Assembly: GCA_963664815.2 (NCBI GenBank)
Contig: CAXXHB010000003.1
Coordinates: 2,848,001-2,912,000, forward strand
Direction of reading: 5' to 3'
Source of the DNA: Spirochaetota bacterium
GTDB taxonomy: Bacteria > Spirochaetota > UBA4802 > UBA5550
DNA length: 64,000 nt
In this document: positions 1 through 64,000 of the stretch, piece after piece
How the letters are laid out: each line of letters begins with the position of its first letter
Position numbering within the stretch: position 1 is the first letter of the stretch
Made by a program: the position numbers and the translations under genes
The notes under the pieces: model-generated
What the model was told of the DNA's origin: nothing
Seen by the model: the letters and a program-made list of their open reading frames with translations, nothing else
The model's database searches: none

Positions 1-417
1 CATATCATCATTTTCTTTTGCAATCTCTTTATTAATCTCATATTCATATTCTTCGAATTTACGGTCTTTTAACTTTTCCACAACTTTTTTATCTCTTGAG
101 GCAACAACAAGTTTTTCCCTTATTCTGTCCACTTCGGGCTGGATACTATCTATTCTTCTCTGTGCTTCTATTATAGCCCTCCTTGCTGTGTCAGTATACC
201 TCATTATTGACATTATCTCTTCCGCGGAAAACACTTCATTTTTTATTCTCTCACTATATTGAAGCTCATACTTTCTGATTTTTCCTTTTAATTCTTCCTG
301 GTAAACTCTTTCTTTATTCTGCATACTTAATACTTTCATTAATTCATTTTTTACTTCTGTTTCTCTCGCTTCCCTTATATCAAGAAGCTTCTGAAGATTA
401 AAACGGAATTTCTTCAC
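1..417 (-). CDS. fliJ: Flagellar export chaperone FliJ (3' end runs off the window)
   Basis: Not in the ORF track. GTG at 417 reads MKKFRFNLQKLLDIREARE..., the FliJ N-terminal signature. It lies directly downstream of fliI. Confidence 0.85.
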   Translation of the reverse strand, partial: MKKFRFNLQKLLDIREARETEVKNELMKVLSMQNKERVYQEELKGKIRKYELQYSERIKNEVFSAEEIMSIMRYTDTARRAIIEAQRRIDSIQPEVDRIREKLVVASRDKKVVEKLKDRKFEEYEYEINKEIAKENDDM

Positions 418-427
418 TTGCTGTTAC

Positions 428-1831
428 CTATCTCAGAATCTGTGCAAATGCCGGAACCTTAGAGGCAGATACAGGAGTTTTCGACTTCTTCTCTTCAGGA
501 ATCATCATCGCTATAATTTTTTCCCTTATTTTTACAAGATAATCCTGCTCATAAATTCCCTGCCGGAGAAAGCCATTCATTTCATTTATCATACTGATAG
601 CTCTGTCTACAACCGGGTTCGCTCCCCGGACATAACCTCCAAGATTAATCAAATCTTCAGCATCAGTATATGCCGCAAGAAGTTCCCTGAATGTATAAGC
701 TGCCTTAAGGTGCTTTTCATCAACGACATCTTTCATACATCTTGAAACAGAGGCAAGCACATCCACAGCCGGGTAATGGCCTTTATTCGCAAATTTGCGA
801 TCTAATACTATGTGGCCATCCAGTATTCCTCTCGCAGCATCAGCGATAGGCTCATTCATATCATCACCTTCCACGAGGACACTATAAAAACCGGTTATAC
901 TGCCGCCTGAAGAACTTGTCCCGGCTCTTTCAAGAAGTTTAGGCATCATACTAAATACGGAGGGTGGATATCCTCTTGTAGCTGATGGTTCACCAGCAGC
1001 AAGACCAACTTCACGTTGAGCCATTGCAAACCTTGTCACTGAATCCATCAGCAAATTGACTGCCATCCCCTGATCCCGAAAATATTCTGCTATTGCATGG
1101 GCTACGAAAGCACCTCTGAGTCTTATCATTGGAGGCTGATCTGATGTTGCAGCAACTACTACTGATCTTTTAATACCCTCCGGGCCAAGTTCCTTTTCAA
1201 CGAAATCCTTAACCTCACGCCCCCTTTCACCGATGAGGGCAATTACATTCACATCTGCATCAGTATATCTCGCGATCATACCGATCACTGTTGATTTACC
1301 CACGCCTGAACCGGAAAAGATACCTATTCTCTGTCCACGCCCGACAGTAATCAGAGAATCTATTGATCTAATCCCGACTGATAATGGTTCACTTATTACT
1401 CTTCTATCAAGTGGATTAATCTCTTTCCCTTCAATTGGATACTTTACCCGTGTGAAAATTTCACCTTTCCCATCAAGGGGCTTTCCTATCCCTGATATAA
1501 CTCTGCCTATAAGTTCCTTTCCAACAGGAATCATTAAAGATCCGCCGACAGAATAGACTTCTGCTCCTGACACGACACCCTTCATGTCGCCAATCGGCAT
1601 AAGCACAACTCTGTTCCTGTTAAATCCAACTACTTCCGCATAAAGATACTGACTCGGACCGGTTTTAATTTTACAAAGATCCCCGTACCTGACAGATGGT
1701 CCGACAGATTCAATCGTCAACCCGACTATTCTTTCCACAGTCCCTGTAAATTTTATAACTTCAAGCTCATCAATCAGATCTCTGTATTTTGAAAGTACAT
1801 CAATCTTCTCATGTGGAAGTATATTTATCAA
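428..1831 (-). CDS. fliI: Flagellum-specific export ATPase FliI
   Basis: Walker A GSGVGKST, IALIGERGREV, DSVTRFAMAQRE and ARGILDGHIVL motifs; AAGGAG RBS before the TTG; flagellar context. Confidence 0.97.
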   Translation of the reverse strand: MINILPHEKIDVLSKYRDLIDELEVIKFTGTVERIVGLTIESVGPSVRYGDLCKIKTGPSQYLYAEVVGFNRNRVVLMPIGDMKGVVSGAEVYSVGGSLMIPVGKELIGRVISGIGKPLDGKGEIFTRVKYPIEGKEINPLDRRVISEPLSVGIRSIDSLITVGRGQRIGIFSGSGVGKSTVIGMIARYTDADVNVIALIGERGREVKDFVEKELGPEGIKRSVVVAATSDQPPMIRLRGAFVAHAIAEYFRDQGMAVNLLMDSVTRFAMAQREVGLAAGEPSATRGYPPSVFSMMPKLLERAGTSSSGGSITGFYSVLVEGDDMNEPIADAARGILDGHIVLDRKFANKGHYPAVDVLASVSRCMKDVVDEKHLKAAYTFRELLAAYTDAEDLINLGGYVRGANPVVDRAISMINEMNGFLRQGIYEQDYLVKIREKIIAMMIPEEKKSKTPVSASKVPAFAQILR

Positions 1832-1888
1832 TATTATGTCTCCTTATAGAACTAAACAAATCCGGATTTTTTTAATCCGGACTTCATT

Positions 1889-2815
1889 TTACAGCGTACT
1901 TGTGTTTCTAATGGCTTCTTCTATTGCATCAAGCTGAGTTGAAATTCTGGCATCAATTGCACCGACATCAGTTTCAATAATACACCCACCTCTTTCAACC
2001 CTTGAATCCTCATATATATTAACCTTTTTAAGAGATTCCATCATTTTTATAAGCTCGTCTTTATGAGCTGTTGTCATATCAAGATCGGCAAAATTAACGC
2101 GTATATCAATTCTGTCTCTGTCTTTAACTCGCTTAATCGCTTCTTTTATATTGTTGATTACAACTTCCCTTCTTTCAACAATTTCATCTTTGATTACCTT
2201 TCTTGCTATCATAAGAATCATCTCAGTCATAAGTTTTTCTGATGACTTGATAATGTCATCTCTTATATCAACAGCTGTAGATACTATGGTTCCAAGTCTG
2301 TCTATAAGCCTCATTACCTCAGCCTGTCCCTCTTTATATCCTTCTTCACGTCCGGCTTCATGTCCCTTCATGTAGGCATCATGTTCGATCTCAGAAACTT
2401 TTTTTTCTGCTTCAAGAATAATTTTTTCTGCCTCAAAATTACTCCTTTCAACTTCCCGCTCAGATTCAGAGCTATGCCTCTCCTTCTCTATTTTTATCTG
2501 TTCTCTGACTTTTTCAAGTTCGGCGAATGCAACAGCCTTACCTTCCTCTTCAATTTTACGTGTCCTCTCTCTGGCCTGCTCGAGCATTATTCTTACTTCT
2601 TCTTCAGTTTCGCGTCTGTAACGCTCCAGCTCGGCCTCCATCTCCTCTATTGATGGACCCTGGTAGATATCAATAGGATTACCAGCTTCATCCATTTCAA
2701 ATTCATGATAATCTTCAGTATCAATGAGATTTTTCTGGTATTTTGCCGGCAATTCCACCTGCTTCACAGCTGTTATGTGCTGGATTTCTCCGGGTTTAAA
2801 AACTAACTTAGACAA
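1889..2815 (-). CDS. fliH: Flagellar assembly protein FliH
   Basis: GxxxG repeats (KGHEAGREEGYKEG), C-terminal GGCIIETDVGAIDARI; sits between fliG and fliI. Confidence 0.95.
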   Translation of the reverse strand: MSKLVFKPGEIQHITAVKQVELPAKYQKNLIDTEDYHEFEMDEAGNPIDIYQGPSIEEMEAELERYRRETEEEVRIMLEQARERTRKIEEEGKAVAFAELEKVREQIKIEKERHSSESEREVERSNFEAEKIILEAEKKVSEIEHDAYMKGHEAGREEGYKEGQAEVMRLIDRLGTIVSTAVDIRDDIIKSSEKLMTEMILMIARKVIKDEIVERREVVINNIKEAIKRVKDRDRIDIRVNFADLDMTTAHKDELIKMMESLKKVNIYEDSRVERGGCIIETDVGAIDARISTQLDAIEEAIRNTSTL

Positions 2816-3824
2816 CTAGTTCCTCCTCTCCAGTACGGGCAACAACTATCTCGCCTGCATCCTCAAGTTTTCTTATAATATTAACAATCTTCTGCTGTGC
2901 TTCTTCAACGTCACGCAACCTTATAGGACCCATAAAATCCATATCTTCACTGAGCAAAGAAGCCGCACGTTTGGACATGTTCCTGAAAATTTTCTCCTGT
3001 ACCTCATTATCGACACCCTTAAGAGCTTTTGCAAGTTCCTGAGTATCAACCTCGCGTAGTACTTTTTGGATTGATCTGTCATCAAGCAGCACAATGTCCT
3101 CGAAAACAAACATTCTTTTTTTAATCTCTTCAGCAAGTTCAGGATCTTCTTCTTCAAGAGCCTCTATAATAATCTTTTCTGTTCCACGGTCAACATTATT
3201 CAATATTTCAACAACAGTATCTATACCACCTGCCTGAGTAAAATCCTCACTTGCAAGTGTTGACAGCTTCCGTTCAAGAACCCGTTCGACCTCTCTTAGA
3301 ACATCCGGAGAAGTTCTTTTCATTTCTGCTATACGGCGGGCAACGTCAGCCTGAACATTATGAGGAAGCTCGGCAAGAATCTGAGCTCCCTTCTGAGAAT
3401 CAAGATATGCAAGAATAAGAGCGATGGTTTGTGGATGTTCACCCTGTATAAAGTTAAGAAGGTGAGACGGGTCTGTTCTTCTTATAAAGTCAAACGGCCT
3501 TACCTGCAGTGAAGAAGTTAATCTGTTTACTATATCTATTGCTTTTTGTGTGCCAAGAGCTCTTTCAAGAATATCACGGGCATAGTCTATTCCCCCCTGG
3601 GTAATAAACTCCTGTGCCATCATCATTTCCTGGAATTCCTGAAGGACCTTGTCTTTATCGTCAGGTTCAACTTTATCAAGTCGGGCGATTTCAAATGTCA
3701 GTGTTTCAATCTCATCTTCCCGGAGATGTTTAAACACCTCCGAGGAGACATCTGACCCGAGGGTAACGAGAAATACGGCTGCTTTCTGTTTGCCCGTCAA
3801 CTGAGATTTTTTAGACTGAAGCAT
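2808..3824 (-). CDS. fliG: Flagellar motor switch protein FliG
   Basis: LTGKQKAAVFL, EHPQTIALIL, GGIDTVVEIL and MFVFED motifs. Confidence 0.98.
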   Translation of the reverse strand: MLQSKKSQLTGKQKAAVFLVTLGSDVSSEVFKHLREDEIETLTFEIARLDKVEPDDKDKVLQEFQEMMMAQEFITQGGIDYARDILERALGTQKAIDIVNRLTSSLQVRPFDFIRRTDPSHLLNFIQGEHPQTIALILAYLDSQKGAQILAELPHNVQADVARRIAEMKRTSPDVLREVERVLERKLSTLASEDFTQAGGIDTVVEILNNVDRGTEKIIIEALEEEDPELAEEIKKRMFVFEDIVLLDDRSIQKVLREVDTQELAKALKGVDNEVQEKIFRNMSKRAASLLSEDMDFMGPIRLRDVEEAQQKIVNIIRKLEDAGEIVVARTGEEELVV

Positions 3825-3903
3825 TTATTAACCCCACAACTTATAAAAAAAATACAAGCCGATAATATTTACCGGCCGGAAAAACAGATTACATTTATAT
3901 ATC

Positions 3904-3933
3904 AATATATCGGCATAAAACCGTCTTTGTCAA
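3904..3933 (-). promoter_or_regulatory. Candidate internal promoter upstream of fliG (sigma70-like, overlapping a sigma28-like -10)
   Basis: Minus strand reads TTGACA-N18-TATATT, with GCCGATAT (sigma28 -10 consensus GCCGATAA) at 3907-3914. Confidence 0.45.
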
Positions 3934-3942
3934 ATTAAAAAA

Positions 3943-5643
3943 CTATTCCTCTGCAAGCCATGTTCGTAAAAGCTGAGCCACATCATCCGGTCTTTCTTTT
4001 GCAAGCTGTAGTGCACTCTGCTGTAATTCCAGCCGGGCTCTTTCTTCAAGTGAAAGTTCAACATCAATACCTTCCTCTTCTGCTGCTTTAAGAGCTGCTT
4101 CCCTCATCCTCTGCTGTTCAAGGGCAAGAGATTCTTCCTTAGCTCGCCTTCTCCTTTCAAGTTCTTTCTGCACAGCCCTGAAAAGAATGAAACCTACAAA
4201 TAACGCAACCACACCAATGAGAGCTGCAAGAAGAAGCATCTTCATCTGCTCTTTTTTTCTATATTCATCCCTTAAGGAGTTCCAGTAGTTTGCCCTGTCA
4301 AACATTATGTTTTCAACAGCAACCTGATCACCCCTTGCATCATCATAATTGATAGCTTTTTTAACCATGTTTTCGGCTTTCTTCAAATCCTCCGGGGTTA
4401 AAGGAGTTTGAATAGGTTTCTTCGCAGGATCAAGATCATATTCCCCATTAGGAAGTCTTGGTAAATCCTGCACACCGTCAATAGCTATTGCAACAGTTAC
4501 ACGGGTTACATTATAGGGAGCTCTTGCTATTGACCTTGTTGTTTTATTTACTGCATTATTTTCAATTTCTTCAGATTTATCATATTTTGAAAATTGATCA
4601 TCGCTTGCCTTATAACCGGGAGGTGTATTGGATTCTGTCCCGGCAGGTCCTTCCGGATTCCATCCATGTCCCTGAAAATTTTCTTTTGTATTTTTCTTCG
4701 AAACCACAAGCGAATCCTGGATCTTTCTCTCTGAATATGGGGTTTTGGGATCATCAGGAACCATAGTAATCGGAGTATGTTCTGTCTGTTCTTCTGTAAT
4801 TTTATCCCAGTTAAACTCCATATTAAGCCTGACAACCTGTATTCTGTCAGCAGAATATATTCTTTCAAGACCTTCGCGAATGTCTTTCAGCAGTCTTGTC
4901 CTTGCTTTCTCTTCAATCTTTTTTCTATACTCAATTATAGTATATTCTTTTTTCTCATTTTCATAATCATCATCAAAATCAGATATAATCTTACCTGTCT
5001 CATCAGTTACCGTAACATTTTCAGGTTTAAGCCTTGGGCCTACTGCTCTTGATACAAGATACATTATCCCTTTTATTTCCTTCATACTCAGCTTGTCATA
5101 ACCGGGCTTTTTGTAGACTGTAACTGCTGCAGTATAAGCGGTATTATTGTCACTGTATAGACTATCTTCCGACATGGCAATTTGTACTATAGATTTATCA
5201 ACGCTCTCTAAAGCATCAATATGCATCTGAGTCGCCCCTTCCAGGGCTCGCTGATATTTTACATCAAATTCCCTGTCAGTTTCAGTCCAACTCGATACAT
5301 CAAAGAGTTTAAATCCGGGAATACCCTTGGGGAGCATATTTTCCTGTGCTAAACGTGTTACAATTACAGGCCTTTCGGCAGGTTTGACAAAAATTGATGT
5401 AGTTCCCGATGTTTCATAATAGAATCCCATTTCATCGAGCTTTTTAGTCATCTGGCCGAAATCATCCGATGAAAGATCAGCAAAAAGAAGAGCGTTTGGC
5501 TTCGCACTTGAGACTGAAAAAAGTACTATGAATGCAACTATTACAACAGCTATAACCACTCCGACTATTATTCTTTTAGTACGGTCGAGTTTGTTGTATA
5601 TATCCTTAACCTGCTCCATAATTTTTTTAAAAAATTCACCCAT
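3943..5643 (-). CDS. fliF: Flagellar MS-ring protein FliF
   Basis: Two TM segments flanking a large periplasmic region; GFKLFD, RGDQVAV and C-terminal AQLLRTWLAEE. Start moved to the ATG at 5643 because of a GGAGGGG RBS. Confidence 0.95.
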   Translation of the reverse strand: MGEFFKKIMEQVKDIYNKLDRTKRIIVGVVIAVVIVAFIVLFSVSSAKPNALLFADLSSDDFGQMTKKLDEMGFYYETSGTTSIFVKPAERPVIVTRLAQENMLPKGIPGFKLFDVSSWTETDREFDVKYQRALEGATQMHIDALESVDKSIVQIAMSEDSLYSDNNTAYTAAVTVYKKPGYDKLSMKEIKGIMYLVSRAVGPRLKPENVTVTDETGKIISDFDDDYENEKKEYTIIEYRKKIEEKARTRLLKDIREGLERIYSADRIQVVRLNMEFNWDKITEEQTEHTPITMVPDDPKTPYSERKIQDSLVVSKKNTKENFQGHGWNPEGPAGTESNTPPGYKASDDQFSKYDKSEEIENNAVNKTTRSIARAPYNVTRVTVAIAIDGVQDLPRLPNGEYDLDPAKKPIQTPLTPEDLKKAENMVKKAINYDDARGDQVAVENIMFDRANYWNSLRDEYRKKEQMKMLLLAALIGVVALFVGFILFRAVQKELERRRRAKEESLALEQQRMREAALKAAEEEGIDVELSLEERARLELQQSALQLAKERPDDVAQLLRTWLAEE

Positions 5644-5812
5644 CTGCCCCCCTCCGGATAAGGAACTGAAATAAGTCATAAACTAATGTGACATAATACT
5701 TTTATAAAGCCCATTAAAAATTGTCAATTAATTTCCTTATATTTCCTGTTAAATGGAGAAATAATGTCTATTTTACCTTCAGTATTTATCCATTTAACCC
5801 GCTAATGACAGA

Positions 5813-6139
5813 TTATCTTAAGTTTATCAATTCCCGGTAAGCATTGATCGCTCCATCACGGACTGCCTTGGTAAGACCAAGCGCAATTTCAGCTTTCTGG
5901 GTAGCCACCATCACCTGATGAATGTCAACTGTCTCAGGTTTAACCACCATCTGCTGCATAAGGGTTTCGGCATCGACCTGCAGATCATTAGTCTTGGAGA
6001 TTACACTATTCAGCATATCTGCAAAAGAACCTGAAATATCATCCTTATCACGTTCTATTTTTGCATCCGCTCCGAAATGAAGAGGGTCAGTAGTATTAAG
6101 TTTTATTATGTGACCAGAAACTGCATTTGAATTTATCAT
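5813..6139 (-). CDS. fliE: Flagellar hook-basal body protein FliE
   Basis: SFADML...DIHQVMVATQKAEIAL...VRDGAINAYRELIN pattern. Start placed at the ATG at 6139. Confidence 0.92.
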   Translation of the reverse strand: MINSNAVSGHIIKLNTTDPLHFGADAKIERDKDDISGSFADMLNSVISKTNDLQVDAETLMQQMVVKPETVDIHQVMVATQKAEIALGLTKAVRDGAINAYRELINLR

Positions 6140-6259
6140 TTTTTTCAACACCCCATTTTATTTATTACATCCTGACGAACCACTTCTCAGTAATCCCTTT
6201 ATAAAATCTACCGCTATAACATATACATTTTTACGACAGCTTACTTTGAACAATGTTTA

Positions 6260-6403
6260 TCATGCATACTTCATTTCAATTTTTGAATCGATAGAATATT
6301 CGTTTTCAATTCTGCATATTTTCTCAAATTTTCTGGTATTTATCTTACCGGAAAGTTCATGCGATGTTTTAATCTCATTCATTCTTATTGTTTCTCTGAG
6401 CAT
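6260..6403 (-). CDS. Small hypothetical protein (47 aa) between flgC and fliE
   Basis: Below the track's length cutoff. AAGGAGG RBS, then MLRETIRMNEIKTSHELSGKINTRKFEKICRIENEYSIDSKIEMKYA*; same strand as the operon. Confidence 0.55.
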   Translation of the reverse strand: MLRETIRMNEIKTSHELSGKINTRKFEKICRIENEYSIDSKIEMKYA

Positions 6404-6425
6404 CAGAATCCTCCTTATATTACGA

Positions 6426-6893
6426 TTATGCCCCTACTCTGCCTATCTCAAGAGCCTTGGCAAACATAGATTTTGCATTGTTTACTATCATTACATTTGC
6501 TTCATAAGATCTTGATGCCGAAATCAGATCTGTCATTTCAGTAACAACATTGATATTTGGCATCCTGACATAACCTTTTTCAGGACCTGTCTGTATTGCA
6601 TCCGGATGTGATGGATCATATACCAGCCTGAATGGTGTACTGTCTTTCTCTATTTTTACAACTCTTACACCCTGTCCCGCACCATGATCAATTCCTTCAG
6701 GGACTAATGGAGATTTATAACTCGGTCTTATATTTACCGGAGCGAATATTGCCCTCTTTCTTGCATAAGGTCCGTCATTCTCTGTCGTCCGGGTTGTTGT
6801 TGCATTTGCTATATTATCACTTATTACGTCCATCCTTAAACGTTGCGCCGTAAGGCCGGTTGATGCTATATTAAAACTGTCAAACATTCCCAT
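6426..6893 (-). CDS. flgC: Flagellar basal-body rod protein FlgC
   Basis: GLTAQRLRMDVISDNIANA, YDPSHPDA and GYVRMPNINVVTEMTDLISASRSYEAN motifs. Confidence 0.97.
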   Translation of the reverse strand: MGMFDSFNIASTGLTAQRLRMDVISDNIANATTTRTTENDGPYARKRAIFAPVNIRPSYKSPLVPEGIDHGAGQGVRVVKIEKDSTPFRLVYDPSHPDAIQTGPEKGYVRMPNINVVTEMTDLISASRSYEANVMIVNNAKSMFAKALEIGRVGA

Positions 6894-7016
6894 TTTAAAT
6901 CCCCTTCTTTATCAGACATTATAAATCTTTCTTTTACAGCACATAAAGCCTTTGCCAGTTCAGAAAAATCCGGGTAAAGGGCTTATACAATTACAAATTT
7001 TTGTTACTTCTTTTAA

Positions 7017-7445
7017 TTATACTGTCTTGAGAACCATTTTAATCATTTTGTAATTATGATTCAAACCACTTACAAGAGCATTATATCTCATCATGTTTTT
7101 TGAAGAATCAACCATCTCTTTCTCAATATCCACGTTATTTCCGTCATTTCTATATGTAGTACTGTAATCAAGATTAATTCTCGGTTCAACAGACCGAACA
7201 TCTTGATCAATGGAAAATGGTATATGCCTTTCATCTGTCAGAATAGCAGGAAGCTTCTCCGCATTCCTGGAATTGCTTTTTATAGCTCTGTTGAGTTCAC
7301 TTTCGAAATTCACTTCACTTCTTTTGAAATGAGGAACATCATTATTTGCAATATTATCTGCTATTACCTTTTTTCTCAATGATTCAACATCAAGAGATTT
7401 TTCTAAAAGATAATTTGTACCCATCATGCTGCTTGCTTCGAACAT
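7017..7445 (-). CDS. flgB: Flagellar basal-body rod protein FlgB
   Basis: VIADNIANNDVPHFK and RNDGNNVDIEKEM motifs; GAGG RBS before the ATG at 7445. Confidence 0.96.
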   Translation of the reverse strand: MFEASSMMGTNYLLEKSLDVESLRKKVIADNIANNDVPHFKRSEVNFESELNRAIKSNSRNAEKLPAILTDERHIPFSIDQDVRSVEPRINLDYSTTYRNDGNNVDIEKEMVDSSKNMMRYNALVSGLNHNYKMIKMVLKTV

Positions 7446-7645
7446 ATCCAACCTCTTAAAATAAACCTATCTACCTTCATATTCGGTAAAATTAAAAATT
7501 CCATAAGCACTTTTTTTTATGAGACATAACTTTTTTAAGTTATTAAAGAGAGACACCATGCAACATAAACACAAACCACATAAAGCTGGCAACAACCCAC
7601 ATTTTTAAACCGGCGGCATCACAACAAAGAAACCAGTTTCGAGCT

Positions 7646-7753
7646 TAAACCTGTTATAAGTATAATTCTGTACACGATTACAGGATTTAAGGATTTCCTG
7701 CGGATAGAGGTATCGTACACCAACGTTATCCACGTTGGGCATCAACAGGTTTA
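7646..7753. mobile_element. MITE-like element (108 bp)
   Basis: 10-bp terminal inverted repeats TAAACCTGTT / AACAGGTTTA. Its left 51 bp recur at 58556-58606 (46/51 identical by eye). Confidence 0.5.
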
Positions 7754-7813
7754 TGATCAACACCACTGCAGATTTATGATAAAAACCAGACTCTCTTTAC
7801 AGAAAAGTCAATA

Positions 7814-7925
7814 TCGCTTTAATTTCGTTTCAATTCCGCCTCAAACACGCTAATGACAGCTATAAACGCGTGTTTTTCTCTGCCGGTAACGGAGTTGAAA
7901 CGGTATTGAAACGGTTTTTAACAGG
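7814..7925. repeat. Two head-to-head arrays of four 11-bp phased repeats (approx. YCGTTTCAAYW)
   Basis: Plus strand: tcgctttaatt, tcgtttcaatt, ccgcctcaaac, acgctaatgac (7814-7857). Minus strand: cctgttaaaaa, ccgtttcaata, ccgtttcaact, ccgttaccggc (7925-7882). 24-bp spacer between them. Confidence 0.6.
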
Positions 7926-8399
7926 GTCTTCATACTGCTGAAACACCGTTTTGGCAGATGAGTCTCTCTCTTTTACTGCATTTGTATCATTCTTTCTATT
8001 TTCTGTTTTGCTGTTTTCAGGACATGAGATTGTATAATATGTATCTTCACAGGGAGATGATACACCCACTGCACCTTCTGTTACACTGCTTCCAGATGGA
8101 GATACCGGTGAACCTGGTGCAATACCACGAAGGTATTCCGACATAAAGAGATTGTACCCTGCTTTCTTCTTTCTCTTTGCCCTGTTTTTGTAAAGTGTCT
8201 TCTCCTCCTCCGGGAGTACCTGCCATGCCTTTACGCTGCCGCTGAAATTACCCCTGCACTTCACCTGTGGTTCTGTACGGGGATTCCTGGGAATTGTGCG
8301 CCTTTTAATGTAGATCTTTCCATATCGTCTGTAAAGCACAAGACCGTCCAGGCCTCCATGTGCAGTTCTTAAATAGGGATGAAGCTTTACTTTTGCCAT
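7860..8399 (-). CDS. Basic hypothetical protein, putative nucleic-acid binding, with HMG-box-like helices and a low-complexity tail
   Basis: AAGGAG RBS before MAKVKLHPYL at 8399. The N-terminal ~90 aa are K/R-rich and include PRNPRTEPQ, AWQVLPEEEKTLYKNRA and GYNLFMSEYL. Confidence 0.7.
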   Translation of the reverse strand: MAKVKLHPYLRTAHGGLDGLVLYRRYGKIYIKRRTIPRNPRTEPQVKCRGNFSGSVKAWQVLPEEEKTLYKNRAKRKKKAGYNLFMSEYLRGIAPGSPVSPSGSSVTEGAVGVSSPCEDTYYTISCPENSKTENRKNDTNAVKERDSSAKTVFQQYEDPVKNRFNTVSTPLPAEKNTRL

Positions 8400-8590
8400 A
8401 CATCTACTCTCCTTATTTATTATTATTTTTTTATTGTTATATTGAGATTTATGTCTCTTATAGCCAGTCCGGAAAAGCAAATGACATGGGGCAAGCAGAA
8501 TTTTTAAAAATTTCAGGATTGGTTTATAAGCACAGTATTTAAGTCCACCTCCGGGGTATTTAAACAGGTGAGTTTATCAGATAATGTACT

Positions 8591-8650
8591 CCGAAGACCA
8601 TGGGCGCCGCACTGGACCTGTCGAAGTGTGAGAAGGCTTAGTGGTTACGG
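8591..8650. repeat. Degenerate REP-like palindromic element
   Basis: Imperfect hairpin with core CGCACTGGACCTGTCGAAGTGTG; a related core, CAGTGAGCCTGCAGAACTG, lies near 23718-23736. Confidence 0.35.
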
Positions 8651-8751
8651 CTGCTTAAGTGTACTATATCAACAACGGTGTAATGAACGACAGGCCGAAG
8701 GATTTTATGTATATAATGATTATGTTTCATCAATAAAGAGAAAAATCTTAA

Positions 8752-9405
8752 TTATTGTGAGAGAAGTAGAAATGCGAGTTTTTCAGGACTCTCTATCATG
8801 TATGTTGGTTCAGCTTCCTCAAGTTCAACCTTTTCACCATACCCGTATAAAACTGCAGCTGAATCAATCCCGTGATGCTTCGCTCCCTCAATATCGTATC
8901 TGCGATCACCGATCATTATTGTTTCAATCAACCTATCACTACCGATTCGGGGGATAAGCCTGTTGATAAGATCGACTTTAGCACTCATAGAACCATCCAT
9001 GTTGCTTCCTGATACATAATCAAAATAGTTTACTATCTCAAAATGTTCAAGAATCCGAAGTGAAAACTCCAGAGGTTTAGATGTAGCCACATACAGGATA
9101 CTGTTACTCTTTTTCAATTCAATCAACAAATCTCTTATCCCGGGATATAGCTGATTCTCATAGATTCCCTTTTCGGAGAAATACTCACGGTAATACCTTA
9201 CAGCCTCTTCAGCATCCTCTTTATCAAAACCATAATAAATGCCGAATGATTCGCGCAATGGAGGTCCGATAAATTTATACAAATCATGCCGATTGGCGTC
9301 TATACCAAATTTTTTCAGGGCATACATTATTGAGTTAGTTATACCTAGCCCTGGATCTGTAAGAGTTCCATCAAGGTCAAATATTATATATCTGTATTTT
9401 TTCAT
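8752..9405 (-). CDS. HAD-superfamily hydrolase (phosphoglycolate phosphatase/5'-nucleotidase-like)
   Basis: Motif I FDLDGTLTD, FIGPPL, VATSKP and motif IV MIGDRRYD. Confidence 0.9.
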   Translation of the reverse strand: MKKYRYIIFDLDGTLTDPGLGITNSIMYALKKFGIDANRHDLYKFIGPPLRESFGIYYGFDKEDAEEAVRYYREYFSEKGIYENQLYPGIRDLLIELKKSNSILYVATSKPLEFSLRILEHFEIVNYFDYVSGSNMDGSMSAKVDLINRLIPRIGSDRLIETIMIGDRRYDIEGAKHHGIDSAAVLYGYGEKVELEEAEPTYMIESPEKLAFLLLSQ

Positions 9406-9648
9406 TATTCTATGCTATAAAACGTAATAATGATTTTCAAGCAGTTATTTCAATCAATATTAAAGAACGGCCTCCAAAAGTTAGTTTTTGTAACCGCAGT
9501 GAACACTTCGTGATTTATTAAATAGTTATCACACCTTATACACTGTAAAAAATTATTGCAACTGCATAAGCACTTCAATGGGGAAAAACAGCCTTCAGCA
9601 CTGTAAACTGTAATGCATTAATTTTGATATACTCCATGACTCAGCATA

Positions 9649-11637
9649 TCACACTCTCATCGGAAGTATAATAAAGGGAAGCCCCTGCCTGTAAAATTTT
9701 CTCTGCAAAGCAAAAGCGGAATAGTTATGGAGAAACCTTGTAATCAGCGTATCTTCGGGGAAAACCAGCTGTCCTGCAAAGAATATCGCCCCCGGATGTT
9801 TTTTTATTACATTTTGAGCTGCTTCAAAAGATGTATCTACAATTTCAACTCCAAGGGAAAATTCATACTCGGCGTAATATCCATGTTTAGCCATAAAGTC
9901 AATATAACGGTTAAGTTCGGATTCAGTGTGTTTCTTAAGCTCTTCAATCTCATGTTCACCCTTGAAAGAACCCGAATCAACAACTCCGATCTGTATAAAA
10001 ACAAAATTTTTAAATCTCCCCCTGAACATCCTGATTATTGCGAAAAGGCTATGCAGTCCCATTCCTGTAAATCCGTTTACAAAAAGCACAGCAGTGTCAC
10101 CATCAGTTTTATAAACAGGCCTTTTTATATTTTTTTTCTTTCCTGCCTGATTTTCTATATTTTCAATTTCCAGCAGCGTGTCAAATTTTGAAAGAAGTTT
10201 ACCGGTTTTCCTGTAATGATTTTTAATCATAACTGAAACTGCGACAAGGGAACCTGTTATTATAATTGTAAACCATCCCCCTTCGTTGAATTTGAGGACT
10301 ACTACCGAGACAAGTATAAAACTTGTAAGTACTAGACCAATCGCATTAATAAGCATTCTGTGTTTCCATTTATCTTCAGAATGCCTGACCTGCCACCAGT
10401 GGCGGACCATCCCGAGCTGTGACAAAGTAAATGTTACAAAGACATTGATGCTGTAAAGAACCACAAGAAATCTTACAGAACCATGAGAATATAACATAAG
10501 AGCGAATGCCGACACCCCCATTATAAGCACTCCGTTCTGAGTAACAAGCCTGTCATTTAAGGTCGCAAATCTGGTTGGAGCCCATTTGTCAAGCGCCATA
10601 TTTGAAAGAATCCTCGGACCGTCCAGAAAACCGGTCTGAGCAGCTACAAAGAGCAGCAAGGCCTCCGAGACCAGAGTTATCAGAAGAAAAACATGTCCGT
10701 ATCCACCCCAGCCATCTGTCATTTTATAAAACAAAACTGCATTCAAGGTCTTACCGGGTACATGCTCAACGTTAAAGAGCAAATATGACACAATCAATCC
10801 AAATACCATAAAGGCAAGAGAGTATGACATATAACGCATAGTATGTCTGGCTGTGACCAGCTTAGGTTCGCGAAGAATAGGTATACCATTACTTACAGCT
10901 TCTATCCCGGTAAATGTACCGGCACCCATACTATATGCCTTGAGAATCAGCAGTATCATTCCCACTTTCCCGAGTTCAAGTGATGTTGCAGCAACATCCG
11001 CAGAGGTGGCATTTATAAGTGCCGGAATTCCGGTCAAGTTCATTGTGAATGCATAAATTATTACAATTGCATGAGTAAAAATGAATATTAAAAATACCGG
11101 AACCAGTGGAAGAACTGATTCCTTTACTCCCCGCATATTTAACCATGTAAGAACCAACAGCGCTGTCACTGCAACAGGCATTTTTAAATGAAGAACATCA
11201 GGGGGGAAAAAGCTGAAAAGCGCATCAGCACCGCTTGCAATTGATAGTGTTATAGTCAGTACATAGTCAATAAGCAGCGCACTTCCCGATATCATTCCAA
11301 CAGTAGGAGAAAGAAGCTTGCTCGCAACGAGATAACCGCCACCGCCAGACGGGAATAACTCTATAATCTGGGAATAACTAGCTGCTATAATAAAAATTGT
11401 AATTACTGTACCAAGCGCAACAAAGACAGCAAGGGGCGTATGACGGCCAAGAGTAAGAAATGCCTCTTCCGGGCCGTAACATGATGAAGTAAGGCCGTCG
11501 GAACCAAGACCAACCCACGCGAAGAATGCGACAAGAGACATTGTATGAAAAATATTCGGATCCGAAATATTTCTCGCATCCCCCATAAAAATACGTTTTA
11601 CCCTCAGAAAGATGGTAACTTTTTCTTTATCCGACAT
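9649..11637 (-). CDS. kimA: KimA/YdaO-type APC-family K+/H+ symporter
   Basis: SDGLTSSCYGPEE, PSGGGGY, DYVLT and TGIEAVSNG motifs; about 12 TM helices plus a cytoplasmic C-terminal domain; c-di-AMP riboswitch upstream. Confidence 0.8.
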   Translation of the reverse strand: MSDKEKVTIFLRVKRIFMGDARNISDPNIFHTMSLVAFFAWVGLGSDGLTSSCYGPEEAFLTLGRHTPLAVFVALGTVITIFIIAASYSQIIELFPSGGGGYLVASKLLSPTVGMISGSALLIDYVLTITLSIASGADALFSFFPPDVLHLKMPVAVTALLVLTWLNMRGVKESVLPLVPVFLIFIFTHAIVIIYAFTMNLTGIPALINATSADVAATSLELGKVGMILLILKAYSMGAGTFTGIEAVSNGIPILREPKLVTARHTMRYMSYSLAFMVFGLIVSYLLFNVEHVPGKTLNAVLFYKMTDGWGGYGHVFLLITLVSEALLLFVAAQTGFLDGPRILSNMALDKWAPTRFATLNDRLVTQNGVLIMGVSAFALMLYSHGSVRFLVVLYSINVFVTFTLSQLGMVRHWWQVRHSEDKWKHRMLINAIGLVLTSFILVSVVVLKFNEGGWFTIIITGSLVAVSVMIKNHYRKTGKLLSKFDTLLEIENIENQAGKKKNIKRPVYKTDGDTAVLFVNGFTGMGLHSLFAIIRMFRGRFKNFVFIQIGVVDSGSFKGEHEIEELKKHTESELNRYIDFMAKHGYYAEYEFSLGVEIVDTSFEAAQNVIKKHPGAIFFAGQLVFPEDTLITRFLHNYSAFALQRKFYRQGLPFIILPMRV

Positions 11638-11669
11638 TTTTTCATTCTCCCCGTAAAGGACAAGGGAAT

Positions 11670-11690
11670 AAAAAAACTGCAGTAGCAGTT
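11670..11690 (-). terminator. Intrinsic terminator of the riboswitch expression platform
   Basis: Minus strand AACTGC-TACT-GCAGTT followed by a U-tract, between the aptamer and the kimA start. Confidence 0.6.
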
Positions 11691-11704
11691 AAATTTTGAA
11701 CTCC

Positions 11705-11829
11705 TGCCCTTCCATCTGCCTACGAGGTTAGCTGACGGGCTCGGGTCTGGAAGTACCCTATTCTAAAAAGAAATGCGCCCCTGAAAACCGGTTCCCCCGC
11801 ATCCATACCATGTATGAATCTCAGCGATA
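11705..11829 (-). ncRNA. c-di-AMP (ydaO/yuaA) riboswitch
   Basis: Minus strand has CGCTGA...GCGGGGGAACC...GGGGCGCAT...TAGGG...ACCCGAGCCCGTCAGCTAACCTCGTAGGC, the conserved ydaO/yuaA core, in the 5' UTR of a KimA homologue. Confidence 0.93.
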
Positions 11830-12077
11830 ATATAATATATATTTAATTTAAATACCAGTTTCCGGTCAAGCTTTTTGATTTAAAACTCCTTTATATGATG
11901 TTAGGATTTCGTGAATATTTTATCCGGACATAAATATTCTTAATTTAATATTTTCATAAACCATCCCATCGCTTTGATTTTTTACGCATCTCATTTCCAG
12001 CACTAAATATTATTTATTATGATATTTTGTTGACTTGATAACTACTGTATTGGAAAAATAAAGAAGCAGGGATAAAC

Positions 12078-12770
12078 ATGTATAATCTGGAAAAATATCT
12101 GACACCAGCTGACATCATTGACAGCGACAATGACACTGTTATTGATTATATGACAAGAATAATAGGCAGTGAAAAGCTTTCCTACACTGAAAAAGCAATT
12201 AAACTCTACCTTCGAGTTAGAGATGATATAAGATACAATCCATATCTTCCGTTCTATAAACCTGAACATTACAGATCAAGCAATGTGATAAAATCCGGTG
12301 AAGGATTCTGCATAGGGAAAGCAGGACTTCTCTGTGCTGTTGCAAGAGCCGCCGGCATCCCTTCAAGAGTTGGATTTGCAACAGTCAGAAATCATCTCTC
12401 AACAAAGCAGCTTCACGATTACATGGGATCTGACACTATTTCCTGGCATGGCTATACGGAATTATGGCTTAACGAAAAATGGGTGAAGGCTACTCCGGCT
12501 TTTAACAAAGAACTTTGCATCCTTCATAAAGTACTTCCGCTTGAATTTGACGGAACACATGATTCAATATTCCAGGAGTATAATTCCGATCAGGCCCGTT
12601 TCATGGAATATGTTGCATATCATGGCGAATTCTTTGACATACCTGTTAACCTTATTTTAAAATCCTGGGAGGAGTCTTACGGCAAACAACGCGTCGATGG
12701 CTGGAAGGTCACCATTGAGAAAAAGGATAAACACGGCGGTCTCGATTTTATGAAGGAAGATATAATCTGA
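12078..12770 (+). CDS. Transglutaminase-like domain protein
   Basis: VRDDIRYNPY, GFCIGKA (Cys), ARAAGIPSR, WHGYTE (His) and WVKATP. Confidence 0.88.
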   Translation: MYNLEKYLTPADIIDSDNDTVIDYMTRIIGSEKLSYTEKAIKLYLRVRDDIRYNPYLPFYKPEHYRSSNVIKSGEGFCIGKAGLLCAVARAAGIPSRVGFATVRNHLSTKQLHDYMGSDTISWHGYTELWLNEKWVKATPAFNKELCILHKVLPLEFDGTHDSIFQEYNSDQARFMEYVAYHGEFFDIPVNLILKSWEESYGKQRVDGWKVTIEKKDKHGGLDFMKEDII

Positions 12771-13652
12771 ATGTTTACAAACTCCAGGAAAAGCTGCCCG
12801 CTTTGTAAAAGTAATAACATAAAACATAAATATCATATAAACAGGTATAAACATGAGTTTGATATTGATGAGTGTAATAAATGTGGATTCATGTTTATTA
12901 ATCCCCTCTTCACAGATAATGTTATTGAAGATTTTTACTCAGAAGATTATTTCAAAGGAAAAGCAGATTACTCATACATTGATGAACGTGAAATAAAAAA
13001 ATACTCGCAGTATGTCTGGAGTAAACGTGTAAATGAAATACGTAAATATGTAATGGACGGAAATTTTTTAGATGTTGGATGTTCATTCGGAGGGCTCCTT
13101 GAATCTGCTGCAAAATACTATACACCCTTTGGAATTGAACTTGCAGATTATGCATTTTCTCATGCAAAGGATCTGTTCGGGGATAATATTCATCACGGCA
13201 CACTGAACAATCACACATTCAGTAATAATTTTTTTTCAGCGATAACCATGATAGAACTTATAGAACATCTGTCTGATCCGGTTTTTGCCATTAACGAATG
13301 TTTTAAGCTTCTAAAATCCGGAGGAGTTCTTGTTGTACAGACTGCAAACATGAATGGAAAGCAGGCAATTGACCTGGGTAAAAATTATGAATACTTTATG
13401 CCTGGTCATCTTTCATACTTTACAGCAGAAAATCTCTCTTCGCTTTTAAAAACGTCCGGCTTCACAAAAATAAAGATTTATTACCCTGTAGAATTCGGAC
13501 TGTTGCCTAAGCTTTTAAAATCGCGCGGAAGTTTCCGAAACCTCTCAGATTACAAAGCTTGGTTAAGGATTTCATCATACCATTTAAAAAGCAAAATTCA
13601 TTTTAAAAATTTTGCCATGACCAGTTCAATGGTCATTTATGCGGTAAAATAA
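12771..13652 (+). CDS. Class I SAM-dependent methyltransferase with N-terminal zinc ribbon
   Basis: CPLC...CNKCG, FLDVGCSFG, LIEHLSDP, LKSGGVL and PGHLSYF. Confidence 0.88.
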   Translation: MFTNSRKSCPLCKSNNIKHKYHINRYKHEFDIDECNKCGFMFINPLFTDNVIEDFYSEDYFKGKADYSYIDEREIKKYSQYVWSKRVNEIRKYVMDGNFLDVGCSFGGLLESAAKYYTPFGIELADYAFSHAKDLFGDNIHHGTLNNHTFSNNFFSAITMIELIEHLSDPVFAINECFKLLKSGGVLVVQTANMNGKQAIDLGKNYEYFMPGHLSYFTAENLSSLLKTSGFTKIKIYYPVEFGLLPKLLKSRGSFRNLSDYKAWLRISSYHLKSKIHFKNFAMTSSMVIYAVK

Positions 13653-13700
13653 TTACAGGTTATGATTGAAAAGTATATAATTCTTTTAAATTTTTCAATA

Positions 13701-14168
13701 TCATTCACACATTGAAGCCTGTATTTCATACTCATCAAGATAGTTGCACAACTCACGGAATTTTTCTATCTCTTTAATACTGTTCAGATATCTTAAATCC
13801 AGTATATATCCTGATGCTTTATGTTTCAGAAATTCAGCATCCCATAAATCCGTTGCAATAAATCCATTACTGTAATGATACCTGAATGGCTCAAATGATG
13901 ACAGATGAGAGCGAAAGTAATTTACCTTGGCAAAACATATCTCATTTATCCTGAAAAGCAGACCTATTATATCGCTTTTTTCCATGAATCCGTGCCTGCA
14001 GATTTTTCTGGGGAAGGAATTTTCCTTCACTGTTACCCAAAGCATATTATCAGTCAGGAATAACGAATGTTTTTCAATAAACTTTCTTTTTTCTTCTGTA
14101 AGCAATGAGGTTATCTCCACTCTCCTGCTGTTTTCTTTAAACGCACCGGTTTCGTTCATAAATTGCAT
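13701..14168 (-). CDS. Hypothetical protein
   Basis: 155-aa ORF with plausible composition; no motif recognised. Confidence 0.6.
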   Translation of the reverse strand: MQFMNETGAFKENSRRVEITSLLTEEKRKFIEKHSLFLTDNMLWVTVKENSFPRKICRHGFMEKSDIIGLLFRINEICFAKVNYFRSHLSSFEPFRYHYSNGFIATDLWDAEFLKHKASGYILDLRYLNSIKEIEKFRELCNYLDEYEIQASMCE

Positions 14169-14708
14169 TACCCATTCTTTTTTTTCATTTTTTCTTTATG
14201 TTTTTCAGGCATATTATGTGAATTTATTCATCTGAAAAGGTTCCGGATATTCCCAGTAAATCTGAAATTACGGGTTTTCCTGTTCTTTTCTTTCAGGCTC
14301 TATCCGATCAAACCTTCAGCGACCCTGTTCATAATTTACACCTAACAGTCCAGATCGGAATTATCTATTATTAAAATACAACGGCGTTCTCCTGATAAAC
14401 ATAAAAAATCAATTATTTATTTTAACAAACAACCGCACTTCTCATGCCTCAACTTGAATTCAAAGTATAATAACAAATTATAACTGCAAAAGATTGCATT
14501 TTAATATAAAAATAAATATCTCAGACCATCTGCATCATGGTTTTATAAATCCGGTAAATTCTCATTCAATAAAAATTAAAGAAGTAATCACTTCTGATTT
14601 TTTTAATAATATTAAAAATAATTAGTGAAATATATTCCAGATTTTAGTATTAATTTATTGTTTTTTCATTAACTCTTTATAATTAAAAAATGTTTTCGTG
14701 GAGTCAAA

Positions 14709-15653
14709 ATGTTTACCAGAAAAATATTCCTGAAAAAAGTAAAATGCTTTATTAAAAACACATTTTTCACATTTACTGTTTTCCCATTATTAGCTGAATA
14801 TCTTGAGGCCGCTGAAGATAAATCCGCCTTTGACCTCGTTGCGCTCAAAGGCGGGAAAGGGCCTGATGAGCTTTTCAGAAAAGGTATAACATATCTCGGT
14901 GGTATGGGCCGATTTGTTAAAAAAGGACAGAGTGTTCTGATTAAACCAAATATCGGATGGGACAGAACTCCGGAATATGGGGCGAACACTGATCCGGTTT
15001 TAATAGGAGCAATAATCAGAGAATGCTTCAACTCCGGTGCATCTGAGGTCTACGTGCTGGATCATACATGTGACTCATGGCAGAGCTGCTACAAAAACAG
15101 TGGGATAGAAGAATACGCAAAGAATTCCGGAGCTAAGACCGTACCTGCTAATTCAAAAGAATACTATATCAAAACCAATATTCCTCGCGGAAAAATACTT
15201 AAAGAAGCCCTTGTCCATAAACTTTTTATGCAGTGTGATGTTGTGATAAACGTACCGATTCTCAAACATCATTCATCCACTGGTATAACAGCTTCAATGA
15301 AAAATCTTATGGGAGTAGTATGGGACAGATACGAATGGCACAGGAAAGATCTGCATCAATGTATTGCCGACTTTGCCACTCTGCGACGTCCTGATCTTTG
15401 TGTTCTTGACGGATGGAAAGTCATGATTAAAAACGGGCCCAGAGGATACAGTGTTTCTGATACAGTAAAGTACGAGTACCTTTTCCTCTCAACTGATCCT
15501 GTTGCTATTGACGCTGCTGGAGCTGCGGTTCTCGCGAAAGCAGGTGTGTTTACCGGCAAAGCCGAAGATATACGCTACATCAAAATAGCCAGAGAACATG
15601 GTGTCGGAAGAACCGACCTGGATAAAATGAATATAAAGAGGATAACTTTTTGA
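14709..15653 (+). CDS. DUF362 domain protein with a degenerate Tat-like signal
   Basis: VLIKPNIGWD, ANTDP, INVPILKHH, SMKNLMG and DPVAIDA; N-terminal TRKIFLKK. Confidence 0.88.
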   Translation: MFTRKIFLKKVKCFIKNTFFTFTVFPLLAEYLEAAEDKSAFDLVALKGGKGPDELFRKGITYLGGMGRFVKKGQSVLIKPNIGWDRTPEYGANTDPVLIGAIIRECFNSGASEVYVLDHTCDSWQSCYKNSGIEEYAKNSGAKTVPANSKEYYIKTNIPRGKILKEALVHKLFMQCDVVINVPILKHHSSTGITASMKNLMGVVWDRYEWHRKDLHQCIADFATLRRPDLCVLDGWKVMIKNGPRGYSVSDTVKYEYLFLSTDPVAIDAAGAAVLAKAGVFTGKAEDIRYIKIAREHGVGRTDLDKMNIKRITF

Positions 15654-17254
15654 AATTTTATTCCTTTTTAAAACCGGCACGTGTTTTGTCTGCTGTTTTT
15701 GTAATAATTCCGGTCAGCCTTATCTTCTTTGATATTTACGGTTTCATCCCGGCTTCTACTGCCCGATATATAGCTCTGACTCAATTTATTCCATCATTGC
15801 TTAATTTCATCCATTCTCCAGCTATACCCTTTTCACTATTTGTTATTATTATCCTGCTTACACTTTCATCAGGAAGAAGCTACTGCTCGATTCTCTGCCC
15901 GCTTGGTATATTCCAGGACACGATATCACGCATAGCACATCTTCTTGGCATAAAAAAAGTCTACCGGTACTCTCCCCCACATAATCTGGTCCGATATTCA
16001 GTACTTTTAATAGCTACAGCCACATTTTCAGCAGGAGGTACAGTTTTGCTGGTATGGCTTGATCCATTTTCGATATACGGGAGGTTTTCTTCATTCATAG
16101 TCTACCCTGTTGTAACATGGATTAACAACTTCGCAAGTTCATTACTGGCAGATTTCAACATCTATTTCACTCATTCTGTTGATATTAAGTACGCAAGTAT
16201 CTGCATTATCCTTATCATTACAGTAATTATCACATTTATACTTTTATCCGCCATGTTCAAAGGCAGACTTTACTGCAACACGGTATGTCCGGTTGGCACA
16301 TTACTCGGATTGATATCAACCGTTTCTTTTTTTAAACTTGATATTGATAAAGAGTCATGTATAAAATGCGGTAAATGTGAAAAAACATGCAAAAGCGGAT
16401 GTATCGGGTATAATGACGGACATATCGATTTTTCAAGATGCGTTTTATGCTTCAATTGCATCGGTATCTGTCCAGAAAGAAGTATACGCTTCAGGTTTTC
16501 ATACTTAAAAAAGCAAAACGAAGATAAAAAAACTACCGGCGGGGAGAATATAGTCTCATTCAGTGACAGTACAAAAATTGCCAGGAGATCATTCCTCGCA
16601 GGCATAATCCTTGTGCCCTCACTTCTTCCAGCAGACCCGTCAGACAGGAAGCAGCGGTTATATATCCAGGACAGGTCAAAGCAAAAGGAATATAAAAAGA
16701 GAATTTTCGCATCGCCACCCGGTTCAACAAGCATTGAAACATTCAACATAAGATGCACAGCATGTTCATTATGCATTTCCAGATGTCCGTCGTCTGTACT
16801 CCAGCCTTCAGTGATGCAATATGGAATTCATGGAATTATGCAGCCTTTCCTCGATTTTGATGCAGGATATTGCAACTATGACTGCATAGTATGCGGTGAA
16901 GCATGTCCTTCAGGAGCAATTTCCAGAATAAATATTTCCGATAAGCATATTATTAAAACAGGAAAATCTCATTTTATTAAAGAGAATTGTATTACATATA
17001 CTAATGGAACCGCATGCGGTGCATGTTCGGAGCATTGCCCCACTAAAGCGATAAAAATGATTCCATTTAAAAACAGACTTTTAATCCCGGAGATTAACCA
17101 GTCTATATGCATAGGATGCGGAGCATGTGAACACGTTTGTCCCGTGAGACCTTTCAGGGCAATGTATGTTGAAGGGTCTGTAAGACATGAGAAAGCTGAA
17201 CTGCCCAAAAAAGAGGAAAATGTAATCATTAAAAAAGAAAATTTCCCATTTTAA
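15650..17254 (+). CDS. Membrane-bound polyferredoxin (NapH/MauN-like fused to a NapG-like 4Fe-4S region)
   Basis: GRSYCSILCPLG and GRLYCNTVCPVG, several CxxCxxCxxxCP motifs, TM helices, internal ARRSFLAG; coupled to the DUF362 gene. Confidence 0.88.
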   Translation: MKFYSFLKPARVLSAVFVIIPVSLIFFDIYGFIPASTARYIALTQFIPSLLNFIHSPAIPFSLFVIIILLTLSSGRSYCSILCPLGIFQDTISRIAHLLGIKKVYRYSPPHNLVRYSVLLIATATFSAGGTVLLVWLDPFSIYGRFSSFIVYPVVTWINNFASSLLADFNIYFTHSVDIKYASICIILIITVIITFILLSAMFKGRLYCNTVCPVGTLLGLISTVSFFKLDIDKESCIKCGKCEKTCKSGCIGYNDGHIDFSRCVLCFNCIGICPERSIRFRFSYLKKQNEDKKTTGGENIVSFSDSTKIARRSFLAGIILVPSLLPADPSDRKQRLYIQDRSKQKEYKKRIFASPPGSTSIETFNIRCTACSLCISRCPSSVLQPSVMQYGIHGIMQPFLDFDAGYCNYDCIVCGEACPSGAISRINISDKHIIKTGKSHFIKENCITYTNGTACGACSEHCPTKAIKMIPFKNRLLIPEINQSICIGCGACEHVCPVRPFRAMYVEGSVRHEKAELPKKEENVIIKKENFPF

Positions 17255-17674
17255 CATTCTTCTGACAAATTATATATAGTATTCAGCTAGATGAAAGTAC
17301 ATTGTCATCATATAAACGAACAAATAATAACTTTAAAATGAACCCTTTTTGAAAAAAAGAATTCATTTCCCATTAAGCAAACAAAAATCTCCTTTTTTAC
17401 TTGATTAATATAACATCCAATCCAGAATACACTTTATAAAATCAGCTTTAACTCTTCCATTGGTCATTATATCTGATAAATTGGCAAAGGGTTTAAAATA
17501 TTTATGTTGAGCTTATCAAAATGAAAAATATAAACTGAATCCGTAATTATTTGAGATTCAACTGAATAAATATAATAACAGATATTAAATAGCAAAATGC
17601 TATAGTTAAGTCTTTTATGTTCTTATGACAACTTTCAAACATCATCAGATCCAGATAGAGGAGATAAAAAACAG

Positions 17675-18307
17675 ATGAGCGAAAGAGTAACGCTAAAAAC
17701 TCTTAAAAATAACGAGAGAGAAGCAAGGAAGAATCTCATCATTGATGCCGCGGAAAAAGTTTTTGCGACAAAACCTGTCGATAAGGCAACAATGAGGGAG
17801 ATTGCCGATGAAGCCGGTATGGCTACTTCTTCGATATACCGTTTCTTCCCTAACCAGGAGGCCATACTTATTGCGGCAGCCGTGAGGTCCCAGGGATTAT
17901 TTAATGAGGCACTGGACAAATTCTTTGATGAAAACGATCCGGAAAAAAGCCTGAAGAAAGTCCTTGATATATATATCGATTTCATTGCAGAAAACGATAC
18001 ATACTTCCGTATGATGACAATTTTAATGTCACAGGGAAATCTTAACATGGAATCCAGTAAATCACTTGTAGATGTAATGAATGAAACACTTATAAGGCTG
18101 GATCGGATTTTTAAACTGATGAAATTTACCGATAATCCACGAACACTTTCAAGATATATTTATGCATCAATGATCGGGATTTCTGTCTCATACAACAAGC
18201 TTCCGGGGATAAATCCCGAAAGCCGTACCAAGCATATGAAATCACTTTCAGAAATTCTCTATGCCATGATATATAATTATCCCAGAGATTCAAAACTACC
18301 TGTCTGA
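17675..18307 (+). CDS. TetR/AcrR family transcriptional regulator
   Basis: IIDAAEKVF...TMREIADEAGMATSSIYRFFPN HTH. Confidence 0.92.
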   Translation: MSERVTLKTLKNNEREARKNLIIDAAEKVFATKPVDKATMREIADEAGMATSSIYRFFPNQEAILIAAAVRSQGLFNEALDKFFDENDPEKSLKKVLDIYIDFIAENDTYFRMMTILMSQGNLNMESSKSLVDVMNETLIRLDRIFKLMKFTDNPRTLSRYIYASMIGISVSYNKLPGINPESRTKHMKSLSEILYAMIYNYPRDSKLPV

Positions 18308-18430
18308 TGTAGTATTTCATGAAATGACAGATTAACAATAATAACTCCATGATACACAGAAAAAATAAATTACTGCCGTTAAACATTAATCATATATAAA
18401 ATCTGTTAGTTTTATCAATCCATGTTATTG

Positions 18431-19390
18431 TTAAAATCTGAATTCCATCCCTTCAAAAGCAAGATCAACCTCAAGGGTTTCCCCTACTTTTTTATTCACA
18501 TGCATATATGACTTTGCATTTGAAATGACGCTGTTAAGCTTTTCATCTCCATAATTTGGATCATGATGGAAAAGAACCAGTTTCCTTACGTTATACTTAG
18601 CGGCAATATCGATTGCTATTGATGCCGATGAATGTCCCCATGATATTTTATCAATTATAGATTCCTGAAAAGTATATTGGGCGTCAAATAACAGTATATC
18701 CGCATTACTGAAAAAATCTTCATAAACATGTATATCATCAATCTCATTGATACTGAATTCACAATCGCTTGTATAAACAAACACATTATCCCCGTCTTCA
18801 ATTCTGATCCCATATGCTCCGCCAGGATGAGGCATGCTCTTCACGTATATTTTGACATCATTTATATAAAAATTTTCATTTTGTTTAACAGTGAAAAATC
18901 TTTTCGATGCCTGCATTTTATCAAATGATATCGGGAAATGAGTATCAGGCTGCTGATACTCAATTCTTTCTTTCAAATCCGTGATTGGAGAATAAAAGTT
19001 TAATCTGTTCCCTTTTATATATCCTGGAGTAAAAAATGGAATTCCATGTATATGATCCCAATGTGTATGAGTTAGAAATATACTGGCAGAACCTCTTCCC
19101 TTCCCGAACTCTCCGGCCATCAGCTCTCTCCCCAGGTTTATCAAACCGGATCCACAGTCAATGATTATCAATTCTCCGGTAGACGTACTGACCTCTATAC
19201 AGGTTGTATTTCCTCCATACGTACCGCGAATTGAAAGCGGCAGGTTATGCACGAACTGTCTTACTGAGTCTTCAGAGGAAATATCACCCGGTCTGGCGAT
19301 TGTAAGAGCCTTAACAATCTTTTCTTCTATTGATTCTGAATTAAGCGGAGTCGGGTAAGACCCTCTTACTCCCCAGAGTTTAACCTTCAT
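18431..19390 (-). CDS. MBL-fold metallo-hydrolase (phosphodiesterase/RNase Z-like)
   Basis: LWGVRGS, YGGNTTC, THTHWDH, HPGG, DAQY, WGHSS and LFHHDP. Start placed at MKVKLWG. Confidence 0.9.
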   Translation of the reverse strand: MKVKLWGVRGSYPTPLNSESIEEKIVKALTIARPGDISSEDSVRQFVHNLPLSIRGTYGGNTTCIEVSTSTGELIIIDCGSGLINLGRELMAGEFGKGRGSASIFLTHTHWDHIHGIPFFTPGYIKGNRLNFYSPITDLKERIEYQQPDTHFPISFDKMQASKRFFTVKQNENFYINDVKIYVKSMPHPGGAYGIRIEDGDNVFVYTSDCEFSINEIDDIHVYEDFFSNADILLFDAQYTFQESIIDKISWGHSSASIAIDIAAKYNVRKLVLFHHDPNYGDEKLNSVISNAKSYMHVNKKVGETLEVDLAFEGMEFRF

Positions 19391-19586
19391 ATTTCTCTCT
19401 ATACACATTTTTATTATACATATTTAAAACATCTAAACCTGTCACCTGATAAATTTCAATAAAAAATCAGGTATGTAATAAAAAACTTGACAGTATATAA
19501 TTTTTTTATCTTTATCAGTCTGTTAATTACACTTGCAGATAATACTTTAAGTCAAAAAACAATTACACAGATATACGGATACACTA

Positions 19587-20798
19587 ATGAAATTTTCTGA
19601 CAGAATCCTCAAGGTTAAACCCTCACCCACCATCGCTGTTACATCAATGGCTAACCTTCTTAAATCACAGGGCGTAGATATAATAGGCTTCGGAGCCGGA
19701 GAACCGGATTTTGACACCCCGAAAAACATCAGGGATGCAGCTATACATGCAATCGAAACAGGCAAAACAAGATATACTCCTTCCGGAGGTATTCCCGAAC
19801 TGAAAAACGCAGTGGTAACAAAACTTAAACGGGATAATAAGCTCGAATATAAACCTTCGGAAGTAATAATCAACTGCGGCGGCAAACACTCATTCTATAA
19901 TCTGATGCAGGTACTTCTTAATGACGGTGATGAGGTGATAATACCCGCACCTTACTGGGTTTCCTACCCTGACATGGTTCTACTTGCCGGTGGTAAACCT
20001 GTAATAATAAACACAGAATCTGATGCAGGATTTAAAATAACTCCTCAGCAGTTGAAAACAAGCATCACTCCGAAAACAAGAGCAGTTGTAATCAACTCTC
20101 CATCAAACCCAACAGGCGCCGCTTATACGTTTGATGAGCTGAAGAATCTTGCTGATGTGATTGAAAAAACAGAGATAATACCTATATCCGACGATATTTA
20201 TGAAACAATAGTTTTTGACGGATTTAAGTTTTCCAATATAGCAAACGTTTCTGAATCAATGAAGAAAAGAGCAGTTGTAATTAACGGTTGTTCAAAAACT
20301 TATGCCATGACTGGATGGAGAATAGGTTACATGGCCGGCGATCAGGAACTTATCAGTAAGATAGACACTCTTCAGGGGCAATCTACATCAAATCCAACGA
20401 CCATATCCCAATGGGCAGCGATAGAAGCGTTAACCGGAGATCAAAGCGTGCTTGCGGAAATGATGGTTGCGTTCGACAGAAGAAGAAGATTTGTTGTCAA
20501 AGAACTGAACACGATGCCGGGGGTTACATGCTACAATCCCGAAGGGGCTTTTTATGCGTTCCCTGGCGTTTCCGGAGTTTATGAACTTAAGAACTGGAAT
20601 AAAATCGCGGAACAATACAAAGATCAGTATAAGTCTTCAACTCTCTGCGCGTATCTTATGGAAATAGCAAAAACCGCCGTGGTTCCGGGGATTGCATTCG
20701 GCAATGACAGGTATTTCAGGATGTCTTTCGCTACATCCGATGAAAACCTGAAAGAAGGCTTAAAAAGAATCAGAGAGGCTCTTGAGAAACTTGTATAA
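19587..20798 (+). CDS. aspC: Aspartate aminotransferase (PLP-dependent, class I)
   Basis: GAGEPDFDTP, NSPSNPTG, SDDIY and SKTYAMTGWRIG (PLP lysine). Confidence 0.9.
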   Translation: MKFSDRILKVKPSPTIAVTSMANLLKSQGVDIIGFGAGEPDFDTPKNIRDAAIHAIETGKTRYTPSGGIPELKNAVVTKLKRDNKLEYKPSEVIINCGGKHSFYNLMQVLLNDGDEVIIPAPYWVSYPDMVLLAGGKPVIINTESDAGFKITPQQLKTSITPKTRAVVINSPSNPTGAAYTFDELKNLADVIEKTEIIPISDDIYETIVFDGFKFSNIANVSESMKKRAVVINGCSKTYAMTGWRIGYMAGDQELISKIDTLQGQSTSNPTTISQWAAIEALTGDQSVLAEMMVAFDRRRRFVVKELNTMPGVTCYNPEGAFYAFPGVSGVYELKNWNKIAEQYKDQYKSSTLCAYLMEIAKTAVVPGIAFGNDRYFRMSFATSDENLKEGLKRIREALEKLV

Positions 20799-20980
20799 TG
20801 ATAGTATCATGAATCCATGTTTATTACAAAGACAGCTGCTGCTTTTTTAAAATGCCGGTATTTTTAATTTTAACGGATTAATAAGCAGATTTTATAATTT
20901 ATTAATTATCCCGCCGGGGAATTCTATAATGTAAATCAAAGCGTTTCAACGCTTTTTTAAAAAATAACAGGGGGGAATTC

Positions 20981-21334
20981 ATGAAATTTCAATTCTTGCT
21001 TTACATACTTGGCCGGAAGCTGAAGGGAAGAGCGAAAAAAGATCCCGACTTTAAAAAAAAGATTTCTGAAAAAAACTGCACTGTCCAGATTAAAACCGCA
21101 GACAACTCAAGTGGAAGGTACTACACCTTCAACGAAGGCGAAATTGTTTCAAAAAAAGGTATCTCAGATAATCCGACAGTTTCACTTGTCTGGAAAGACG
21201 CAGCAACAGGTTTTACCGTTCTCTCTTCAGGTGATGCAGCAAAAAATATGGAAGCCATTCAGAATGGTTCTCTGAAATTTGAGGGAGAAGGTGCAACTGC
21301 TCTCTGGTTTGCAGGTATAGCAAAACAGGCATAA
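20981..21334 (+). CDS. SCP2/sterol-carrier-like domain protein
   Basis: Small basic protein with a C-terminal AIQNGSLKFEG pattern typical of the SCP2 fold; GGGGG RBS. Confidence 0.65.
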   Translation: MKFQFLLYILGRKLKGRAKKDPDFKKKISEKNCTVQIKTADNSSGRYYTFNEGEIVSKKGISDNPTVSLVWKDAATGFTVLSSGDAAKNMEAIQNGSLKFEGEGATALWFAGIAKQA

Positions 21335-21373
21335 CATTACATAATCCTTAACTGTTTCAATTAATTATAACTT

Positions 21374-21400
21374 CAAGCTGCCTTTAAAAAGGGCAGCTTG
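21374..21400. terminator. Hairpin terminator between convergent genes
   Basis: CAAGCTGCC...GGCAGCTTG stem. Confidence 0.6.
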
Positions 21401-21401
21401 T

Positions 21402-22007
21402 TTATGTTATAATATAACCTACTCCTGTTATTATTAAAAGAACTGCCAGAAGTAAAATCACAATACCAAGGATTATTCCCGGAAGGATGAATATTATAAA
21501 TGTCTTTCCAAAATCAATGGAATGCATTTCAGAAATTCCCTGTATAAAAATCATTACAAACCAGACAAAAAAAGCTATCGAGAATAATACATAGAAAAAA
21601 CCGGGAGCAAAATCTATCATTGCAAACAGGTAAAAAGCAGGCAGAAAGAAGACCTTTGGAAACATCGAAAAATTTACTACTGTAAGCATCTCCCTGATAT
21701 TTCCCCTGTACCCGAAAAATTGTGCGGTAATATCGACAAGTGATGTGTACATTACAGTCTTGAATAAAGTATAGATAAACACCATTATCCAGCCATAACT
21801 CATTTTATAATAGAAAAAACCAGTTTCCTTTCCAACAAGTGAAATTACAAGTATGTCAAAAAGAGCTACAACAGCAGGAATAAAAAAGCTGAGAACAAAC
21901 GGATCTGGATCTTTCTGTTTTATTCTCCGGTATAATTCTCTCGGATCTGTTATGGAATATAGAAAAAAATCGGTCCATCTCAACGACTTGATAGTTTCAA
22001 GCATCAT
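21402..22007 (-). CDS. Yip1-domain membrane protein
   Basis: ITDPRELY followed by about 5 TM helices; overlaps the sppA stop. Confidence 0.7.
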   Translation of the reverse strand: MMLETIKSLRWTDFFLYSITDPRELYRRIKQKDPDPFVLSFFIPAVVALFDILVISLVGKETGFFYYKMSYGWIMVFIYTLFKTVMYTSLVDITAQFFGYRGNIREMLTVVNFSMFPKVFFLPAFYLFAMIDFAPGFFYVLFSIAFFVWFVMIFIQGISEMHSIDFGKTFIIFILPGIILGIVILLLAVLLIITGVGYIIT

Positions 22008-22951
22008 TGTATATACCTGTATTCAATTCTGTGAGGATTATAAAAAAGCTCACTCCCCGGTATTCCATTTCCTGTAAAGATGTTTTTTATTGATCCGAAA
22101 ATTTCCCTGAATGGTGAATCAGTCTGATCATAGACAGGGGCATTGACATCAAGAGCAGCAAGTTCTTTGGCTTTAAGAATGGCATCTTCAAATGTTCCAA
22201 GCTGATCTATCAATTTATTTTTAAGAGCCGTTTCTCCACTCATTACACGACCATCAGCAACGGGTCTTATATCATCCTGGTTCATATTTCTTCCCAACGC
22301 TACATCTTTAAGAAATTTATTATATGACATATCAATCATTTCCTGAATGAGGTTTCTCTCTTCCGGTGTTATATCGCGGTGAGTTGAAAGTATATCTTTA
22401 TATTTACCACTTTTAATTACATTCATCTGTATTCCAAACTTATCAAACAGCCTTTTAAGATTGGGAGAATAGGCGATCACTCCGATTGACCCGGTAATTG
22501 TCCCATAATTTGCAACTATATAATTGCATGCAGAGGCTATATAATACCCCCCTGAAGCTGCAACATCACCCATCGAAGCTACAAGAATTATATTCTTCTT
22601 GCGTAATTTCCACAGCTTTTCATAAATCTCCTGAGTTGCAGCCACAGTTCCCCCGGGTGAATTAATCCGTAAAATTATCGCTTTAATGTTGTTGTCCTTT
22701 TCAAGCTCTCCCAGCCTCGCAATAATCGCTTCTGCCCCCTGTTGTATGCCAAAAGGCCCCGCCGGGCCTGACATCTCTATAGCACCATCTACCCTGATTA
22801 CACCTACGCCAGGGCCAAATTCCGGCAATTTTATACTCATCTCGGATTTAGATTTTTTTTCAATCTTCAAACCTATATCCACAATAGCAATAATGGCAAT
22901 AAGCGCCAGCAAAGCCATTATTGCCACTATTATTTTCCTCTGTCTATCCAT
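22004..22951 (-). CDS. sppA: Signal peptide peptidase SppA (S49)
   Basis: RINSPGG, SMGDVAASGGYY, TGSIGV and KSGKYKD; GGAGGT RBS before MDRQRK. Confidence 0.95.
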   Translation of the reverse strand: MDRQRKIIVAIMALLALIAIIAIVDIGLKIEKKSKSEMSIKLPEFGPGVGVIRVDGAIEMSGPAGPFGIQQGAEAIIARLGELEKDNNIKAIILRINSPGGTVAATQEIYEKLWKLRKKNIILVASMGDVAASGGYYIASACNYIVANYGTITGSIGVIAYSPNLKRLFDKFGIQMNVIKSGKYKDILSTHRDITPEERNLIQEMIDMSYNKFLKDVALGRNMNQDDIRPVADGRVMSGETALKNKLIDQLGTFEDAILKAKELAALDVNAPVYDQTDSPFREIFGSIKNIFTGNGIPGSELFYNPHRIEYRYIQ

Positions 22952-23127
22952 ACTACGACCTCCATGCAGCTCCACTACAAGAAACTCCCTTTCATTATAC
23001 ACTGTGCTTACTTAAAAAGGTATGTTTTACATCACAATTTTAATATTATACCGAACAAATGATTATCATCTCAAACTCTCAACAATTTTTTAATTAAGAG
23101 ATCTATTACTCACTGAGATAACAATCT

Positions 23128-23520
23128 TCAGCAGAGGGAAACATAAGCCGGATTCTGTTTAAGCAGCTATTTATCTTGTGTGTATGTCACCATACACATC
23201 TTTGCAGCCTACCCTCAGCCTGGAGCGGGCCGCTCTCATACGGCTGACTACTTGGCTTTGCATCGGATGGGGTTTGCACTGCCATTCTCCTTACGGACAA
23301 CGCGGTGAGCTCTTACCTCGCCATTTCACCCTTACCTCTCTTCCCCTTTACTCTCTCAGTTTCCGGAGAGAGTAAAGGGGAAGAGAGGTGGTATATTTTC
23401 TGCTGCACTTTCCATCGCCTCACGACGCCCGGGTATTACCCGGCATCCCGCCCTTTGATGTCCGGACTTTCCTCACTCCCCTTAAAAGGGTACGCGCAGC
23501 TGCACGTTTCCCTCTGCTGA
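23128..23520 (-). ncRNA. rnpB: RNase P RNA, bacterial type A
   Basis: Minus strand GAGGAAAGTCCGG...GGAAAGTGCAGCAGAAA...GGTGAAATGGCGAGGTAAGAGCTCACC...CAAACCCC...ACAGAATCCGGCTTA; 15-bp terminal P1 pairing. Confidence 0.98.
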
Positions 23521-23629
23521 ACACTGTTATCAACGGTGTCAGAGATCTGTAATCATTTCAAAACATATACATCAGTATAAAACATCAAATCACCACACCA
23601 TTAAAAAGCCAGGTGTTCAATTTAATTTC

Positions 23630-23803
23630 TTATTATAGCAGTTAACTAAATAATCAGGCCTTGTCATTTCGAATGTATTTTAGTGCTTCTGCAGACTCAT
23701 TGACCATCTATAACGGTCAGTGAGCCTGCAGAACTGCTAAATCACCATCACTTCTTCGAAATGACAGACTATGTTATATTTCAATCGTGAAATGCTATAA
23801 TAA
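23630..23803. mobile_element. MITE-like element enclosing a long REP-type palindrome
   Basis: 11-bp terminal inverted repeats TTATTATAGCA / TGCTATAATAA. Inner hairpin TGTCATTTCGAA...TTCTGCAGACTCATTGACC-loop-GGTCAGTGAGCCTGCAGAA...TTCGAAATGACA (23662-23766). Confidence 0.6.
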
Positions 23804-24189
23804 AACAAAGAAAGAATATTACGAAAATGAATATTTTAAAGATAATTATACATATATTATTAGTCAATAGTAAAATCATCATTATATGTATTCTTTTTGA
23901 AAGACAGTTGATTTGAATCAAACATCTTCCGTCTCCTGAAGATTTTCATCTTCCAACCACTTTCAATGATGATATGAAAATCCTGCCGAATAAGACTCTC
24001 TGCAATAAATATATTCAGGGCATTCAATTATCCGCAATGAAAAAAAACTTGACAGTTAAGGTTTTTTTTGTGTAATTAAAAGTCAGTGTTCAATTTCACA
24101 AATTTACTCTACTCTCGGTAGCGCATGTTAATTATGCGCAAAATATTAAGTAAAAAACTGTAAAATTTAAATCTTCGAAGGAGAATTTA

Positions 24190-24351
24190 ATGAAGCGTTG
24201 TTCTACAAAACTAAGTATAATGTTAATTTTAATTCTAATTGCCTCCTTTTCTTTTACAGGTTGCAAATCTTTTAAACCCTGTAAAAAAGAATCGATACCT
24301 GTTGAATCATCAAAAATCATCGATCATAATGGGGGTCATCATGAAGCATAA
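24190..24351 (+). CDS. Small putative lipoprotein (53 aa)
   Basis: Not in the track. AAGGAG RBS; MKRCSTKLSIMLILILIASFSFTG/CKSFKPCKKESIPVESSKIIDHNGGHHEA* with an FTGC lipobox; overlaps the next start. Confidence 0.7.
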   Translation: MKRCSTKLSIMLILILIASFSFTGCKSFKPCKKESIPVESSKIIDHNGGHHEA

Positions 24352-25105
24352 ATTACATTTTCTTTCAATACTAACTTTTATATTTGTGTTTTCCTCATGT
24401 ATCAACACAGTACCAGTTCGTATAATCGATTACAGATCCGAGCTGGGTGGTGAGAACCAGATTAAAATTATTACTAAAAAACCGGTCACTTACGATGGGA
24501 AAACCATTAAAGGTGTATCTACCAGGTCCAACGTCTTTACAACTGCACTTATGTATACAAATGAAGAAGGTAAAAGAATTACAAAATATGCTAATGTAAA
24601 TAATATTGAAGTTGGCCATATTGAGATGATTCAGTTAAAAAAAGATTACATTGATCTCAAGGTAAACCGTTACTTTTATAAAGACCAGGCATTACGGTCA
24701 TGTTGTTTACTTGGCATGGTTCCACCATATATAATATCTGATACTATATACATGACTGTTCCTAAAAGTACATACAGCGGTACCGGATTCTTTGGTGATG
24801 ATTTTATAAACGGCAAACCGATAGAAGTCATAATTTCAGTTCAAAACCTCGGCGATATGCAGATGAAAGATGAATTTGTTGTTGTTGATGTTCTACCCGA
24901 TTATCTTGAATTTGAAAGTGCCAGCTTTTCAGGAGATGTTCTGGACGTAACATATGATCTCCATGTAAAAGGTAAAAGTCAGATTCTTGCCTTTAAAATC
25001 AAACCTAAAGAAAAAGGGATCAGCAGACTTGGAGCTGTAGATATTAAAGTTATGGTAAAACCTGTTATGAGTAAATTTACTACCCCTGAATATAAATGGG
25101 AATAA
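24341..25105 (+). CDS. Putative lipoprotein with a C-terminal DUF11-like Ig domain
   Basis: Start moved to MKHKLHFLSILTFIFVFSS/C (lipobox); IEVIISVQNLG...VVVDVLPDYLEF is DUF11-like. Confidence 0.7.
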   Translation: MKHKLHFLSILTFIFVFSSCINTVPVRIIDYRSELGGENQIKIITKKPVTYDGKTIKGVSTRSNVFTTALMYTNEEGKRITKYANVNNIEVGHIEMIQLKKDYIDLKVNRYFYKDQALRSCCLLGMVPPYIISDTIYMTVPKSTYSGTGFFGDDFINGKPIEVIISVQNLGDMQMKDEFVVVDVLPDYLEFESASFSGDVLDVTYDLHVKGKSQILAFKIKPKEKGISRLGAVDIKVMVKPVMSKFTTPEYKWE

Positions 25106-25449
25106 GCTGATATAATTCACATATAATAGTGCCAACTCAGCCGGGAGAGTGATCACTATTATTTTTATCATTCTATTTTTTTATTCATCTGAATCAGATT
25201 TTACATTTTTATCATACTCACTCAATATTATAATCTGATGTTTATAAATTCTGAAGACACAGAGTTCTTTATATCTATTGTTATCCTTATAATAATAGAT
25301 ATAAAATATTTTTAAAAACATAACCTTCTGGAATAATACGGATTTTTTCGAATGTTTTCATTATTTACTTTATATAACGAAAGCAGTGGTAAACATGAAA
25401 TATATAAAAACAAATTTGCTTTATAAAATTAAAGCTGGAGAAGCATATT

Positions 25450-26595
25450 ATGCGAAAATTCTACAAGTTAATTCTGGGTGCTATTGTATTAACAGTGACT
25501 TTATCTGTAAGTCTTTCTTCCGAATCAGAAAAATCGATTGGAAAAATTGCTTCAGTTAATAAAAACTCAAAAGAAATAATTATTAACATTTCCGACAAAA
25601 ACAAACCCGTAAATATTGGCGACAGACTCTATGTGAGAATAAAAGGGAAGGTTATTATAATGAAATCAACATTTCCCATGATGACGACATCAAAATGTTC
25701 AATAGAATCAGGTTCTGCCAAACTTACAGATTTAATAACACCGGGACTTGATGTTTACAGATATTACAAAGGAGTAAAGGATGAAGAAGAAACGAATGTC
25801 TCCACCACTCCAAAACCTGGTACTATTGAAAAATTCGGAGATATAGATATGATTTCTATTCCGGGAGGAGTTTTTATAATGGGATCCGGTAATAACGAGG
25901 AGGGACGAAATACTGCAAAAGAATTTCCACATAAAGTTGAAGTATCCAGCTTCTGGATGTCCAAATATGAAATAACGCAGGGGGTTTATAAAGAAATAAC
26001 CGGGAATAATCCAAGCCATTTTTCAAGCTTATTTGGAGGAAATAAAAAACCCGTAGAGATGGTCAGCTGGAGGGATGCTGTACTATTCTGCAATAAGCTG
26101 AGCATCAGACACGGATTAAAACAATGTTACACCTTCACTGAAGGTATTGCTTCATGTGATTTCAGCGCAAATGGCTTTCGTCTCCCCACTGAAGCTGAAT
26201 GGGAATATGCCTGTAGAGGTGGGGGTTCATCAACATTCCATTATGGTGATGATATCGACACATCCATGGCCAATTTTAACGGAACCATTCCTTACAAATC
26301 AGCGGATGGTTTTTTCCGTAATGAAACAACGGAAGCAGGTATTTTCCCGGCGAACAACTTTGGGCTTTATGATATGCATGGGAATGTATGGGAATGGTGC
26401 TGGGATTCGTATAGTGAAAACTATTACAGGAATTCCCCGGCAAAAAATCCCCTGGGGCCCGAGACAGGACCAAGGCGCGTAAAAAGAGGCGGGTGCTGGA
26501 TTAGCCCTGGCAAAGAACTCCGTTCAGCAAATCGTGAACCATGGAGTGAAATAGGAACTAATACCACAGGCATAAGGATTTGTCGTTCCATGTAA
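25450..26595 (+). CDS. Secreted SUMF1/FGE-sulfatase domain protein
   Basis: Signal peptide; IPGGVFIMGS, FWMSKYEITQ, FRLPTEAEWEYACR, NNFGLYDMHGNVWEWCWD and RVKRGGCW. Confidence 0.92.
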   Translation: MRKFYKLILGAIVLTVTLSVSLSSESEKSIGKIASVNKNSKEIIINISDKNKPVNIGDRLYVRIKGKVIIMKSTFPMMTTSKCSIESGSAKLTDLITPGLDVYRYYKGVKDEEETNVSTTPKPGTIEKFGDIDMISIPGGVFIMGSGNNEEGRNTAKEFPHKVEVSSFWMSKYEITQGVYKEITGNNPSHFSSLFGGNKKPVEMVSWRDAVLFCNKLSIRHGLKQCYTFTEGIASCDFSANGFRLPTEAEWEYACRGGGSSTFHYGDDIDTSMANFNGTIPYKSADGFFRNETTEAGIFPANNFGLYDMHGNVWEWCWDSYSENYYRNSPAKNPLGPETGPRRVKRGGCWISPGKELRSANREPWSEIGTNTTGIRICRSM

Positions 26596-26629
26596 AATAT
26601 ATATTATTTTTAAATTATTACTAAATAAA

Positions 26630-26667
26630 TTAATCATACCGAAAGCAACCGCTCACGGTATGATTAA
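26630..26667. terminator. Hairpin between the convergent FGE-domain gene and trpG
   Basis: 12-bp arms TTAATCATACCG / CGGTATGATTAA. Confidence 0.5.
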
Positions 26668-26680
26668 GTATGATCCATTA

Positions 26681-27247
26681 TCACCTGCTACAGACGCTTA
26701 AAAAATTTTCAAGAAGCACAATACCATATTCAGTCATATATGATTCAGGATGAAATTGTATTCCATATACCGGCAGAGTTTTATGACTTATCCCCTGAAT
26801 TACCCCGTCCGATGAATATGCTTCAATTTCAAGCGTGTCAGGAAATGTTTCCTTTTCAGCACAGAGAGAATGGTATCTCACCGCCTTAAACCTTTGCGGG
26901 ATATCCTTAAAGAGGTTTTCTCCGGTATGACTTATTACATCCTGTTTTCCATGCACAATTTCAGGCGCCCTTACTATCCTCCCTCCATATTCCTGTACAA
27001 TCGCCTGCATACCAAGGCAAATACCAAGCAACGGGAGACCGGGATTTTTTCTTATTATGTCAAGAGATATACCTGCTTTATCAGGATTTGACGGACCGGG
27101 AGATATTACTATTGCACTGTACTTTGTAAAATCTATCGCTTTTATATCATGATCATTCCTGAAGACCTCAACATCAATTCCCATAGTTTCAAAGCTGTGA
27201 ACAATATTATATGAAAACGAATCGTAATTATCAATTAATAAGATCAT
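26681..27247 (-). CDS. trpG: Anthranilate synthase component II (glutamine amidotransferase)
   Basis: IDNYDSF, SPGPSNP, LGICLGMQ, RYHSL and QFHPES; GGAG RBS before MILLIDN. Confidence 0.9.
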   Translation of the reverse strand: MILLIDNYDSFSYNIVHSFETMGIDVEVFRNDHDIKAIDFTKYSAIVISPGPSNPDKAGISLDIIRKNPGLPLLGICLGMQAIVQEYGGRIVRAPEIVHGKQDVISHTGENLFKDIPQRFKAVRYHSLCAEKETFPDTLEIEAYSSDGVIQGISHKTLPVYGIQFHPESYMTEYGIVLLENFLSVCSR

Positions 27248-27274
27248 AGACTTCTCCATTAAAATAAAATTCAT

Positions 27275-28735
27275 TTATACCGCATATCCCATACTCACTG
27301 TGAGCGCCTTTAGCTTATTGTCTATCTCCATTCTCTCCTTTTCCGGGATACTGTCATAGACTATCCCTGCACCTGCCTGGATATGTATACCCTCTTCCTC
27401 AAAAAATGCGCTCCTTATTGTGATACATGTATCGCTTGTCCTGTTAAATCCGAAATATCCCACTGCCCCGGCATAAGCACCTCTCGGCATTGTTTCAACA
27501 TCATCTATTATTTCAACCGCCCTGACTTTCGGCGCGCCTGTAACAGTACCAGCCGGAAAACTGAACCTGAAGGCATCCACCATGGATGAACCCTTTTTCA
27601 TCATACCGGTCACATCTGAAACAATATGCATCACATGTGAGTAATCCTCGACCTTCATAAATCTTGGAACCGAGACACTCCCCTTCTCAGCAATTCTGCT
27701 GAGGTCATTCCGGGCAAGATCAACAAGCATCAGGTGTTCTGCCCTCTCCTTTCGGTCAAGCAGGAGTTCCTTCCTTACTGTTTTTTTCTCCCGCGCAGAT
27801 ATTGGGACAGGAGCAGTACCCGCTATAGGTTTAAGATGCATTATGTTTTTTCTTATTTTGAGATGCGTTTCAGGTGAACATCCTGTAATATACCTTTTCC
27901 CGAATTTCAGCATATACATGTACGGAGAAGGATTGACACTTCGTATTTTAAGGTAAAAGTTATACGGATCAACCCGTTCTTTTACGACCATTCGTCTGCT
28001 TAACACTGCCTGTATAATTTCACCGCACGATATCATCTCCTTTATGTCATTTACTTTTCTGATAAACAGGCAGTCGCTATCTATATACTCCATCATCACA
28101 TCAGCGGGATGGAGAGTGAGATAATTTATTTTTTCACTTTTAATCAGATTTAAAATGTATGCTTCAAGTTCTGCCAGTCTCTCGTTAGTCTTCCTGACAA
28201 GAAAGTCTATTTCACCTTCTGAAGTATACATTGATGCTGATACATAATACTTTTCAGTGTAGTTATCATAAACAATAAACTCGTCAATAAGAAGTAGTTC
28301 TGCATTAGGATGATAATTGTCGTTCCTTATTTCTTTTCGAAGTATCCCCGTTTTATTTATAGCTTCATAACCCACATATCCGGTATAACCTCCATTAAAA
28401 TCTCCATACAGATCTGTATCCGGTGAATGATATTTTTCCAGTTCGCCATCGAGAAATTCAAAAACAGTTTTTTGAACCCTCTCTTTAATACCTTTTCTAC
28501 TCACAATTACATGATCACTGTATGCAGTAACTACAGCGGATGGATTAAAACAGAGATATGAGAATCTCCCCTTATTCTTTGTCTTGCCTGCACTTTCAAG
28601 AAATATAAAATGTTCATTTTCTCTCATCGCTTTAAGTAAAGAAATAAAATCAAGTGAACTGATATTAAGTTCTCTGAATAAAGGTATCCGGTTATAATTA
28701 AGCGCCAGTGTTTCCACTTTTAACTTGTAATTCAT
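27275..28735 (-). CDS. trpE: Anthranilate synthase component I
   Basis: FLESA, NPSPYM (Trp feedback motif), SPE, PIAGT, AEHLMLVDLARND, PAGTVTGAPK and QAGAGIVYDS. Confidence 0.88.
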   Translation of the reverse strand: MNYKLKVETLALNYNRIPLFRELNISSLDFISLLKAMRENEHFIFLESAGKTKNKGRFSYLCFNPSAVVTAYSDHVIVSRKGIKERVQKTVFEFLDGELEKYHSPDTDLYGDFNGGYTGYVGYEAINKTGILRKEIRNDNYHPNAELLLIDEFIVYDNYTEKYYVSASMYTSEGEIDFLVRKTNERLAELEAYILNLIKSEKINYLTLHPADVMMEYIDSDCLFIRKVNDIKEMISCGEIIQAVLSRRMVVKERVDPYNFYLKIRSVNPSPYMYMLKFGKRYITGCSPETHLKIRKNIMHLKPIAGTAPVPISAREKKTVRKELLLDRKERAEHLMLVDLARNDLSRIAEKGSVSVPRFMKVEDYSHVMHIVSDVTGMMKKGSSMVDAFRFSFPAGTVTGAPKVRAVEIIDDVETMPRGAYAGAVGYFGFNRTSDTCITIRSAFFEEEGIHIQAGAGIVYDSIPEKERMEIDNKLKALTVSMGYAV

Positions 28736-28753
28736 AAAGATTCTCCTTAAAAT

Positions 28754-28782
28754 AAAAAAGCTGCGGTTTGCTTCCGCAGCTT
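28754..28782 (-). terminator. Attenuator-type intrinsic terminator upstream of trpE
   Basis: Minus strand AAGCTGCGG-AAGCAAA-CCGCAGCTT followed by U residues, ending about 20 nt before the trpE ATG. Confidence 0.8.
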
Positions 28783-28846
28783 GAATTTAACAAATTTGCC
28801 TGAAAGCTGAACTCCCTCTCTCAGGCCTGACAGTCTGATATAAGGG

Positions 28847-28897
28847 TTATATATAAATAATACGCCATATACAAATTAATATTATCTGCTTTTTCAT
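28847..28897 (-). CDS. Candidate trp leader peptide MKKQIILICIWRIIYI
   Basis: GGAG RBS; 16 codons with a Trp-Arg pair; upstream of alternative hairpins and the terminator preceding trpE. Confidence 0.6.
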   Translation of the reverse strand: MKKQIILICIWRIIYI

Positions 28898-28921
28898 ATC
28901 TTCACTCCATCAATACAATTT

Positions 28922-28951
28922 CATCATGTTTCTATATATAGAAACATGATG
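28922..28951. promoter_or_regulatory. Perfect 30-bp palindrome (candidate operator) in the trp promoter region
   Basis: CATCATGTTTCTATA|TATAGAAACATGATG, just downstream of a minus-strand TTGACA at 28957-28962. Confidence 0.55.
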
Positions 28952-29126
28952 CTTATTGTCAATAATTTTTTTTACTTATTAAAAAATCTTCATTTATTTC
29001 TTAACATATTTAGGGGGAAAAAATGCAGAATTATACCTGCCAATGGCAGATGTTTAAATATTTATAGTTATACTAAAACTGAAAATTTCTAACCTGATAA
29101 ATTATATATTAAACATACTTATGCTG

Positions 29127-29183
29127 TTGACAATACTCATCATTCTTATTAAATTTAGAATGTAGTTTAATTACTACATTCTA
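29127..29183 (+). promoter_or_regulatory. Sigma70-like promoter with an operator-like inverted repeat, upstream of the hemerythrin gene
   Basis: TTGACA-N17-TAAATT (29127-29155) followed by TAGAATGTAGT-ttaatt-ACTACATTCTA (29156-29183). Confidence 0.6.
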
Positions 29184-29296
29184 TGCATATAAATATTTAC
29201 AGATTAACTATTGATAATGGGTTTAGATTAATTATAAAATCGAAGGAGTCTTAGAATGACAATACATATATATAATCAACTGAAAGAGGAATTTTT

Positions 29297-29704
29297 ATGG
29301 CATTCATAAACTGGACCGATGATTTAAGCGTCGGAATTACATTATTCGATAATGATCATAAACAACTAATATCTCTGACGAACAGGCTTCATGACAGTAT
29401 AACCGTTGGTTCACAACAGAGTGTTCTGGCTCCGATTCTCAATGAACTTGTTAAATATACAATATTTCACTTCGGCCATGAGGAAGGATTGATGCTTCAA
29501 TATTCATATCCTGATTATGAAAAACACAAAATTGAACACGACGCTCTTGTAAAAAAGGTTCAGGATTTTCACAACCAGGTAATTTCGGGAAAGACATCAA
29601 TATCTTTAAGCCTCATCGGTTTTCTGAAAGAGTGGCTTGTCAATCATATTATGAAAACTGATATGGAATACAAATTATTCTTCAATAAAAAAAGCATCAG
29701 TTAA
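29297..29704 (+). CDS. Bacteriohemerythrin
   Basis: W..DLSVG, DNDH, HFGHEE, HKIEH and WLVNHIMKTD; the full di-iron ligand set is present. Confidence 0.95.
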   Translation: MAFINWTDDLSVGITLFDNDHKQLISLTNRLHDSITVGSQQSVLAPILNELVKYTIFHFGHEEGLMLQYSYPDYEKHKIEHDALVKKVQDFHNQVISGKTSISLSLIGFLKEWLVNHIMKTDMEYKLFFNKKSIS

Positions 29705-30034
29705 TCGATGAGATATATCTTTCTTATATCTACATATGTTTTATCACTATTGATATTAATTACATTCAGATACAAAAAAATTGCATGTTTAAAAAACTGT
29801 TTTATAGTAATAAACAAATATTTATTTTATTTAATATGGTGCAAAATAACTTGACTGAAATCTGTAAAAAATATACAAAAATTCAACTTCGTAAAAACTC
29901 GGTGATAAATCAACATTATATCCGGTATAAAGATGAAGATATTTTATCTTTCAGTTTAACCATGCGTTTTTTAACAACCAGAATATAATGTATTCACAAC
30001 AACATTCCCTGATTATTTACTTACTGGAGATCAT

Positions 30035-32497
30035 ATGAAGCAAACTGAAATATCCTCAATAAAATCCAGGCTAATGAGAAATTTTATACTATGCTTTCTT
30101 GTTTACCCACTGCTCATGTTAAGTGTGATAATAGTAAGTACAAATATCATTGAAATGAAAAAGATATTATTACTTATGACTCTAATCAGTATCCCTGTTA
30201 TATTAATCATTTTTTATATATACCACCTTATAACAAAAAAACTTCAATATCTAATTAATAATAATGTAACCGACAATGAGTCTTTGGCATTTGCAAAAAA
30301 AATTCCGATTTCTACAACATTTCTTTTTTTTATCCCACTCTTTTTCTGTTCAATAATTGTTTCGGTTATCTCTTACATACAGGGAATCCTCGTTACACCC
30401 TTTCAACTTTTATTTTTCATCATTATTGATATACTTATAGCAATCTGCGTCACACTATTTCATTACTACAGATTTAAAATAATACTCTACCCGATTACCA
30501 GCGCTAATCAACTGAAATCACTTGCTGTCTTTGAAAAAATTATGGTACCTATTCTCAGCTTCATAATGCTTGTATTAATTTACGTCTTTGTTGGTATTTA
30601 TGCCGTCAATGTTAACCGTACAATATCTTACTATAAAAAATCAACCGCCTCTGATACTGAGATAATGGCTTTAAAAATTGATAATACGTTTGACAATATA
30701 TCAATTGAACTAAGCTCCTACATCAAAAACATCAATCCCGAAAGTCTTTCTCTGAAAGCTTCATTCTCTGCTGCACAGGGGTTCTATGCCGCTAAAATCA
30801 ACAAAAACATTGAAACTATTTTATTATCAAAAACAAATGGAGAATCATACACAAACTTGACTAATATTATCAATCTTTCGGATAGACAATATTTTAAAGA
30901 TATGACAGAAAACAAATCAATATCATGGTCTTCAGAACTAATAAAAAGCAAAGATACCGGAAATAAAATATTGGTATGTGCTGTTCCAAAATTAATTAAT
31001 AATAAATTTTCGGGATCTATTGCAGCAACAATTAACACTGAAAACATACAGCAAATAGTTAATGAATCAAGCAGTAATGAAGAAACCAAGTATATGCTTA
31101 TCAACAGTCTGGGTAAAATTATATACCATCCGGACCCAATGCTTATCGATAAAGTTCTTGGGGTGGATCTTACGGATAAGAATGGAAAGGATTTAAAAAA
31201 TTTTGTTTCAGGTTCCGACAAAGAATTTCACCATTTTATAATAAATAACAAACCTCTTCTTGCCAGAAAAATAAAATTGCCCTCCACCGGATATTTTCTC
31301 GTATCTATAAGTTATGAAAATTATCTTATGAAACCTGTTAACTCCACAATTATCAGTATCATATTTTTCATCCTCTTTAATAATATAATTGCATTTATTA
31401 TCATTTACAAATCGGGGAAAAGTTTCTCTGTCCCGATACAAAACACAATAAGTATATTCAGAAAACTCTCAAATGGGGATCTTACTTCAAGAAGTAACGA
31501 TTACCTTCATGATGAATTCGGTGACATGATAAGGAATATGAAAATTTTCCAGGATAAAATAAAACAAGTCGTTGAACAGACTATGCATGCCTCCGTACAA
31601 CTTGCATCATCAGCTGATGAGCTGGCAGCCACAAGTTCCAACCTTTCAGAGGGTGCTCAATCACAGGCTGCAGCTCTTGAAGAAGCCACCGCATCACTTG
31701 AAGAGATTTCGGCATCAAATGATATGATAGCTGAAAATTCACGCCTTCAGTCCAGTCATTCAAAAGAAACATATAATACTATGGAAGAGCTTGGTACTTT
31801 TATAATATCCGTTAATAACGACGCACTCTCCGCTCTTAAAGTAGCAAATGTCACAACAAACGAGGCAAAAAAGGGTAATGATCTCATGCAGAATACAATC
31901 AAAGGAATAAACAGCATAGAGGAGAATTCCCTGAAAATTGCCGAAATGGTGACCATGATAAGTGATATATCTGACAGAGTAAACCTGCTGGCTTTAAACG
32001 CAGCAATAGAAGCGGCACGTGCAGGGGAACATGGCAGGGGTTTTGCTGTGGTTGCGGATGAAATAGGGAAACTTGCAGACCAGACAGCGGATTCAGCAAA
32101 AAACATAACTGGACTGGTTACAAACGGTGTAAACTCAGCCAAACAAGGGATTCATGATATCAGTGAAACTTCAAGAGCACTTGAGAATATCATTAACTAT
32201 ATCAATAACACAAAAGAACTTGTCCAAAAAATTGCAGATTCAACCGACGAACAAACAAGGGCCAGTAAAAAAGTAGTTGATGCTACAAAACAGGTCATGG
32301 ATATGTCTGACAGCATTTCAAATGCAACACACGAGCAAACAACAGCCTATCAGGAAATATCCAATACTATGAACCAGATAAATGAACAGACACAATCACA
32401 GGCCTCCGGTGCGGAAGAAATTGCATCATCTGCCGAAGAGATCAGTGCACAGGCAGAGAGTATAAAGTCTTTACTTGAATTTTTCAAAATAAACTGA
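30035..32497 (+). CDS. Methyl-accepting chemotaxis protein (multi-TM N-terminus, dCache, HAMP, signalling domain)
   Basis: [28 protein letters not shown] hairpin, DRQYFK and YHPD Cache motifs, DEFG HAMP. Confidence 0.95.
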
Positions 32498-32845
32498 TTT
32501 TTATTAAGTTTAATAAAATTGAAGAATTTAAAAATATATAAAAACTTATTATAAATACCTTGACCTCCAATATTAAATTTATTTTTTTTATAATTTAATA
32601 ATAAATCTATCACTTTATAAGACAGTTTTATGATTTTATAGATAAAACAACTTGTTAGTCCCGTGTAAAAATTCCGTTTTTTATAAATTATATATTCGTA
32701 ATTATTTCTTAAAAAATAACAGAAAGATTGATATTTAAAAATATAATTTATAAATTGTACATATAAAATATGTTTTAAATTTATGATGTTTTAATCCCTG
32801 TAATTTTCGGGATAATAATTTTATTAAATAACTGGAGTTCAACTG

Positions 32846-33919
32846 ATGAAGAAACTATTATTTATTTTTATTCTTTTTCTTCCTGTTTATGTTTTTGCTG
32901 GAACATATGATGATATGGCAAAAGAGCTTATAAGTAAAATTCCGGCGAAAGACAAAACAAAAGTTCTCGCGGTAATGCCATTTTCAGCAGATAAGGAATT
33001 TTCTTCAGAAGCTGGTTTAGCCACTGAAGAAATGACAAAAGCTTTAATAAACGCCGGGGCAACTGTTTCTGAAAGAAGCCAGATCGACAAGATATTAAAA
33101 GAGCAGGAGCTTCAGCAGGTAGGTTTGCTTACAAATCAGGATGCAGGTGAAGTTGGCCAGGGTCTTGGAGCTAAATATGTTATTCTCGGTTCAGTAACAA
33201 AAATAGATAAATTCGGTGAACAGGGGAACATCGGGCTGAAGATTAATGTAAAGCTTGTGGTATCAGCTAATTATAAGGTTTTAGCAGCTTCATCCATCGA
33301 TGTAGCAGCAGGGGACGCCTCCTCCAGGTATAAACGAAAAGAACCCAGAAAAGCCGCTGAATACCCTCAATTCCTTGAAGTATTCGGTGGACCCACTTTT
33401 TTAAAATACTCTGGTAAATATGATGATAATAAAGTCAAAGATGAAAGACATACAGGTTTCTCCGCCGGTGCAAGATATATACATGAGAGTAAAGGTTTCT
33501 TCACAAGCGGCTGGGAATTTCTTTTTTCAACCCGTAAATTCGACGAAGACACCACATATAAGAGATTCGAAGTATACCAGTTAAGCTGGATCCCTACAAT
33601 CCGGATACCTCTATGGGCTTATTTTGATTCACTCCCGGATTATACAAGCCTGAGCTTTGCATACGCCTTCGGTTTAGGAATTGACCGGATGAAGTATATT
33701 GATAATAATGAGACAAAATACTCCAGGGGTTTTGGAGTATGTTCATCTCCAATTATTGGATTAAAGATTGGACTATCCGACTCAGTTGCATTTTTTGTTG
33801 ATGGGCGATATTTTCCACATCGATTAAACAATTTTTTAAGATATCCCGGAAATAATATTGATGTAAAAGAAGATACAATTGGACCGGCAGCTTATTTTGG
33901 TATTAGCCTTATGCCATAA
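32846..33919 (+). CDS. Secreted protein: CsgG/TolB-N-like domain fused to a probable outer-membrane beta-barrel
   Basis: Signal peptide; LAVMPF...ERSQIDKILKEQELQQVG...GLGAKYVILGSV; alternating aromatic/Gly strands in the C-terminal half. Confidence 0.7.
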   Translation: MKKLLFIFILFLPVYVFAGTYDDMAKELISKIPAKDKTKVLAVMPFSADKEFSSEAGLATEEMTKALINAGATVSERSQIDKILKEQELQQVGLLTNQDAGEVGQGLGAKYVILGSVTKIDKFGEQGNIGLKINVKLVVSANYKVLAASSIDVAAGDASSRYKRKEPRKAAEYPQFLEVFGGPTFLKYSGKYDDNKVKDERHTGFSAGARYIHESKGFFTSGWEFLFSTRKFDEDTTYKRFEVYQLSWIPTIRIPLWAYFDSLPDYTSLSFAYAFGLGIDRMKYIDNNETKYSRGFGVCSSPIIGLKIGLSDSVAFFVDGRYFPHRLNNFLRYPGNNIDVKEDTIGPAAYFGISLMP

Positions 33920-33999
33920 TTACCAGTGTACAACAATCTGCATCAGGATGGAAAAAACAGCCTGCTGCAGATTACTTTTTGCCGGATATTAAAAATGTG

Positions 34000-34275
34000 T
34001 TATTCCCTTCCTTCAAGCGCTTTATTAAGTAAGGAGGTTACCACTTCATTAATTCCGGTTTTTTCTTTTATTGCAATGTTTTGAATTTGCTGCACCAGAT
34101 CAATGTTCAACTTGACAGCGAAAGGAACAAGCCCTTTCGCCTGATCGATTTTACGCTGTTCACGTTTATCAATAATTTTTGTAACTTCCTTGTTAAATGA
34201 AACTGCTCCGCCCGGCGTCTTAATTTTGTTATTAATTTTATTTCCTATTGATTTTTCAAGATCCGTTCTTTTCAT
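34000..34275 (-). CDS. Small protein with a C-terminal ribbon-helix-helix-like motif
   Basis: VPFAVKLNIDLVQQIQNIAIKEKTGINEVVTSLLNKAL fits the RHH strand-helix-helix pattern. Confidence 0.65.
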   Translation of the reverse strand: MKRTDLEKSIGNKINNKIKTPGGAVSFNKEVTKIIDKREQRKIDQAKGLVPFAVKLNIDLVQQIQNIAIKEKTGINEVVTSLLNKALEGRE

Positions 34276-34533
34276 TTCTTATTCCTTTATTATTCTAAAT
34301 AATAACCTCATGAGATATAATCATATTTATAGAATAAAACCCATTAATTTTTTTATTATTATAATTTAATTATAGCTACTTCCAGTAGCTATATAATGCA
34401 TATGATGACGGAAATGTATTCTGTAACGTCAATATCAATTTGTTTTTACAAATACACCTTTGATATAAATTTCATTAAGCTGAATATGGAGAGTTGAAGC
34501 TGAGATGTATGATAAGTAACTCAGCAGAATAAC

Positions 34534-34854
34534 TTATCTGATATTCAGGAAAATAAGTCCGGCTATTGCTAAAATTCCTGAAAAAATTGGGGTCAATCTT
34601 ATTTTATCAGTCTTTCTTTTCATTCTGGTCAAATTAAAAAATACACCCGAGACACTCAGAAAGACAAGAAAAATAAAAAGACCATAGATAACATAACCAC
34701 CTGCTCCCTTTAAACTAAAACGGTCAACTCCTGAAGCATCATGATTCCCAACAGCAAAAATTATAAATATTGTGCATAGTATTATCCAGGACAAAAGAGA
34801 AATCCCTGTTATTATATTCATTATTGTATCAGGCCCTATTCTTCTATTTTTCAT
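34534..34854 (-). CDS. Small membrane protein (3 TM)
   Basis: NRRIGPD N-terminus, three hydrophobic segments, RMKRKTD loop; GAGG RBS. Confidence 0.7.
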   Translation of the reverse strand: MKNRRIGPDTIMNIITGISLLSWIILCTIFIIFAVGNHDASGVDRFSLKGAGGYVIYGLFIFLVFLSVSGVFFNLTRMKRKTDKIRLTPIFSGILAIAGLIFLNIR

Positions 34855-35006
34855 TTAATAGCCTCGGATTACTACAATTTTAATTCATTGCATTATAGTA
34901 TAATCCCAGATTATTATTACAACATGAATATTAATCAAATTAAAATTAAATATTATGTTTATCAAATTATTTCATCAGAAACTGAATGAAATATAATAGA
35001 AAATTC

Positions 35007-36074
35007 TCAGTTTTCAGGTAAACTGAAATAAAAAACTACATATTCACCCTGAACAGAATCAATCCACACTCTGCCCGCATGTTTTTCTATGATTTTTTTA
35101 CAGATATAGAGTCCTAACCCCGAACCTTTAATTCCTTCTGTTCCTTTCTGTTTTAATCTTCCGAATTTTGCGAAAAGCTTTGTTTCAGCATCATCTTTTG
35201 ATATCCCCACACCCTGATTATATATGGAGAAGATTATTTCATGGTCTTTTTCGAAAACAGAGATTTTAACTTCAGTTCCGTTACGTCCATATTTAATAGC
35301 GTTGTTAACAAAATTGGTTACAACTATCTGCAAAAGGTTTGGGTCCCCATGAATTTCAGGATGTATCTGATAATCAGTTACAACTGGCATATTTTTCAGA
35401 TTTGATGAGTATTCGGGTATTTCAAGAACAGGTTTAACTACATCATTAATGAAATCTATTTTCTGATTAAAGGATTCCATGTCATCCAGTTCCATTTTTG
35501 ACAAATCTATATAGCTTCGTATAATATCTTCAAGATACTGACAGTTCCTTATGATTGTTTCCAGTATTTCTTTCTGTTTTGGTTCTATATTGCCAAAGTA
35601 TCCCTTGGCAAGCGTCTGAGCCGTGGTATGAACAACTGCAACAGGGCTTTTAAGTTCATGAGAAACAATTGCCATTAAATCCAGCATATTTGTCTCGCTG
35701 TTTTCACTCGATTTGATTGCGTTATGTATTACATCCCGGAATTCATCCGGTGTAAACGGTTTGGGTATATAATCAAAAGCTCCCATTTTCAATGCTTCCC
35801 GAGCGGTCTCTGCAGTGGCAAATCCCGTAAAAATTACTACTTTAACATCAAGTTTTCTTTCTTTTACTGAACGAAGAACATCAATTCCGCTCATTCCAGG
35901 CATCATCAGGTCTGTAATAATCAAATCGTATTTTTCCTGATCAACCTTTATAAGGCCATCTTCTCCGGAATAAACAGTCTCTATATGATAATCCTCTCCT
36001 CTGAGAATTCTCAGGCAGCTTTTTAAAACAATATCTTCGTCATCTATTATCAGTATTTTTATCTGCTTATTCAT
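35007..36074 (-). CDS. Hybrid REC-HisKA-HATPase histidine kinase
   Basis: ILIIDDE...TDLMMPG...YIPKPF receiver; VSHELKSP H-box; NNAIKY; GSGLGL. Confidence 0.92.
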   Translation of the reverse strand: MNKQIKILIIDDEDIVLKSCLRILRGEDYHIETVYSGEDGLIKVDQEKYDLIITDLMMPGMSGIDVLRSVKERKLDVKVVIFTGFATAETAREALKMGAFDYIPKPFTPDEFRDVIHNAIKSSENSETNMLDLMAIVSHELKSPVAVVHTTAQTLAKGYFGNIEPKQKEILETIIRNCQYLEDIIRSYIDLSKMELDDMESFNQKIDFINDVVKPVLEIPEYSSNLKNMPVVTDYQIHPEIHGDPNLLQIVVTNFVNNAIKYGRNGTEVKISVFEKDHEIIFSIYNQGVGISKDDAETKLFAKFGRLKQKGTEGIKGSGLGLYICKKIIEKHAGRVWIDSVQGEYVVFYFSLPEN

Positions 36075-36178
36075 GGCTGATCACCGGTAACATTTTTTCT
36101 AATTAGTTATTCTTAATAAGTAAGTCGCCCTATATCTAATAAAACTAAATTCTTTAATTCTTTTACAAAAAGTGAATA

Positions 36179-36218
36179 TGATTGATAAAATGATACCAAA
36201 GTATCATTTTATCAATCA
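36179..36218. terminator. 18-bp perfect inverted repeat after the hydrogenase/response-regulator operon (terminator or operator)
   Basis: TGATTGATAAAATGATAC-caaa-GTATCATTTTATCAATCA. Confidence 0.5.
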
Positions 36219-36237
36219 AAATTCAAACCACTTTATT

Positions 36238-36639
36238 CTATACAAATTTTTTTATCTTTTCAATAAGCTCATCAATATCCACAGGCTTAGTGAGAAAATC
36301 GCTTATATTTGGTAAAAAACTCTGTTCCGCATTAAGAGAAAAACGGGAATTAGTTACCTGATCAATAGCGGTAAGCATTATTATAGGAATGTCTTTAACT
36401 ACCGCATACTTTGATCCTTCTCTTTTACTGCGAATCTGATAGACAGCTTCAAAACCGGCCGTATCTGTTTCCATCATAACGTCAAAGACAACAAGATCAG
36501 GCTTGTCAGAAAGTACTTTTTTCAATCCCTCTGTACCGCTAAATGCTTCAATAACATCAAGATTATTCATTTTAAGCGCCTGCGCCAGAGTAGCGACAAG
36601 ATCTTTATCGTCATCAACAAGAAGTATTTTTTTCGACAT
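36238..36639 (-). CDS. Single-domain response regulator
   Basis: ILLVDDD, FDVMME, IIMLTA and FLTKP; GAGGAG RBS directly after the small-subunit gene. Confidence 0.92.
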   Translation of the reverse strand: MSKKILLVDDDKDLVATLAQALKMNNLDVIEAFSGTEGLKKVLSDKPDLVVFDVMMETDTAGFEAVYQIRSKREGSKYAVVKDIPIIMLTAIDQVTNSRFSLNAEQSFLPNISDFLTKPVDIDELIEKIKKFV

Positions 36640-36651
36640 AGTCACTCCTCC

Positions 36652-37182
36652 TCAATTATCCAGCATTTTATAAATGACGTTTCTGTTTTCCCATGCTTTA
36701 TTCCTTTCGTAAACATCTATCGGGAATTCCATCTGCTTAAGCTCAACAGGCGCAACCTGTTTATCAACAAGTCCAAGCGCAAGAGCAACACCATATATTA
36801 TAGCTTCCGGTCTTGGAGGACATCCCGGGATGAAATAGTTTACAGGAACAACACCAGTCGCTCCACCGGTAACATTATAAGTATCAAACCAGCAGCCGCC
36901 GCCTGTTGCACATGAACCTATTCCGAAAACAAGCTTCGGATTAGGGAGAGCATCATAAGCTTTCTTTACCAGGGGAAGCGTCGGTCTTGTAACCGCCCCG
37001 GAAAGAAGCATAACATCCGCATGTCTGGGAGAAGCAACAAGCTTCATCCCGAACCTTTCAACGTCATAATAAGGAGTAAGGACGTTGAGTATCTCTATAT
37101 CACAGCCATTACACGCGCCTGTATTACAGTGGTAAATCCATAATGACTTGCCGAATATTTTCTTTGAAAGATTCGTAAACAT
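36652..37182 (-). CDS. hycG: Group 4 [NiFe]-hydrogenase small subunit (HycG/NuoB-like)
   Basis: GACNGCDIE, SPRHAD, GSCA and IPGCPPRP. Confidence 0.9.
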   Translation of the reverse strand: MFTNLSKKIFGKSLWIYHCNTGACNGCDIEILNVLTPYYDVERFGMKLVASPRHADVMLLSGAVTRPTLPLVKKAYDALPNPKLVFGIGSCATGGGCWFDTYNVTGGATGVVPVNYFIPGCPPRPEAIIYGVALALGLVDKQVAPVELKQMEFPIDVYERNKAWENRNVIYKMLDN

Positions 37183-37184
37183 AC

Positions 37185-37730
37185 CTATTCTCCTAATTTC
37201 GCAGGTCTTTTATAGTTTGCAGTTTTCTTCAGCATCTCTGTATCGAAATGATCAGTTGTCTGTCTTATTAATGCCCGCGCTTCGATGTTATCATATCTGT
37301 ATCCGAAAAGATCCAGTCTGTCTATCATATTCTTATTTTCCATATCGTAACATCTTCCACATCTCTGGCATGTAAGCATAAAGAGTTCCATGCTTTCAGT
37401 CAAATCCTGTTTATCTCCTGTTGCTGTTTCAAACTTGTCAGTCATAGTTATAGCTTTTTCAGGACAAACATCGGCACATCTTCCGCAGTATGTACATCTC
37501 GATGCATCATAAACCATCAGCCTTATTTCCTGACATATGTCCCGCACTAATATTGTTCTGGCAGGGCAATGATTCGCACACCCTCCGCAACCGATACACT
37601 TTTCATGATCCCAGTATGGCATTCCCCGGAAATTTTCAGGTACAGGAACTTTTTCAAACGGATAGTTCAGAGTAACCACGCCCGGCTTCATTACCATTAA
37701 GACCTGTTTTATTTTACTTGTGAGCCACAT
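37185..37730 (-). CDS. hycF: Hydrogenase 2x[4Fe-4S] subunit (HycF/NuoI-like)
   Basis: TLNYPF...FRG, CIGCGGCANHCP, CTYCGRCADVCP and an extra CQRCG. Confidence 0.85.
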   Translation of the reverse strand: MWLTSKIKQVLMVMKPGVVTLNYPFEKVPVPENFRGMPYWDHEKCIGCGGCANHCPARTILVRDICQEIRLMVYDASRCTYCGRCADVCPEKAITMTDKFETATGDKQDLTESMELFMLTCQRCGRCYDMENKNMIDRLDLFGYRYDNIEARALIRQTTDHFDTEMLKKTANYKRPAKLGE

Positions 37731-37747
37731 AGTTTTCCTCCTTCTCC

Positions 37748-38647
37748 TTATATCCCGTACACTGATAAGCCTACAGCAACCAATGCTACAATTATAAGTG
37801 AAACATAATATTTCACAGCCTGGTCAATCCTGAGCCTCGGATTCGTCGAACCTATCAGAGCAATAAATACATAGACGCACGCTATTTCCATAAGCTGTAT
37901 AACTAAATCCAGAGCGTAAATCCCTGTATAAAGAAACGGTATGAAAACAAGGACAAATAACGCCGCATAAAACATCTGTTTCAACATCATTGAATATTTA
38001 AAAAGCGCATAGTTGGGGCCGCTATATTCAATAAATGGCCCTTCAAGTATTTCCTGTTCCGCCTCTGCTATATCAAAAGGCAACTTACCGACAAAAGCCT
38101 GTAAAGCCATCAGGTAGAGTACCAGCATAATTACTACTGCCCAGCTATAACCGTTATTCATTACGCTGAAAATAACATCATCAATACCAAGACTCTTTAC
38201 CTTTACAGCGCCGACAAAAAATGTCATCGCCAGAACAGGTTCCACAAGAATCATAGTAATCATCTCCCTGCTCGCACCCATCAGAGCAAATGTATTCTTG
38301 CTCGCTAACGCTCCGATAAGAATTGATACTCCTCCGAGAACAAGAAGATAAATTATTGTTATAACATCCCCGTATCCCGTCATGAAATTTGCCTTATATC
38401 CAAGCGGAATAAAACAAATTACCGTGAGAACTGCTGCGAAAGACATCATTGGAGCAATTTTGAAAGCCCAGTTACCGACATTAAAATTTTCTTTTCCCAG
38501 AAGCTTGATTATATCGTAGTAGGGCTGAATTACCGGCGGACCCATCCTCGACTGAACCTTTGCCGTGATTTTTCTTACAATACCCTCAAACAGAGGTGCA
38601 AGAGCAAGGAATATAACAAGGTTGATCAAAACATATACTATATCCAT
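37748..38647 (-). CDS. hycD: Hydrogenase membrane subunit (HycD/NuoH-like)
   Basis: RKITAKVQSRMGPP, DIIKLLGKE, PFDIAEAEQE, EYSG and PRLRIDQ. Confidence 0.88.
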   Translation of the reverse strand: MDIVYVLINLVIFLALAPLFEGIVRKITAKVQSRMGPPVIQPYYDIIKLLGKENFNVGNWAFKIAPMMSFAAVLTVICFIPLGYKANFMTGYGDVITIIYLLVLGGVSILIGALASKNTFALMGASREMITMILVEPVLAMTFFVGAVKVKSLGIDDVIFSVMNNGYSWAVVIMLVLYLMALQAFVGKLPFDIAEAEQEILEGPFIEYSGPNYALFKYSMMLKQMFYAALFVLVFIPFLYTGIYALDLVIQLMEIACVYVFIALIGSTNPRLRIDQAVKYYVSLIIVALVAVGLSVYGI

Positions 38648-38659
38648 AATTCACTCCCC

Positions 38660-40330
38660 TCACTTATTACCGCGTGATATAAATTCTAATTCAGACTTTG
38701 TCATTAATCTGTTATTGCCGGATCCTACATTTATCACCTCTACTCTATCCGTACATGAAAAGCAGGGGTCGATGCTCCCTACAATAATCGGGAAGTCCGC
38801 AAACTGATTATTAAGCAGCATAGCTGGTATTGCCTGAAGATTCGGATATGTGGGGGCACGCACTCTCCACCTGTCGGGACGATTTTCCTCTCCAGTAATT
38901 ACGAAATGCACAGATTCACCCCTGGGAGCCTCGACTACAGAAATTCCCTGTTTAAGAGCAGGAATGGCTGCATCAAGTTCAGTTAGTATTGGTCCCGCTG
39001 GCATTTTATCAAGTATCTGACGCATAATGCTGATTGATTCGTATATCTCAAGTATTCTCACCAGAACAGTTCCCCAGACATCGCATGTGTCAACTACAGG
39101 AACATCAAACTTCAGTTCGCTGTATGCTGCATACGGGTGATCTCTTCTTGCGTCGATATCAACTCCCCTTGCCCTGGCAACCGGACCGACGAGGCTCCAC
39201 CTGATCGTTTCCTCTTTTGTTATACAGCCGACTCCTTTTGTTCTTTTATGTATCGCAGTGTCGCCTATAATTGATTTATGTATAACTCTTGTTTCCTCTT
39301 CTACTTTTTTAATCACATTGAGAATGTCAGCTGACAACTCTGCCGTTACATCACGTCTTACACCTCCGACAATGACCATACCGTAAGTTTTTCTGTTCCC
39401 GGTCATTCTTTCACTTAGCCACATCAGCTGTTCACGAACTCTCCATGCCTGCATAAATACAGTATCAAAACCGATAAGATGCCCTGCTACACCCAGCCAA
39501 AGCAGATGTGAATGGAGTCTTTCCAGTTCAAGTACAAGGCTTCGCAGGTATTTTGCCCTTTCAGGAACGGTTATTCCCGCAGCCATTTCCACCGACTGAG
39601 AGTATGCTGTGGCGTGCACTGAACCGCATATACCACAAATTCTTTCTGCGATAAATGGTATTTCGTTATAGCTTACCTGGCTTTCACAAAGTTTCTCAAT
39701 ACCACGGTGAGTCATAAATCCTCTGTAATCACAACCTTTTATCGTTTCACCGTCTACATATACTGCAAATAATGCAGGTTCATGAAGAGCGGTATGAAAC
39801 GGACCTACTGGCACCATAGATGTTCCTTCAGGACATTCATCAAGCTGATATGCAACGTCTTCCGCAGAGGGTGGAACCATGTTATATGGCACTTCCTTCC
39901 TCAGAGGAAACACGTCTGATGGCCAGTCGTCTGCTACAATAAGCTTTTTCGGTTTTGGATGTCCGGTAAATTTCATTCCGAGCAGATCCATATACTCACG
40001 CTCAGACCATCCTGCTCCCGGAATATCAGGAGTAATTGAGTCCATCACCGGATTATTCCCCGGCACAGCAGCCCTCAGAAGCAGAATAAAGTTGTCCCTG
40101 TCGAATCCGAAAGTATGCACAAGGCCTATATTACCATCACGTGCTATCTTGTCGTAACCTATACTTACAAGATATCTTCCGCCAAGTGCAACTATCTCGT
40201 TGGACACGTCTCTGACTTTATCAGTTTTAATATCTATAAACAATCTTGTGGCAACAGGAGATTCACTGTTTACAATACTGCTGCCGAATTTATCTTTTAG
40301 CGTCTTTAATACTCTTTCCAATGAGTTCAT
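38660..40330 (-). CDS. hycE: Group 4 [NiFe]-hydrogenase large subunit (HycE-type, NuoC/D-like fusion)
   Basis: N-terminal WSERE..DLLG..F.GHP domain; L1 ERICGICGSVH; L2 DPCFSCTDR followed by a cleavable C-terminal extension. Confidence 0.92.
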   Translation of the reverse strand: MNSLERVLKTLKDKFGSSIVNSESPVATRLFIDIKTDKVRDVSNEIVALGGRYLVSIGYDKIARDGNIGLVHTFGFDRDNFILLLRAAVPGNNPVMDSITPDIPGAGWSEREYMDLLGMKFTGHPKPKKLIVADDWPSDVFPLRKEVPYNMVPPSAEDVAYQLDECPEGTSMVPVGPFHTALHEPALFAVYVDGETIKGCDYRGFMTHRGIEKLCESQVSYNEIPFIAERICGICGSVHATAYSQSVEMAAGITVPERAKYLRSLVLELERLHSHLLWLGVAGHLIGFDTVFMQAWRVREQLMWLSERMTGNRKTYGMVIVGGVRRDVTAELSADILNVIKKVEEETRVIHKSIIGDTAIHKRTKGVGCITKEETIRWSLVGPVARARGVDIDARRDHPYAAYSELKFDVPVVDTCDVWGTVLVRILEIYESISIMRQILDKMPAGPILTELDAAIPALKQGISVVEAPRGESVHFVITGEENRPDRWRVRAPTYPNLQAIPAMLLNNQFADFPIIVGSIDPCFSCTDRVEVINVGSGNNRLMTKSELEFISRGNK

Positions 40331-40364
40331 AACTTTCCTCTCACCTTTAGTTTAGGAACCAACA

Positions 40365-42236
40365 CTACTTTACGTTCCCGCCTGTCCACCACATGAAATG
40401 CTTGAATGCATGATACATGCTGCTCGCCTTATACCTTGTCGTTTCATTCAATTCCTGGTATCCGCACATCCATACAGGAGCAGTCCTTTCAACGGATCCT
40501 GCAGATTTTTTAAACAGATACGCAATTACGAATGCTATGGCAAATACTGCAAGCAACATGGCCGGAACTGCTATTGAAGAAACACTTATGCCTGCGCCGG
40601 GCAGATTAATCTGCACGCCCATTGCCGACTCAACTATAGAATTGTTAACCTGCATCCCCCTGAATAAATTCGTGACAATAGAATGTCCTGAATTTTTAAA
40701 TATGCTGATTATTGTCTCGAAATACAGGAATGGGAGCAATCCCTGAATAATACAAAGAGCTGCCAGTATGAATTTCGGAAAAAGCATCAATACAGGAACT
40801 TCCTTCACTTCCTTTTTTGTATTCCACTCGTGTCCGGTTGATGTGAATGTCATTCCAAAAAATTTCACGTACGAAGCCAGTGTTATTGCGCTTGTCATCA
40901 GCGCTATTATTCCGAATATAACAAGAAATCCTACTTCAGTTCCACCCAGAATATCAGCAGAAATAATAGACCACTTGCTCATAAACCCGCTGAATGCAGG
41001 AATACCGGCTATAGAGAACGCTGCAATCCCGGCTATAACAGTTGTGGCAGGCATGAACTTGATAAGTCCACCCAGTTTATTCAAATCTTTTAAACCTGTT
41101 GCATACTGGACACTACCGGTTGAAAGGAACAGAAGACCTTTAAAAACCGTATGGTTAAGAGTATGATAAATCGCTCCTATCATAGCGATAGCAGCTAAAA
41201 CCTGCAGGAACGGATTAGGGCAGCTCAGCATAAAAAGTGCGCTTCCTATTCCAAGCACTATATAACCCATCTGACCGATTGAATGGTAAGCATGAAGTCT
41301 CTTTGCATCATGCTGTTTTAAAGCCTGTGTAGTTCCTATGAAAAGTGAAACAACACCGAATGTCGCAACAAGTGCTCCCCAGAATTTTCCGTTAAATACA
41401 AAACCGTTTCCTTCCGGAACAATCCAGAAAAGGGTTCTGATAATTCCATAGACACCTGTCTTAATCATAACGCCTGAAAGCAACGCACTTATAGGTGACG
41501 GCGCAACAGAGTGGGCATCCGGAAGCCAGAGTTGCCCGAATGGGAACACACCAGACTTTAATCCGAAACCGACAAGCAGCAATCCATATACCACATATAC
41601 ATGAGCTCCTCTCACAACACTGAATTTTTCTGTAATATGACCAATTGAGTCTCCCATTGTCACGCCGGGTATAAGCATTGTTCCGCCAATTATTAAGAGC
41701 CATGCCAGTTCCATAAGTATAAGATACTTATTGGCGCTCCTTACAACGCCCTTTTCCCTTGATTCAAACCTTATCAGAAAGTATGATGCTATTGTCATAA
41801 GCTGCCATGCAATAGTGAAGCCGATTGAAAGGTCATCAACAGTAAGCAGGACAATCATACCCAGTACAAATATCGGGAGATTAAAATAAAACCCTCTCAG
41901 ACTGTAATCATGATAGTGTTCCATATATTCTATTGAATATAATGAACTTATCACAGCCATAAAGGATACAATGGCTACAAAGAATGCGGAAAAACTATCC
42001 ATAAGGAAATAAATCCCGAATGCCCCAAGAGTAATTATTTTTGACTCCTGCGGAGCAGCTTCAAAAATTACCGCATAACATGTATACAGGAGAAGAATAG
42101 CAGCAGTCGCAACCAGTGCGAAATTTATCCAGCCGGCAAGCTTCCTTTTTGTTCCCGCTACTATGGGGGAAACAACTGCTGAAGCTAAAAGTATAGCCAT
42201 GGCCGTCATTAAGTTTCCGTAAATATCGATATTCAT
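40365..42236 (-). CDS. hyfB: Antiporter-like membrane subunit (HyfB/HycC, NuoL/M family)
   Basis: GLKSGVFPFGQLWLPDAHSVAPSPISALLSG, KRLHAYHSIGQMGY, NHTVFKGLLF and AGIPAFSGFMSKW. Confidence 0.85.
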   Translation of the reverse strand: MNIDIYGNLMTAMAILLASAVVSPIVAGTKRKLAGWINFALVATAAILLLYTCYAVIFEAAPQESKIITLGAFGIYFLMDSFSAFFVAIVSFMAVISSLYSIEYMEHYHDYSLRGFYFNLPIFVLGMIVLLTVDDLSIGFTIAWQLMTIASYFLIRFESREKGVVRSANKYLILMELAWLLIIGGTMLIPGVTMGDSIGHITEKFSVVRGAHVYVVYGLLLVGFGLKSGVFPFGQLWLPDAHSVAPSPISALLSGVMIKTGVYGIIRTLFWIVPEGNGFVFNGKFWGALVATFGVVSLFIGTTQALKQHDAKRLHAYHSIGQMGYIVLGIGSALFMLSCPNPFLQVLAAIAMIGAIYHTLNHTVFKGLLFLSTGSVQYATGLKDLNKLGGLIKFMPATTVIAGIAAFSIAGIPAFSGFMSKWSIISADILGGTEVGFLVIFGIIALMTSAITLASYVKFFGMTFTSTGHEWNTKKEVKEVPVLMLFPKFILAALCIIQGLLPFLYFETIISIFKNSGHSIVTNLFRGMQVNNSIVESAMGVQINLPGAGISVSSIAVPAMLLAVFAIAFVIAYLFKKSAGSVERTAPVWMCGYQELNETTRYKASSMYHAFKHFMWWTGGNVK

Positions 42237-42730
42237 TTACAAACTCCTTTGTTACAATTTAAAGCATCTGTTATTATCTGAATCAGGACATCGGCACTCT
42301 CCCTTACTGCCGGAGAAAGCTCAGCCCCGAAATCTATATTATCAACCACAACTCCGAGCAGATAAGTCTCTTTATTATGCTCGTTAAATATTTTGCCTGA
42401 CATCTTCAGAGCGAGTTTATGAGTTGAAAGTGTCCCCGAAAGTTCCTCAAACTCATCATCAAGCTTGCCGAAAAGAATAGAGCCTGTTTCCGCATCAGCC
42501 TTAACTGCATCAATAACCACAATGCTTTTACAGGGAAGCTCTGCAAGTTTATAAACATACGCTTCAATAACATCCTCGACGTTAAAAATCATATGCCCGT
42601 TACCAGCAGCCCTTCTTACAGACTCGATGATAAAGAGACCAACAGCGTCATCGCTTTTAAGGAGATTCCCCATACCAACGATACAGCAGTTGTCACTTAC
42701 CACATTTTTTATTTCCGACAGAAGATTCAT
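42233..42730 (-). CDS. hycI: Hydrogenase maturation endopeptidase (HycI-like)
   Basis: IVGMGNLLKSDDAVG, VIDAV and LSTHKL. Confidence 0.85.
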   Translation of the reverse strand: MNLLSEIKNVVSDNCCIVGMGNLLKSDDAVGLFIIESVRRAAGNGHMIFNVEDVIEAYVYKLAELPCKSIVVIDAVKADAETGSILFGKLDDEFEELSGTLSTHKLALKMSGKIFNEHNKETYLLGVVVDNIDFGAELSPAVRESADVLIQIITDALNCNKGVCK

Positions 42731-42732
42731 AT

Positions 42733-43572
42733 TTATATCACTTCCCCAAGTGTTTTTATCTGTTTATATGTATAAACGGGACCATCGGTACAAACAAGAG
42801 TTCTCCCTATGGCGCAATGCTGGCACTTTCCAATACCGCATTTCATATGCCTTTCAAGAGTTGAGAGAATACAATCATCCTTAAGGCCTCTTTTCATCAG
42901 CTCACCGATTACAGAATTGAACATCACCGGAGGACCACATACAAATGCTACAGTGTTCTCCACAGGTACTTTCGCTTTTTCTATAAGATTATGAACATAC
43001 CCTGTCTCTCCAGTCCATCCAGCTTCTGCCTGGTCAACCGTTACATAACATTCAAAACCGGGAATTTTAAGCCATTCTTCTATATTATACTGATACATCA
43101 GATCTTTAGGAGTTCTCGCTCCGAGGAGAACTATTATTCTTCCGAAATCATCTCTGTGTTTGAGAGCGTGTAAAATCGATGACCTCAGCGGAATCAGACC
43201 GATACCACCAGCTACATATATAAGGTTCTTTCCTTTTAGTTCCGTAAAAGGAAAACCATTACCAAAAGGTCCCCTGATCCCTACTTTATCTCCCGGCTGA
43301 AGTTCAAACAGTGCTCCGGTTACCTTTCCGACTTTTTTAATCGAAAGGTGAAACCTGTCCCCTTCAGGGCATGTTGGCAGAGAAAAAGCCGCTTCACCTG
43401 ATCCGAAAATACTCAGCATAACTATCTGACCCGATTTCCATTTGAAATTCTTCTCAATTTCAGGATTATCAAATTTGATATAGAACGTTCTTACATCCTG
43501 AATCTCATCCTTAATTTCCTCGATGGTTGCTATTTCCGGTATTGTTACTATTTTATTATCCATTTCGCTCAT
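42733..43572 (-). CDS. FAD/NAD(P)-binding [2Fe-2S] oxidoreductase (AsrB/HydG/FlxA-like)
   Basis: RGPFGNGF, VAGGIGLIPLRS, VCGPPVM and ERHMKCGIGKCQHC...CTDGPV. Confidence 0.9.
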   Translation of the reverse strand: MSEMDNKIVTIPEIATIEEIKDEIQDVRTFYIKFDNPEIEKNFKWKSGQIVMLSIFGSGEAAFSLPTCPEGDRFHLSIKKVGKVTGALFELQPGDKVGIRGPFGNGFPFTELKGKNLIYVAGGIGLIPLRSSILHALKHRDDFGRIIVLLGARTPKDLMYQYNIEEWLKIPGFECYVTVDQAEAGWTGETGYVHNLIEKAKVPVENTVAFVCGPPVMFNSVIGELMKRGLKDDCILSTLERHMKCGIGKCQHCAIGRTLVCTDGPVYTYKQIKTLGEVI

Positions 43573-43581
43573 GGCTATCAC

Positions 43582-44637
43582 CTACTCTATAATTTCCCGT
43601 CTGATGTATGTAACAACATTCGGCAGACCTATATCGCCGGGGCATACCCACTGGCATCTTCCGCATCCTACACATCCCGGCCTCATATACTTCTTTGACT
43701 GTGAATATGAAAGCTTGCAGAAAAATCTCTTGTTTCTTCTGTCTTCAACGGGATGCCGGGGATTATGGTCACCAGCCATTTTTGTATATCCTTCGAACGA
43801 GCAGGAGTCCCACGTCCTCAACCTGTCAGTTGAACCATTGAAATTATTATGGTCTTCAATATTGAAACATGAACAGGTTGGGCATACGAATGTACATGCA
43901 CCACATTCAAAACACTGTTTACCTATATACTCCCAGACTTCCTCTTTAATAAAACCAGTTGTAACCCTGTTCATAACACGTGATATCCACGCTTTGTTAT
44001 CTGTCGCAACCAGTTCAAAAAGCGATATGGATTTATCAACTGCTTTGCCTTTAGCGTCAGAGTGTTCATTCCCCGCTTTTTTAAGCCCCATTTTTTCAGC
44101 GAACGCACGCCCTTTTTCACTGCCAGCCTCAACAAGATAAACATCGCCAAGATCAGTAAGGTTGAGATCATACCCCTCTTCAGCTGACGGGCCGCTGTCA
44201 GTACATACACAAAAGCACTGTTTGAATGGGACAGTACATGTATTTGTTACAATAAACATTCTCTTTCTATGTTCGAGGTAAACTTCATCAACAAATTCCT
44301 GTCCCATAAAAAATCTATCAAGGACTATTATACCTGAAAGATCACATGGACGAAGTCCGAACAATGCTTTGCTCGAAGTATCAAAATCAGGAATCATATC
44401 AACTTTTTTTGCGCCCCTATCATACTTATACTCAAGTATCCTTTCAATCTGGGGAAACACCACATTTTTAGGGGGTATAGAAGGTATTTCGGCCGAAAGG
44501 CTAATCTCAGACGCATCTGCGACCTTATTAAAAAAGACCTGCTTAGAGTCCTTATCCACTATCGGGCCGTAAAGAGAATAGCTCTTTGCAAGCTCTTCGG
44601 CCAGCTTCATTACATTACTTTTTTCTATCAAATACAT
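43582..44637 (-). CDS. Fe-S protein (AsrA/HydB/FlxB-like)
   Basis: FGLRPCD, C...CFC, CFECGACTFVCPTCSC, WDSC and GCVGCGRCQWVCP. Confidence 0.9.
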   Translation of the reverse strand: MYLIEKSNVMKLAEELAKSYSLYGPIVDKDSKQVFFNKVADASEISLSAEIPSIPPKNVVFPQIERILEYKYDRGAKKVDMIPDFDTSSKALFGLRPCDLSGIIVLDRFFMGQEFVDEVYLEHRKRMFIVTNTCTVPFKQCFCVCTDSGPSAEEGYDLNLTDLGDVYLVEAGSEKGRAFAEKMGLKKAGNEHSDAKGKAVDKSISLFELVATDNKAWISRVMNRVTTGFIKEEVWEYIGKQCFECGACTFVCPTCSCFNIEDHNNFNGSTDRLRTWDSCSFEGYTKMAGDHNPRHPVEDRRNKRFFCKLSYSQSKKYMRPGCVGCGRCQWVCPGDIGLPNVVTYIRREIIE

Positions 44638-44639
44638 AA

Positions 44640-46640
44640 TTATATCCTCTCTATCCTGATTGGAATAATTGCGTCTTCTCCCTTATCAAAATCTTTATTA
44701 TGCTCAAGAAGGAATGAGGAGATCATCTCTCTTATAAAGTAAGGTACATATGCAGTTCCGGCCTTCACATCTTCAGATATTTTAACCGTGACATTCATTG
44801 ATCCGTGAGAAGAGGCTATTTTAACATTCCAATGTTCTCTCACCTGAAGCTTTGCCGCATCTTCTTTGCAGATTTCTATATATCCCATGGGATATACAAG
44901 AAGAGTTGCGTTATATTCCCTTTTAGGAATATAGGTTTTCTTCATCACATTATTCTGATGCCAGAAATGCTGCCCCTGTCCGGTGATGAGAAGTATCGGA
45001 TAATCTCCACCCGCTGCAGGAACTGCATAATTTCCTGTTACCGGAGCGAATTTAAATTTTTTACCACCAGCTGCCGCATCCAGTCTTTTGCATCCCTGCG
45101 GATACTTGTCATTGCATGGCCACTGCAACCCCAGTGATTTTTCAATTTTATCATAGGTCATGCCTGAATATGATGGTGTGAGTGAAGTTATTTCTTTAAA
45201 TACATCTTCAGCTGATGAGTATTTCCATGAAAGCGAAGCCTTAGCTGCAATCATCGGGAAAAGCTGCCATCCTGTCAGTACCTTCTGAAAAGGTTCAACT
45301 CTCTTTCGTGAAAGCTGCACTCTTCTTTCAGTATTAGTATAAGTTCCATCATCCTCAATAATACCGGCAACAGGTATAACTACATCGGCATATTTAACAA
45401 AAGGATTTTCGAATGTCCCGATATAAGCTACAAATTCCAGTGCTTCAATCTCTTTCGAGTATTTAACAATACCTTCGTCGTGGTCAGCCACAACAAGACA
45501 TTTTAGTTTTGAATTTCTGTCTGCCAGCAGCTTATAAACATCATTGCCGGCTTCTTTATTTAGCTTTACACCCCAGTTTTTTTCAAACTTCGCAACAGCA
45601 TCTGCATCGGAAAGTTTCTGAAAACCGGTAAGGATATCAGGAGCGGTTCCCATATCATATCCACCCTGAATGTTGCATATACCGGTTATTGGATTTGCAC
45701 CACAGTTTTCTTTCCCCATTTTTCCGGCAACAAGCAGAAGGTCATATATGTAGCTTACTGTGTCCTGATCAAGACCCGAAATTCCGGTGGACCAGAATGC
45801 CATTACTGACTTAGCTTTGCATATCTCTCCTGCAGTTTTTACTATCACATCGGATTCTATCCCCGTGAGAGAAGAAACATTATTCATATCAAGGTTACTT
45901 ACAGCAGTGGAAAATGCGTCAAATCCCTCTGCCGATTTATCCGCTAGCCCTTCAGCAATAATTGCCTTTGCCAGTGCTGCAAGAATGACTTTTTTTGATC
46001 CGGGCCTTATCTGCAGATGTATATTGCTGAGCTTCGCGATCTGAGAAGAAATGCTGCTGATAGTCACTACTTTTGTACCAGACATCTGGGCCTTATGGAT
46101 CTCACTTCCGATAATAGGATTCATTTTCGTAATATCAGACCCTACAACAAGTATAAATTCCGTCTTTGAAATATCCTCCAGGGATCCTGTCATCCCGGGA
46201 AATCCGGCACCGTCGTTCAGCACATTTATGCTGCCCCTGTGGCCCGATTCTGAATCAAGTGTAATATTATTTGTTTTAAATACACTCTTTGCCAGTTTTG
46301 AGAACAGATAATTATTTTCATTAGATGATCTTGGCGAAGCAAGAAATGCTATCTCTTCTGTAGATTTAGCACTGTACTTTGACATCTTTTCCATCATGAA
46401 ATTAATCGCTTCCTCGTAGCTGACATTTTTAAAATTGCCGTCTACTTTTATCATGGGTGAACTTATTCTCTGATCTGTCATAAGCAGTTCATGAAAATGC
46501 CATCCCCTGACACATAGCCTGCCTTTGCTTACCGGGTGGTTTCTTGACGAATAAACTCCGCAAACTTTACCATCTTTAATGTTGAGGTAGTTGCCGCATC
46601 CGGTTCCGCAGAAATTACATACTCCAGACTTATAATCCAT
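44640..46640 (-). CDS. FdhF-like molybdopterin-oxidoreductase-fold protein with non-canonical active site
   Basis: CNFCGTGC...LCVRG [4Fe-4S], SPRSSNE, TNN, DGTYTNTERRVQ and LQWPC. Gly replaces Cys/Sec and Thr replaces the catalytic Arg. Confidence 0.85.
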   Translation of the reverse strand: MDYKSGVCNFCGTGCGNYLNIKDGKVCGVYSSRNHPVSKGRLCVRGWHFHELLMTDQRISSPMIKVDGNFKNVSYEEAINFMMEKMSKYSAKSTEEIAFLASPRSSNENNYLFSKLAKSVFKTNNITLDSESGHRGSINVLNDGAGFPGMTGSLEDISKTEFILVVGSDITKMNPIIGSEIHKAQMSGTKVVTISSISSQIAKLSNIHLQIRPGSKKVILAALAKAIIAEGLADKSAEGFDAFSTAVSNLDMNNVSSLTGIESDVIVKTAGEICKAKSVMAFWSTGISGLDQDTVSYIYDLLLVAGKMGKENCGANPITGICNIQGGYDMGTAPDILTGFQKLSDADAVAKFEKNWGVKLNKEAGNDVYKLLADRNSKLKCLVVADHDEGIVKYSKEIEALEFVAYIGTFENPFVKYADVVIPVAGIIEDDGTYTNTERRVQLSRKRVEPFQKVLTGWQLFPMIAAKASLSWKYSSAEDVFKEITSLTPSYSGMTYDKIEKSLGLQWPCNDKYPQGCKRLDAAAGGKKFKFAPVTGNYAVPAAGGDYPILLITGQGQHFWHQNNVMKKTYIPKREYNATLLVYPMGYIEICKEDAAKLQVREHWNVKIASSHGSMNVTVKISEDVKAGTAYVPYFIREMISSFLLEHNKDFDKGEDAIIPIRIERI

Positions 46641-46833
46641 ATCCAACCTCTAAGCCAGTATTCTTAATTATCTACATGACATCATAATTACTTCTAATTG
46701 TAACTATATGCCATATACAATATCCAACCATTAGACCACTGATTTTCTTTGAATAACCGTTGCTGAAACTCATTTCCATTCCGGCCGTAGGAAATAATAT
46801 AGCTAAGCAGTTATACATTAAAAATTTTATTTG

Positions 46834-46904
46834 AATATAGACTTAAATAAAATGAAAGTCAATGGGGAGATAATCTTTTTAAGGAGTGGGGGAATTCCCC
46901 TACT
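46834..46904 (-). promoter_or_regulatory. Sigma70-like promoter of the hydrogenase operon with an upstream palindromic site
   Basis: Minus strand TTGACT-N17-TATATT (46862-46834); 20-bp palindrome AGTGGGGGAATTCCCCTACT with one mismatch (46885-46904). Confidence 0.65.
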
Positions 46905-46907
46905 TTT

Positions 46908-49796
46908 TTATGAGGTTTTTTCAAGAATATACTGAACGGCAAACTGAATTAATTCTGAAGATGAATCTATATTCAGCTTGCTCTTTATCTTTTCACGGTA
47001 ATTTTCTACTGTTTTCACACTGATACGAAGCTTATCTGCGATGTTTTTGTTTCCAAGACCATGGCCAATCAGCTGGAATACCTCAAACTCCCTGTCTGTC
47101 AGAGAGTCAACCAATACGGAATTTTCATCTCTGCGCGGGGATGAAAGCTTATCAAGCAGTTTTTCCTTGAGGCTGTCGCTCATGTACTGCCTGCCTTCAA
47201 GAACTATTCTCACTGCATTTATAATTATACCGGGATGTTCATTCTTCATAACAAATCCTCTGGCACCTGCACGAATTGCCCTTTCGGCATATAATGATTC
47301 ATCATATATTGATATTACAAGTATAGGAATCTCCGGATATCTCTCCCTGCAGGCTTTGATCAGGTCTATCCCGTTAGTGCCGCTTAAAGAAATATCAACT
47401 GTCAGTATGTCCGGTTTAACTCTCCCCAGAGCTTTTAGTGCATCATCTGCCGTGCCGGCTTCCCCGATAATAAAGAGATCCTTCTCCATTTCAATAATCT
47501 GCTTCAATCCATGTCGCACTATCGGATGGGCATCTACAAGAAATACACCCGATCTGGTTTTATCCGGATTCTTTTTAAGGAACCTGACCCTTTTTGTATT
47601 CTCTATCTTTAAAGGTTCACCTGTAATTCTTAAGCGGCATGACAGGCTTAACCCACCTCCGGGATTACCCTTTACTTCTACCGTTGCTCCAATAAGCCAT
47701 GATCTGTACCTTACAAGGCTCAGAAAAAGATTATTCCTGTCTTTATCTATTTTTTCAAAATCTTTCCCATCGTCCCTGATTTCAATAATATATACATTAT
47801 GATCTTTTGAGGCATTAATTAAAATATTCTCCGCTTCATTATTTTCAATTGAGTTGAGTATAGATTCTTTAATTATGTAATAAAGATTTGAATTTTCAAG
47901 CTTACCGTTTATAATAATTGATTCGTCCCACTTTACGAGTATATTGACGTTTGACGTTCCACGTACACTCTCTTTAAGGTTCTCTACTGCAGCGTGTAGA
48001 CCGCCCGGACTTATATCAACAGGGCTAAGCTCTTTTGCAATCTCCCTTGTTTTGCTTACAGCACGGTCCACAAGATCTATTATTTCATCGATCTCGGGAA
48101 TGGTATCCGGCACGGAATCTCCGAACTTCACTTTAAGCAGTTCAGCTTTAAATATTATACCGGCAAGATGCTGAGCCAGTCTGTCGTGAAGGTCCTGACC
48201 TATTTTAAGCCTTTCTGCAGCATTTGTTTCCATCACCACTTTTTCCAGACGTTTTCTTTCAGTTATATCTATTCCTACAAAGAAAATAAAATCGACATCT
48301 CCATCCATCCGTATAAGCGGTTTTCCATGCCATTCCACAAGTATTATATCACCATCTTTTGCAATTATCGGATATTCAGAAACGGTCGCTTTTTTTCTCT
48401 CAACCATGTTTTTAAAATCTTTTCTGATTATATCCCGGTCAGCCTGATTAAACAGAAGTTCAATATAATCTCTCCCGACAACCTCTCCAAGAGTGTAGTC
48501 AAGAGCGATCAGCATTGCCCGGTTCATGGTTAGTATGTTGCCGGACGAATCAAGCGCTATATAAAAAGAGGGATTAATATCTTCCAGGCTCTTGAGGAAA
48601 TCTTTCCCTTTCCGGATGGTTTCCTTAGCACGCAATTCAGCAGTAACATCCCTCTCTATAATTGAGGCTCCTATGATATTTCCGGTTGAATCGTATACAG
48701 GGGAGATATTCATTGAAAGATAAATCTGTTTCCCGATTGAGGTCATGCCGACTGTTTCATAATGATTGATCTTTCCACCCTGCTTTACTCTCTCAAGAAG
48801 GAGCGGAAAATAATCCGGCTGATACGGAGGTATCAGCAGAGAATACGAACACCCATTAATCTCATCGAAGGAATACCCGAAAATCCTTTCTGCACTGCTA
48901 TTCCAGCTTACAATCAGGCTGTCGAATGTAACTCCGATTATTGCGTCTTCTGAATCCTCCAGAAGCGATGAAAGCTTTTTACGCAGCTCATCTATATTCC
49001 TTTTCTCCATCACATCATGGAAAACACTGAGTATTGCATAATCATTGTTATATTCCACAAGCCTGCTGCTGACCTCGACAGGAACAATTTCACCTTCCGC
49101 GTTCCTTATTGAAGTTTCAATCCTTTTTCCATCCCTTGTCAGGTCGCTCATAATACTTGATGATATATCAGTAAGCGAATGATAGTTGAAAAGATTCAGA
49201 ACCGAGAAACCAACCACTTCCTCTTCTTTTAAACCAAGGTATTCAAGCCCGCTGAAATTAATCTCAAGCACTATTCCTTCAAGATCATGAATTACAACAA
49301 TATCAATAATGCTGTTGAACAGCAATTTGTAATTGTTTTCAGTTCTGTTCAGGGTTTGAGTTCTTTCTACAAGAATATTTTCCAGTTGCTGGTTTTTTTT
49401 ACGGAGTTTATCTTCGGATGTCTTAATCCGGAGCATTGCCTTCACCTGTGCGGCCAGTTCAATTTCATCAATTGGTTTTGTCAGAAACGCATCCGCACCG
49501 GATTCAAGCCCCTCCGCCCTTTTAGCAGAAGTAGTGTCCGAAGCCGTAAGTAAAATCAATGGTATCCCTTTGGTCTCCTCATCAGATTTGAGAAGCCTGC
49601 ATGCTTCAACACCATTAATTCCCGGCATTACATAATCAATTATAAGAAGGTCAGGCTTTTCACATTTTACATTCGATACGCATTCCATTGCAGATGTGAG
49701 TGTAACAATATCAGCATCCCTGAAAAATCTGTTTAACAGCGCTTTAAGCGTAATGAGGTTATCCCTGCTGTCATCTATAGCTAATATCTTGAACAT
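46908..49796 (-). CDS. Multidomain regulator REC-PAS-PAS-PAS-HisKA_3-(degenerate HATPase)-REC-LuxR HTH
   Basis: IDDS...IDYVMPG...TKP; three PAS blocks (ending HDV, RDVT, DITE); GQDLHD; VDISLSG; LTDREFEV...ISVKTVENYR. Confidence 0.9.
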   Translation of the reverse strand: MFKILAIDDSRDNLITLKALLNRFFRDADIVTLTSAMECVSNVKCEKPDLLIIDYVMPGINGVEACRLLKSDEETKGIPLILLTASDTTSAKRAEGLESGADAFLTKPIDEIELAAQVKAMLRIKTSEDKLRKKNQQLENILVERTQTLNRTENNYKLLFNSIIDIVVIHDLEGIVLEINFSGLEYLGLKEEEVVGFSVLNLFNYHSLTDISSSIMSDLTRDGKRIETSIRNAEGEIVPVEVSSRLVEYNNDYAILSVFHDVMEKRNIDELRKKLSSLLEDSEDAIIGVTFDSLIVSWNSSAERIFGYSFDEINGCSYSLLIPPYQPDYFPLLLERVKQGGKINHYETVGMTSIGKQIYLSMNISPVYDSTGNIIGASIIERDVTAELRAKETIRKGKDFLKSLEDINPSFYIALDSSGNILTMNRAMLIALDYTLGEVVGRDYIELLFNQADRDIIRKDFKNMVERKKATVSEYPIIAKDGDIILVEWHGKPLIRMDGDVDFIFFVGIDITERKRLEKVVMETNAAERLKIGQDLHDRLAQHLAGIIFKAELLKVKFGDSVPDTIPEIDEIIDLVDRAVSKTREIAKELSPVDISPGGLHAAVENLKESVRGTSNVNILVKWDESIIINGKLENSNLYYIIKESILNSIENNEAENILINASKDHNVYIIEIRDDGKDFEKIDKDRNNLFLSLVRYRSWLIGATVEVKGNPGGGLSLSCRLRITGEPLKIENTKRVRFLKKNPDKTRSGVFLVDAHPIVRHGLKQIIEMEKDLFIIGEAGTADDALKALGRVKPDILTVDISLSGTNGIDLIKACRERYPEIPILVISIYDESLYAERAIRAGARGFVMKNEHPGIIINAVRIVLEGRQYMSDSLKEKLLDKLSSPRRDENSVLVDSLTDREFEVFQLIGHGLGNKNIADKLRISVKTVENYREKIKSKLNIDSSSELIQFAVQYILEKTS

Positions 49797-49800
49797 TTTC

Positions 49801-50940
49801 TTATTTAATCCATTTACTGATTATCTGAATGAAAGCCCCTATATTGAATGGCTTACGGATAACATCGTTAAATCCGGATCTTACCAGCTTTTCCCTGTCA
49901 TTTGCAATATCAAGCGCAGTAAAAGCTATAACAGGTATATCATCTTTAACAAAAAGATTTTTAATATTTCTTACAAGAGAAAGCCCGCTGATATCGGGTA
50001 GAGTCAGATCAAGAAGTATTATATCCGGCTTTATCTTCTCCAGCAGATCAAGTCCTCTTCCTCCATTTTCAGCATGATACACTTTTCCAAGTCCTTTAAA
50101 CTCATGTTCAATAATTGCATTAACAGGTATTATATTATCTATATCATCATCTATTACAAGCATTATAAACTCCCTGCCTACACGATGATTGAAATCTTCA
50201 GCCATTTCTCCTTCATCACTGTTTTTAATATTATTCTGCTTGCAGGGAATAGAAAATGAAACAATCACATCTCCTTTACAACCGATAGAGAAAAGAGCTT
50301 CGCCATTCAGATGACCCGCACAGATTGAAGCAAACTCCAGCCATAAAACTGAACTTGCACTGTAACCCTTTTCAATAATTTTGTATTTGTCAAATACCAT
50401 CAGATCATTTATTGAATCATCAGATTTATTTAAAGATGCTGTTAATAGTAAATTCGAAGAATGCGATATTGTTTTAAAATAAATTAAAGGAATATCATCC
50501 CCTGAGGAAAGAAAAAATAAACATATATTTTCAAGCATCCTGCATAATACATCTTTCTCCGGAATAAAAAATGATGATCCAAAATCTATATCGCTGACCA
50601 GAGAGCATCGGGTGTTGCGAACAATTGGAAGAATTGACAATAAAGAATTATCCAGTATTTCCCTTAATTCATCATGTGATTCTACATTCTGTTTTTCATT
50701 CTGATTGGATTTCTTTGAATAAGACAGATTATCGATAAAGGAGAGTTCCTCCATTATATATAAAATCTTTTTACCGTTTCTTTCAATAACTTCAAGATAT
50801 GAATTTTCATCATCTGTAAAACTGTTCCCGGAACCTCTTAAAAGGATGCCGGACAGATTAATTACAGGATTGAGTGAATTTTTAATTTCATGAGTTACTG
50901 ATGAGAAGAGCTCTCTATTCTTTGAATAATTTTTTTCCAC
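49801..50940 (-). CDS. HisKA-(degenerate HATPase)-REC protein
   Basis: VTHEIKNSLN H-box; no recognisable N/G boxes; IDDD...LDLTLPD...RKPF receiver. Confidence 0.82.
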   Translation of the reverse strand: MEKNYSKNRELFSSVTHEIKNSLNPVINLSGILLRGSGNSFTDDENSYLEVIERNGKKILYIMEELSFIDNLSYSKKSNQNEKQNVESHDELREILDNSLLSILPIVRNTRCSLVSDIDFGSSFFIPEKDVLCRMLENICLFFLSSGDDIPLIYFKTISHSSNLLLTASLNKSDDSINDLMVFDKYKIIEKGYSASSVLWLEFASICAGHLNGEALFSIGCKGDVIVSFSIPCKQNNIKNSDEGEMAEDFNHRVGREFIMLVIDDDIDNIIPVNAIIEHEFKGLGKVYHAENGGRGLDLLEKIKPDIILLDLTLPDISGLSLVRNIKNLFVKDDIPVIAFTALDIANDREKLVRSGFNDVIRKPFNIGAFIQIISKWIK

Positions 50941-50954
50941 AGATCAGCCGGTTA

Positions 50955-51443
50955 TTATATATTTAAAGATTTCTTCATCAGATAAAGTATATTATAAAAA
51001 ACAGTTATACCGCCGGTAAATCTTTCTTTTATTACACTGTTCCCCATACGGTCAATATCAGATTTAATATCTTTAACTTTGCTGTCAAGCTCATTATGTA
51101 TTCTGAGAGTCTCTTCCCGACCGAGCTTTGAAACAACCATGCCGAGATTATTATTTATTGTAGTTATGTCTGCAAACATCTCCCTGTAACTGCGTTTCAA
51201 ATCATTATCCATATTACGCAGAAGTACTTCCACTATCGCAATTCGGACAATTCGATATCCCTTTTGCACCTGAGCAGAATCGCCATGAGAAACAGATGCA
51301 GGATAAAGCAGACAGTAAATCTCACCCAGCTTTATCATGGAATCCAGACTAAAATCAAAATCCCCATTAAGCTTCAACAGCGATTCCCTGAACAATTCAG
51401 GTTCTACAGTATTTTCAAGAATTTCATATATTACACGATTCAT
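50955..51443 (-). CDS. Hypothetical helical protein within the signalling operon
   Basis: 162 aa; starts 1 nt after the kinase stop and ends 14 nt before the next gene. Confidence 0.7.
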   Translation of the reverse strand: MNRVIYEILENTVEPELFRESLLKLNGDFDFSLDSMIKLGEIYCLLYPASVSHGDSAQVQKGYRIVRIAIVEVLLRNMDNDLKRSYREMFADITTINNNLGMVVSKLGREETLRIHNELDSKVKDIKSDIDRMGNSVIKERFTGGITVFYNILYLMKKSLNI

Positions 51444-51444
51444 A

Positions 51445-53361
51445 TCAACCTGCCGGAAGTTTAATTATAAATTCAGTACCTTCGCCGGGCGTACTATTCA
51501 CGGTTATACGTCCGTTATGACGTTCGATAGTTCCATATGTTACTGCAAGCCCAAGTCCCGTCCCCTTCCCCAGTTCTTTTGTGGTAAAAAAGGGATCAAA
51601 TATCTTTCCTATATTCTCCGCAGAAATCCCGATACCGGTGTCTTTTACTGAAATAAGTATACAGTTTTCACCTTCAACATGAGAGGTACTAATTATCAAT
51701 TCACCTCCGTCAGGCATGGCATCGGCAGCGTTAAGGGCAAGATTATTAATTACAGATTTCATCTGATTCACGTCTATCAGTATCTCCGGAATATTGTATG
51801 AGAAATTCCTTGTAACTCTTATTTTTCTAAGGTTTACATGTTTCTCCAGTATAGCCAGAACATTGTTTATTATTTTGTTGATATCCGTATACTCTTTTTC
51901 AAGACTAGTCTCTCTTGCAAAATCAAGCACTTCTTTCAGAATTTTTCTGCACCTAATGGTTTCATCTATTATAACATTTAAATCTTCAACATATTCGGTT
52001 TCCGCAAGCTCATCTTTCAGCATGCTGCTATATGCAAGAACTCCCGTAAGAGGATTGTTGATTTCATGCGCTATTCCTGCAGCGAGCCTGCCAAGCGATG
52101 CGAGTTTTTCAGATTGTGCAAGCTGATTATGCGTAGTCTCTTTAATTTTCTGATCCCTGTCATATATGGCATCTATCATTCTGTTAAACGCTTTTGAAAG
52201 GTGACTCAATTCACTTTCTCTGAACACTCTCAGCTTTTTGCTGTAATTCCCACCGGCAATCACCTCAGAAGCAGCAACAACTTCATTGATCGGTTTTATG
52301 ATTCTGTTTATCAGATAAAAAGATATAAGAACAGCGCACATGGCGGTAATGAGGGTTATATATAAAAAATATTTTACCGTATTATCTTTTATTTTATCAA
52401 ATCGCTCCTGTGGGACACCCACATAAAGTATACCGATAATTGTATTATTTGTATCATATATTGGTGTATATGCAGCGAGAAACCATCTGCTCACTACAAA
52501 AGCCCTGTCAACCCAGTCCTCCCCTCTGTCAAATATACTTTCATAGACCTTCGATGATACCTGCGTTCCTGTTAACCTCTTCCCATCCCCTCTGACTACA
52601 TTAGTAGATATTCTTATGTCATCAAGAAAAATAGTGGCTTTCCCTGCCGCATAATCCGTTACACTTTCAGATGGAAAAACAAGGTTCTTTATTTTATCAA
52701 CAATTTCGAAATTATTATTTACTATAAAAGCACCATATATAACACCTACAAACTTTCCATTCACAAACATAGGAGTAGCCGAATTGAGAACCAGAGCTCT
52801 GTCTTCACGTTGCTTTGTTATATGCCTCCCCATTTCAGTAGGGACGATATCAATCAGGGCTTTTTCTGCTATATCTTTACCTTCCTTTAAAAGAATGTCT
52901 CTTGTTAGAATACCGGATCCAGATAAATCTTTTAATGATTCAGTCACTTTTTTTATACACTGAATATCGAGAGCTGAGTCGCCATTAAATCCGCTGTTAT
53001 TAACCCTCTGAATAACCTTTCCCTTACTATCAGTAATAATAATTATATCAGCCCCGATCCAGTTTTTCAATTTCAGGAGTTTTGATTTAAGAAATTTTCT
53101 ATCCTGTTTTTCTACAGCTCTGCATATATAATCAAGATTGCCAATATAGTTCAAAGTCATTTCGATCTGATAAAGTCTGTTGTTATAAATATACTGTGCT
53201 GTTATTAAATCACTTCTTACAGATTCATATGCCTGTTCAATTATCCCTCTGTTTATTATTCTGTAACCGGCAAATATTGATGAAATGCCTGTTAAAGCTA
53301 CGAGAAAGAGAAATCCCAGCATCAATTTATTTTTTATACTGTTTTGTTTTATCCGTTTCAT
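51445..53361 (-). CDS. Membrane sensor histidine kinase (Cache-HAMP-HisKA-HATPase, NtrB-type)
   Basis: Two TM helices; ATIFLDDIRISTNV Cache_3-like region; AHEINNPL, LNAADAM, DTGIGI, FDPFFTTK and GTGLGL. Confidence 0.94.
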   Translation of the reverse strand: MKRIKQNSIKNKLMLGFLFLVALTGISSIFAGYRIINRGIIEQAYESVRSDLITAQYIYNNRLYQIEMTLNYIGNLDYICRAVEKQDRKFLKSKLLKLKNWIGADIIIITDSKGKVIQRVNNSGFNGDSALDIQCIKKVTESLKDLSGSGILTRDILLKEGKDIAEKALIDIVPTEMGRHITKQREDRALVLNSATPMFVNGKFVGVIYGAFIVNNNFEIVDKIKNLVFPSESVTDYAAGKATIFLDDIRISTNVVRGDGKRLTGTQVSSKVYESIFDRGEDWVDRAFVVSRWFLAAYTPIYDTNNTIIGILYVGVPQERFDKIKDNTVKYFLYITLITAMCAVLISFYLINRIIKPINEVVAASEVIAGGNYSKKLRVFRESELSHLSKAFNRMIDAIYDRDQKIKETTHNQLAQSEKLASLGRLAAGIAHEINNPLTGVLAYSSMLKDELAETEYVEDLNVIIDETIRCRKILKEVLDFARETSLEKEYTDINKIINNVLAILEKHVNLRKIRVTRNFSYNIPEILIDVNQMKSVINNLALNAADAMPDGGELIISTSHVEGENCILISVKDTGIGISAENIGKIFDPFFTTKELGKGTGLGLAVTYGTIERHNGRITVNSTPGEGTEFIIKLPAG

Positions 53362-53775
53362 AATATATCAATTCGCAATTTAGATCACACGCTTCCACTT
53401 AAATTTATTAAACTAATCAGTAAAAAAATCTGATATTAACTTTTCAACAATTCAGGAAAAAGTTTACAATATCAGTTTATATCAATTAATAAAGCATTAT
53501 TTCTCCATCTTTGGTACAGGAGAATAATCCTTTTATCAAAAAAGTTATTGATAAATTTGATTTATTTAATAATCACTAATAACTCTTACCAGTCAAGAAC
53601 AAAGTTGCACTAGTTATCATGAGTTTGATTGATGCTTAAAAAATAAAAATTGAACCTGCTATTATGTAAAAAGGTCTGATTTTTTACGATTTACACGTAA
53701 TTCCATGATGGCTATCAGCCGGATATTTTATTAAAACATTTTTTCGAATATAAATCCCTGAAGAATGGAGAAAGT

Positions 53776-55074
53776 ATGACAGAAATAAAAAGAATTCCAA
53801 TTGAATATTATAGCATCAAGGATGCGCTTGATAAAACAGAAATGGAAAGCAGATCAGGTAATGCGGTTGATTTTATAAATAAAAAAATTGCCTCTCTACA
53901 AACACTTGATGAAATAATTGATTTCCTTTTCATAAATATTCAACAGATAATTCCATGTGACAGAATAGCTGTTTCTTTTTTTGAAGAAAATGGTAAAAGA
54001 GCAACCATATATTATGTAAAGGCAAACTACAATAGCATATATCTTAAAAAGGGTTACAGTGCCGATATAAACAACAGCTCTCTGGAAAAAATATTTAATG
54101 ATGGAACTCCCCGTATTATTAACGATCTTCAGGAGTACCTTAAAACACATCCTGCAAGTGATACTACATTACTTCTTGTTAAAGAAGGTATAAATTCAAG
54201 CATAACAGCACCCCTTTCTGTTGAAGGGAGACCAGTGGGTTTGATCTTCATAAGCTCAAAAAACCGGAATATATATGACTCTACTCACATCATTAATCAT
54301 ATGCTTATTGTGGAAAGAATAGGTCAGGCCGTTGAGAAGACTTTCAGGATAGAACAGCTTTCTGAATCAATAAATTCATACCTTGAAATGCTCAGCTTCG
54401 TCAGCCATGAGCTTAAAAGCCCTCTTGATTCTATAATAACACTGGGAAATACTCTCGCCGGGGGATATTTCGGAGAGGTAAATGAAAAGCATAAAGATTA
54501 CATCATCCGAATGGTTAACAAGGCCAAATACCTTAAGGAGATGACTACTGAATACCTTACACTCTCAAGATTTGAAAATAAAAATGTTGATCTCTACATT
54601 ACCGAAACAGATATGGCAAAAAATATTATAGAAGAATCTCTTGATATAGTGATGCCTCTCGCAGCAGAAAAAAAAATAACAATTAACAAAAATATAACCC
54701 GTAATATAATAGTTGAATGTGATGCGACTCTGATAAAAATTGTAACCAATAATATTTTAAGCAATGCAGTAAAATACAGCGATGAAAATGGAAAAGTGGA
54801 TATTAATCTATCATCAGATGGAGTTGATATTATACTATCAGTAAAAAATACCGGGCCGGGATTCCCTGAAGAAGCAAAATCAAAGCTATTCAGAAAATTT
54901 TCAAGAATAGAAAAAAGTGAGTTAATGAAAAGAAAAGGTACTGGAGTCGGCCTTTATAACAGCTGGAAAATAATAAAGCTCCATAATGGCCATATATGGG
55001 CAGAGTCAAAAGAGAATGAATGGGCTGAATTTTCTTTCAGAATACCATTGAAAAATATTAAAAAACAGATATAG
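53776..55074 (+). CDS. GAF-domain sensor histidine kinase
   Basis: PRIINDL...EGINSSITAPL GAF; VSHELKSP, SNAVKY and GTGVGL. Confidence 0.92.
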   Translation: MTEIKRIPIEYYSIKDALDKTEMESRSGNAVDFINKKIASLQTLDEIIDFLFINIQQIIPCDRIAVSFFEENGKRATIYYVKANYNSIYLKKGYSADINNSSLEKIFNDGTPRIINDLQEYLKTHPASDTTLLLVKEGINSSITAPLSVEGRPVGLIFISSKNRNIYDSTHIINHMLIVERIGQAVEKTFRIEQLSESINSYLEMLSFVSHELKSPLDSIITLGNTLAGGYFGEVNEKHKDYIIRMVNKAKYLKEMTTEYLTLSRFENKNVDLYITETDMAKNIIEESLDIVMPLAAEKKITINKNITRNIIVECDATLIKIVTNNILSNAVKYSDENGKVDINLSSDGVDIILSVKNTGPGFPEEAKSKLFRKFSRIEKSELMKRKGTGVGLYNSWKIIKLHNGHIWAESKENEWAEFSFRIPLKNIKKQI

Positions 55075-55194
55075 TTATATCATGGATTTTTCAACTTCGC
55101 ATCCCTGTTCTCCCGGAGGAGATTGGGATTAGGACAACGATGAAGTCTCTGGCTGAAAATGACTTCTAACAAGATAAAAAAAGAATAGTTAAAT

Positions 55195-56307
55195 ATGATA
55201 AACAAAGATTATGAACAAACCGGACTTTTATACTTCACACTTCCTGCCAAAAGAGGAAGCGGCAGCGACATATCAAACACATACGCTTTTACTACAGGGA
55301 AACATTGGTATATAATTGATACATCATGCGGTAAAAAAAGGTACAGGGAACTGAAAGAATTCCTGAAATATAAAAATAACTATACCATCCTCTGCACTCA
55401 TTACCACAATGACCATATTGCAAATAACGGAAGATTGGTTCATAACTCCGGAAAAATTTTTTACCATCCGAATGCCAGATCCAAAATACGGAATCTCCGC
55501 ACTAATGCCACTGGACAGATACTTATGATGTACAGGGAACTCGATAAAAAAGGTTTTCTGAAGCGAATGGGATATTTTAGCGATGGTTTTATTGATTTTA
55601 TGCTGAAAAGAAAGTTCACCTCTGAATATGTTATGATTCCAGTACTGTTGATTGCAACCTATTTTTTTTCAATATCAAATATCGGAAGAATCTATCCAGG
55701 AATAAATCATATAGAGTTCTTCGACGAAAATAAAAAAATAAAGGTAAACCTGAACGGGTTAGAGACAGCAGGATGGCTGATCGATGAAGGAATATACGCG
55801 ATAGAAACTCCCGGACATTCAGACTGTCATGTGATGTATTACTGGAGCGATAAAAAAATCCTGTTTACGGGTGATGCGCTTAATTTTCTCACCCCCAATG
55901 ATATACAGTTCGGAGAAATTCAAAGTACAATGGAATCTCAAAAGATGATTCTCAAAATTGCGGATAAAGAAAATATATTGATGATCTGTCAGGGTCATTA
56001 TATACCTCTTGAAAATAATAAAGCCATTGTTGAATACATTTCTGATACTATTGCCAAACATGAGCATGTTTATAATAAATTAAAAAATTTCTTAAATCAG
56101 GACAACATCTATCTAGGTTTTGATGAACTGTACAACAGAATCTGCGGCATGGATGACTCCGTCATACAAAAATTGCTGAAGATAACATTTCCCAGATCTA
56201 CTCTGGTATTCCTTGATGTCTATCTCCTTAAAGTAATCAAAGAAACCATGATTAAAAACAATTTCCCTGAAAAAGAGATATGCGCTGAAGATGGAAATAA
56301 AATATAG
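55195..56307 (+). CDS. MBL-fold metallo-hydrolase
   Basis: IIDT, THYHNDH, TPGHS, FTGD and QGH. Confidence 0.85.
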   Translation: MINKDYEQTGLLYFTLPAKRGSGSDISNTYAFTTGKHWYIIDTSCGKKRYRELKEFLKYKNNYTILCTHYHNDHIANNGRLVHNSGKIFYHPNARSKIRNLRTNATGQILMMYRELDKKGFLKRMGYFSDGFIDFMLKRKFTSEYVMIPVLLIATYFFSISNIGRIYPGINHIEFFDENKKIKVNLNGLETAGWLIDEGIYAIETPGHSDCHVMYYWSDKKILFTGDALNFLTPNDIQFGEIQSTMESQKMILKIADKENILMICQGHYIPLENNKAIVEYISDTIAKHEHVYNKLKNFLNQDNIYLGFDELYNRICGMDDSVIQKLLKITFPRSTLVFLDVYLLKVIKETMIKNNFPEKEICAEDGNKI

Positions 56308-58438
56308 AAAAGAACTTAATGATATTCGCACTGATTTGTTATATGTGAATTCTTTCCAGTCAGTCATTCCGCTTCTTGTAATAGTCATGTTTGCTATTTT
56401 CTGGTTCCGTGACATTCTGAATTATTATAATGTCTATCACCATGTTTTATATATCTGGTTCCCGTTTGCAGTTTTTTCATTTACAGTCAAGATTTTCATG
56501 GGCATTGCATATAATAAAATAAAAAATAAAGATAAAAAATTATGGCGCAGGCTCTTTTACTTCACAACCGCTCTGACCGGTATCGTTTTTGGGTCATATC
56601 TTTATTTTTTACATTATATAGATGATCACACATACATTTTCTTTTTCATTCTGCTTTTAGGCGCACTGTCATCAGGTTCAGTAAGCACACATTCAACAAG
56701 CATGACTGCTTTTATAATATACAATTCACTGGCTCTTTTCCCTTATTCAATATATTTTATCCTTTCATTTAAAAACGGTTATCAGCCTGTAGGTTTCCTT
56801 ATTGTTCTTTTTCTCGGGACAATTTCCATTACTGCATACAGGGTTAATAAAACTCTTACAAAATCTCTTGCACTCTCGCTGGAAAATGAATCAATTATTG
56901 ATAAACTCAGCCAGTCGGAAGAAAAGTTCTCCAAATCATTCCACTCCGGGATTGCACCAATGGCGATGCTCAGAATTGAAGATGCAAAATTTATCGATGT
57001 AAACAATGCCATGACTAATCTTGTTAAATATTCAAAAGATGAGATTATAGGTAAAAATCCTTATGAACTTAATCTCTATGAAAAAGCTGAGGATGCCATT
57101 GACATTGTCATTGAAGCATCAGAATCGGGGCATATTTCCAATAGAGAAATATCTTTAAGAACAGGAGATAATAAAATAAGACACTGTCTTGTCACTATTG
57201 AGAATTTCGTTCTCGATGATTCAAGTATAGCGCTTATTATGCTTCAGGATTTTACAGAGCGGATTGAACATGAAAAGGAACTTGAGTTTGAAAAAGACAG
57301 AGCCGAAACCGCTGCGAGTGCTAAAACAAAATTCCTGGCTTCAATGAGCCATGAGATAAGAACACCAATGAATTCGATCCTCGGCATGGCCAACCTTGCA
57401 CTTATGACAGAAGACAGCAAAGAAAGAAATGAATACCTGAATGTAGTAAAAGATTCAGGAAATTACCTTATGGTTCTTATTAATGATATCCTTGACATGA
57501 CAAAAATTGAAGCCGGAAAAGTTGAGATTGACCTTATTGATACCGATCTAAGCAATCTGATTACAAGTATATACCGTTCAATGGAATTGCTTGTGCTCAG
57601 CAAAAAACTTACATTCAGAAAAAAAATCAGCCCAGATGTACCTGTATATATAAAATCCGCACCTGAAAGATTAAGGCAGATATTGATTAATCTCATAGGT
57701 AACGCCCTTAAATTTACAAGTACCGGCGGCATTGAACTTGATATTTCTCTTTCGGATGGAAAGAATTACAATCACAATTCCGATGCCCGTCGTTTCATTG
57801 AATTTTCAGTGACAGATACCGGTATAGGAATACCGGCCGACAAACATGAAATTATTTTTGAGAGTTTTACCCAGGCAGATCCATCAACATTCAGAAAATT
57901 CGGAGGAACAGGCCTTGGACTTGCAATTTGTAAACAGATTATCAAACTTATGAACGGAGATATCAAGGTCTTAAGCGAACCGAACAAAGGTAGCACATTC
58001 AGTTTTATTATACCTTTAATCCTCGGAGAAAGGCCCTGCATTGATGATATTGAGCCTTATGTAAAAAATGACAATAACGGTTTCCTGAGAATACTTATCG
58101 CGGAAGATAATATCATGAACCAGAAGCTCATTGAAGCATATATGAAAAAACTGGGCCGTACTTATTCTTTGGTAGAAAACGGGGTTGAAGTCATTGAAAG
58201 ACTAAAAAATGAAAAATTCGATATAATTTTTATGGATCTCGAAATGCCTGTTCTTGACGGTTATGAAGCCATGAAAAAAATCAGATCAGGCGAAGCCGGG
58301 TTTGACAATGCAAATATAGTAATCTATGCAATGAGCGCACATGTATTACAGGATACAATAGATAAATGTGTTGATGAAGGGTTTAACGGGTACATAATCA
58401 AGCCACTTGACCTGAAAAAAATCAGGGATATATTATAA
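56291..58438 (+). CDS. Hybrid sensor kinase (multi-TM, PAS, HisKA, HATPase, REC)
   Basis: MSHEIRTPMN, NLIGNALKFT, DTGIGI, GGTGLGL and AEDN...MDLEMP...KP. Confidence 0.94.
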   Translation: MEIKYRKELNDIRTDLLYVNSFQSVIPLLVIVMFAIFWFRDILNYYNVYHHVLYIWFPFAVFSFTVKIFMGIAYNKIKNKDKKLWRRLFYFTTALTGIVFGSYLYFLHYIDDHTYIFFFILLLGALSSGSVSTHSTSMTAFIIYNSLALFPYSIYFILSFKNGYQPVGFLIVLFLGTISITAYRVNKTLTKSLALSLENESIIDKLSQSEEKFSKSFHSGIAPMAMLRIEDAKFIDVNNAMTNLVKYSKDEIIGKNPYELNLYEKAEDAIDIVIEASESGHISNREISLRTGDNKIRHCLVTIENFVLDDSSIALIMLQDFTERIEHEKELEFEKDRAETAASAKTKFLASMSHEIRTPMNSILGMANLALMTEDSKERNEYLNVVKDSGNYLMVLINDILDMTKIEAGKVEIDLIDTDLSNLITSIYRSMELLVLSKKLTFRKKISPDVPVYIKSAPERLRQILINLIGNALKFTSTGGIELDISLSDGKNYNHNSDARRFIEFSVTDTGIGIPADKHEIIFESFTQADPSTFRKFGGTGLGLAICKQIIKLMNGDIKVLSEPNKGSTFSFIIPLILGERPCIDDIEPYVKNDNNGFLRILIAEDNIMNQKLIEAYMKKLGRTYSLVENGVEVIERLKNEKFDIIFMDLEMPVLDGYEAMKKIRSGEAGFDNANIVIYAMSAHVLQDTIDKCVDEGFNGYIIKPLDLKKIRDIL

Positions 58439-58555
58439 TTTTAAAAGACGGAATATCTACATCAGACATAATTACTACTCCTGTAATATTAGATGTGTAT
58501 TATTGCATTAACGAAGAATTTATGTATTTCAAATACTTCATCTCCTATTCCGTAT

Positions 58556-58606
58556 TTAAACCTGTTAAAACTGTAATTCTGAACACGATTACAGGATTTA
58601 ATGATT
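58556..58606. repeat. Second (partial) copy of the 7645-7695 dispersed repeat
   Basis: TTAAACCTGTTAAAACTGTAATTCTGAACACGATTACAGGATTTAATGATT; 5 substitutions relative to copy 1. Confidence 0.7.
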
Positions 58607-58826
58607 GCCGGTACTAGATGTTTAGGAATTGTAAACTAAAGTACTCTATAGCCCCTGTCTGATTTGGCAGAGGGCCAATATATGTAAACCCCAAGCTCTG
58701 AGTAATTTCCAGTGTAATTTTCCTGAATCCAGACAATTACACTCTAAAAGATTCTTAATTTTTTACTTGACTCCAAACAGTAAATATAATTTTTAAATTT
58801 ATTCAATAAATTTAAAGTGTGGTATT

Positions 58827-60320
58827 ATGCAGCTTGGTAAAACATCTGAACTTTCAGGCCAGGTACTCAAGGGAGAACCGGTTAAGCTTACTTTTCATTA
58901 CAACAACAGGGAAATCAACAGATTCCTTAACTCTCTTTTTACAAAAATTCTGTCTCAATCAGACATGCTTTACCTTCAGGGAACAGTAGAAAATGTTTTA
59001 CGTGAAATGATAGTTAACGCCGTAAAAGCAAATTCCAAAAGAATATATTTTAAAAAAAGCAATTTAGACATAGCCGATCCGCAACACTATGAAGAGGGTA
59101 TGCTGTCTTTTAAAACATATATGACAGATGGAATAAATGATATTCCAACTGAATTGAAACAGAACGGATATAAAGTTGAGCTTGTTCTGAAAAAAGAGAG
59201 CAATGGATTCAGAATAATTGTAAGAAATAATTCAGGACTTCTCCCGTTCGAACAGGAACGAATTAAACTCAGAGTAGACAAAGCAAGAGAATACACGGAT
59301 TTTTCAGATATATACATGGATATAGCCGATGATCAAGAGGGAGAAGGTCTCGGGATCCCTCTCACTATGCTCTTTCTGAAAAATTCCGGGATTGGGGAGA
59401 AATCATTCAGTATTGTTTCTGATGGAAATGTAACCCAATCTGCTTTTACGATCCCTTTAAAAACACAACCTTGTGCTATAAAAAGAGTTATTGAAGTAAA
59501 AATCGTAAATGAAGTTAAAGACCTTCCCACTTTTCCGGAACACATAATGGAACTTCAATCCATGTGTAAAAAAGAGAATATTACAATAGGAGAACTGGCT
59601 AACAAAATTTCACTTGATCCTTCACTTTCCGCTTCAGTCTTAAAGCTCTCAAATTCAGCTGGATTTGTCACTTCCAAAAAGATTGAAAGTATCGCCGAGG
59701 CTGTAAAAATAATTGGACTAAAAAATCTAAACTCAATTCTTATAGCATCATCAGCAAAAAAAATAATGGAAGAGCGTTTCCCATCTTTTAAAGACGTGTG
59801 GAGCCACTGCAACAAGACTGCTTTTTATTCCCGGTTGCTTGCCCAAAAATATGGATTGAACAAAATCAGCGACATGATTTTTTTATCATCCATGCTTCAC
59901 GATCTTGGGAAAATCATCCTTTTATCAGCTAATGAAGAACTTACAGACCAGATTGAAAAGATATCAGCTAACAGACAAATGAGGACTTCTACAGTTCTTG
60001 AAGAAGTTTCAATGGGGATAAGCCACTCGACAATAGGGAAAATGATTGCAGAAAAGTGGAACTTCCCTCAATATATCAGAGAAGCTATCTCTTATCATCA
60101 CTCGCCACTGCAGGCGAGCGAAGAAAACAGAGATATTGTATTCATCACATATCTTGCAAACTCACTCTGTCTGATTGAAGAGAAGAAGTTTGACTATTTT
60201 TATCTGGAGGATGAGGTTTTGATCCGATTCGATATGTTATCTGAAGAAAAATTCTCTGAAATGCATAATAATTTTAAGCTCCAATATGAAAAACAGTCAG
60301 AGTTACAGCTCTCAATATAA
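58827..60320 (+). CDS. HDOD-domain protein with an N-terminal GHKL/HATPase-like domain
   Basis: REMIVNAVKAN...EGEGLGI; LPTFP, DPSLSASVLKLSNS, LHDLGKI, HSTIG..IAEKWNFP and HH. Confidence 0.88.
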   Translation: MQLGKTSELSGQVLKGEPVKLTFHYNNREINRFLNSLFTKILSQSDMLYLQGTVENVLREMIVNAVKANSKRIYFKKSNLDIADPQHYEEGMLSFKTYMTDGINDIPTELKQNGYKVELVLKKESNGFRIIVRNNSGLLPFEQERIKLRVDKAREYTDFSDIYMDIADDQEGEGLGIPLTMLFLKNSGIGEKSFSIVSDGNVTQSAFTIPLKTQPCAIKRVIEVKIVNEVKDLPTFPEHIMELQSMCKKENITIGELANKISLDPSLSASVLKLSNSAGFVTSKKIESIAEAVKIIGLKNLNSILIASSAKKIMEERFPSFKDVWSHCNKTAFYSRLLAQKYGLNKISDMIFLSSMLHDLGKIILLSANEELTDQIEKISANRQMRTSTVLEEVSMGISHSTIGKMIAEKWNFPQYIREAISYHHSPLQASEENRDIVFITYLANSLCLIEEKKFDYFYLEDEVLIRFDMLSEEKFSEMHNNFKLQYEKQSELQLSI

Positions 60321-60449
60321 ATATTGCCTGACAAGATAACTTAACCCACTGTCCCGTCAGACACAATCACATGTTGTTTAGTTTTTTGCCCGTCAAAATA
60401 CTCAGAGATTATTTTCTTAAACACATCACATTCTCAATACATGAGAATG

Positions 60450-62198
60450 TCAGCTTTTTATACGAACATCAATAAAAGATTTAACCCCTGGTATCAGATC
60501 GGCTATCATTTTATCAAGTTTCAATTCAGTTTCTTTGGCCGAACCTGATTTTGCAGAAAAATAAAATTTTATTTTAGGCTCTGTCCCTGATGGTCTCACT
60601 GTAACAATAGAACCATCGAAGAGTTTATACTGTAAAACATTTGATTTCGGAAGAACTGTCACCTGATCGTTTGAATCATATAGAATATCATTAACATAAT
60701 CTATTACTTTGATAACCTTGCACCCTCCGATTTCTTCAGGTGACTTCTGCCTGAATTTTTTCATAACTTCACCTATGACTTCAGCTCCTTTCAAACCTTC
60801 TGCATCGATGGAAACATTTCTGTCATTATAATATCCATACACACTGAAAATATTATCAAGGTAGCCGATTATAGTAAGACCCCTGTTTTTCAGATAAGCG
60901 CAGCATTCTGAAATCATTATTGTGGAAGCGACTGCATCTTTGTCTCTTGCATATGTTCCAGCCAGGTAACCGTAACTCTCTTCACCACCAAAAAGATATT
61001 TATAATTTCCCGTTTCTTCAAAAAACTTAATCTTTTCGCCGATATATTTAAATCCCGTCAAAACATTAAACACTTTAAGCGAGAATGATTCGGCAATTCT
61101 ATCCTGAAGGTCTGTTGTAACTACAGTCTTCACAACCGCACCATCCGGCGGTAGAGTTCCCTTCTCCTTCATCAGCGAAAGTTTATAGAACTCCAGTATA
61201 GCACCTATATGATTCCCGGAAAGAACATCAAACTCTCCCATATCATTCCGTACCGCTATACCCATTCTATCCGCATCAGGATCAGTAGCAATAACTATAT
61301 CCGCCTCCTCCCTGAGAGCATACTTTATTGCAAGATCAAGGGCATCTTTCTCTTCAGGATTAGGTTTTCTAACAGTCGAAAACGATGAATCGGCTTTCAT
61401 CTGTTCATTTACATAAATAATATCATTAAACCCGAGTCTCAATAATGCTTCCGGGATTAATGTCCCCCCTGTTCCGTGCAGTGGCGTGTAAACGATCTTT
61501 ACGCTGCTTTTTGCTATCTCTTCCGGTGAAATTGAAAGAGATATTACCTCTTTCAGAAACTTTTCATCAATATCTTTATCAATCCAGTTTATCAGTCCTT
61601 TTTCTTCCAGAGATTCAAAACTCTCTCTTTTTACATCATCCAGCTTTTCGACTTTCCTGACTTCACTGATAATATTTTCATCATGAGGATTAATTATCTG
61701 CCCTCCATCTTTCCAGTACACCTTGTATCCATTATACTCTTTAGGATTGTGACTAGCTGTAATTACAATCCCTGTTACACACCCGAGTTCCCTGACTGCA
61801 AAACTAAGTTCGGGAGTTGGCCTCATCTCTCTGAATATATATGTTTTTATACCGTTTGAGGCAAGTACCGAAGCACTCTCCATTGCAAACTCTTTTGAAA
61901 AAAACCTTGAATCGTACGCAATAACAGCTTTAGGATCAGTCTCCCCCGATTTTTTAACATAGTTGGAAAGTCCCTGCGTAGCCCTGGCGACAACATATTT
62001 ATTCATACCGTTGGTGCCATTACGGATGATTCCCCTTAATCCGCCTGTACCGAATTCAAGTTCAACGGCAAACCGCTCATTGAGTTCTTTCTCGTTTTTA
62101 CTTTTGATGAGAGCTTTTATTTCATCTCTGCATTTTTCATCATATGGCAACTCTGCCCATTCAGCAGCTCTTTTCAATACAGATTCAGGTAATATCAT
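60450..62198 (-). CDS. pgm: Phosphoglucomutase/phosphomannomutase
   Basis: FGTGGLRG, TASHNP (phospho-Ser), DPDADR, GEESYG and RPSGTEPKIK. Confidence 0.93.
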   Translation of the reverse strand: MILPESVLKRAAEWAELPYDEKCRDEIKALIKSKNEKELNERFAVELEFGTGGLRGIIRNGTNGMNKYVVARATQGLSNYVKKSGETDPKAVIAYDSRFFSKEFAMESASVLASNGIKTYIFREMRPTPELSFAVRELGCVTGIVITASHNPKEYNGYKVYWKDGGQIINPHDENIISEVRKVEKLDDVKRESFESLEEKGLINWIDKDIDEKFLKEVISLSISPEEIAKSSVKIVYTPLHGTGGTLIPEALLRLGFNDIIYVNEQMKADSSFSTVRKPNPEEKDALDLAIKYALREEADIVIATDPDADRMGIAVRNDMGEFDVLSGNHIGAILEFYKLSLMKEKGTLPPDGAVVKTVVTTDLQDRIAESFSLKVFNVLTGFKYIGEKIKFFEETGNYKYLFGGEESYGYLAGTYARDKDAVASTIMISECCAYLKNRGLTIIGYLDNIFSVYGYYNDRNVSIDAEGLKGAEVIGEVMKKFRQKSPEEIGGCKVIKVIDYVNDILYDSNDQVTVLPKSNVLQYKLFDGSIVTVRPSGTEPKIKFYFSAKSGSAKETELKLDKMIADLIPGVKSFIDVRIKS

Positions 62199-62200
62199 AG

Positions 62201-63232
62201 TTAATCCTCCGCCATTCTGTTTTTAAGGTGATGAATAAAATCTATCTCCCCTGGATCCTCTTCATTTAAAAGCGCGAGATAATATGATACCCAATCGCAG
62301 AAATAAACAGCATCGAGAAGCCTCTCCTTGAAAGTCTCACCTTTACCCTGAATTTTTAATATATCAATTTTTTCCCCACTTAGCAACTTATTTATTATTT
62401 CAATTCGTTTCTTTATTCTTAAAAAGATATCATCATCCCAGATTGTTACAATCTTATATTTTAATCCCGAGTCTTTTACACTTTCCCATCCTGTAATTTC
62501 ATTATGGTTCATTTCAGGGTACTCACCCATCCATGCATGGATCTTGCTGTTTTCATTAAGTTGCCCTTTAAAACGTTTCCCGGCAGAATCATTCAGATCT
62601 GTTACAGAATAAATTACAGGGATATACCCCTTCAATGAAGCGGCAAATTTACATGCATCTCCATCTTCAATTCCCAATTCATCACCCTGTTTCTTAAGTG
62701 ATTGAATGATTTTCTTTACAACAATGTCCTGTGATTCAATAAGATTTAACTCCTGTATAACTCTCAGAAGAGTGAAGAAGGAGTTATACAATGCATATCT
62801 TGGCTGAAATCCAGGTTTAAGTTTTATAACAGTTGTCTTATTCTCAACTGCAAGCCTCTCTATCTCTCCTCCGGTAGTGAGTGCTATAACAATGCACCCT
62901 TTTTCAACAGCCGACTTAAAAGCGGAGATTGTTTCCTCCGTATTACCTGAATATGATGAAGCTATAACGAGAGTATTTGCTCCTGCATAGGAAGGGAGAA
63001 GATATGAACGGTTTACTATTACAGGTTTCTTAAGTTCACCATTCAGAAAGTTCCTTAAAATATCACCACTTATAGCTGAACCACCAAGACCGGTTATTAT
63101 AATGTGATCTATGTTATCTTTGTCTATTACCGGAAGACTGATATTTCTCCATGCGTTTTCAGCCTGCTGCCACGATTCGGTTATGACCTTATGAAGGTTT
63201 TTCGTATCATGAGAGAATAATGATTTATTCAT
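62201..63232 (-). CDS. Bifunctional phosphoglucose/phosphomannose isomerase (SIS family)
   Basis: GLGGSAISG, SYSGNTEET, QPRYA, QLNENSK and PEMNHNEI. Confidence 0.92.
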   Translation of the reverse strand: MNKSLFSHDTKNLHKVITESWQQAENAWRNISLPVIDKDNIDHIIITGLGGSAISGDILRNFLNGELKKPVIVNRSYLLPSYAGANTLVIASSYSGNTEETISAFKSAVEKGCIVIALTTGGEIERLAVENKTTVIKLKPGFQPRYALYNSFFTLLRVIQELNLIESQDIVVKKIIQSLKKQGDELGIEDGDACKFAASLKGYIPVIYSVTDLNDSAGKRFKGQLNENSKIHAWMGEYPEMNHNEITGWESVKDSGLKYKIVTIWDDDIFLRIKKRIEIINKLLSGEKIDILKIQGKGETFKERLLDAVYFCDWVSYYLALLNEEDPGEIDFIHHLKNRMAED

Positions 63233-63492
63233 TTCCTTACCATCCGGGATTATTTATTTCATTGTTAGTAGTGATACGTTTTTTATACTACATTCATTTT
63301 ATTTAAAGTAAAAAATCATAAAGCTTTATTGCAAGTATTTTTCATAACCAGTTTAATCTCAGGATTATATCCTGCATCAGGATTGAAAATATAATACATT
63401 TCTTCAATCTAAACTCTATACAATATTATGCTGCACAATCGACAAACGAAGGGTAATTTCATATTAAAATTGATTTAAATAATAAATGCGAC

Positions 63493-63522
63493 AAAAAGCT
63501 GCCTGATAGTGGCAGCCTTTTT
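63493..63522. terminator. Intrinsic terminator, possibly bidirectional
   Basis: AAAAAGCTGCC-tgatagt-GGCAGCCTTTTT. Confidence 0.65.
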
Positions 63523-63554
63523 AAGGATAGATAAGTGTAGAAATGAATAATCAG

Positions 63555-63998
63555 CTATATGGCAAGTGCCTCTTTGAACGAAGAATACCAGTTTAACTCG
63601 GATTCAAAGAAATTACCTGTTATACCAATTTCCCGGTAATAGTCCATGAGTATCTTAAGGTGAACAATCTCTTTATCTTCATCACTCAAAATTTTCACAT
63701 CATCTATTACAATATTATTAAATGAATTCTCAATCCACTCAAAAAACTCACTCCCCTTATCCTTGAAAATCAGATAGCTGGAAATCATATCGAATTTCAC
63801 CGTTTCAAGAGCTTTCAGAAATTCATCATCGCTTTCATCTTTCATTGATGTAGCCATCTCTGCCTGGAAGTAATCTCCCCATGAGATAATATCAGGTGTA
63901 ACACTATATTGCGCCTCAAGCCTTACAAGCTCTTCATCTTTCATATAAGGTTTTGCAGAAATTCTATCAATAAAATCTTTTATATAAATAAGCTGCAA
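63555..63998 (-). CDS. Acidic hypothetical protein (true start may lie just outside the window)
   Basis: 147-aa open frame reaching the window edge; followed by a terminator. Confidence 0.65.
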   Translation of the reverse strand: MQLIYIKDFIDRISAKPYMKDEELVRLEAQYSVTPDIISWGDYFQAEMATSMKDESDDEFLKALETVKFDMISSYLIFKDKGSEFFEWIENSFNNIVIDDVKILSDEDKEIVHLKILMDYYREIGITGNFFESELNWYSSFKEALAI

Positions 63999-64000
63999 CA

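Follow-up and report, generated by a model that had tools for sequence, protein, structure and literature searches.

The locus and its phased repeats

The window analyzed here is a stretch of 64,000 nt from a Spirochaetota bacterium (assembly GCA_963664815.2, contig CAXXHB010000003.1, positions 2,848,001-2,912,000 of the forward strand), and coordinates given below without a contig label are positions within it. Flanked by flgB and an ORF for a HAD-type hydrolase is a minus-strand ORF of 179 amino acid residues (8399..7860), the 3′ end of which overlaps two arrays of short repeats. On the plus strand there are CG dinucleotides at 7815, 7826, 7837 and 7848, and the minus strand has CCGTT units beginning at 7914, 7903 and 7892, followed by a fourth, degenerate unit, with CCGTT-N6-CCGTT occurring twice in register between 7888 and 7914. 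Together the arrays make up an imperfect inverted repeat, one arm each, which yields a hairpin of ∼110 nt covering the final ∼25 codons of the ORF; a repeat search reports arms of 29 nt (7810-7838 and 7890-7918) that are 76% complementary, and TRF reports just 1.9 tandem copies (7895-7915). Read on its own strand the inverted arm contains TCGCT, TCGTT and CCGCC, and the CCGT core is absent from it.

Much of this had been described in an earlier note on the same DNA, and its CG positions and 11-bp units agree with the window in both coordinates and sequence. The pattern CG-N9-CG-N9-CG-N9-CG has a single match in the 64-kb window, at 7815-7849, compared with 0.04 expected from shuffled sequence (at least one match in 4 of 100 shuffles), and the 11-bp periodicity is not readily attributed to chance. 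The very basic core of ∼90 residues is also evident, with 23 K+R and six D+E among residues 1–95 (pI 10.5) and a near-neutral remainder, and the overlap of the gene with the array takes the form of ∼25 final codons lying in the hairpin, preceded by a tail that is predicted to be disordered. The statement that no transposase or integrase is nearby holds for the 5.5 kb examined.

Organization of the cassette

The ORF lies within a dispersed repeat unit of ∼0.94–0.95 kb, defined by BLASTN, of which the window copy occupies 7585..8526 and consists of a leader, the ORF, and a 3′ structured region, all on the minus strand. Alignment of the 29 full copies identifies a conserved 5′ leader (8400..8513) with a Shine-Dalgarno-like AAGGAG ahead of the ATG; the homology has a sharp 5′ border at ...AAAATTTTTAAAAATTCTGCTTGCCCC, and no sigma-70 consensus promoter is called within the leader. 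The ORF itself has three parts. Codons 1–95 (8115..8399) encode the basic N-domain, as delimited by AlphaFold2 pLDDT, pN/pS and the coverage of homologues, and are followed by a fast-evolving tail of predicted disorder (codons 96–∼159, 7921..8114; pLDDT 50–56, and delimited also by pN/pS). Codons ∼160–173 (7880..7920) double as the 5′ hairpin arm of the sense strand, which has three 11-nt units, CCGTTTCAATA, CCGTTTCAACT and CCGTTACCGGC.

The apical part of the hairpin (7851..7879) contains a small AAAC/GUUU stem, the sequence AAACGCGTGTTT (7864-7875) and the TAG stop codon of the ORF (7860-7862). The 3′ arm (7810..7850) is non-coding, and its 11-nt units pair with those of the 5′ arm via fixed U-G wobbles; in the window copy it has one unit more than in 23 of the 40 copies in this genome. 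To the 3′ side of the hairpin is a small stem-loop, GACUUUUCUGUAAAGAGAGUC, followed by a U-run (7776..7809), a weak terminator-like element in the predicted fold that is not called by a consensus terminator scan; there are two alternative sequence versions of it among the copies, and both fold. The remaining segment, the distal 3′ domain (7585..7775), has a predicted multi-branch fold closed by AAACCUGUU/AACAGGUUU, ends near ...CCAGTTTAAAAAT, and is present in 16 of the 40 copies. The sequence TTTAAAAAT is found at both borders of the cassette. We note that a 54-nt fragment elsewhere in the window (58556-58609) is 89% identical to a part of the distal 3′ domain (7645-7698).

Copies within the genome

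The genome (5.2 Mb in three contigs, 38% G+C) was searched by BLASTN with window positions 7301-8900, and hits of at least 250 nt were counted as copies. This recovers 40 copies, 29 full-length and 11 with the 3′ part alone, with a common stretch corresponding to ∼7585 to ∼8513/8526 of the window; the earlier note missed both this dispersed repeat of ∼40 copies and the insertion relative to congeners described below. The full-length copies encode paralogues sharing 71–91% amino acid identity, 28 of the 29 having no internal stop in a six-frame search in which C-terminal fragments are also found, and nothing else protein-coding is common to the copies. The 3′-only copies retain the last ∼30–55 codons together with the 3′ region, and have unrelated DNA upstream and differing 5′ break points (window 7948-8027).

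Each of the 40 copies is located between genes, with diverse upstream neighbours and, in 30 of them, a co-oriented downstream gene. They occur singly, dispersed over three replicons or contigs, chromosomal and plasmid, and no two share more than 87% DNA identity. The gene and its phased repeats had been proposed to form one module, and the link between them is kept throughout (40/40 copies). The paralogues also provide the strongest support for the 11-nt unit being real: the hairpin segment is 140 nt long in 23 copies, 151 nt in 14, 139 nt in two and 129 nt in one, and these differences are mostly of whole 11-nt units, the number of which varies in each arm independently.

Insertion relative to congeners

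Comparison of the locus with related genomes had been suggested as a check, and it reveals presence here and absence in six of seven congeners. Using the flgB upstream region (to 7536) and the end of the HAD-type gene (from 8718) as flanks, the two conserved flanks are 1181 bp apart in this genome and 65–224 bp apart, with the element absent, in the six; for the seventh (G002) the left flank alone was found in the stretch fetched. Judged by these flanks, the window copy is an insertion relative to six congeners. The 179-residue form has no close homologue in these congeners, the best hits being ∼40% identical over the N-domain. Three further copies are located at synteny breaks, where the flanks are not syntenic in the congeners, and no more empty sites were obtained from them. 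Short contigs from four public DNA runs, broken at the repeat, contain no empty-site joint.

The spacer between flgB and the HAD-type gene has features of its own. In the congeners (L028-L033) it contains one to four palindromic, REP-like units (GGCTCTGACCCC / GGGGTCAGAGCC), and it is bracketed by a genus-conserved inverted pair, GAGACATAA ... TTATGTCTC (window 7520-7540 and 8718-8745).

The N-domain family

An exhaustive HMMER search yields 767 cluster representatives at E≤0.001, nearly all matching over residues 1–∼95 and mostly 140–155 residues in length. Residues R49 and W59 are invariant, and G15, R32, P37, N39, P40, T42, Q45, F52, G81, N83 and S87 are near-invariant; no His- or Asp-rich catalytic pattern is seen among the conserved residues of the family. 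An AlphaFold2 model built on 97 sequences contains a beta-hairpin (residues 20–33) and three helices (43–61, 64–76 and 81–91) in the N-domain, with pLDDT of ∼82–97 over residues 1–90, and predicts the tail to be disordered. No longer fused forms of the protein were found; a 537-residue open frame in one relative, considered as such a form, is read-through antisense to a chemotaxis-receptor gene.

Resemblances to described families are weak. The best Pfam matches are to DUF6266 (PF19781; 16.8 bits against a cut-off of 23.4, E 0.005, residues 37–92) and to HMG_box_2 (13.6 bits against 22.4, E 0.11, residues 53–80), both under the curated cut-offs. DUF6266 is matched at E≤0.01 by 7 of 97 family members; a six-frame search of the genome gives no match to it, as is also the case for the controls, and no paper mentioning the family was found. 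The core had previously been read as HMG-box-like, and the comparison does not support this: the HMG-box models (PF00505 / PF09011) score below the Pfam cut-off, any HMG model is matched at E≤0.01 by just 3 of 97 members, the PDB profile match to TFAM covers one 24-residue helix (E 0.0028), and an HMG box is absent among the structural matches listed. Foldseek against the PDB and BFVD finds nothing at E≤0.001 (best E 0.1), the rows for bL36, Arc and VapB (probability ≤0.35) being weak and taken as chance, and an exhaustive VIA structure search gives no convincing fold relative (best Z 3.8), with ribbon-helix-helix proteins at Z 3.0 and 2.8. PHROGs, NCBIfam and PADLOC have no family for the 179-residue protein, and a tblastn search of 50,697 phage records has no match. 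The nearest clusters in the ESM Atlas are mostly viral and unnamed (score 0.94), which we regard as a lead only. Taken together, the domain of ∼92 residues appears to represent an uncharacterized family with a nucleic-acid-binding-like character.

Selection on the protein and on the nucleotides

Rates of substitution were compared among the 18 gap-free copies of the 29, the other 11 being dropped for differing ORF length. In the N-domain (codons 1–92) pS is 0.49 and pN 0.063 (pN/pS 0.13), in the tail (codons 93–150) the values are 0.33 and 0.21 (0.62), and in the hairpin codons (151–179) they are 0.15 and 0.093 (also 0.62). When all 29 copies are used, pN/pS of the N-domain is 0.11 over 25 nearest-neighbour pairs and 0.07 in the three most similar pairs (pS below 0.2); pS is in no pair lower than 0.107, and near-identical pairs are absent. 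These ratios indicate that the N-domain is under strong purifying selection in every lineage, recent comparisons displaying no relaxation, and that the tail (codons 93–150) is relaxed.

The hairpin codons behave differently from either of these, with pS falling to 0.096 at codons 161–170 versus 0.49 in the N-domain. Because pS is low and the ratio is unchanged, the constraint on these codons is at the nucleotide level and not at the protein level. In the ORF-less copies, divergence is 0.14 in the units of the 5′ arm and 0.34 in the distal 3′ sequence.

Strand preference of the hairpin

In 39 of the 40 copies the more stable predicted fold is that of the sense strand (mean −39.1 kcal/mol, versus −29.6 for the antisense strand), and a hairpin with at least 20 inter-arm base pairs is predicted in 37. 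In our reading of the predicted fold, each 11-nt unit corresponds to nine base pairs plus a 2-nt internal loop that holds the first C of CCGU. When pairs are tabulated on the named structure there are 1288 Watson-Crick, 223 G-U and 42 A-C cells, but a double change is present in just 5 of 43 hairpin pairs, and the G-U excess derives mostly from three fixed positions inherited by all of the copies. Because covariation is weak and the G-U excess has largely this origin, the strand argument is suggestive and is no proof. RNAalifold finds almost no consensus on gapped alignments, because 11-nt indels shift the register. In Rfam the best row is a miRNA-precursor-like hairpin at 28.7 bits, against a gathering score of 100, and searches with three other copies return none.

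The array in distant homologues

Within the same order, 19 of 41 genomes contain a match to the protein, with up to 17 matches in one and often several diverged copies, and across the phylum, with no more than 13 candidates scored in each genome, there is a match in at least 22 of 301 sampled genomes. The distant homologues share 35–45% identity and are multi-copy in several related genera, and the distribution of matches, up to 17 per genome, points to independent lineage-specific bursts in these genera. A second expanded subfamily (G034) has a repeat unit composed of a ∼80 nt leader, the ORF, and ∼20 nt beyond it. We fetched 51 distant loci, and the ORF was recovered in 49.

Several patterns emerge from these loci. 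First, the tails contain a motif, S-V-S/T-x-P, whose Ser is encoded by TCC at all 27 Ser-Val sites of the conserved position in the 49 loci; among all 29 tail Ser-Val sites there are 27 TCC and two TCA codons, compared with 41 TCC among 328 Ser codons in the N-domain, and the Pro of the motif is CCG in the instances listed. Secondly, the density of CCGT is 8.5/kb in the tails, 3.4/kb in the N-domains and 2.6/kb downstream, with no enrichment of the antisense ACGG in the tails (2.9/kb). Thirdly, among 43 pairs of CCGT no more than 40 nt apart, the spacing is 11 nt in 28 and 22 nt in seven. Finally, at one locus (L056) encoding a protein of 100 residues that ends just past the N-domain, three CCGT motifs 11 nt apart are located in non-coding sequence ∼50 nt beyond the stop codon. 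From the TCC codons, the enrichment of CCGT and not of ACGG, the 11-nt spacing, and the L056 arrangement, we conclude that the signal is one of nucleic acid, strand-specific and phased, which travels with the N-domain.

The array, as recognized by this motif, is not universal in the family, the strict peptide motif being present in 23 of 108 tailed representatives, versus 1.7 expected from shuffled tails. The direct 11-nt phasing of CCGT is kept in the homologues of other genera, which answers the concern that homologous genes might lack arrays. The head-to-head arrangement that had been described fares less well, being conserved in the subfamily of this genome but undetectable in the distant loci: a downstream duplex is stronger than the upstream control in 10 of 22 (mean z −0.5), and in 33 of 37 the more stable fold is that of the antisense strand, a preference that we read as base composition rather than structure. 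Because the distant homologues have an array without a detectable partner, and because their antisense strand folds better, the hairpin is not the family-wide functional form.

Comparison with known systems

The cassette resembles several described types of element, without coinciding with any of them. The cassette is like members of the IS200/IS605 group in its very small size, its multiple copies, which are old and diverged, its single short ORF, its lack of terminal inverted repeats, and its imperfect pairing into a hairpin that is specific to one strand. However, IS200/IS605 hairpins are at both ends, whereas that of the cassette is internal or subterminal and on the 3′ side only, with none comparable found at the 5′ border, and the HUH/Y1 domain (PF01797) is absent from the protein (Pfam) and from the genome, although it has matches in 6 of 14 control genomes. 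In TnpB/IscB genes the 3′ end overlaps the omega-RNA, a structured element that also occurs alone in the genome, and the cassette gene likewise overlaps a conserved structured element that is also found alone; here, though, the protein has 179 residues and no Pfam nuclease domain, and there is no matching Rfam family. Integron gene cassettes contain a short ORF followed by attC, an imperfect inverted repeat folding on one strand, and this general layout is shared. The copies described here differ in being single and dispersed, each with a leader, rather than in arrays beside an integrase.

The ParR-parC partition system also offers a parallel, as it includes a small DNA-binding protein with a flexible C-terminal part and short direct repeats of about one helical turn, ParR of plasmid R1 needing at least two 11-bp repeats (PMC9426499). 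Direct repeats of this kind are present here, CCGTT-N6-CCGTT occurring twice in register. But parC is upstream of the plasmid parM-parR operon, whereas the array of the cassette is inside the 3′ end of its own gene; there is no ParM or ParA gene nearby, there are ∼40 dispersed copies, and the resemblance to the ribbon-helix-helix fold reaches Z 3.0 at best.

A putative protein and recognition-array cassette

The locus carries a previously undescribed, amplified and self-contained cassette that joins a conserved basic domain to a phased CCGT array, the array being placed at the 3′ end of the gene for that domain, and we regard this anatomy as solid. The amplification is lineage-specific, the cassette has its own leader and ribosome binding site, and in this subfamily there is a non-coding inverted arm opposite the array. 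Modelling of the transcript strand suggests that it can form a hairpin of ∼110 nt with 9-bp helices and 2-nt internal loops, one per helical turn.

We tentatively favour an interpretation in which the cassette combines a protein with an array that this protein recognizes, probably on the mRNA strand, the mechanism being inferred from the sequence. The N-domain would recognize the phased units of its own cassette, most probably as mRNA, and the protein would bind to the 3′ end of its own transcript. Such binding could provide autogenous control of transcript stability or termination, or could mark the RNA in cis, and the 11 3′ copies that lack an ORF could be targets in trans of the proteins from the 29 full copies. 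Because the protein has no recognizable catalytic domain, spread of the cassette to new intergenic sites must rely on an activity supplied in trans, by the host or otherwise. A caveat is that S-V-S/T-x-P sits in a fixed reading frame, and a peptide-level role is possible.

An 11-bp period is equally compatible with A-form RNA and with sites lined up along one side of a B-DNA helix. A somewhat unlikely alternative is that the array is a double-stranded DNA site at which the protein binds one phased unit per turn, either in a complex like those of centromeres, iterons or recombination sites or as a roadblock where its own gene ends. The phasing and the head-to-head arrays are real, the N-domain is very basic with weak local similarity to HMG-box helices and to ribbon-helix-helix proteins (the Z 3.0 and 2.8 matches), the repeat requirement of R1 ParR (PMC9426499) gives a precedent, and partnerless extra units in one arm are expected of sites rather than of a stem. 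But such a site does not sit easily with an inverted arm lacking CCGT on its own strand, with enrichment of only the sense-strand motif in distant loci, or with an array placed at the 3′ end of the gene, away from the promoter; moreover, no partition ATPase or replication gene is beside the copies whose upstream neighbours were listed, and the 40 copies are both chromosomal and plasmid. We consider it unlikely that this is an ordinary expanded family of small nucleic-acid-binding regulators, with the hairpin serving as an mRNA stabilizer or terminator and the repeats arising as a by-product of slippage without specific recognition. Purifying selection on every copy, as for host genes, the co-oriented downstream genes, the small stem and U-run after the hairpin, and the slippage-like 11-nt steps in unit number all fit such a family, whereas the persistence of the CCGT core and its exact spacing at 35–45% N-domain identity, where the hairpin is undetectable, and even in the non-coding position at L056, does not, and neither do the insertion of the window copy relative to six congeners nor the existence of ORF-less 3′ copies.

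Mobility raises two further explanations. The cassette could be a non-autonomous mobile element, its 3′ hairpin recognized or cleaved in trans by a recombinase, transposase or reverse transcriptase, its ORF encoding an accessory chaperone, and its 3′-only copies derived from 5′-truncated or one-ended insertion; we judge this quite unlikely. The 3′-part copies with their varied break points and unrelated upstream DNA, the strand-specific hairpin, TTTAAAAAT at the two borders, the bursts in different genera, and the copies at synteny breaks are as such an element would have them, and the genome has three RVT_1 matches above the Pfam cut-off (C3:3195077-3195739, 1364617-1365141 and 3836806-3836985). 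However, none of these is linked to a cassette copy, nor is any recombinase, a Y1/HUH transposase is absent from the genome, there are no identical or near-identical copies and no definable target-site duplication, and the 3′ border varies, with the distal domain in a minority of copies (16/40). Also to be set against the interpretation that we favour is that every copy is under strong purifying selection and that near-identical pairs are absent, which is unusual for an actively transposing element. It is more speculative still, and in our view improbable, that the cassette is selfish but enzyme-less, with the protein recognizing the phased CCGT array on its own transcript in cis, so that a polymerase or recombinase, of the host or borrowed, would copy the cassette into new intergenic sites; just as improbably, 3′ parts without an ORF would be carried along non-autonomously, in a bacterial counterpart of RNA-marked, 5′-truncating retro-insertion.

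If the protein does bind to its own phased array, as in the interpretation that we favour, the two would constitute a compact and widespread domain-site pair without annotation (with 767 cluster representatives in public data, and multi-copy in several genera of one phylum), and such a pair could serve as an orthogonal tether. The C-terminal ‘low-complexity tails’ of the family are partly dictated by a nucleotide-level signal. The cassette explains a family of assembly-breaking repeats, and it presents the puzzle of how ∼40 intergenic sites were reached without a recognizable recombinase while every copy is under strong purifying selection.

Sequences associated with cassette copies

Some additional features are found near to the cassettes or related to them. 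A 105-bp unit with small G+C hairpins (e.g. GCCCGGAAGGGGC and TACCCCAAGGGTA) is present in 1–3 tandem copies directly upstream of ∼12–15 cassette cores (e.g. at C3:1974794-1975083), and is nearly absent outside of cassettes, save for ∼50-nt pieces on contig C1. In three copies (C3 2570614, 2783396 and 2131365) a 508-residue IS-like ORF is situated between the 105-bp unit and the core, with an identical start in the three places (first 70 residues compared), pointing to an insertion sequence directed at this position. There are also four distant paralogues of the N-domain in the genome (C3:3060745-3061359, C1:39134-39829, C3:1105066-1105662 and C3:498055-498390), sharing 22–40% identity with it. 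In two of them (204 and 231 residues) the C-terminal part looks, judging by sequence, to be rich in beta structure and takes the place of the disordered tail, and one distant paralogue is 0.9 kb from a full cassette copy.

Follow-up and report, generated by a model that had tools for sequence, protein, structure and literature searches.

The minus-strand gene cluster between positions 36652 and 46646 of the window (the whole 64,000-nucleotide stretch analysed here) encodes what is, to judge from its motifs, a genuine group 4 [NiFe] hydrogenase, membrane-bound and of the formate-hydrogenlyase type, accompanied by an NAD(P)H flavoprotein pair and by an FdhF-fold subunit that has lost its formate-oxidising residues. 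On balance, we consider it probable that the complex functions as a reversible membrane-bound NAD(P)H:H+ oxidoreductase, its input linked to NAD(P)H and not to formate. A similar interpretation in a preliminary description of the window is, as a whole, partly supported, and all its sequence-level parts have held. The nine closely packed genes that it listed are recovered in the ORF list and by Pfam and NCBIfam profiles; intergenic distances range from a 4-base overlap to 34 bases, and no operon ORF in the list is left unassigned. Its boundaries, 36652–46640, enclose the correct genes; the ORF of the first gene opens with TTG at 46646, and 46640 corresponds to an ATG two codons further in. A tenth gene (36238–36645, minus strand), beginning 6 bases past the small-subunit gene, encodes a CheY-like single-domain response regulator of 135 aa with conserved Asp55, Thr92 and Lys120. 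Consensus scans place a promoter-like site, TTGACT-17-TATATT (46834–46862, minus strand; matching the consensus at 10 of 12 positions), within the 261 bases that precede the FdhF-like gene, and a terminator-like hairpin with an 18-bp stem (36179–36218, minus strand) starting 20 bases 3' of the response-regulator gene. These consensus matches bracket all ten genes, which would form one transcription unit. Directly upstream, on the same strand, lies a candidate regulator, a hybrid receiver-PAS-histidine kinase-receiver-LuxR protein of 962 aa (46908–49796); its linkage is less constant, with 26 of the 63 assessable loci having an upstream relative in the same orientation.

The large subunit (556 aa; 38660–40330, minus strand), identified by profiles, motifs and PDB matches, is a NuoC-NuoD fusion as in HycE. 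It carries RICGICGSVH at residue 230 (CGIC, 232–235) and DPCFSCTDR at residue 521 (CFSC, 523–526), the latter followed by a C-terminal extension of 27 residues, and both CxxC pairs are present in all 72 scored orthologues. Among solved chains, E. coli HycE (7z0s_E) comes closest, with 411.7 bits compared with 260 bits for MbhL. A HycI-type maturation endopeptidase of 165 aa (42233–42730, minus strand; TIGR00072, 83.1 bits against a cut-off of 47.45) is encoded in the operon, and hypB, hypC, hypD and hypE are found in the genome. Since the group 4 [NiFe] site is intact and has its own protease, the enzyme is not of the Ehr/Mbx type, as had been proposed from the same features. The remaining core subunits, all on the minus strand, are a HycD/NuoH-like membrane protein (299 aa; 37748–38647) and a HycF/NuoI-like protein with two [4Fe-4S] clusters (181 aa; 37185–37730), both assigned by Pfam and NCBIfam profiles and comparison with E. 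coli, and a HycG/NuoB-like small subunit (176 aa; 36652–37182) with the motifs for a single proximal cluster. The HycF-like protein has an additional conserved C-x2-C-x2-C near residue 121. The single antiporter-like subunit (623 aa; 40365–42236, minus strand; Proton_antipo_M, best NCBIfam model HyfB) resembles HyfB, MbhH and MrpA and retains the TM7 Lys, TM8 His/His/Lys and TM12 Lys positions. At the position of the TM5 Glu of its relatives, it has Gln145, and Gln is found there in 74 of 74 sequences; ion translocation could thus be altered or missing.

The presumed electron input module comprises an AsrA/HydB-like Fe-S subunit (351 aa; 43582–44637, minus strand; Fer4_22) and an AsrB/HydG-like flavoprotein (282 aa; 42733–43581, minus strand; FAD_binding_6, NAD_binding_1 and DHODB_Fe-S_bind). 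The preliminary identification of an AsrAB-like pair can be made more specific, as the two are homologues of sulfhydrogenase I beta and gamma of P. furiosus: the only PDB match of the former is the beta chain (9nez_B, 131.6 bits), and the best match of the latter is the gamma chain (9nez_C, 186.4 bits). Seventeen Cys are invariant among 20 aligned AsrA-like orthologues. The AsrB-like protein carries motifs for FAD and NAD(P) binding and, at its C-terminus, for a [2Fe-2S] cluster, and GGIGxIPLRS, CGPPxM and CG[IV]GKCQHC are retained in all 82 orthologue matches. We propose that NAD(P)H, the presumed substrate, reduces the FAD of the AsrB-like subunit, from which electrons would pass through its [2Fe-2S] cluster to the [4Fe-4S] clusters of the AsrA-like subunit, as in sulfhydrogenase I, and, provided that the pair docks onto the core, continue via HycF and HycG, as they do in E. 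coli formate hydrogenlyase, until they reach the Ni-Fe site of the HycE-like subunit. Under standard conditions, proton reduction by NAD(P)H faces an uphill step of about 94 mV, so we expect a reversible reaction linked to the membrane arm formed by HycD and the one antiporter-like subunit. The complex might evolve H2 at low H2 pressure or when powered by an ion gradient, or it might take up H2 and build the gradient.

The first gene (44640–46646, minus strand) encodes an FdhF/FdhA-fold (MopB) protein matched by PF04879, PF00384 and PF01568, with 668 aa from the TTG or 666 aa from the ATG at 46640, the start used in database entry P0001. The automatic-annotation view would make it the formate-oxidising subunit of an ordinary formate hydrogenlyase, passing electrons to the hydrogenase. 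Indeed, its best NCBIfam model is formate dehydrogenase alpha (432.9 bits, below the cut-off of 666), some sources label its relatives ‘formate dehydrogenase major subunit’, and the core is HycE-like. We regard this as very improbable, however, because the catalytic residues are missing: relative to E. coli FdhF, U140 is replaced by Gly135, R333 by Thr321 and K44 by Arg47. The Sec/Cys ligand position holds Gly in 78 and Trp in 2 of the 80 related loci, with Cys or Sec in none, and Arg is absent at the R333 position in all 78 loci covered there. Furthermore, E. coli HycB, HycH and HycA used as queries have no match in the window, and a true Sec-containing formate dehydrogenase with a NuoE/F-like partner is encoded elsewhere in the same genome. 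Both the non-catalytic nature of the FdhF-fold subunit and the absence of HycB, as previously described, are therefore upheld.

The Pfam scores of the FdhF-fold subunit are intermediate, lower than those of an active formate dehydrogenase and higher than those of NuoG. The protein is always full length and has many invariant residues, including the four Cys of the N-terminal [4Fe-4S] site (13-sequence alignment), and its TYTNTERRVQ segment is common to active FdhA-type enzymes. Molybdenum cofactor biosynthesis genes (MoaC, MoeA) are also encoded; of 25 relatives that bear the cluster, 23 have MoaC, and the assemblies of the other two are fragmented (91% and 63% complete). Given the full length, the invariant residues and the cofactor genes, a pterin-dependent activity on another substrate is possible. 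Moreover, arsenite oxidase functions without a protein ligand to Mo. These observations would fit a three-armed confurcating or bifurcating complex, in which the Fe-S network branches to the Ni-Fe site, the flavoprotein and a working FdhF-fold site, either a pterin without a protein ligand that acts on some other substrate or a docking site for ferredoxin, thereby linking H2, NAD(P)H and a third couple. The same was proposed from AlphaFold models for group 4b clusters (PMC13582414). For the present operon, we consider such a complex conceivable but unlikely. Besides the metal ligand, the catalytic Arg and the cluster-adjacent Lys are changed, and 7 of 80 loci have Q, E or L in place of the neighbouring His. 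With 39.2 bits over positions 27–78 of 110, the match to the dinucleotide-binding domain is close to that of NuoG (30.9 bits) and unlike active formate dehydrogenases (96–98 bits, full length). The FdhF-like protein is also the least conserved redox subunit across the order (48–58% identity versus 66–88% for the others), and the compact operon lacks the extra ferredoxin subunits of the published clusters. In the NAD(P)H-linked complex that we favour, the FdhF-fold subunit would not oxidise formate; retained in full together with its [4Fe-4S] site, it would serve as a scaffold or side branch, paralleling the retention of the molybdopterin-fold part of NuoG in complex I.

The operon design is widespread among the genomes compared. 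Of 17 loci from as many related genomes, 16 have the same gene order and the remaining one is truncated by its contig end. The complete set of nine genes occurs in 51 of the 55 assessable loci, the other four being one or two genes short by the thresholds used. These loci come from MAGs labelled Spirochaetota, Acidobacteriota/Aminicenantes, Thermodesulfobacteriota and Eubacteriales. The linkage of the asrAB-like genes to the hydrogenase, on which the earlier interpretation depended, is thus strictly conserved across several phylum labels. Conserved linkage could also reflect two enzymes sharing one operon, an Ech-like, ferredoxin-dependent, ion-translocating Hyc core and a co-regulated soluble oxidoreductase of the FdhF-, AsrA- and AsrB-like proteins. 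The core has all six Ech-equivalent functions, and parts of the module occur on their own: relative G015 has a free-standing three-gene unit of a formate dehydrogenase with Cys-His and Arg intact, an AsrA-like and an AsrB-like protein, a plausible origin of the present module, and two other relatives (L028, L029) have AsrA and AsrB pairs without hyc genes. Nevertheless, we find this arrangement improbable. Among judgeable loci, the non-catalytic version is found only beside hydrogenase genes, and a soluble enzyme built around it would have no obvious acceptor. In addition, asrB and the membrane subunit gene flank the protease gene, and Thermodesulfobacteriota-labelled loci have the module between the membrane genes and hycE, so that the gene sets are interleaved and not simply juxtaposed. 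Since the Hyc core alone amounts to a complete ferredoxin-dependent Ech equivalent, the NAD(P)H module of the favoured complex need not be its only or direct donor, and a ferredoxin-fed core is possible.

Several known systems share parts of this design. E. coli formate hydrogenlyase-1 (FdhF and HycBCDEFG, hydrogenase 3; PDB 7Z0S/7Z0T; HydDB group 4a) likewise has HycI, HycD, HycF and HycG, an FdhF-fold subunit encoded alongside, and a fused NuoC-NuoD subunit that carries both CxxC pairs and ends in a C-terminal tail of the cleaved type; identities are 37% for HycE, 45% for HycG, 36% for HycD and 33% for HycF. By contrast, the present operon lacks HycB, HycH and HycA, has an FdhF-like protein without U140, R333 and K44, and adds the flavoprotein pair, while its antiporter-like subunit is only 25% identical to HycC, MbhH and MrpA scoring higher. 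In P. furiosus sulfhydrogenase I, beta and gamma pass electrons to a soluble group 3b hydrogenase by way of a small subunit with three clusters. Our pair aligns with beta and gamma (PDB 9NEZ/9NF0) over nearly their full length and has the same Cys pattern and cofactor motifs (FAD, NAD(P) and [2Fe-2S]), but its genes accompany those of a membrane-bound group 4 core with a single-cluster small subunit. Ech-type hydrogenases (group 4e) match the core in its six functions and single antiporter-like subunit, whereas here the large subunit is fused and HycE-like, and three extra redox proteins and a dedicated protease are encoded. The closest published clusters, all in silico, are group 4b clusters in which a Cys/Sec-less Fdh occurs with homologues of SHI-beta/gamma (PMC13582414) and a Saganbacteria cluster, RX5A, termed ‘enigmatic’ (PMC6349859), both described from sequence and models, as is the architecture as a whole so far. 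They too combine asrA/asrB-type genes with a group 4 hydrogenase and a molybdopterin protein not recognisable as a formate dehydrogenase, but they encode several antiporter subunits of the Mrp type and additional CooF-type ferredoxin subunits, whereas the present operon has a single antiporter-like subunit and a linked receiver gene and lacks any extra ferredoxin. Finally, respiratory complex I (NuoEFG on a NuoBCDHI-L chassis) similarly combines a NuoB/C/D/H/I/L-type core with a flavoprotein that oxidises NAD(P)H and a molybdopterin-fold protein stripped of its catalytic function, and the Pfam scores of the non-catalytic domain described here come near those of E. coli NuoG; in the present complex, the flavoprotein is of the FNR/PyrK type instead of NuoF, the FdhF-like protein lacks the N-terminal 2Fe-2S/4Fe-4S domain of NuoG, and an intact Ni-Fe site occupies the place where complex I binds quinone.

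Nine ORFs occupy the minus strand between 36652 and 46646, at the positions claimed for them in the preliminary description. The first, FdhF-like gene has two possible starts, TTG at 46646 and, two codons inside, ATG at 46640; the latter coincides both with the end coordinate originally proposed for the operon and with the start of an identical 666-aa database entry. Spacing between adjacent genes ranges from a 4-base overlap to a 34-base gap. According to Pfam and NCBIfam, the row opens with a molybdopterin-oxidoreductase (FdhA/FdhF-type) protein, followed by an AsrA/HydB-type Fe-S protein, an AsrB/HydG-type FAD/NAD(P)/[2Fe-2S] protein, a HycI-type protease, one antiporter-like subunit, a fused NuoC-NuoD large subunit and NuoH-like, HycF-like and NuoB-like subunits. 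Starting 6 bases past the small-subunit gene is a tenth, which encodes a single-domain response regulator (36238–36645, minus strand). A promoter-like site upstream of the ten genes (46862–46834) and, beyond them, a hairpin resembling a terminator (18-bp stem; 36218–36179), both on the minus strand, are consensus matches only. Two-component genes are dense around the operon (35007–36074, 46908–53361 and 53776–58435) and include hybrid kinases as well as PAS, GAF and Cache sensors; an HDOD protein (58827–60317) is found in the same field. Elsewhere, the window contains a minus-strand flagellar row (FliI, FliH, FliG, FliF, FliE and a rod protein; 431–6893), as expected for a spirochaete, and, at 14709–17251, genes for a DUF362 protein and then a 534-aa polyferredoxin-like protein with Fer4_5 and several Fer4 motifs. 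GC content is about 0.37 except in two low-GC stretches, 24001–26000 (0.316) and 28001–30000 (0.303), and the ORF at 24239–25102 in the former has no Pfam match.

The large subunit carries both Ni-Fe motifs, RICGICGSVH (residue 230) and DPCFSCTDR (residue 521). All 72 orthologue matches retain both Cys pairs, and all 71 matches of the small subunit (NuoB-like, one cluster) its motifs; these matches derive from two overlapping locus sets and do not all represent independent genomes. The 27 residues after DPCFSCTDR align with the tail of E. coli HycE to its end, and the HycI protease scores above the TIGR00072 cut-off. The CxxC motifs, C-terminal extension and dedicated protease initially read from the DNA are thereby all confirmed and, together with NuoB-, NuoI-, NuoH- and antiporter-like subunits, give the operon the features of a group 4 [NiFe] hydrogenase; hypB, hypC, hypD and hypE are located elsewhere in the genome. 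Judged by sequence, the hydrogenase is genuine. Among solved chains, the large subunit is closest to E. coli HycE (7z0s_E, 411.7 bits) and then to P. furiosus MbhL (260 bits). Identity to the E. coli proteins is 37% for HycE, 45% for HycG, 36% for HycD, 33% for HycF and 25% for HycC. Since the Ni-Fe binding cysteines are present in the large subunit, we rejected an Ehr/Mbx-type hydrogenase-like complex. A cluster of that kind, corresponding to the contrast drawn in the preliminary description, occurs in the same genome about 215 kb before the window (L111:6112–13351, contig C3): this second complex-I-like cluster, an Ehr-type hydrogenase-like complex, encodes two antiporter-like proteins, one NuoH-like protein, a 201-aa protein that matches nothing in Pfam, a NuoCD-type subunit lacking any CxxC and a fused Fer4+NuoB protein. 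The organism has many hydrogen enzymes, with two more [NiFe] large-subunit and three [FeFe] hydrogenase genes (C3:2961422–2962831, C2:670638–671897, C3:3472773–3473678, C3:3477075–3477938 and C3:3565432–3566109).

The second and third genes point to an NAD(P)H module. The single PDB match of the AsrA-like protein is sulfhydrogenase I beta (9nez_B, residues 4–338 aligned), and the top match of the AsrB-like protein is sulfhydrogenase I gamma (9nez_C, 186.4 bits). Both have the features of these subunits, namely Fer4_22 and the Cys pattern of beta, and the FAD, NAD(P) and C-terminal [2Fe-2S] motifs of gamma. Moreover, the nucleotide-binding and [2Fe-2S] motifs of the AsrB-like protein are kept in 82 out of 82 matches, and the AsrA-like protein has 17 invariant Cys among 20 sequences. 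Anaerobic sulfite reductase AsrABC was rejected, because no gene for the sirohaem subunit AsrC was found in or beside the operon and the scores with the AsrA and AsrB equivalog models fall far short of the cut-offs (141 versus 323 and 190.6 versus 288.6, respectively). Consistent with the earlier observation that HycB is absent, tblastn with E. coli HycB as query found none in the window and only two weak matches elsewhere in the genome, both adjoining other molybdoenzymes, and the operon leaves no unassigned ORF.

Two long database matches, P0121 and P0122, were rejected as FdhF-like/AsrA-like fusions; because long Arg/Pro/Ala-rich stretches without similarity lie between and after their matching parts, we read them as probable read-through of frameshifted high-GC DNA. 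Other fusions join AsrA and AsrB paralogues of about 30% identity and only echo the sulfhydrogenase structure. In P0136–P0143 and P0155, an AsrA-like Fe-S domain (Fer4_22, about 30% identity to the window protein) is fused to histidine-kinase domains, with a receiver domain also present in P0136–P0139 and P0141–P0143; these are possible redox-sensing kinases. A relative from the same family (G015) has a free-standing FDH followed by AsrA-like and AsrB-like genes and then an unrelated penicillin-amidase gene (L113:8451–12411). Its FDH has the Cys-His and Arg intact. We regard the three-gene unit as a candidate NAD(P)-dependent FDH, plausibly ancestral to the operon's input arm.

The first gene product differs from a catalytic FDH. 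The residues compared here, the Sec/Cys ligand, His141, Arg333 and Lys44, are given the roles and numbering described for FdhH. In an alignment to E. coli FdhF, read with selenocysteine, the ligand position is Gly135, with the next His kept, Arg333 is replaced by Thr321 and Lys44 by Arg47; the best PDB match, F420-dependent FDH (9t1s_L), gives the same picture. The ligand position is Gly in all 16 orthologue loci of relatives that span the site, and across 80 loci from public genomes it is Gly in 78 and Trp in two, with no Cys or Sec. The Arg333 position, covered in 78 of these loci, is Thr, Ala, Ser or Pro and never Arg, and the His beside the ligand is changed to Gln, Glu or Leu in 7 out of 80. 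The Lys44-to-Arg change is found in 80 out of 80, a count that is not independent because that residue is part of one of the two peptide patterns by which the loci were retrieved. As far as formate oxidation goes, these replacements bear out the original view of a non-catalytic FdhF-fold subunit. By contrast, an alignment of 13 sequences shows no change in the four Cys of the N-terminal [4Fe-4S] site. For calibration, the same Pfam models were applied to known proteins: E. coli FdhF reaches 336.9 bits for PF00384 and 96.0 bits for PF01568 (positions 2–110 of 110) and the free-standing FDH of G015 reaches 258.4 and 98.2 bits (positions 2–110 of 110); the window protein has 131.9 and 39.2 bits (positions 27–78 of 110), and E. 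coli NuoG, which binds no pterin, 63.9 and 30.9 bits (positions 18–81 of 110). Across the order, the FdhF-like protein is 48–58% identical to the window protein, and the other redox subunits 66–88%. Because the formate-site residues are replaced and both Pfam scores and identity are low, formate oxidation by this subunit appears very unlikely. An ordinary FHL, in which electrons from formate would enter through FdhF and HycB, is thus very improbable: the closeness to HycE among solved chains fits, but neither the catalytic residues nor HycB is present.

The subunit instead has the traits of a NuoG-type relic, namely a MopB fold, no metal ligand and a degenerate dinucleotide-binding domain. It might nevertheless retain a pterin: the genome encodes Moco biosynthesis (MoaC, MoeA) and seven MopB-family ORFs, two of them with an in-frame TGA, one of which is beside a NuoE/F-like fusion. 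The latter, an FDH alpha with a NuoG-like N-terminus and a probable selenocysteine at the TGA (L112:9723–14189, contig C2), adjoins a NuoE/NuoF-type fusion protein and is probably the organism's real NAD-linked FDH. A search among 25 cluster-bearing relatives found no complete genome without Moco biosynthesis; MoaC is present in 23, and the remaining two assemblies are fragmented (completeness 91% and 63%).

The operon is well conserved. Of 41 genomes from the same order, 30 have a match to the AsrA-like protein and 25 an orthologue of at least 68% identity. Among 17 loci from 17 genomes, the nine genes are found in the same order in 16, and the 17th locus ends with its contig after six genes; the receiver gene follows the operon in 15. 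In a wider scan, two peptide patterns were used to find loci, and 80 out of 187 relatives of the FdhF-like protein were examined. All 80 loci come from MAGs, labelled as Spirochaetota/Leptospirales, Acidobacteriota/Aminicenantes, Thermodesulfobacteriota or delta-proteobacteria, Eubacteriales or unassigned. Among the 55 assessable ones, with at least 8.6 kb downstream, all nine genes are present in 51 and the receiver in 53; the four exceptions, which include long-read MAGs with split matches, are short of one or two genes by the thresholds used. Four loci with Thermodesulfobacteriota, delta or Proteobacteria labels have membrane-subunit genes ahead of the FdhF-like gene, with the order otherwise unchanged: both such genes precede it in L086 and L087, and L091 and L097, which are shorter, show only the HycD-like one. 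Three of the four have DNA beyond the small-subunit gene, and all three keep the receiver. The synteny search proposed in the preliminary description therefore recovered the same set in 16/17 relatives and 51/55 wider loci, and because these loci keep the set together, the link between asrAB and the hydrogenase, on which that reading had been staked, is conserved. This counts against another explanation, that the genes encode an Ech-like core and a separate soluble enzyme, which we consider quite improbable. Complex prediction for HycF with the AsrA-like protein (20-row alignments each) gave scores of 0.01 and 0.07, where the mark was 0.32, bearing neither way on binding.

The antiporter-like subunit scores 193 bits with MbhH, 172 bits with MrpA and 127 bits with HycC. 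It keeps the TM7 Lys, TM8 His/His/Lys and TM12 Lys positions, whereas the TM5 Glu of E. coli HycC, MbhH and MrpA is Gln in 74 out of 74 sequences; the roles of all these positions are presumably those described in complex I work. The several-subunit Mrp module expected of group 4b is lacking: the operon has one Proton_antipo_M and one NuoH-like protein, and the ORF and Pfam survey revealed no small Mrp subunits in it. In the receiver, Asp55, Thr92 and Lys120 are kept in at least 95% of 55 sequences and the protein therefore looks phosphorylatable. The hybrid kinase/LuxR protein encoded upstream has a relative in only 26 of 63 assessable loci.

By homology to two solved systems, an Fe-S path from the FAD to the Ni-Fe site is plausible. 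By textbook potentials, H2 formation from NAD(P)H runs uphill under standard conditions, by about 94 mV, and thus it would make sense for the reaction to be driven by coupling to the membrane arm or by low H2 pressure; the reverse reaction could conserve energy. If NAD(P)H is indeed the partner, the operon would represent a new mode of NAD(P)H–H2 coupling at the membrane, absent from the current group 4 classification. Fermenters and syntrophs could then shed NAD(P)H as H2 with no need for an electron-confurcating [FeFe] enzyme. In annotation pipelines and metabolic reconstructions the first gene is labelled formate dehydrogenase, and the operon would be taken for a formate hydrogenlyase; given the residue evidence, this label is probably wrong for the related loci of uncultured anaerobes (187 found, 80 examined).

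Overall, the operon is real and conserved, and is a variant of FHL-type group 4 hydrogenase that has already been noticed in silico. PMC6349859 and its preprint describe a cluster in Saganbacteria, termed 'enigmatic', in which hydrogenase and Mrp-like subunits, cooF, asrA and asrB occur together with a molybdopterin oxidoreductase that defies classification; an Mbh-like function was guessed for it. According to PMC13582414, about half of the Fdh sequences in group 4b clusters are without Cys/Sec and co-occur with SHI-gamma and SHI-beta homologues, and a three-way Fe-S network with possible bifurcation or confurcation was proposed from AlphaFold models. A three-armed confurcating complex thus has a precedent in print for related clusters, and we regard it as unlikely here. 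Whether the architecture was already characterised, a point raised in the preliminary description, has a divided answer: it has been noticed in print in silico, and no experimental or biochemical work on such a complex was found in the literature searched. In the HydDB table, all group 4 subgroups are formate-, CO- or ferredoxin-coupled and none is NAD(P)H-coupled; group 4b (Mrp-linked formate/CO-respiring) was defined after that table.

In E. coli FHL-1 (HydDB group 4a), a catalytic FDH H has Sec/Cys, His141 and Arg333, and the HycB ferredoxin stands between FdhF and HycF, whereas the operon has Gly135, the conserved His and Thr321, and no HycB. In E. coli NuoG, on the other hand, Fer2_4, NADH-G_4Fe-4S_3 and Fer4_Nqo3 precede the MopB part, whereas the window protein is without this N-terminal [2Fe-2S] and two [4Fe-4S] domain, the main route for electrons in NuoG, and opens with the MopB Fe4S4 domain. 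We tentatively suggest, as a doubtful but possible reading, that the NAD(P)H:H+ oxidoreductase is ion-coupled and a living counterpart of the step from FHL to complex I. A flavoprotein NAD(P)H module and a NuoG-like, stripped molybdopterin-fold subunit would sit on a core that still holds Ni-Fe, the coupling ion would be a proton or sodium, the TM5 Glu-to-Gln replacement would be a family-wide change of the antiporter-like subunit, and the dedicated CheY-like receiver would act on the complex and not on transcription. On that reading the operon would represent the first class of membrane-bound group 4 hydrogenase coupled to NAD(P)H. Its arrangement parallels the way in which complex I is proposed to have been put together, from a hydrogenase core, an NADH module and a dead molybdoenzyme.
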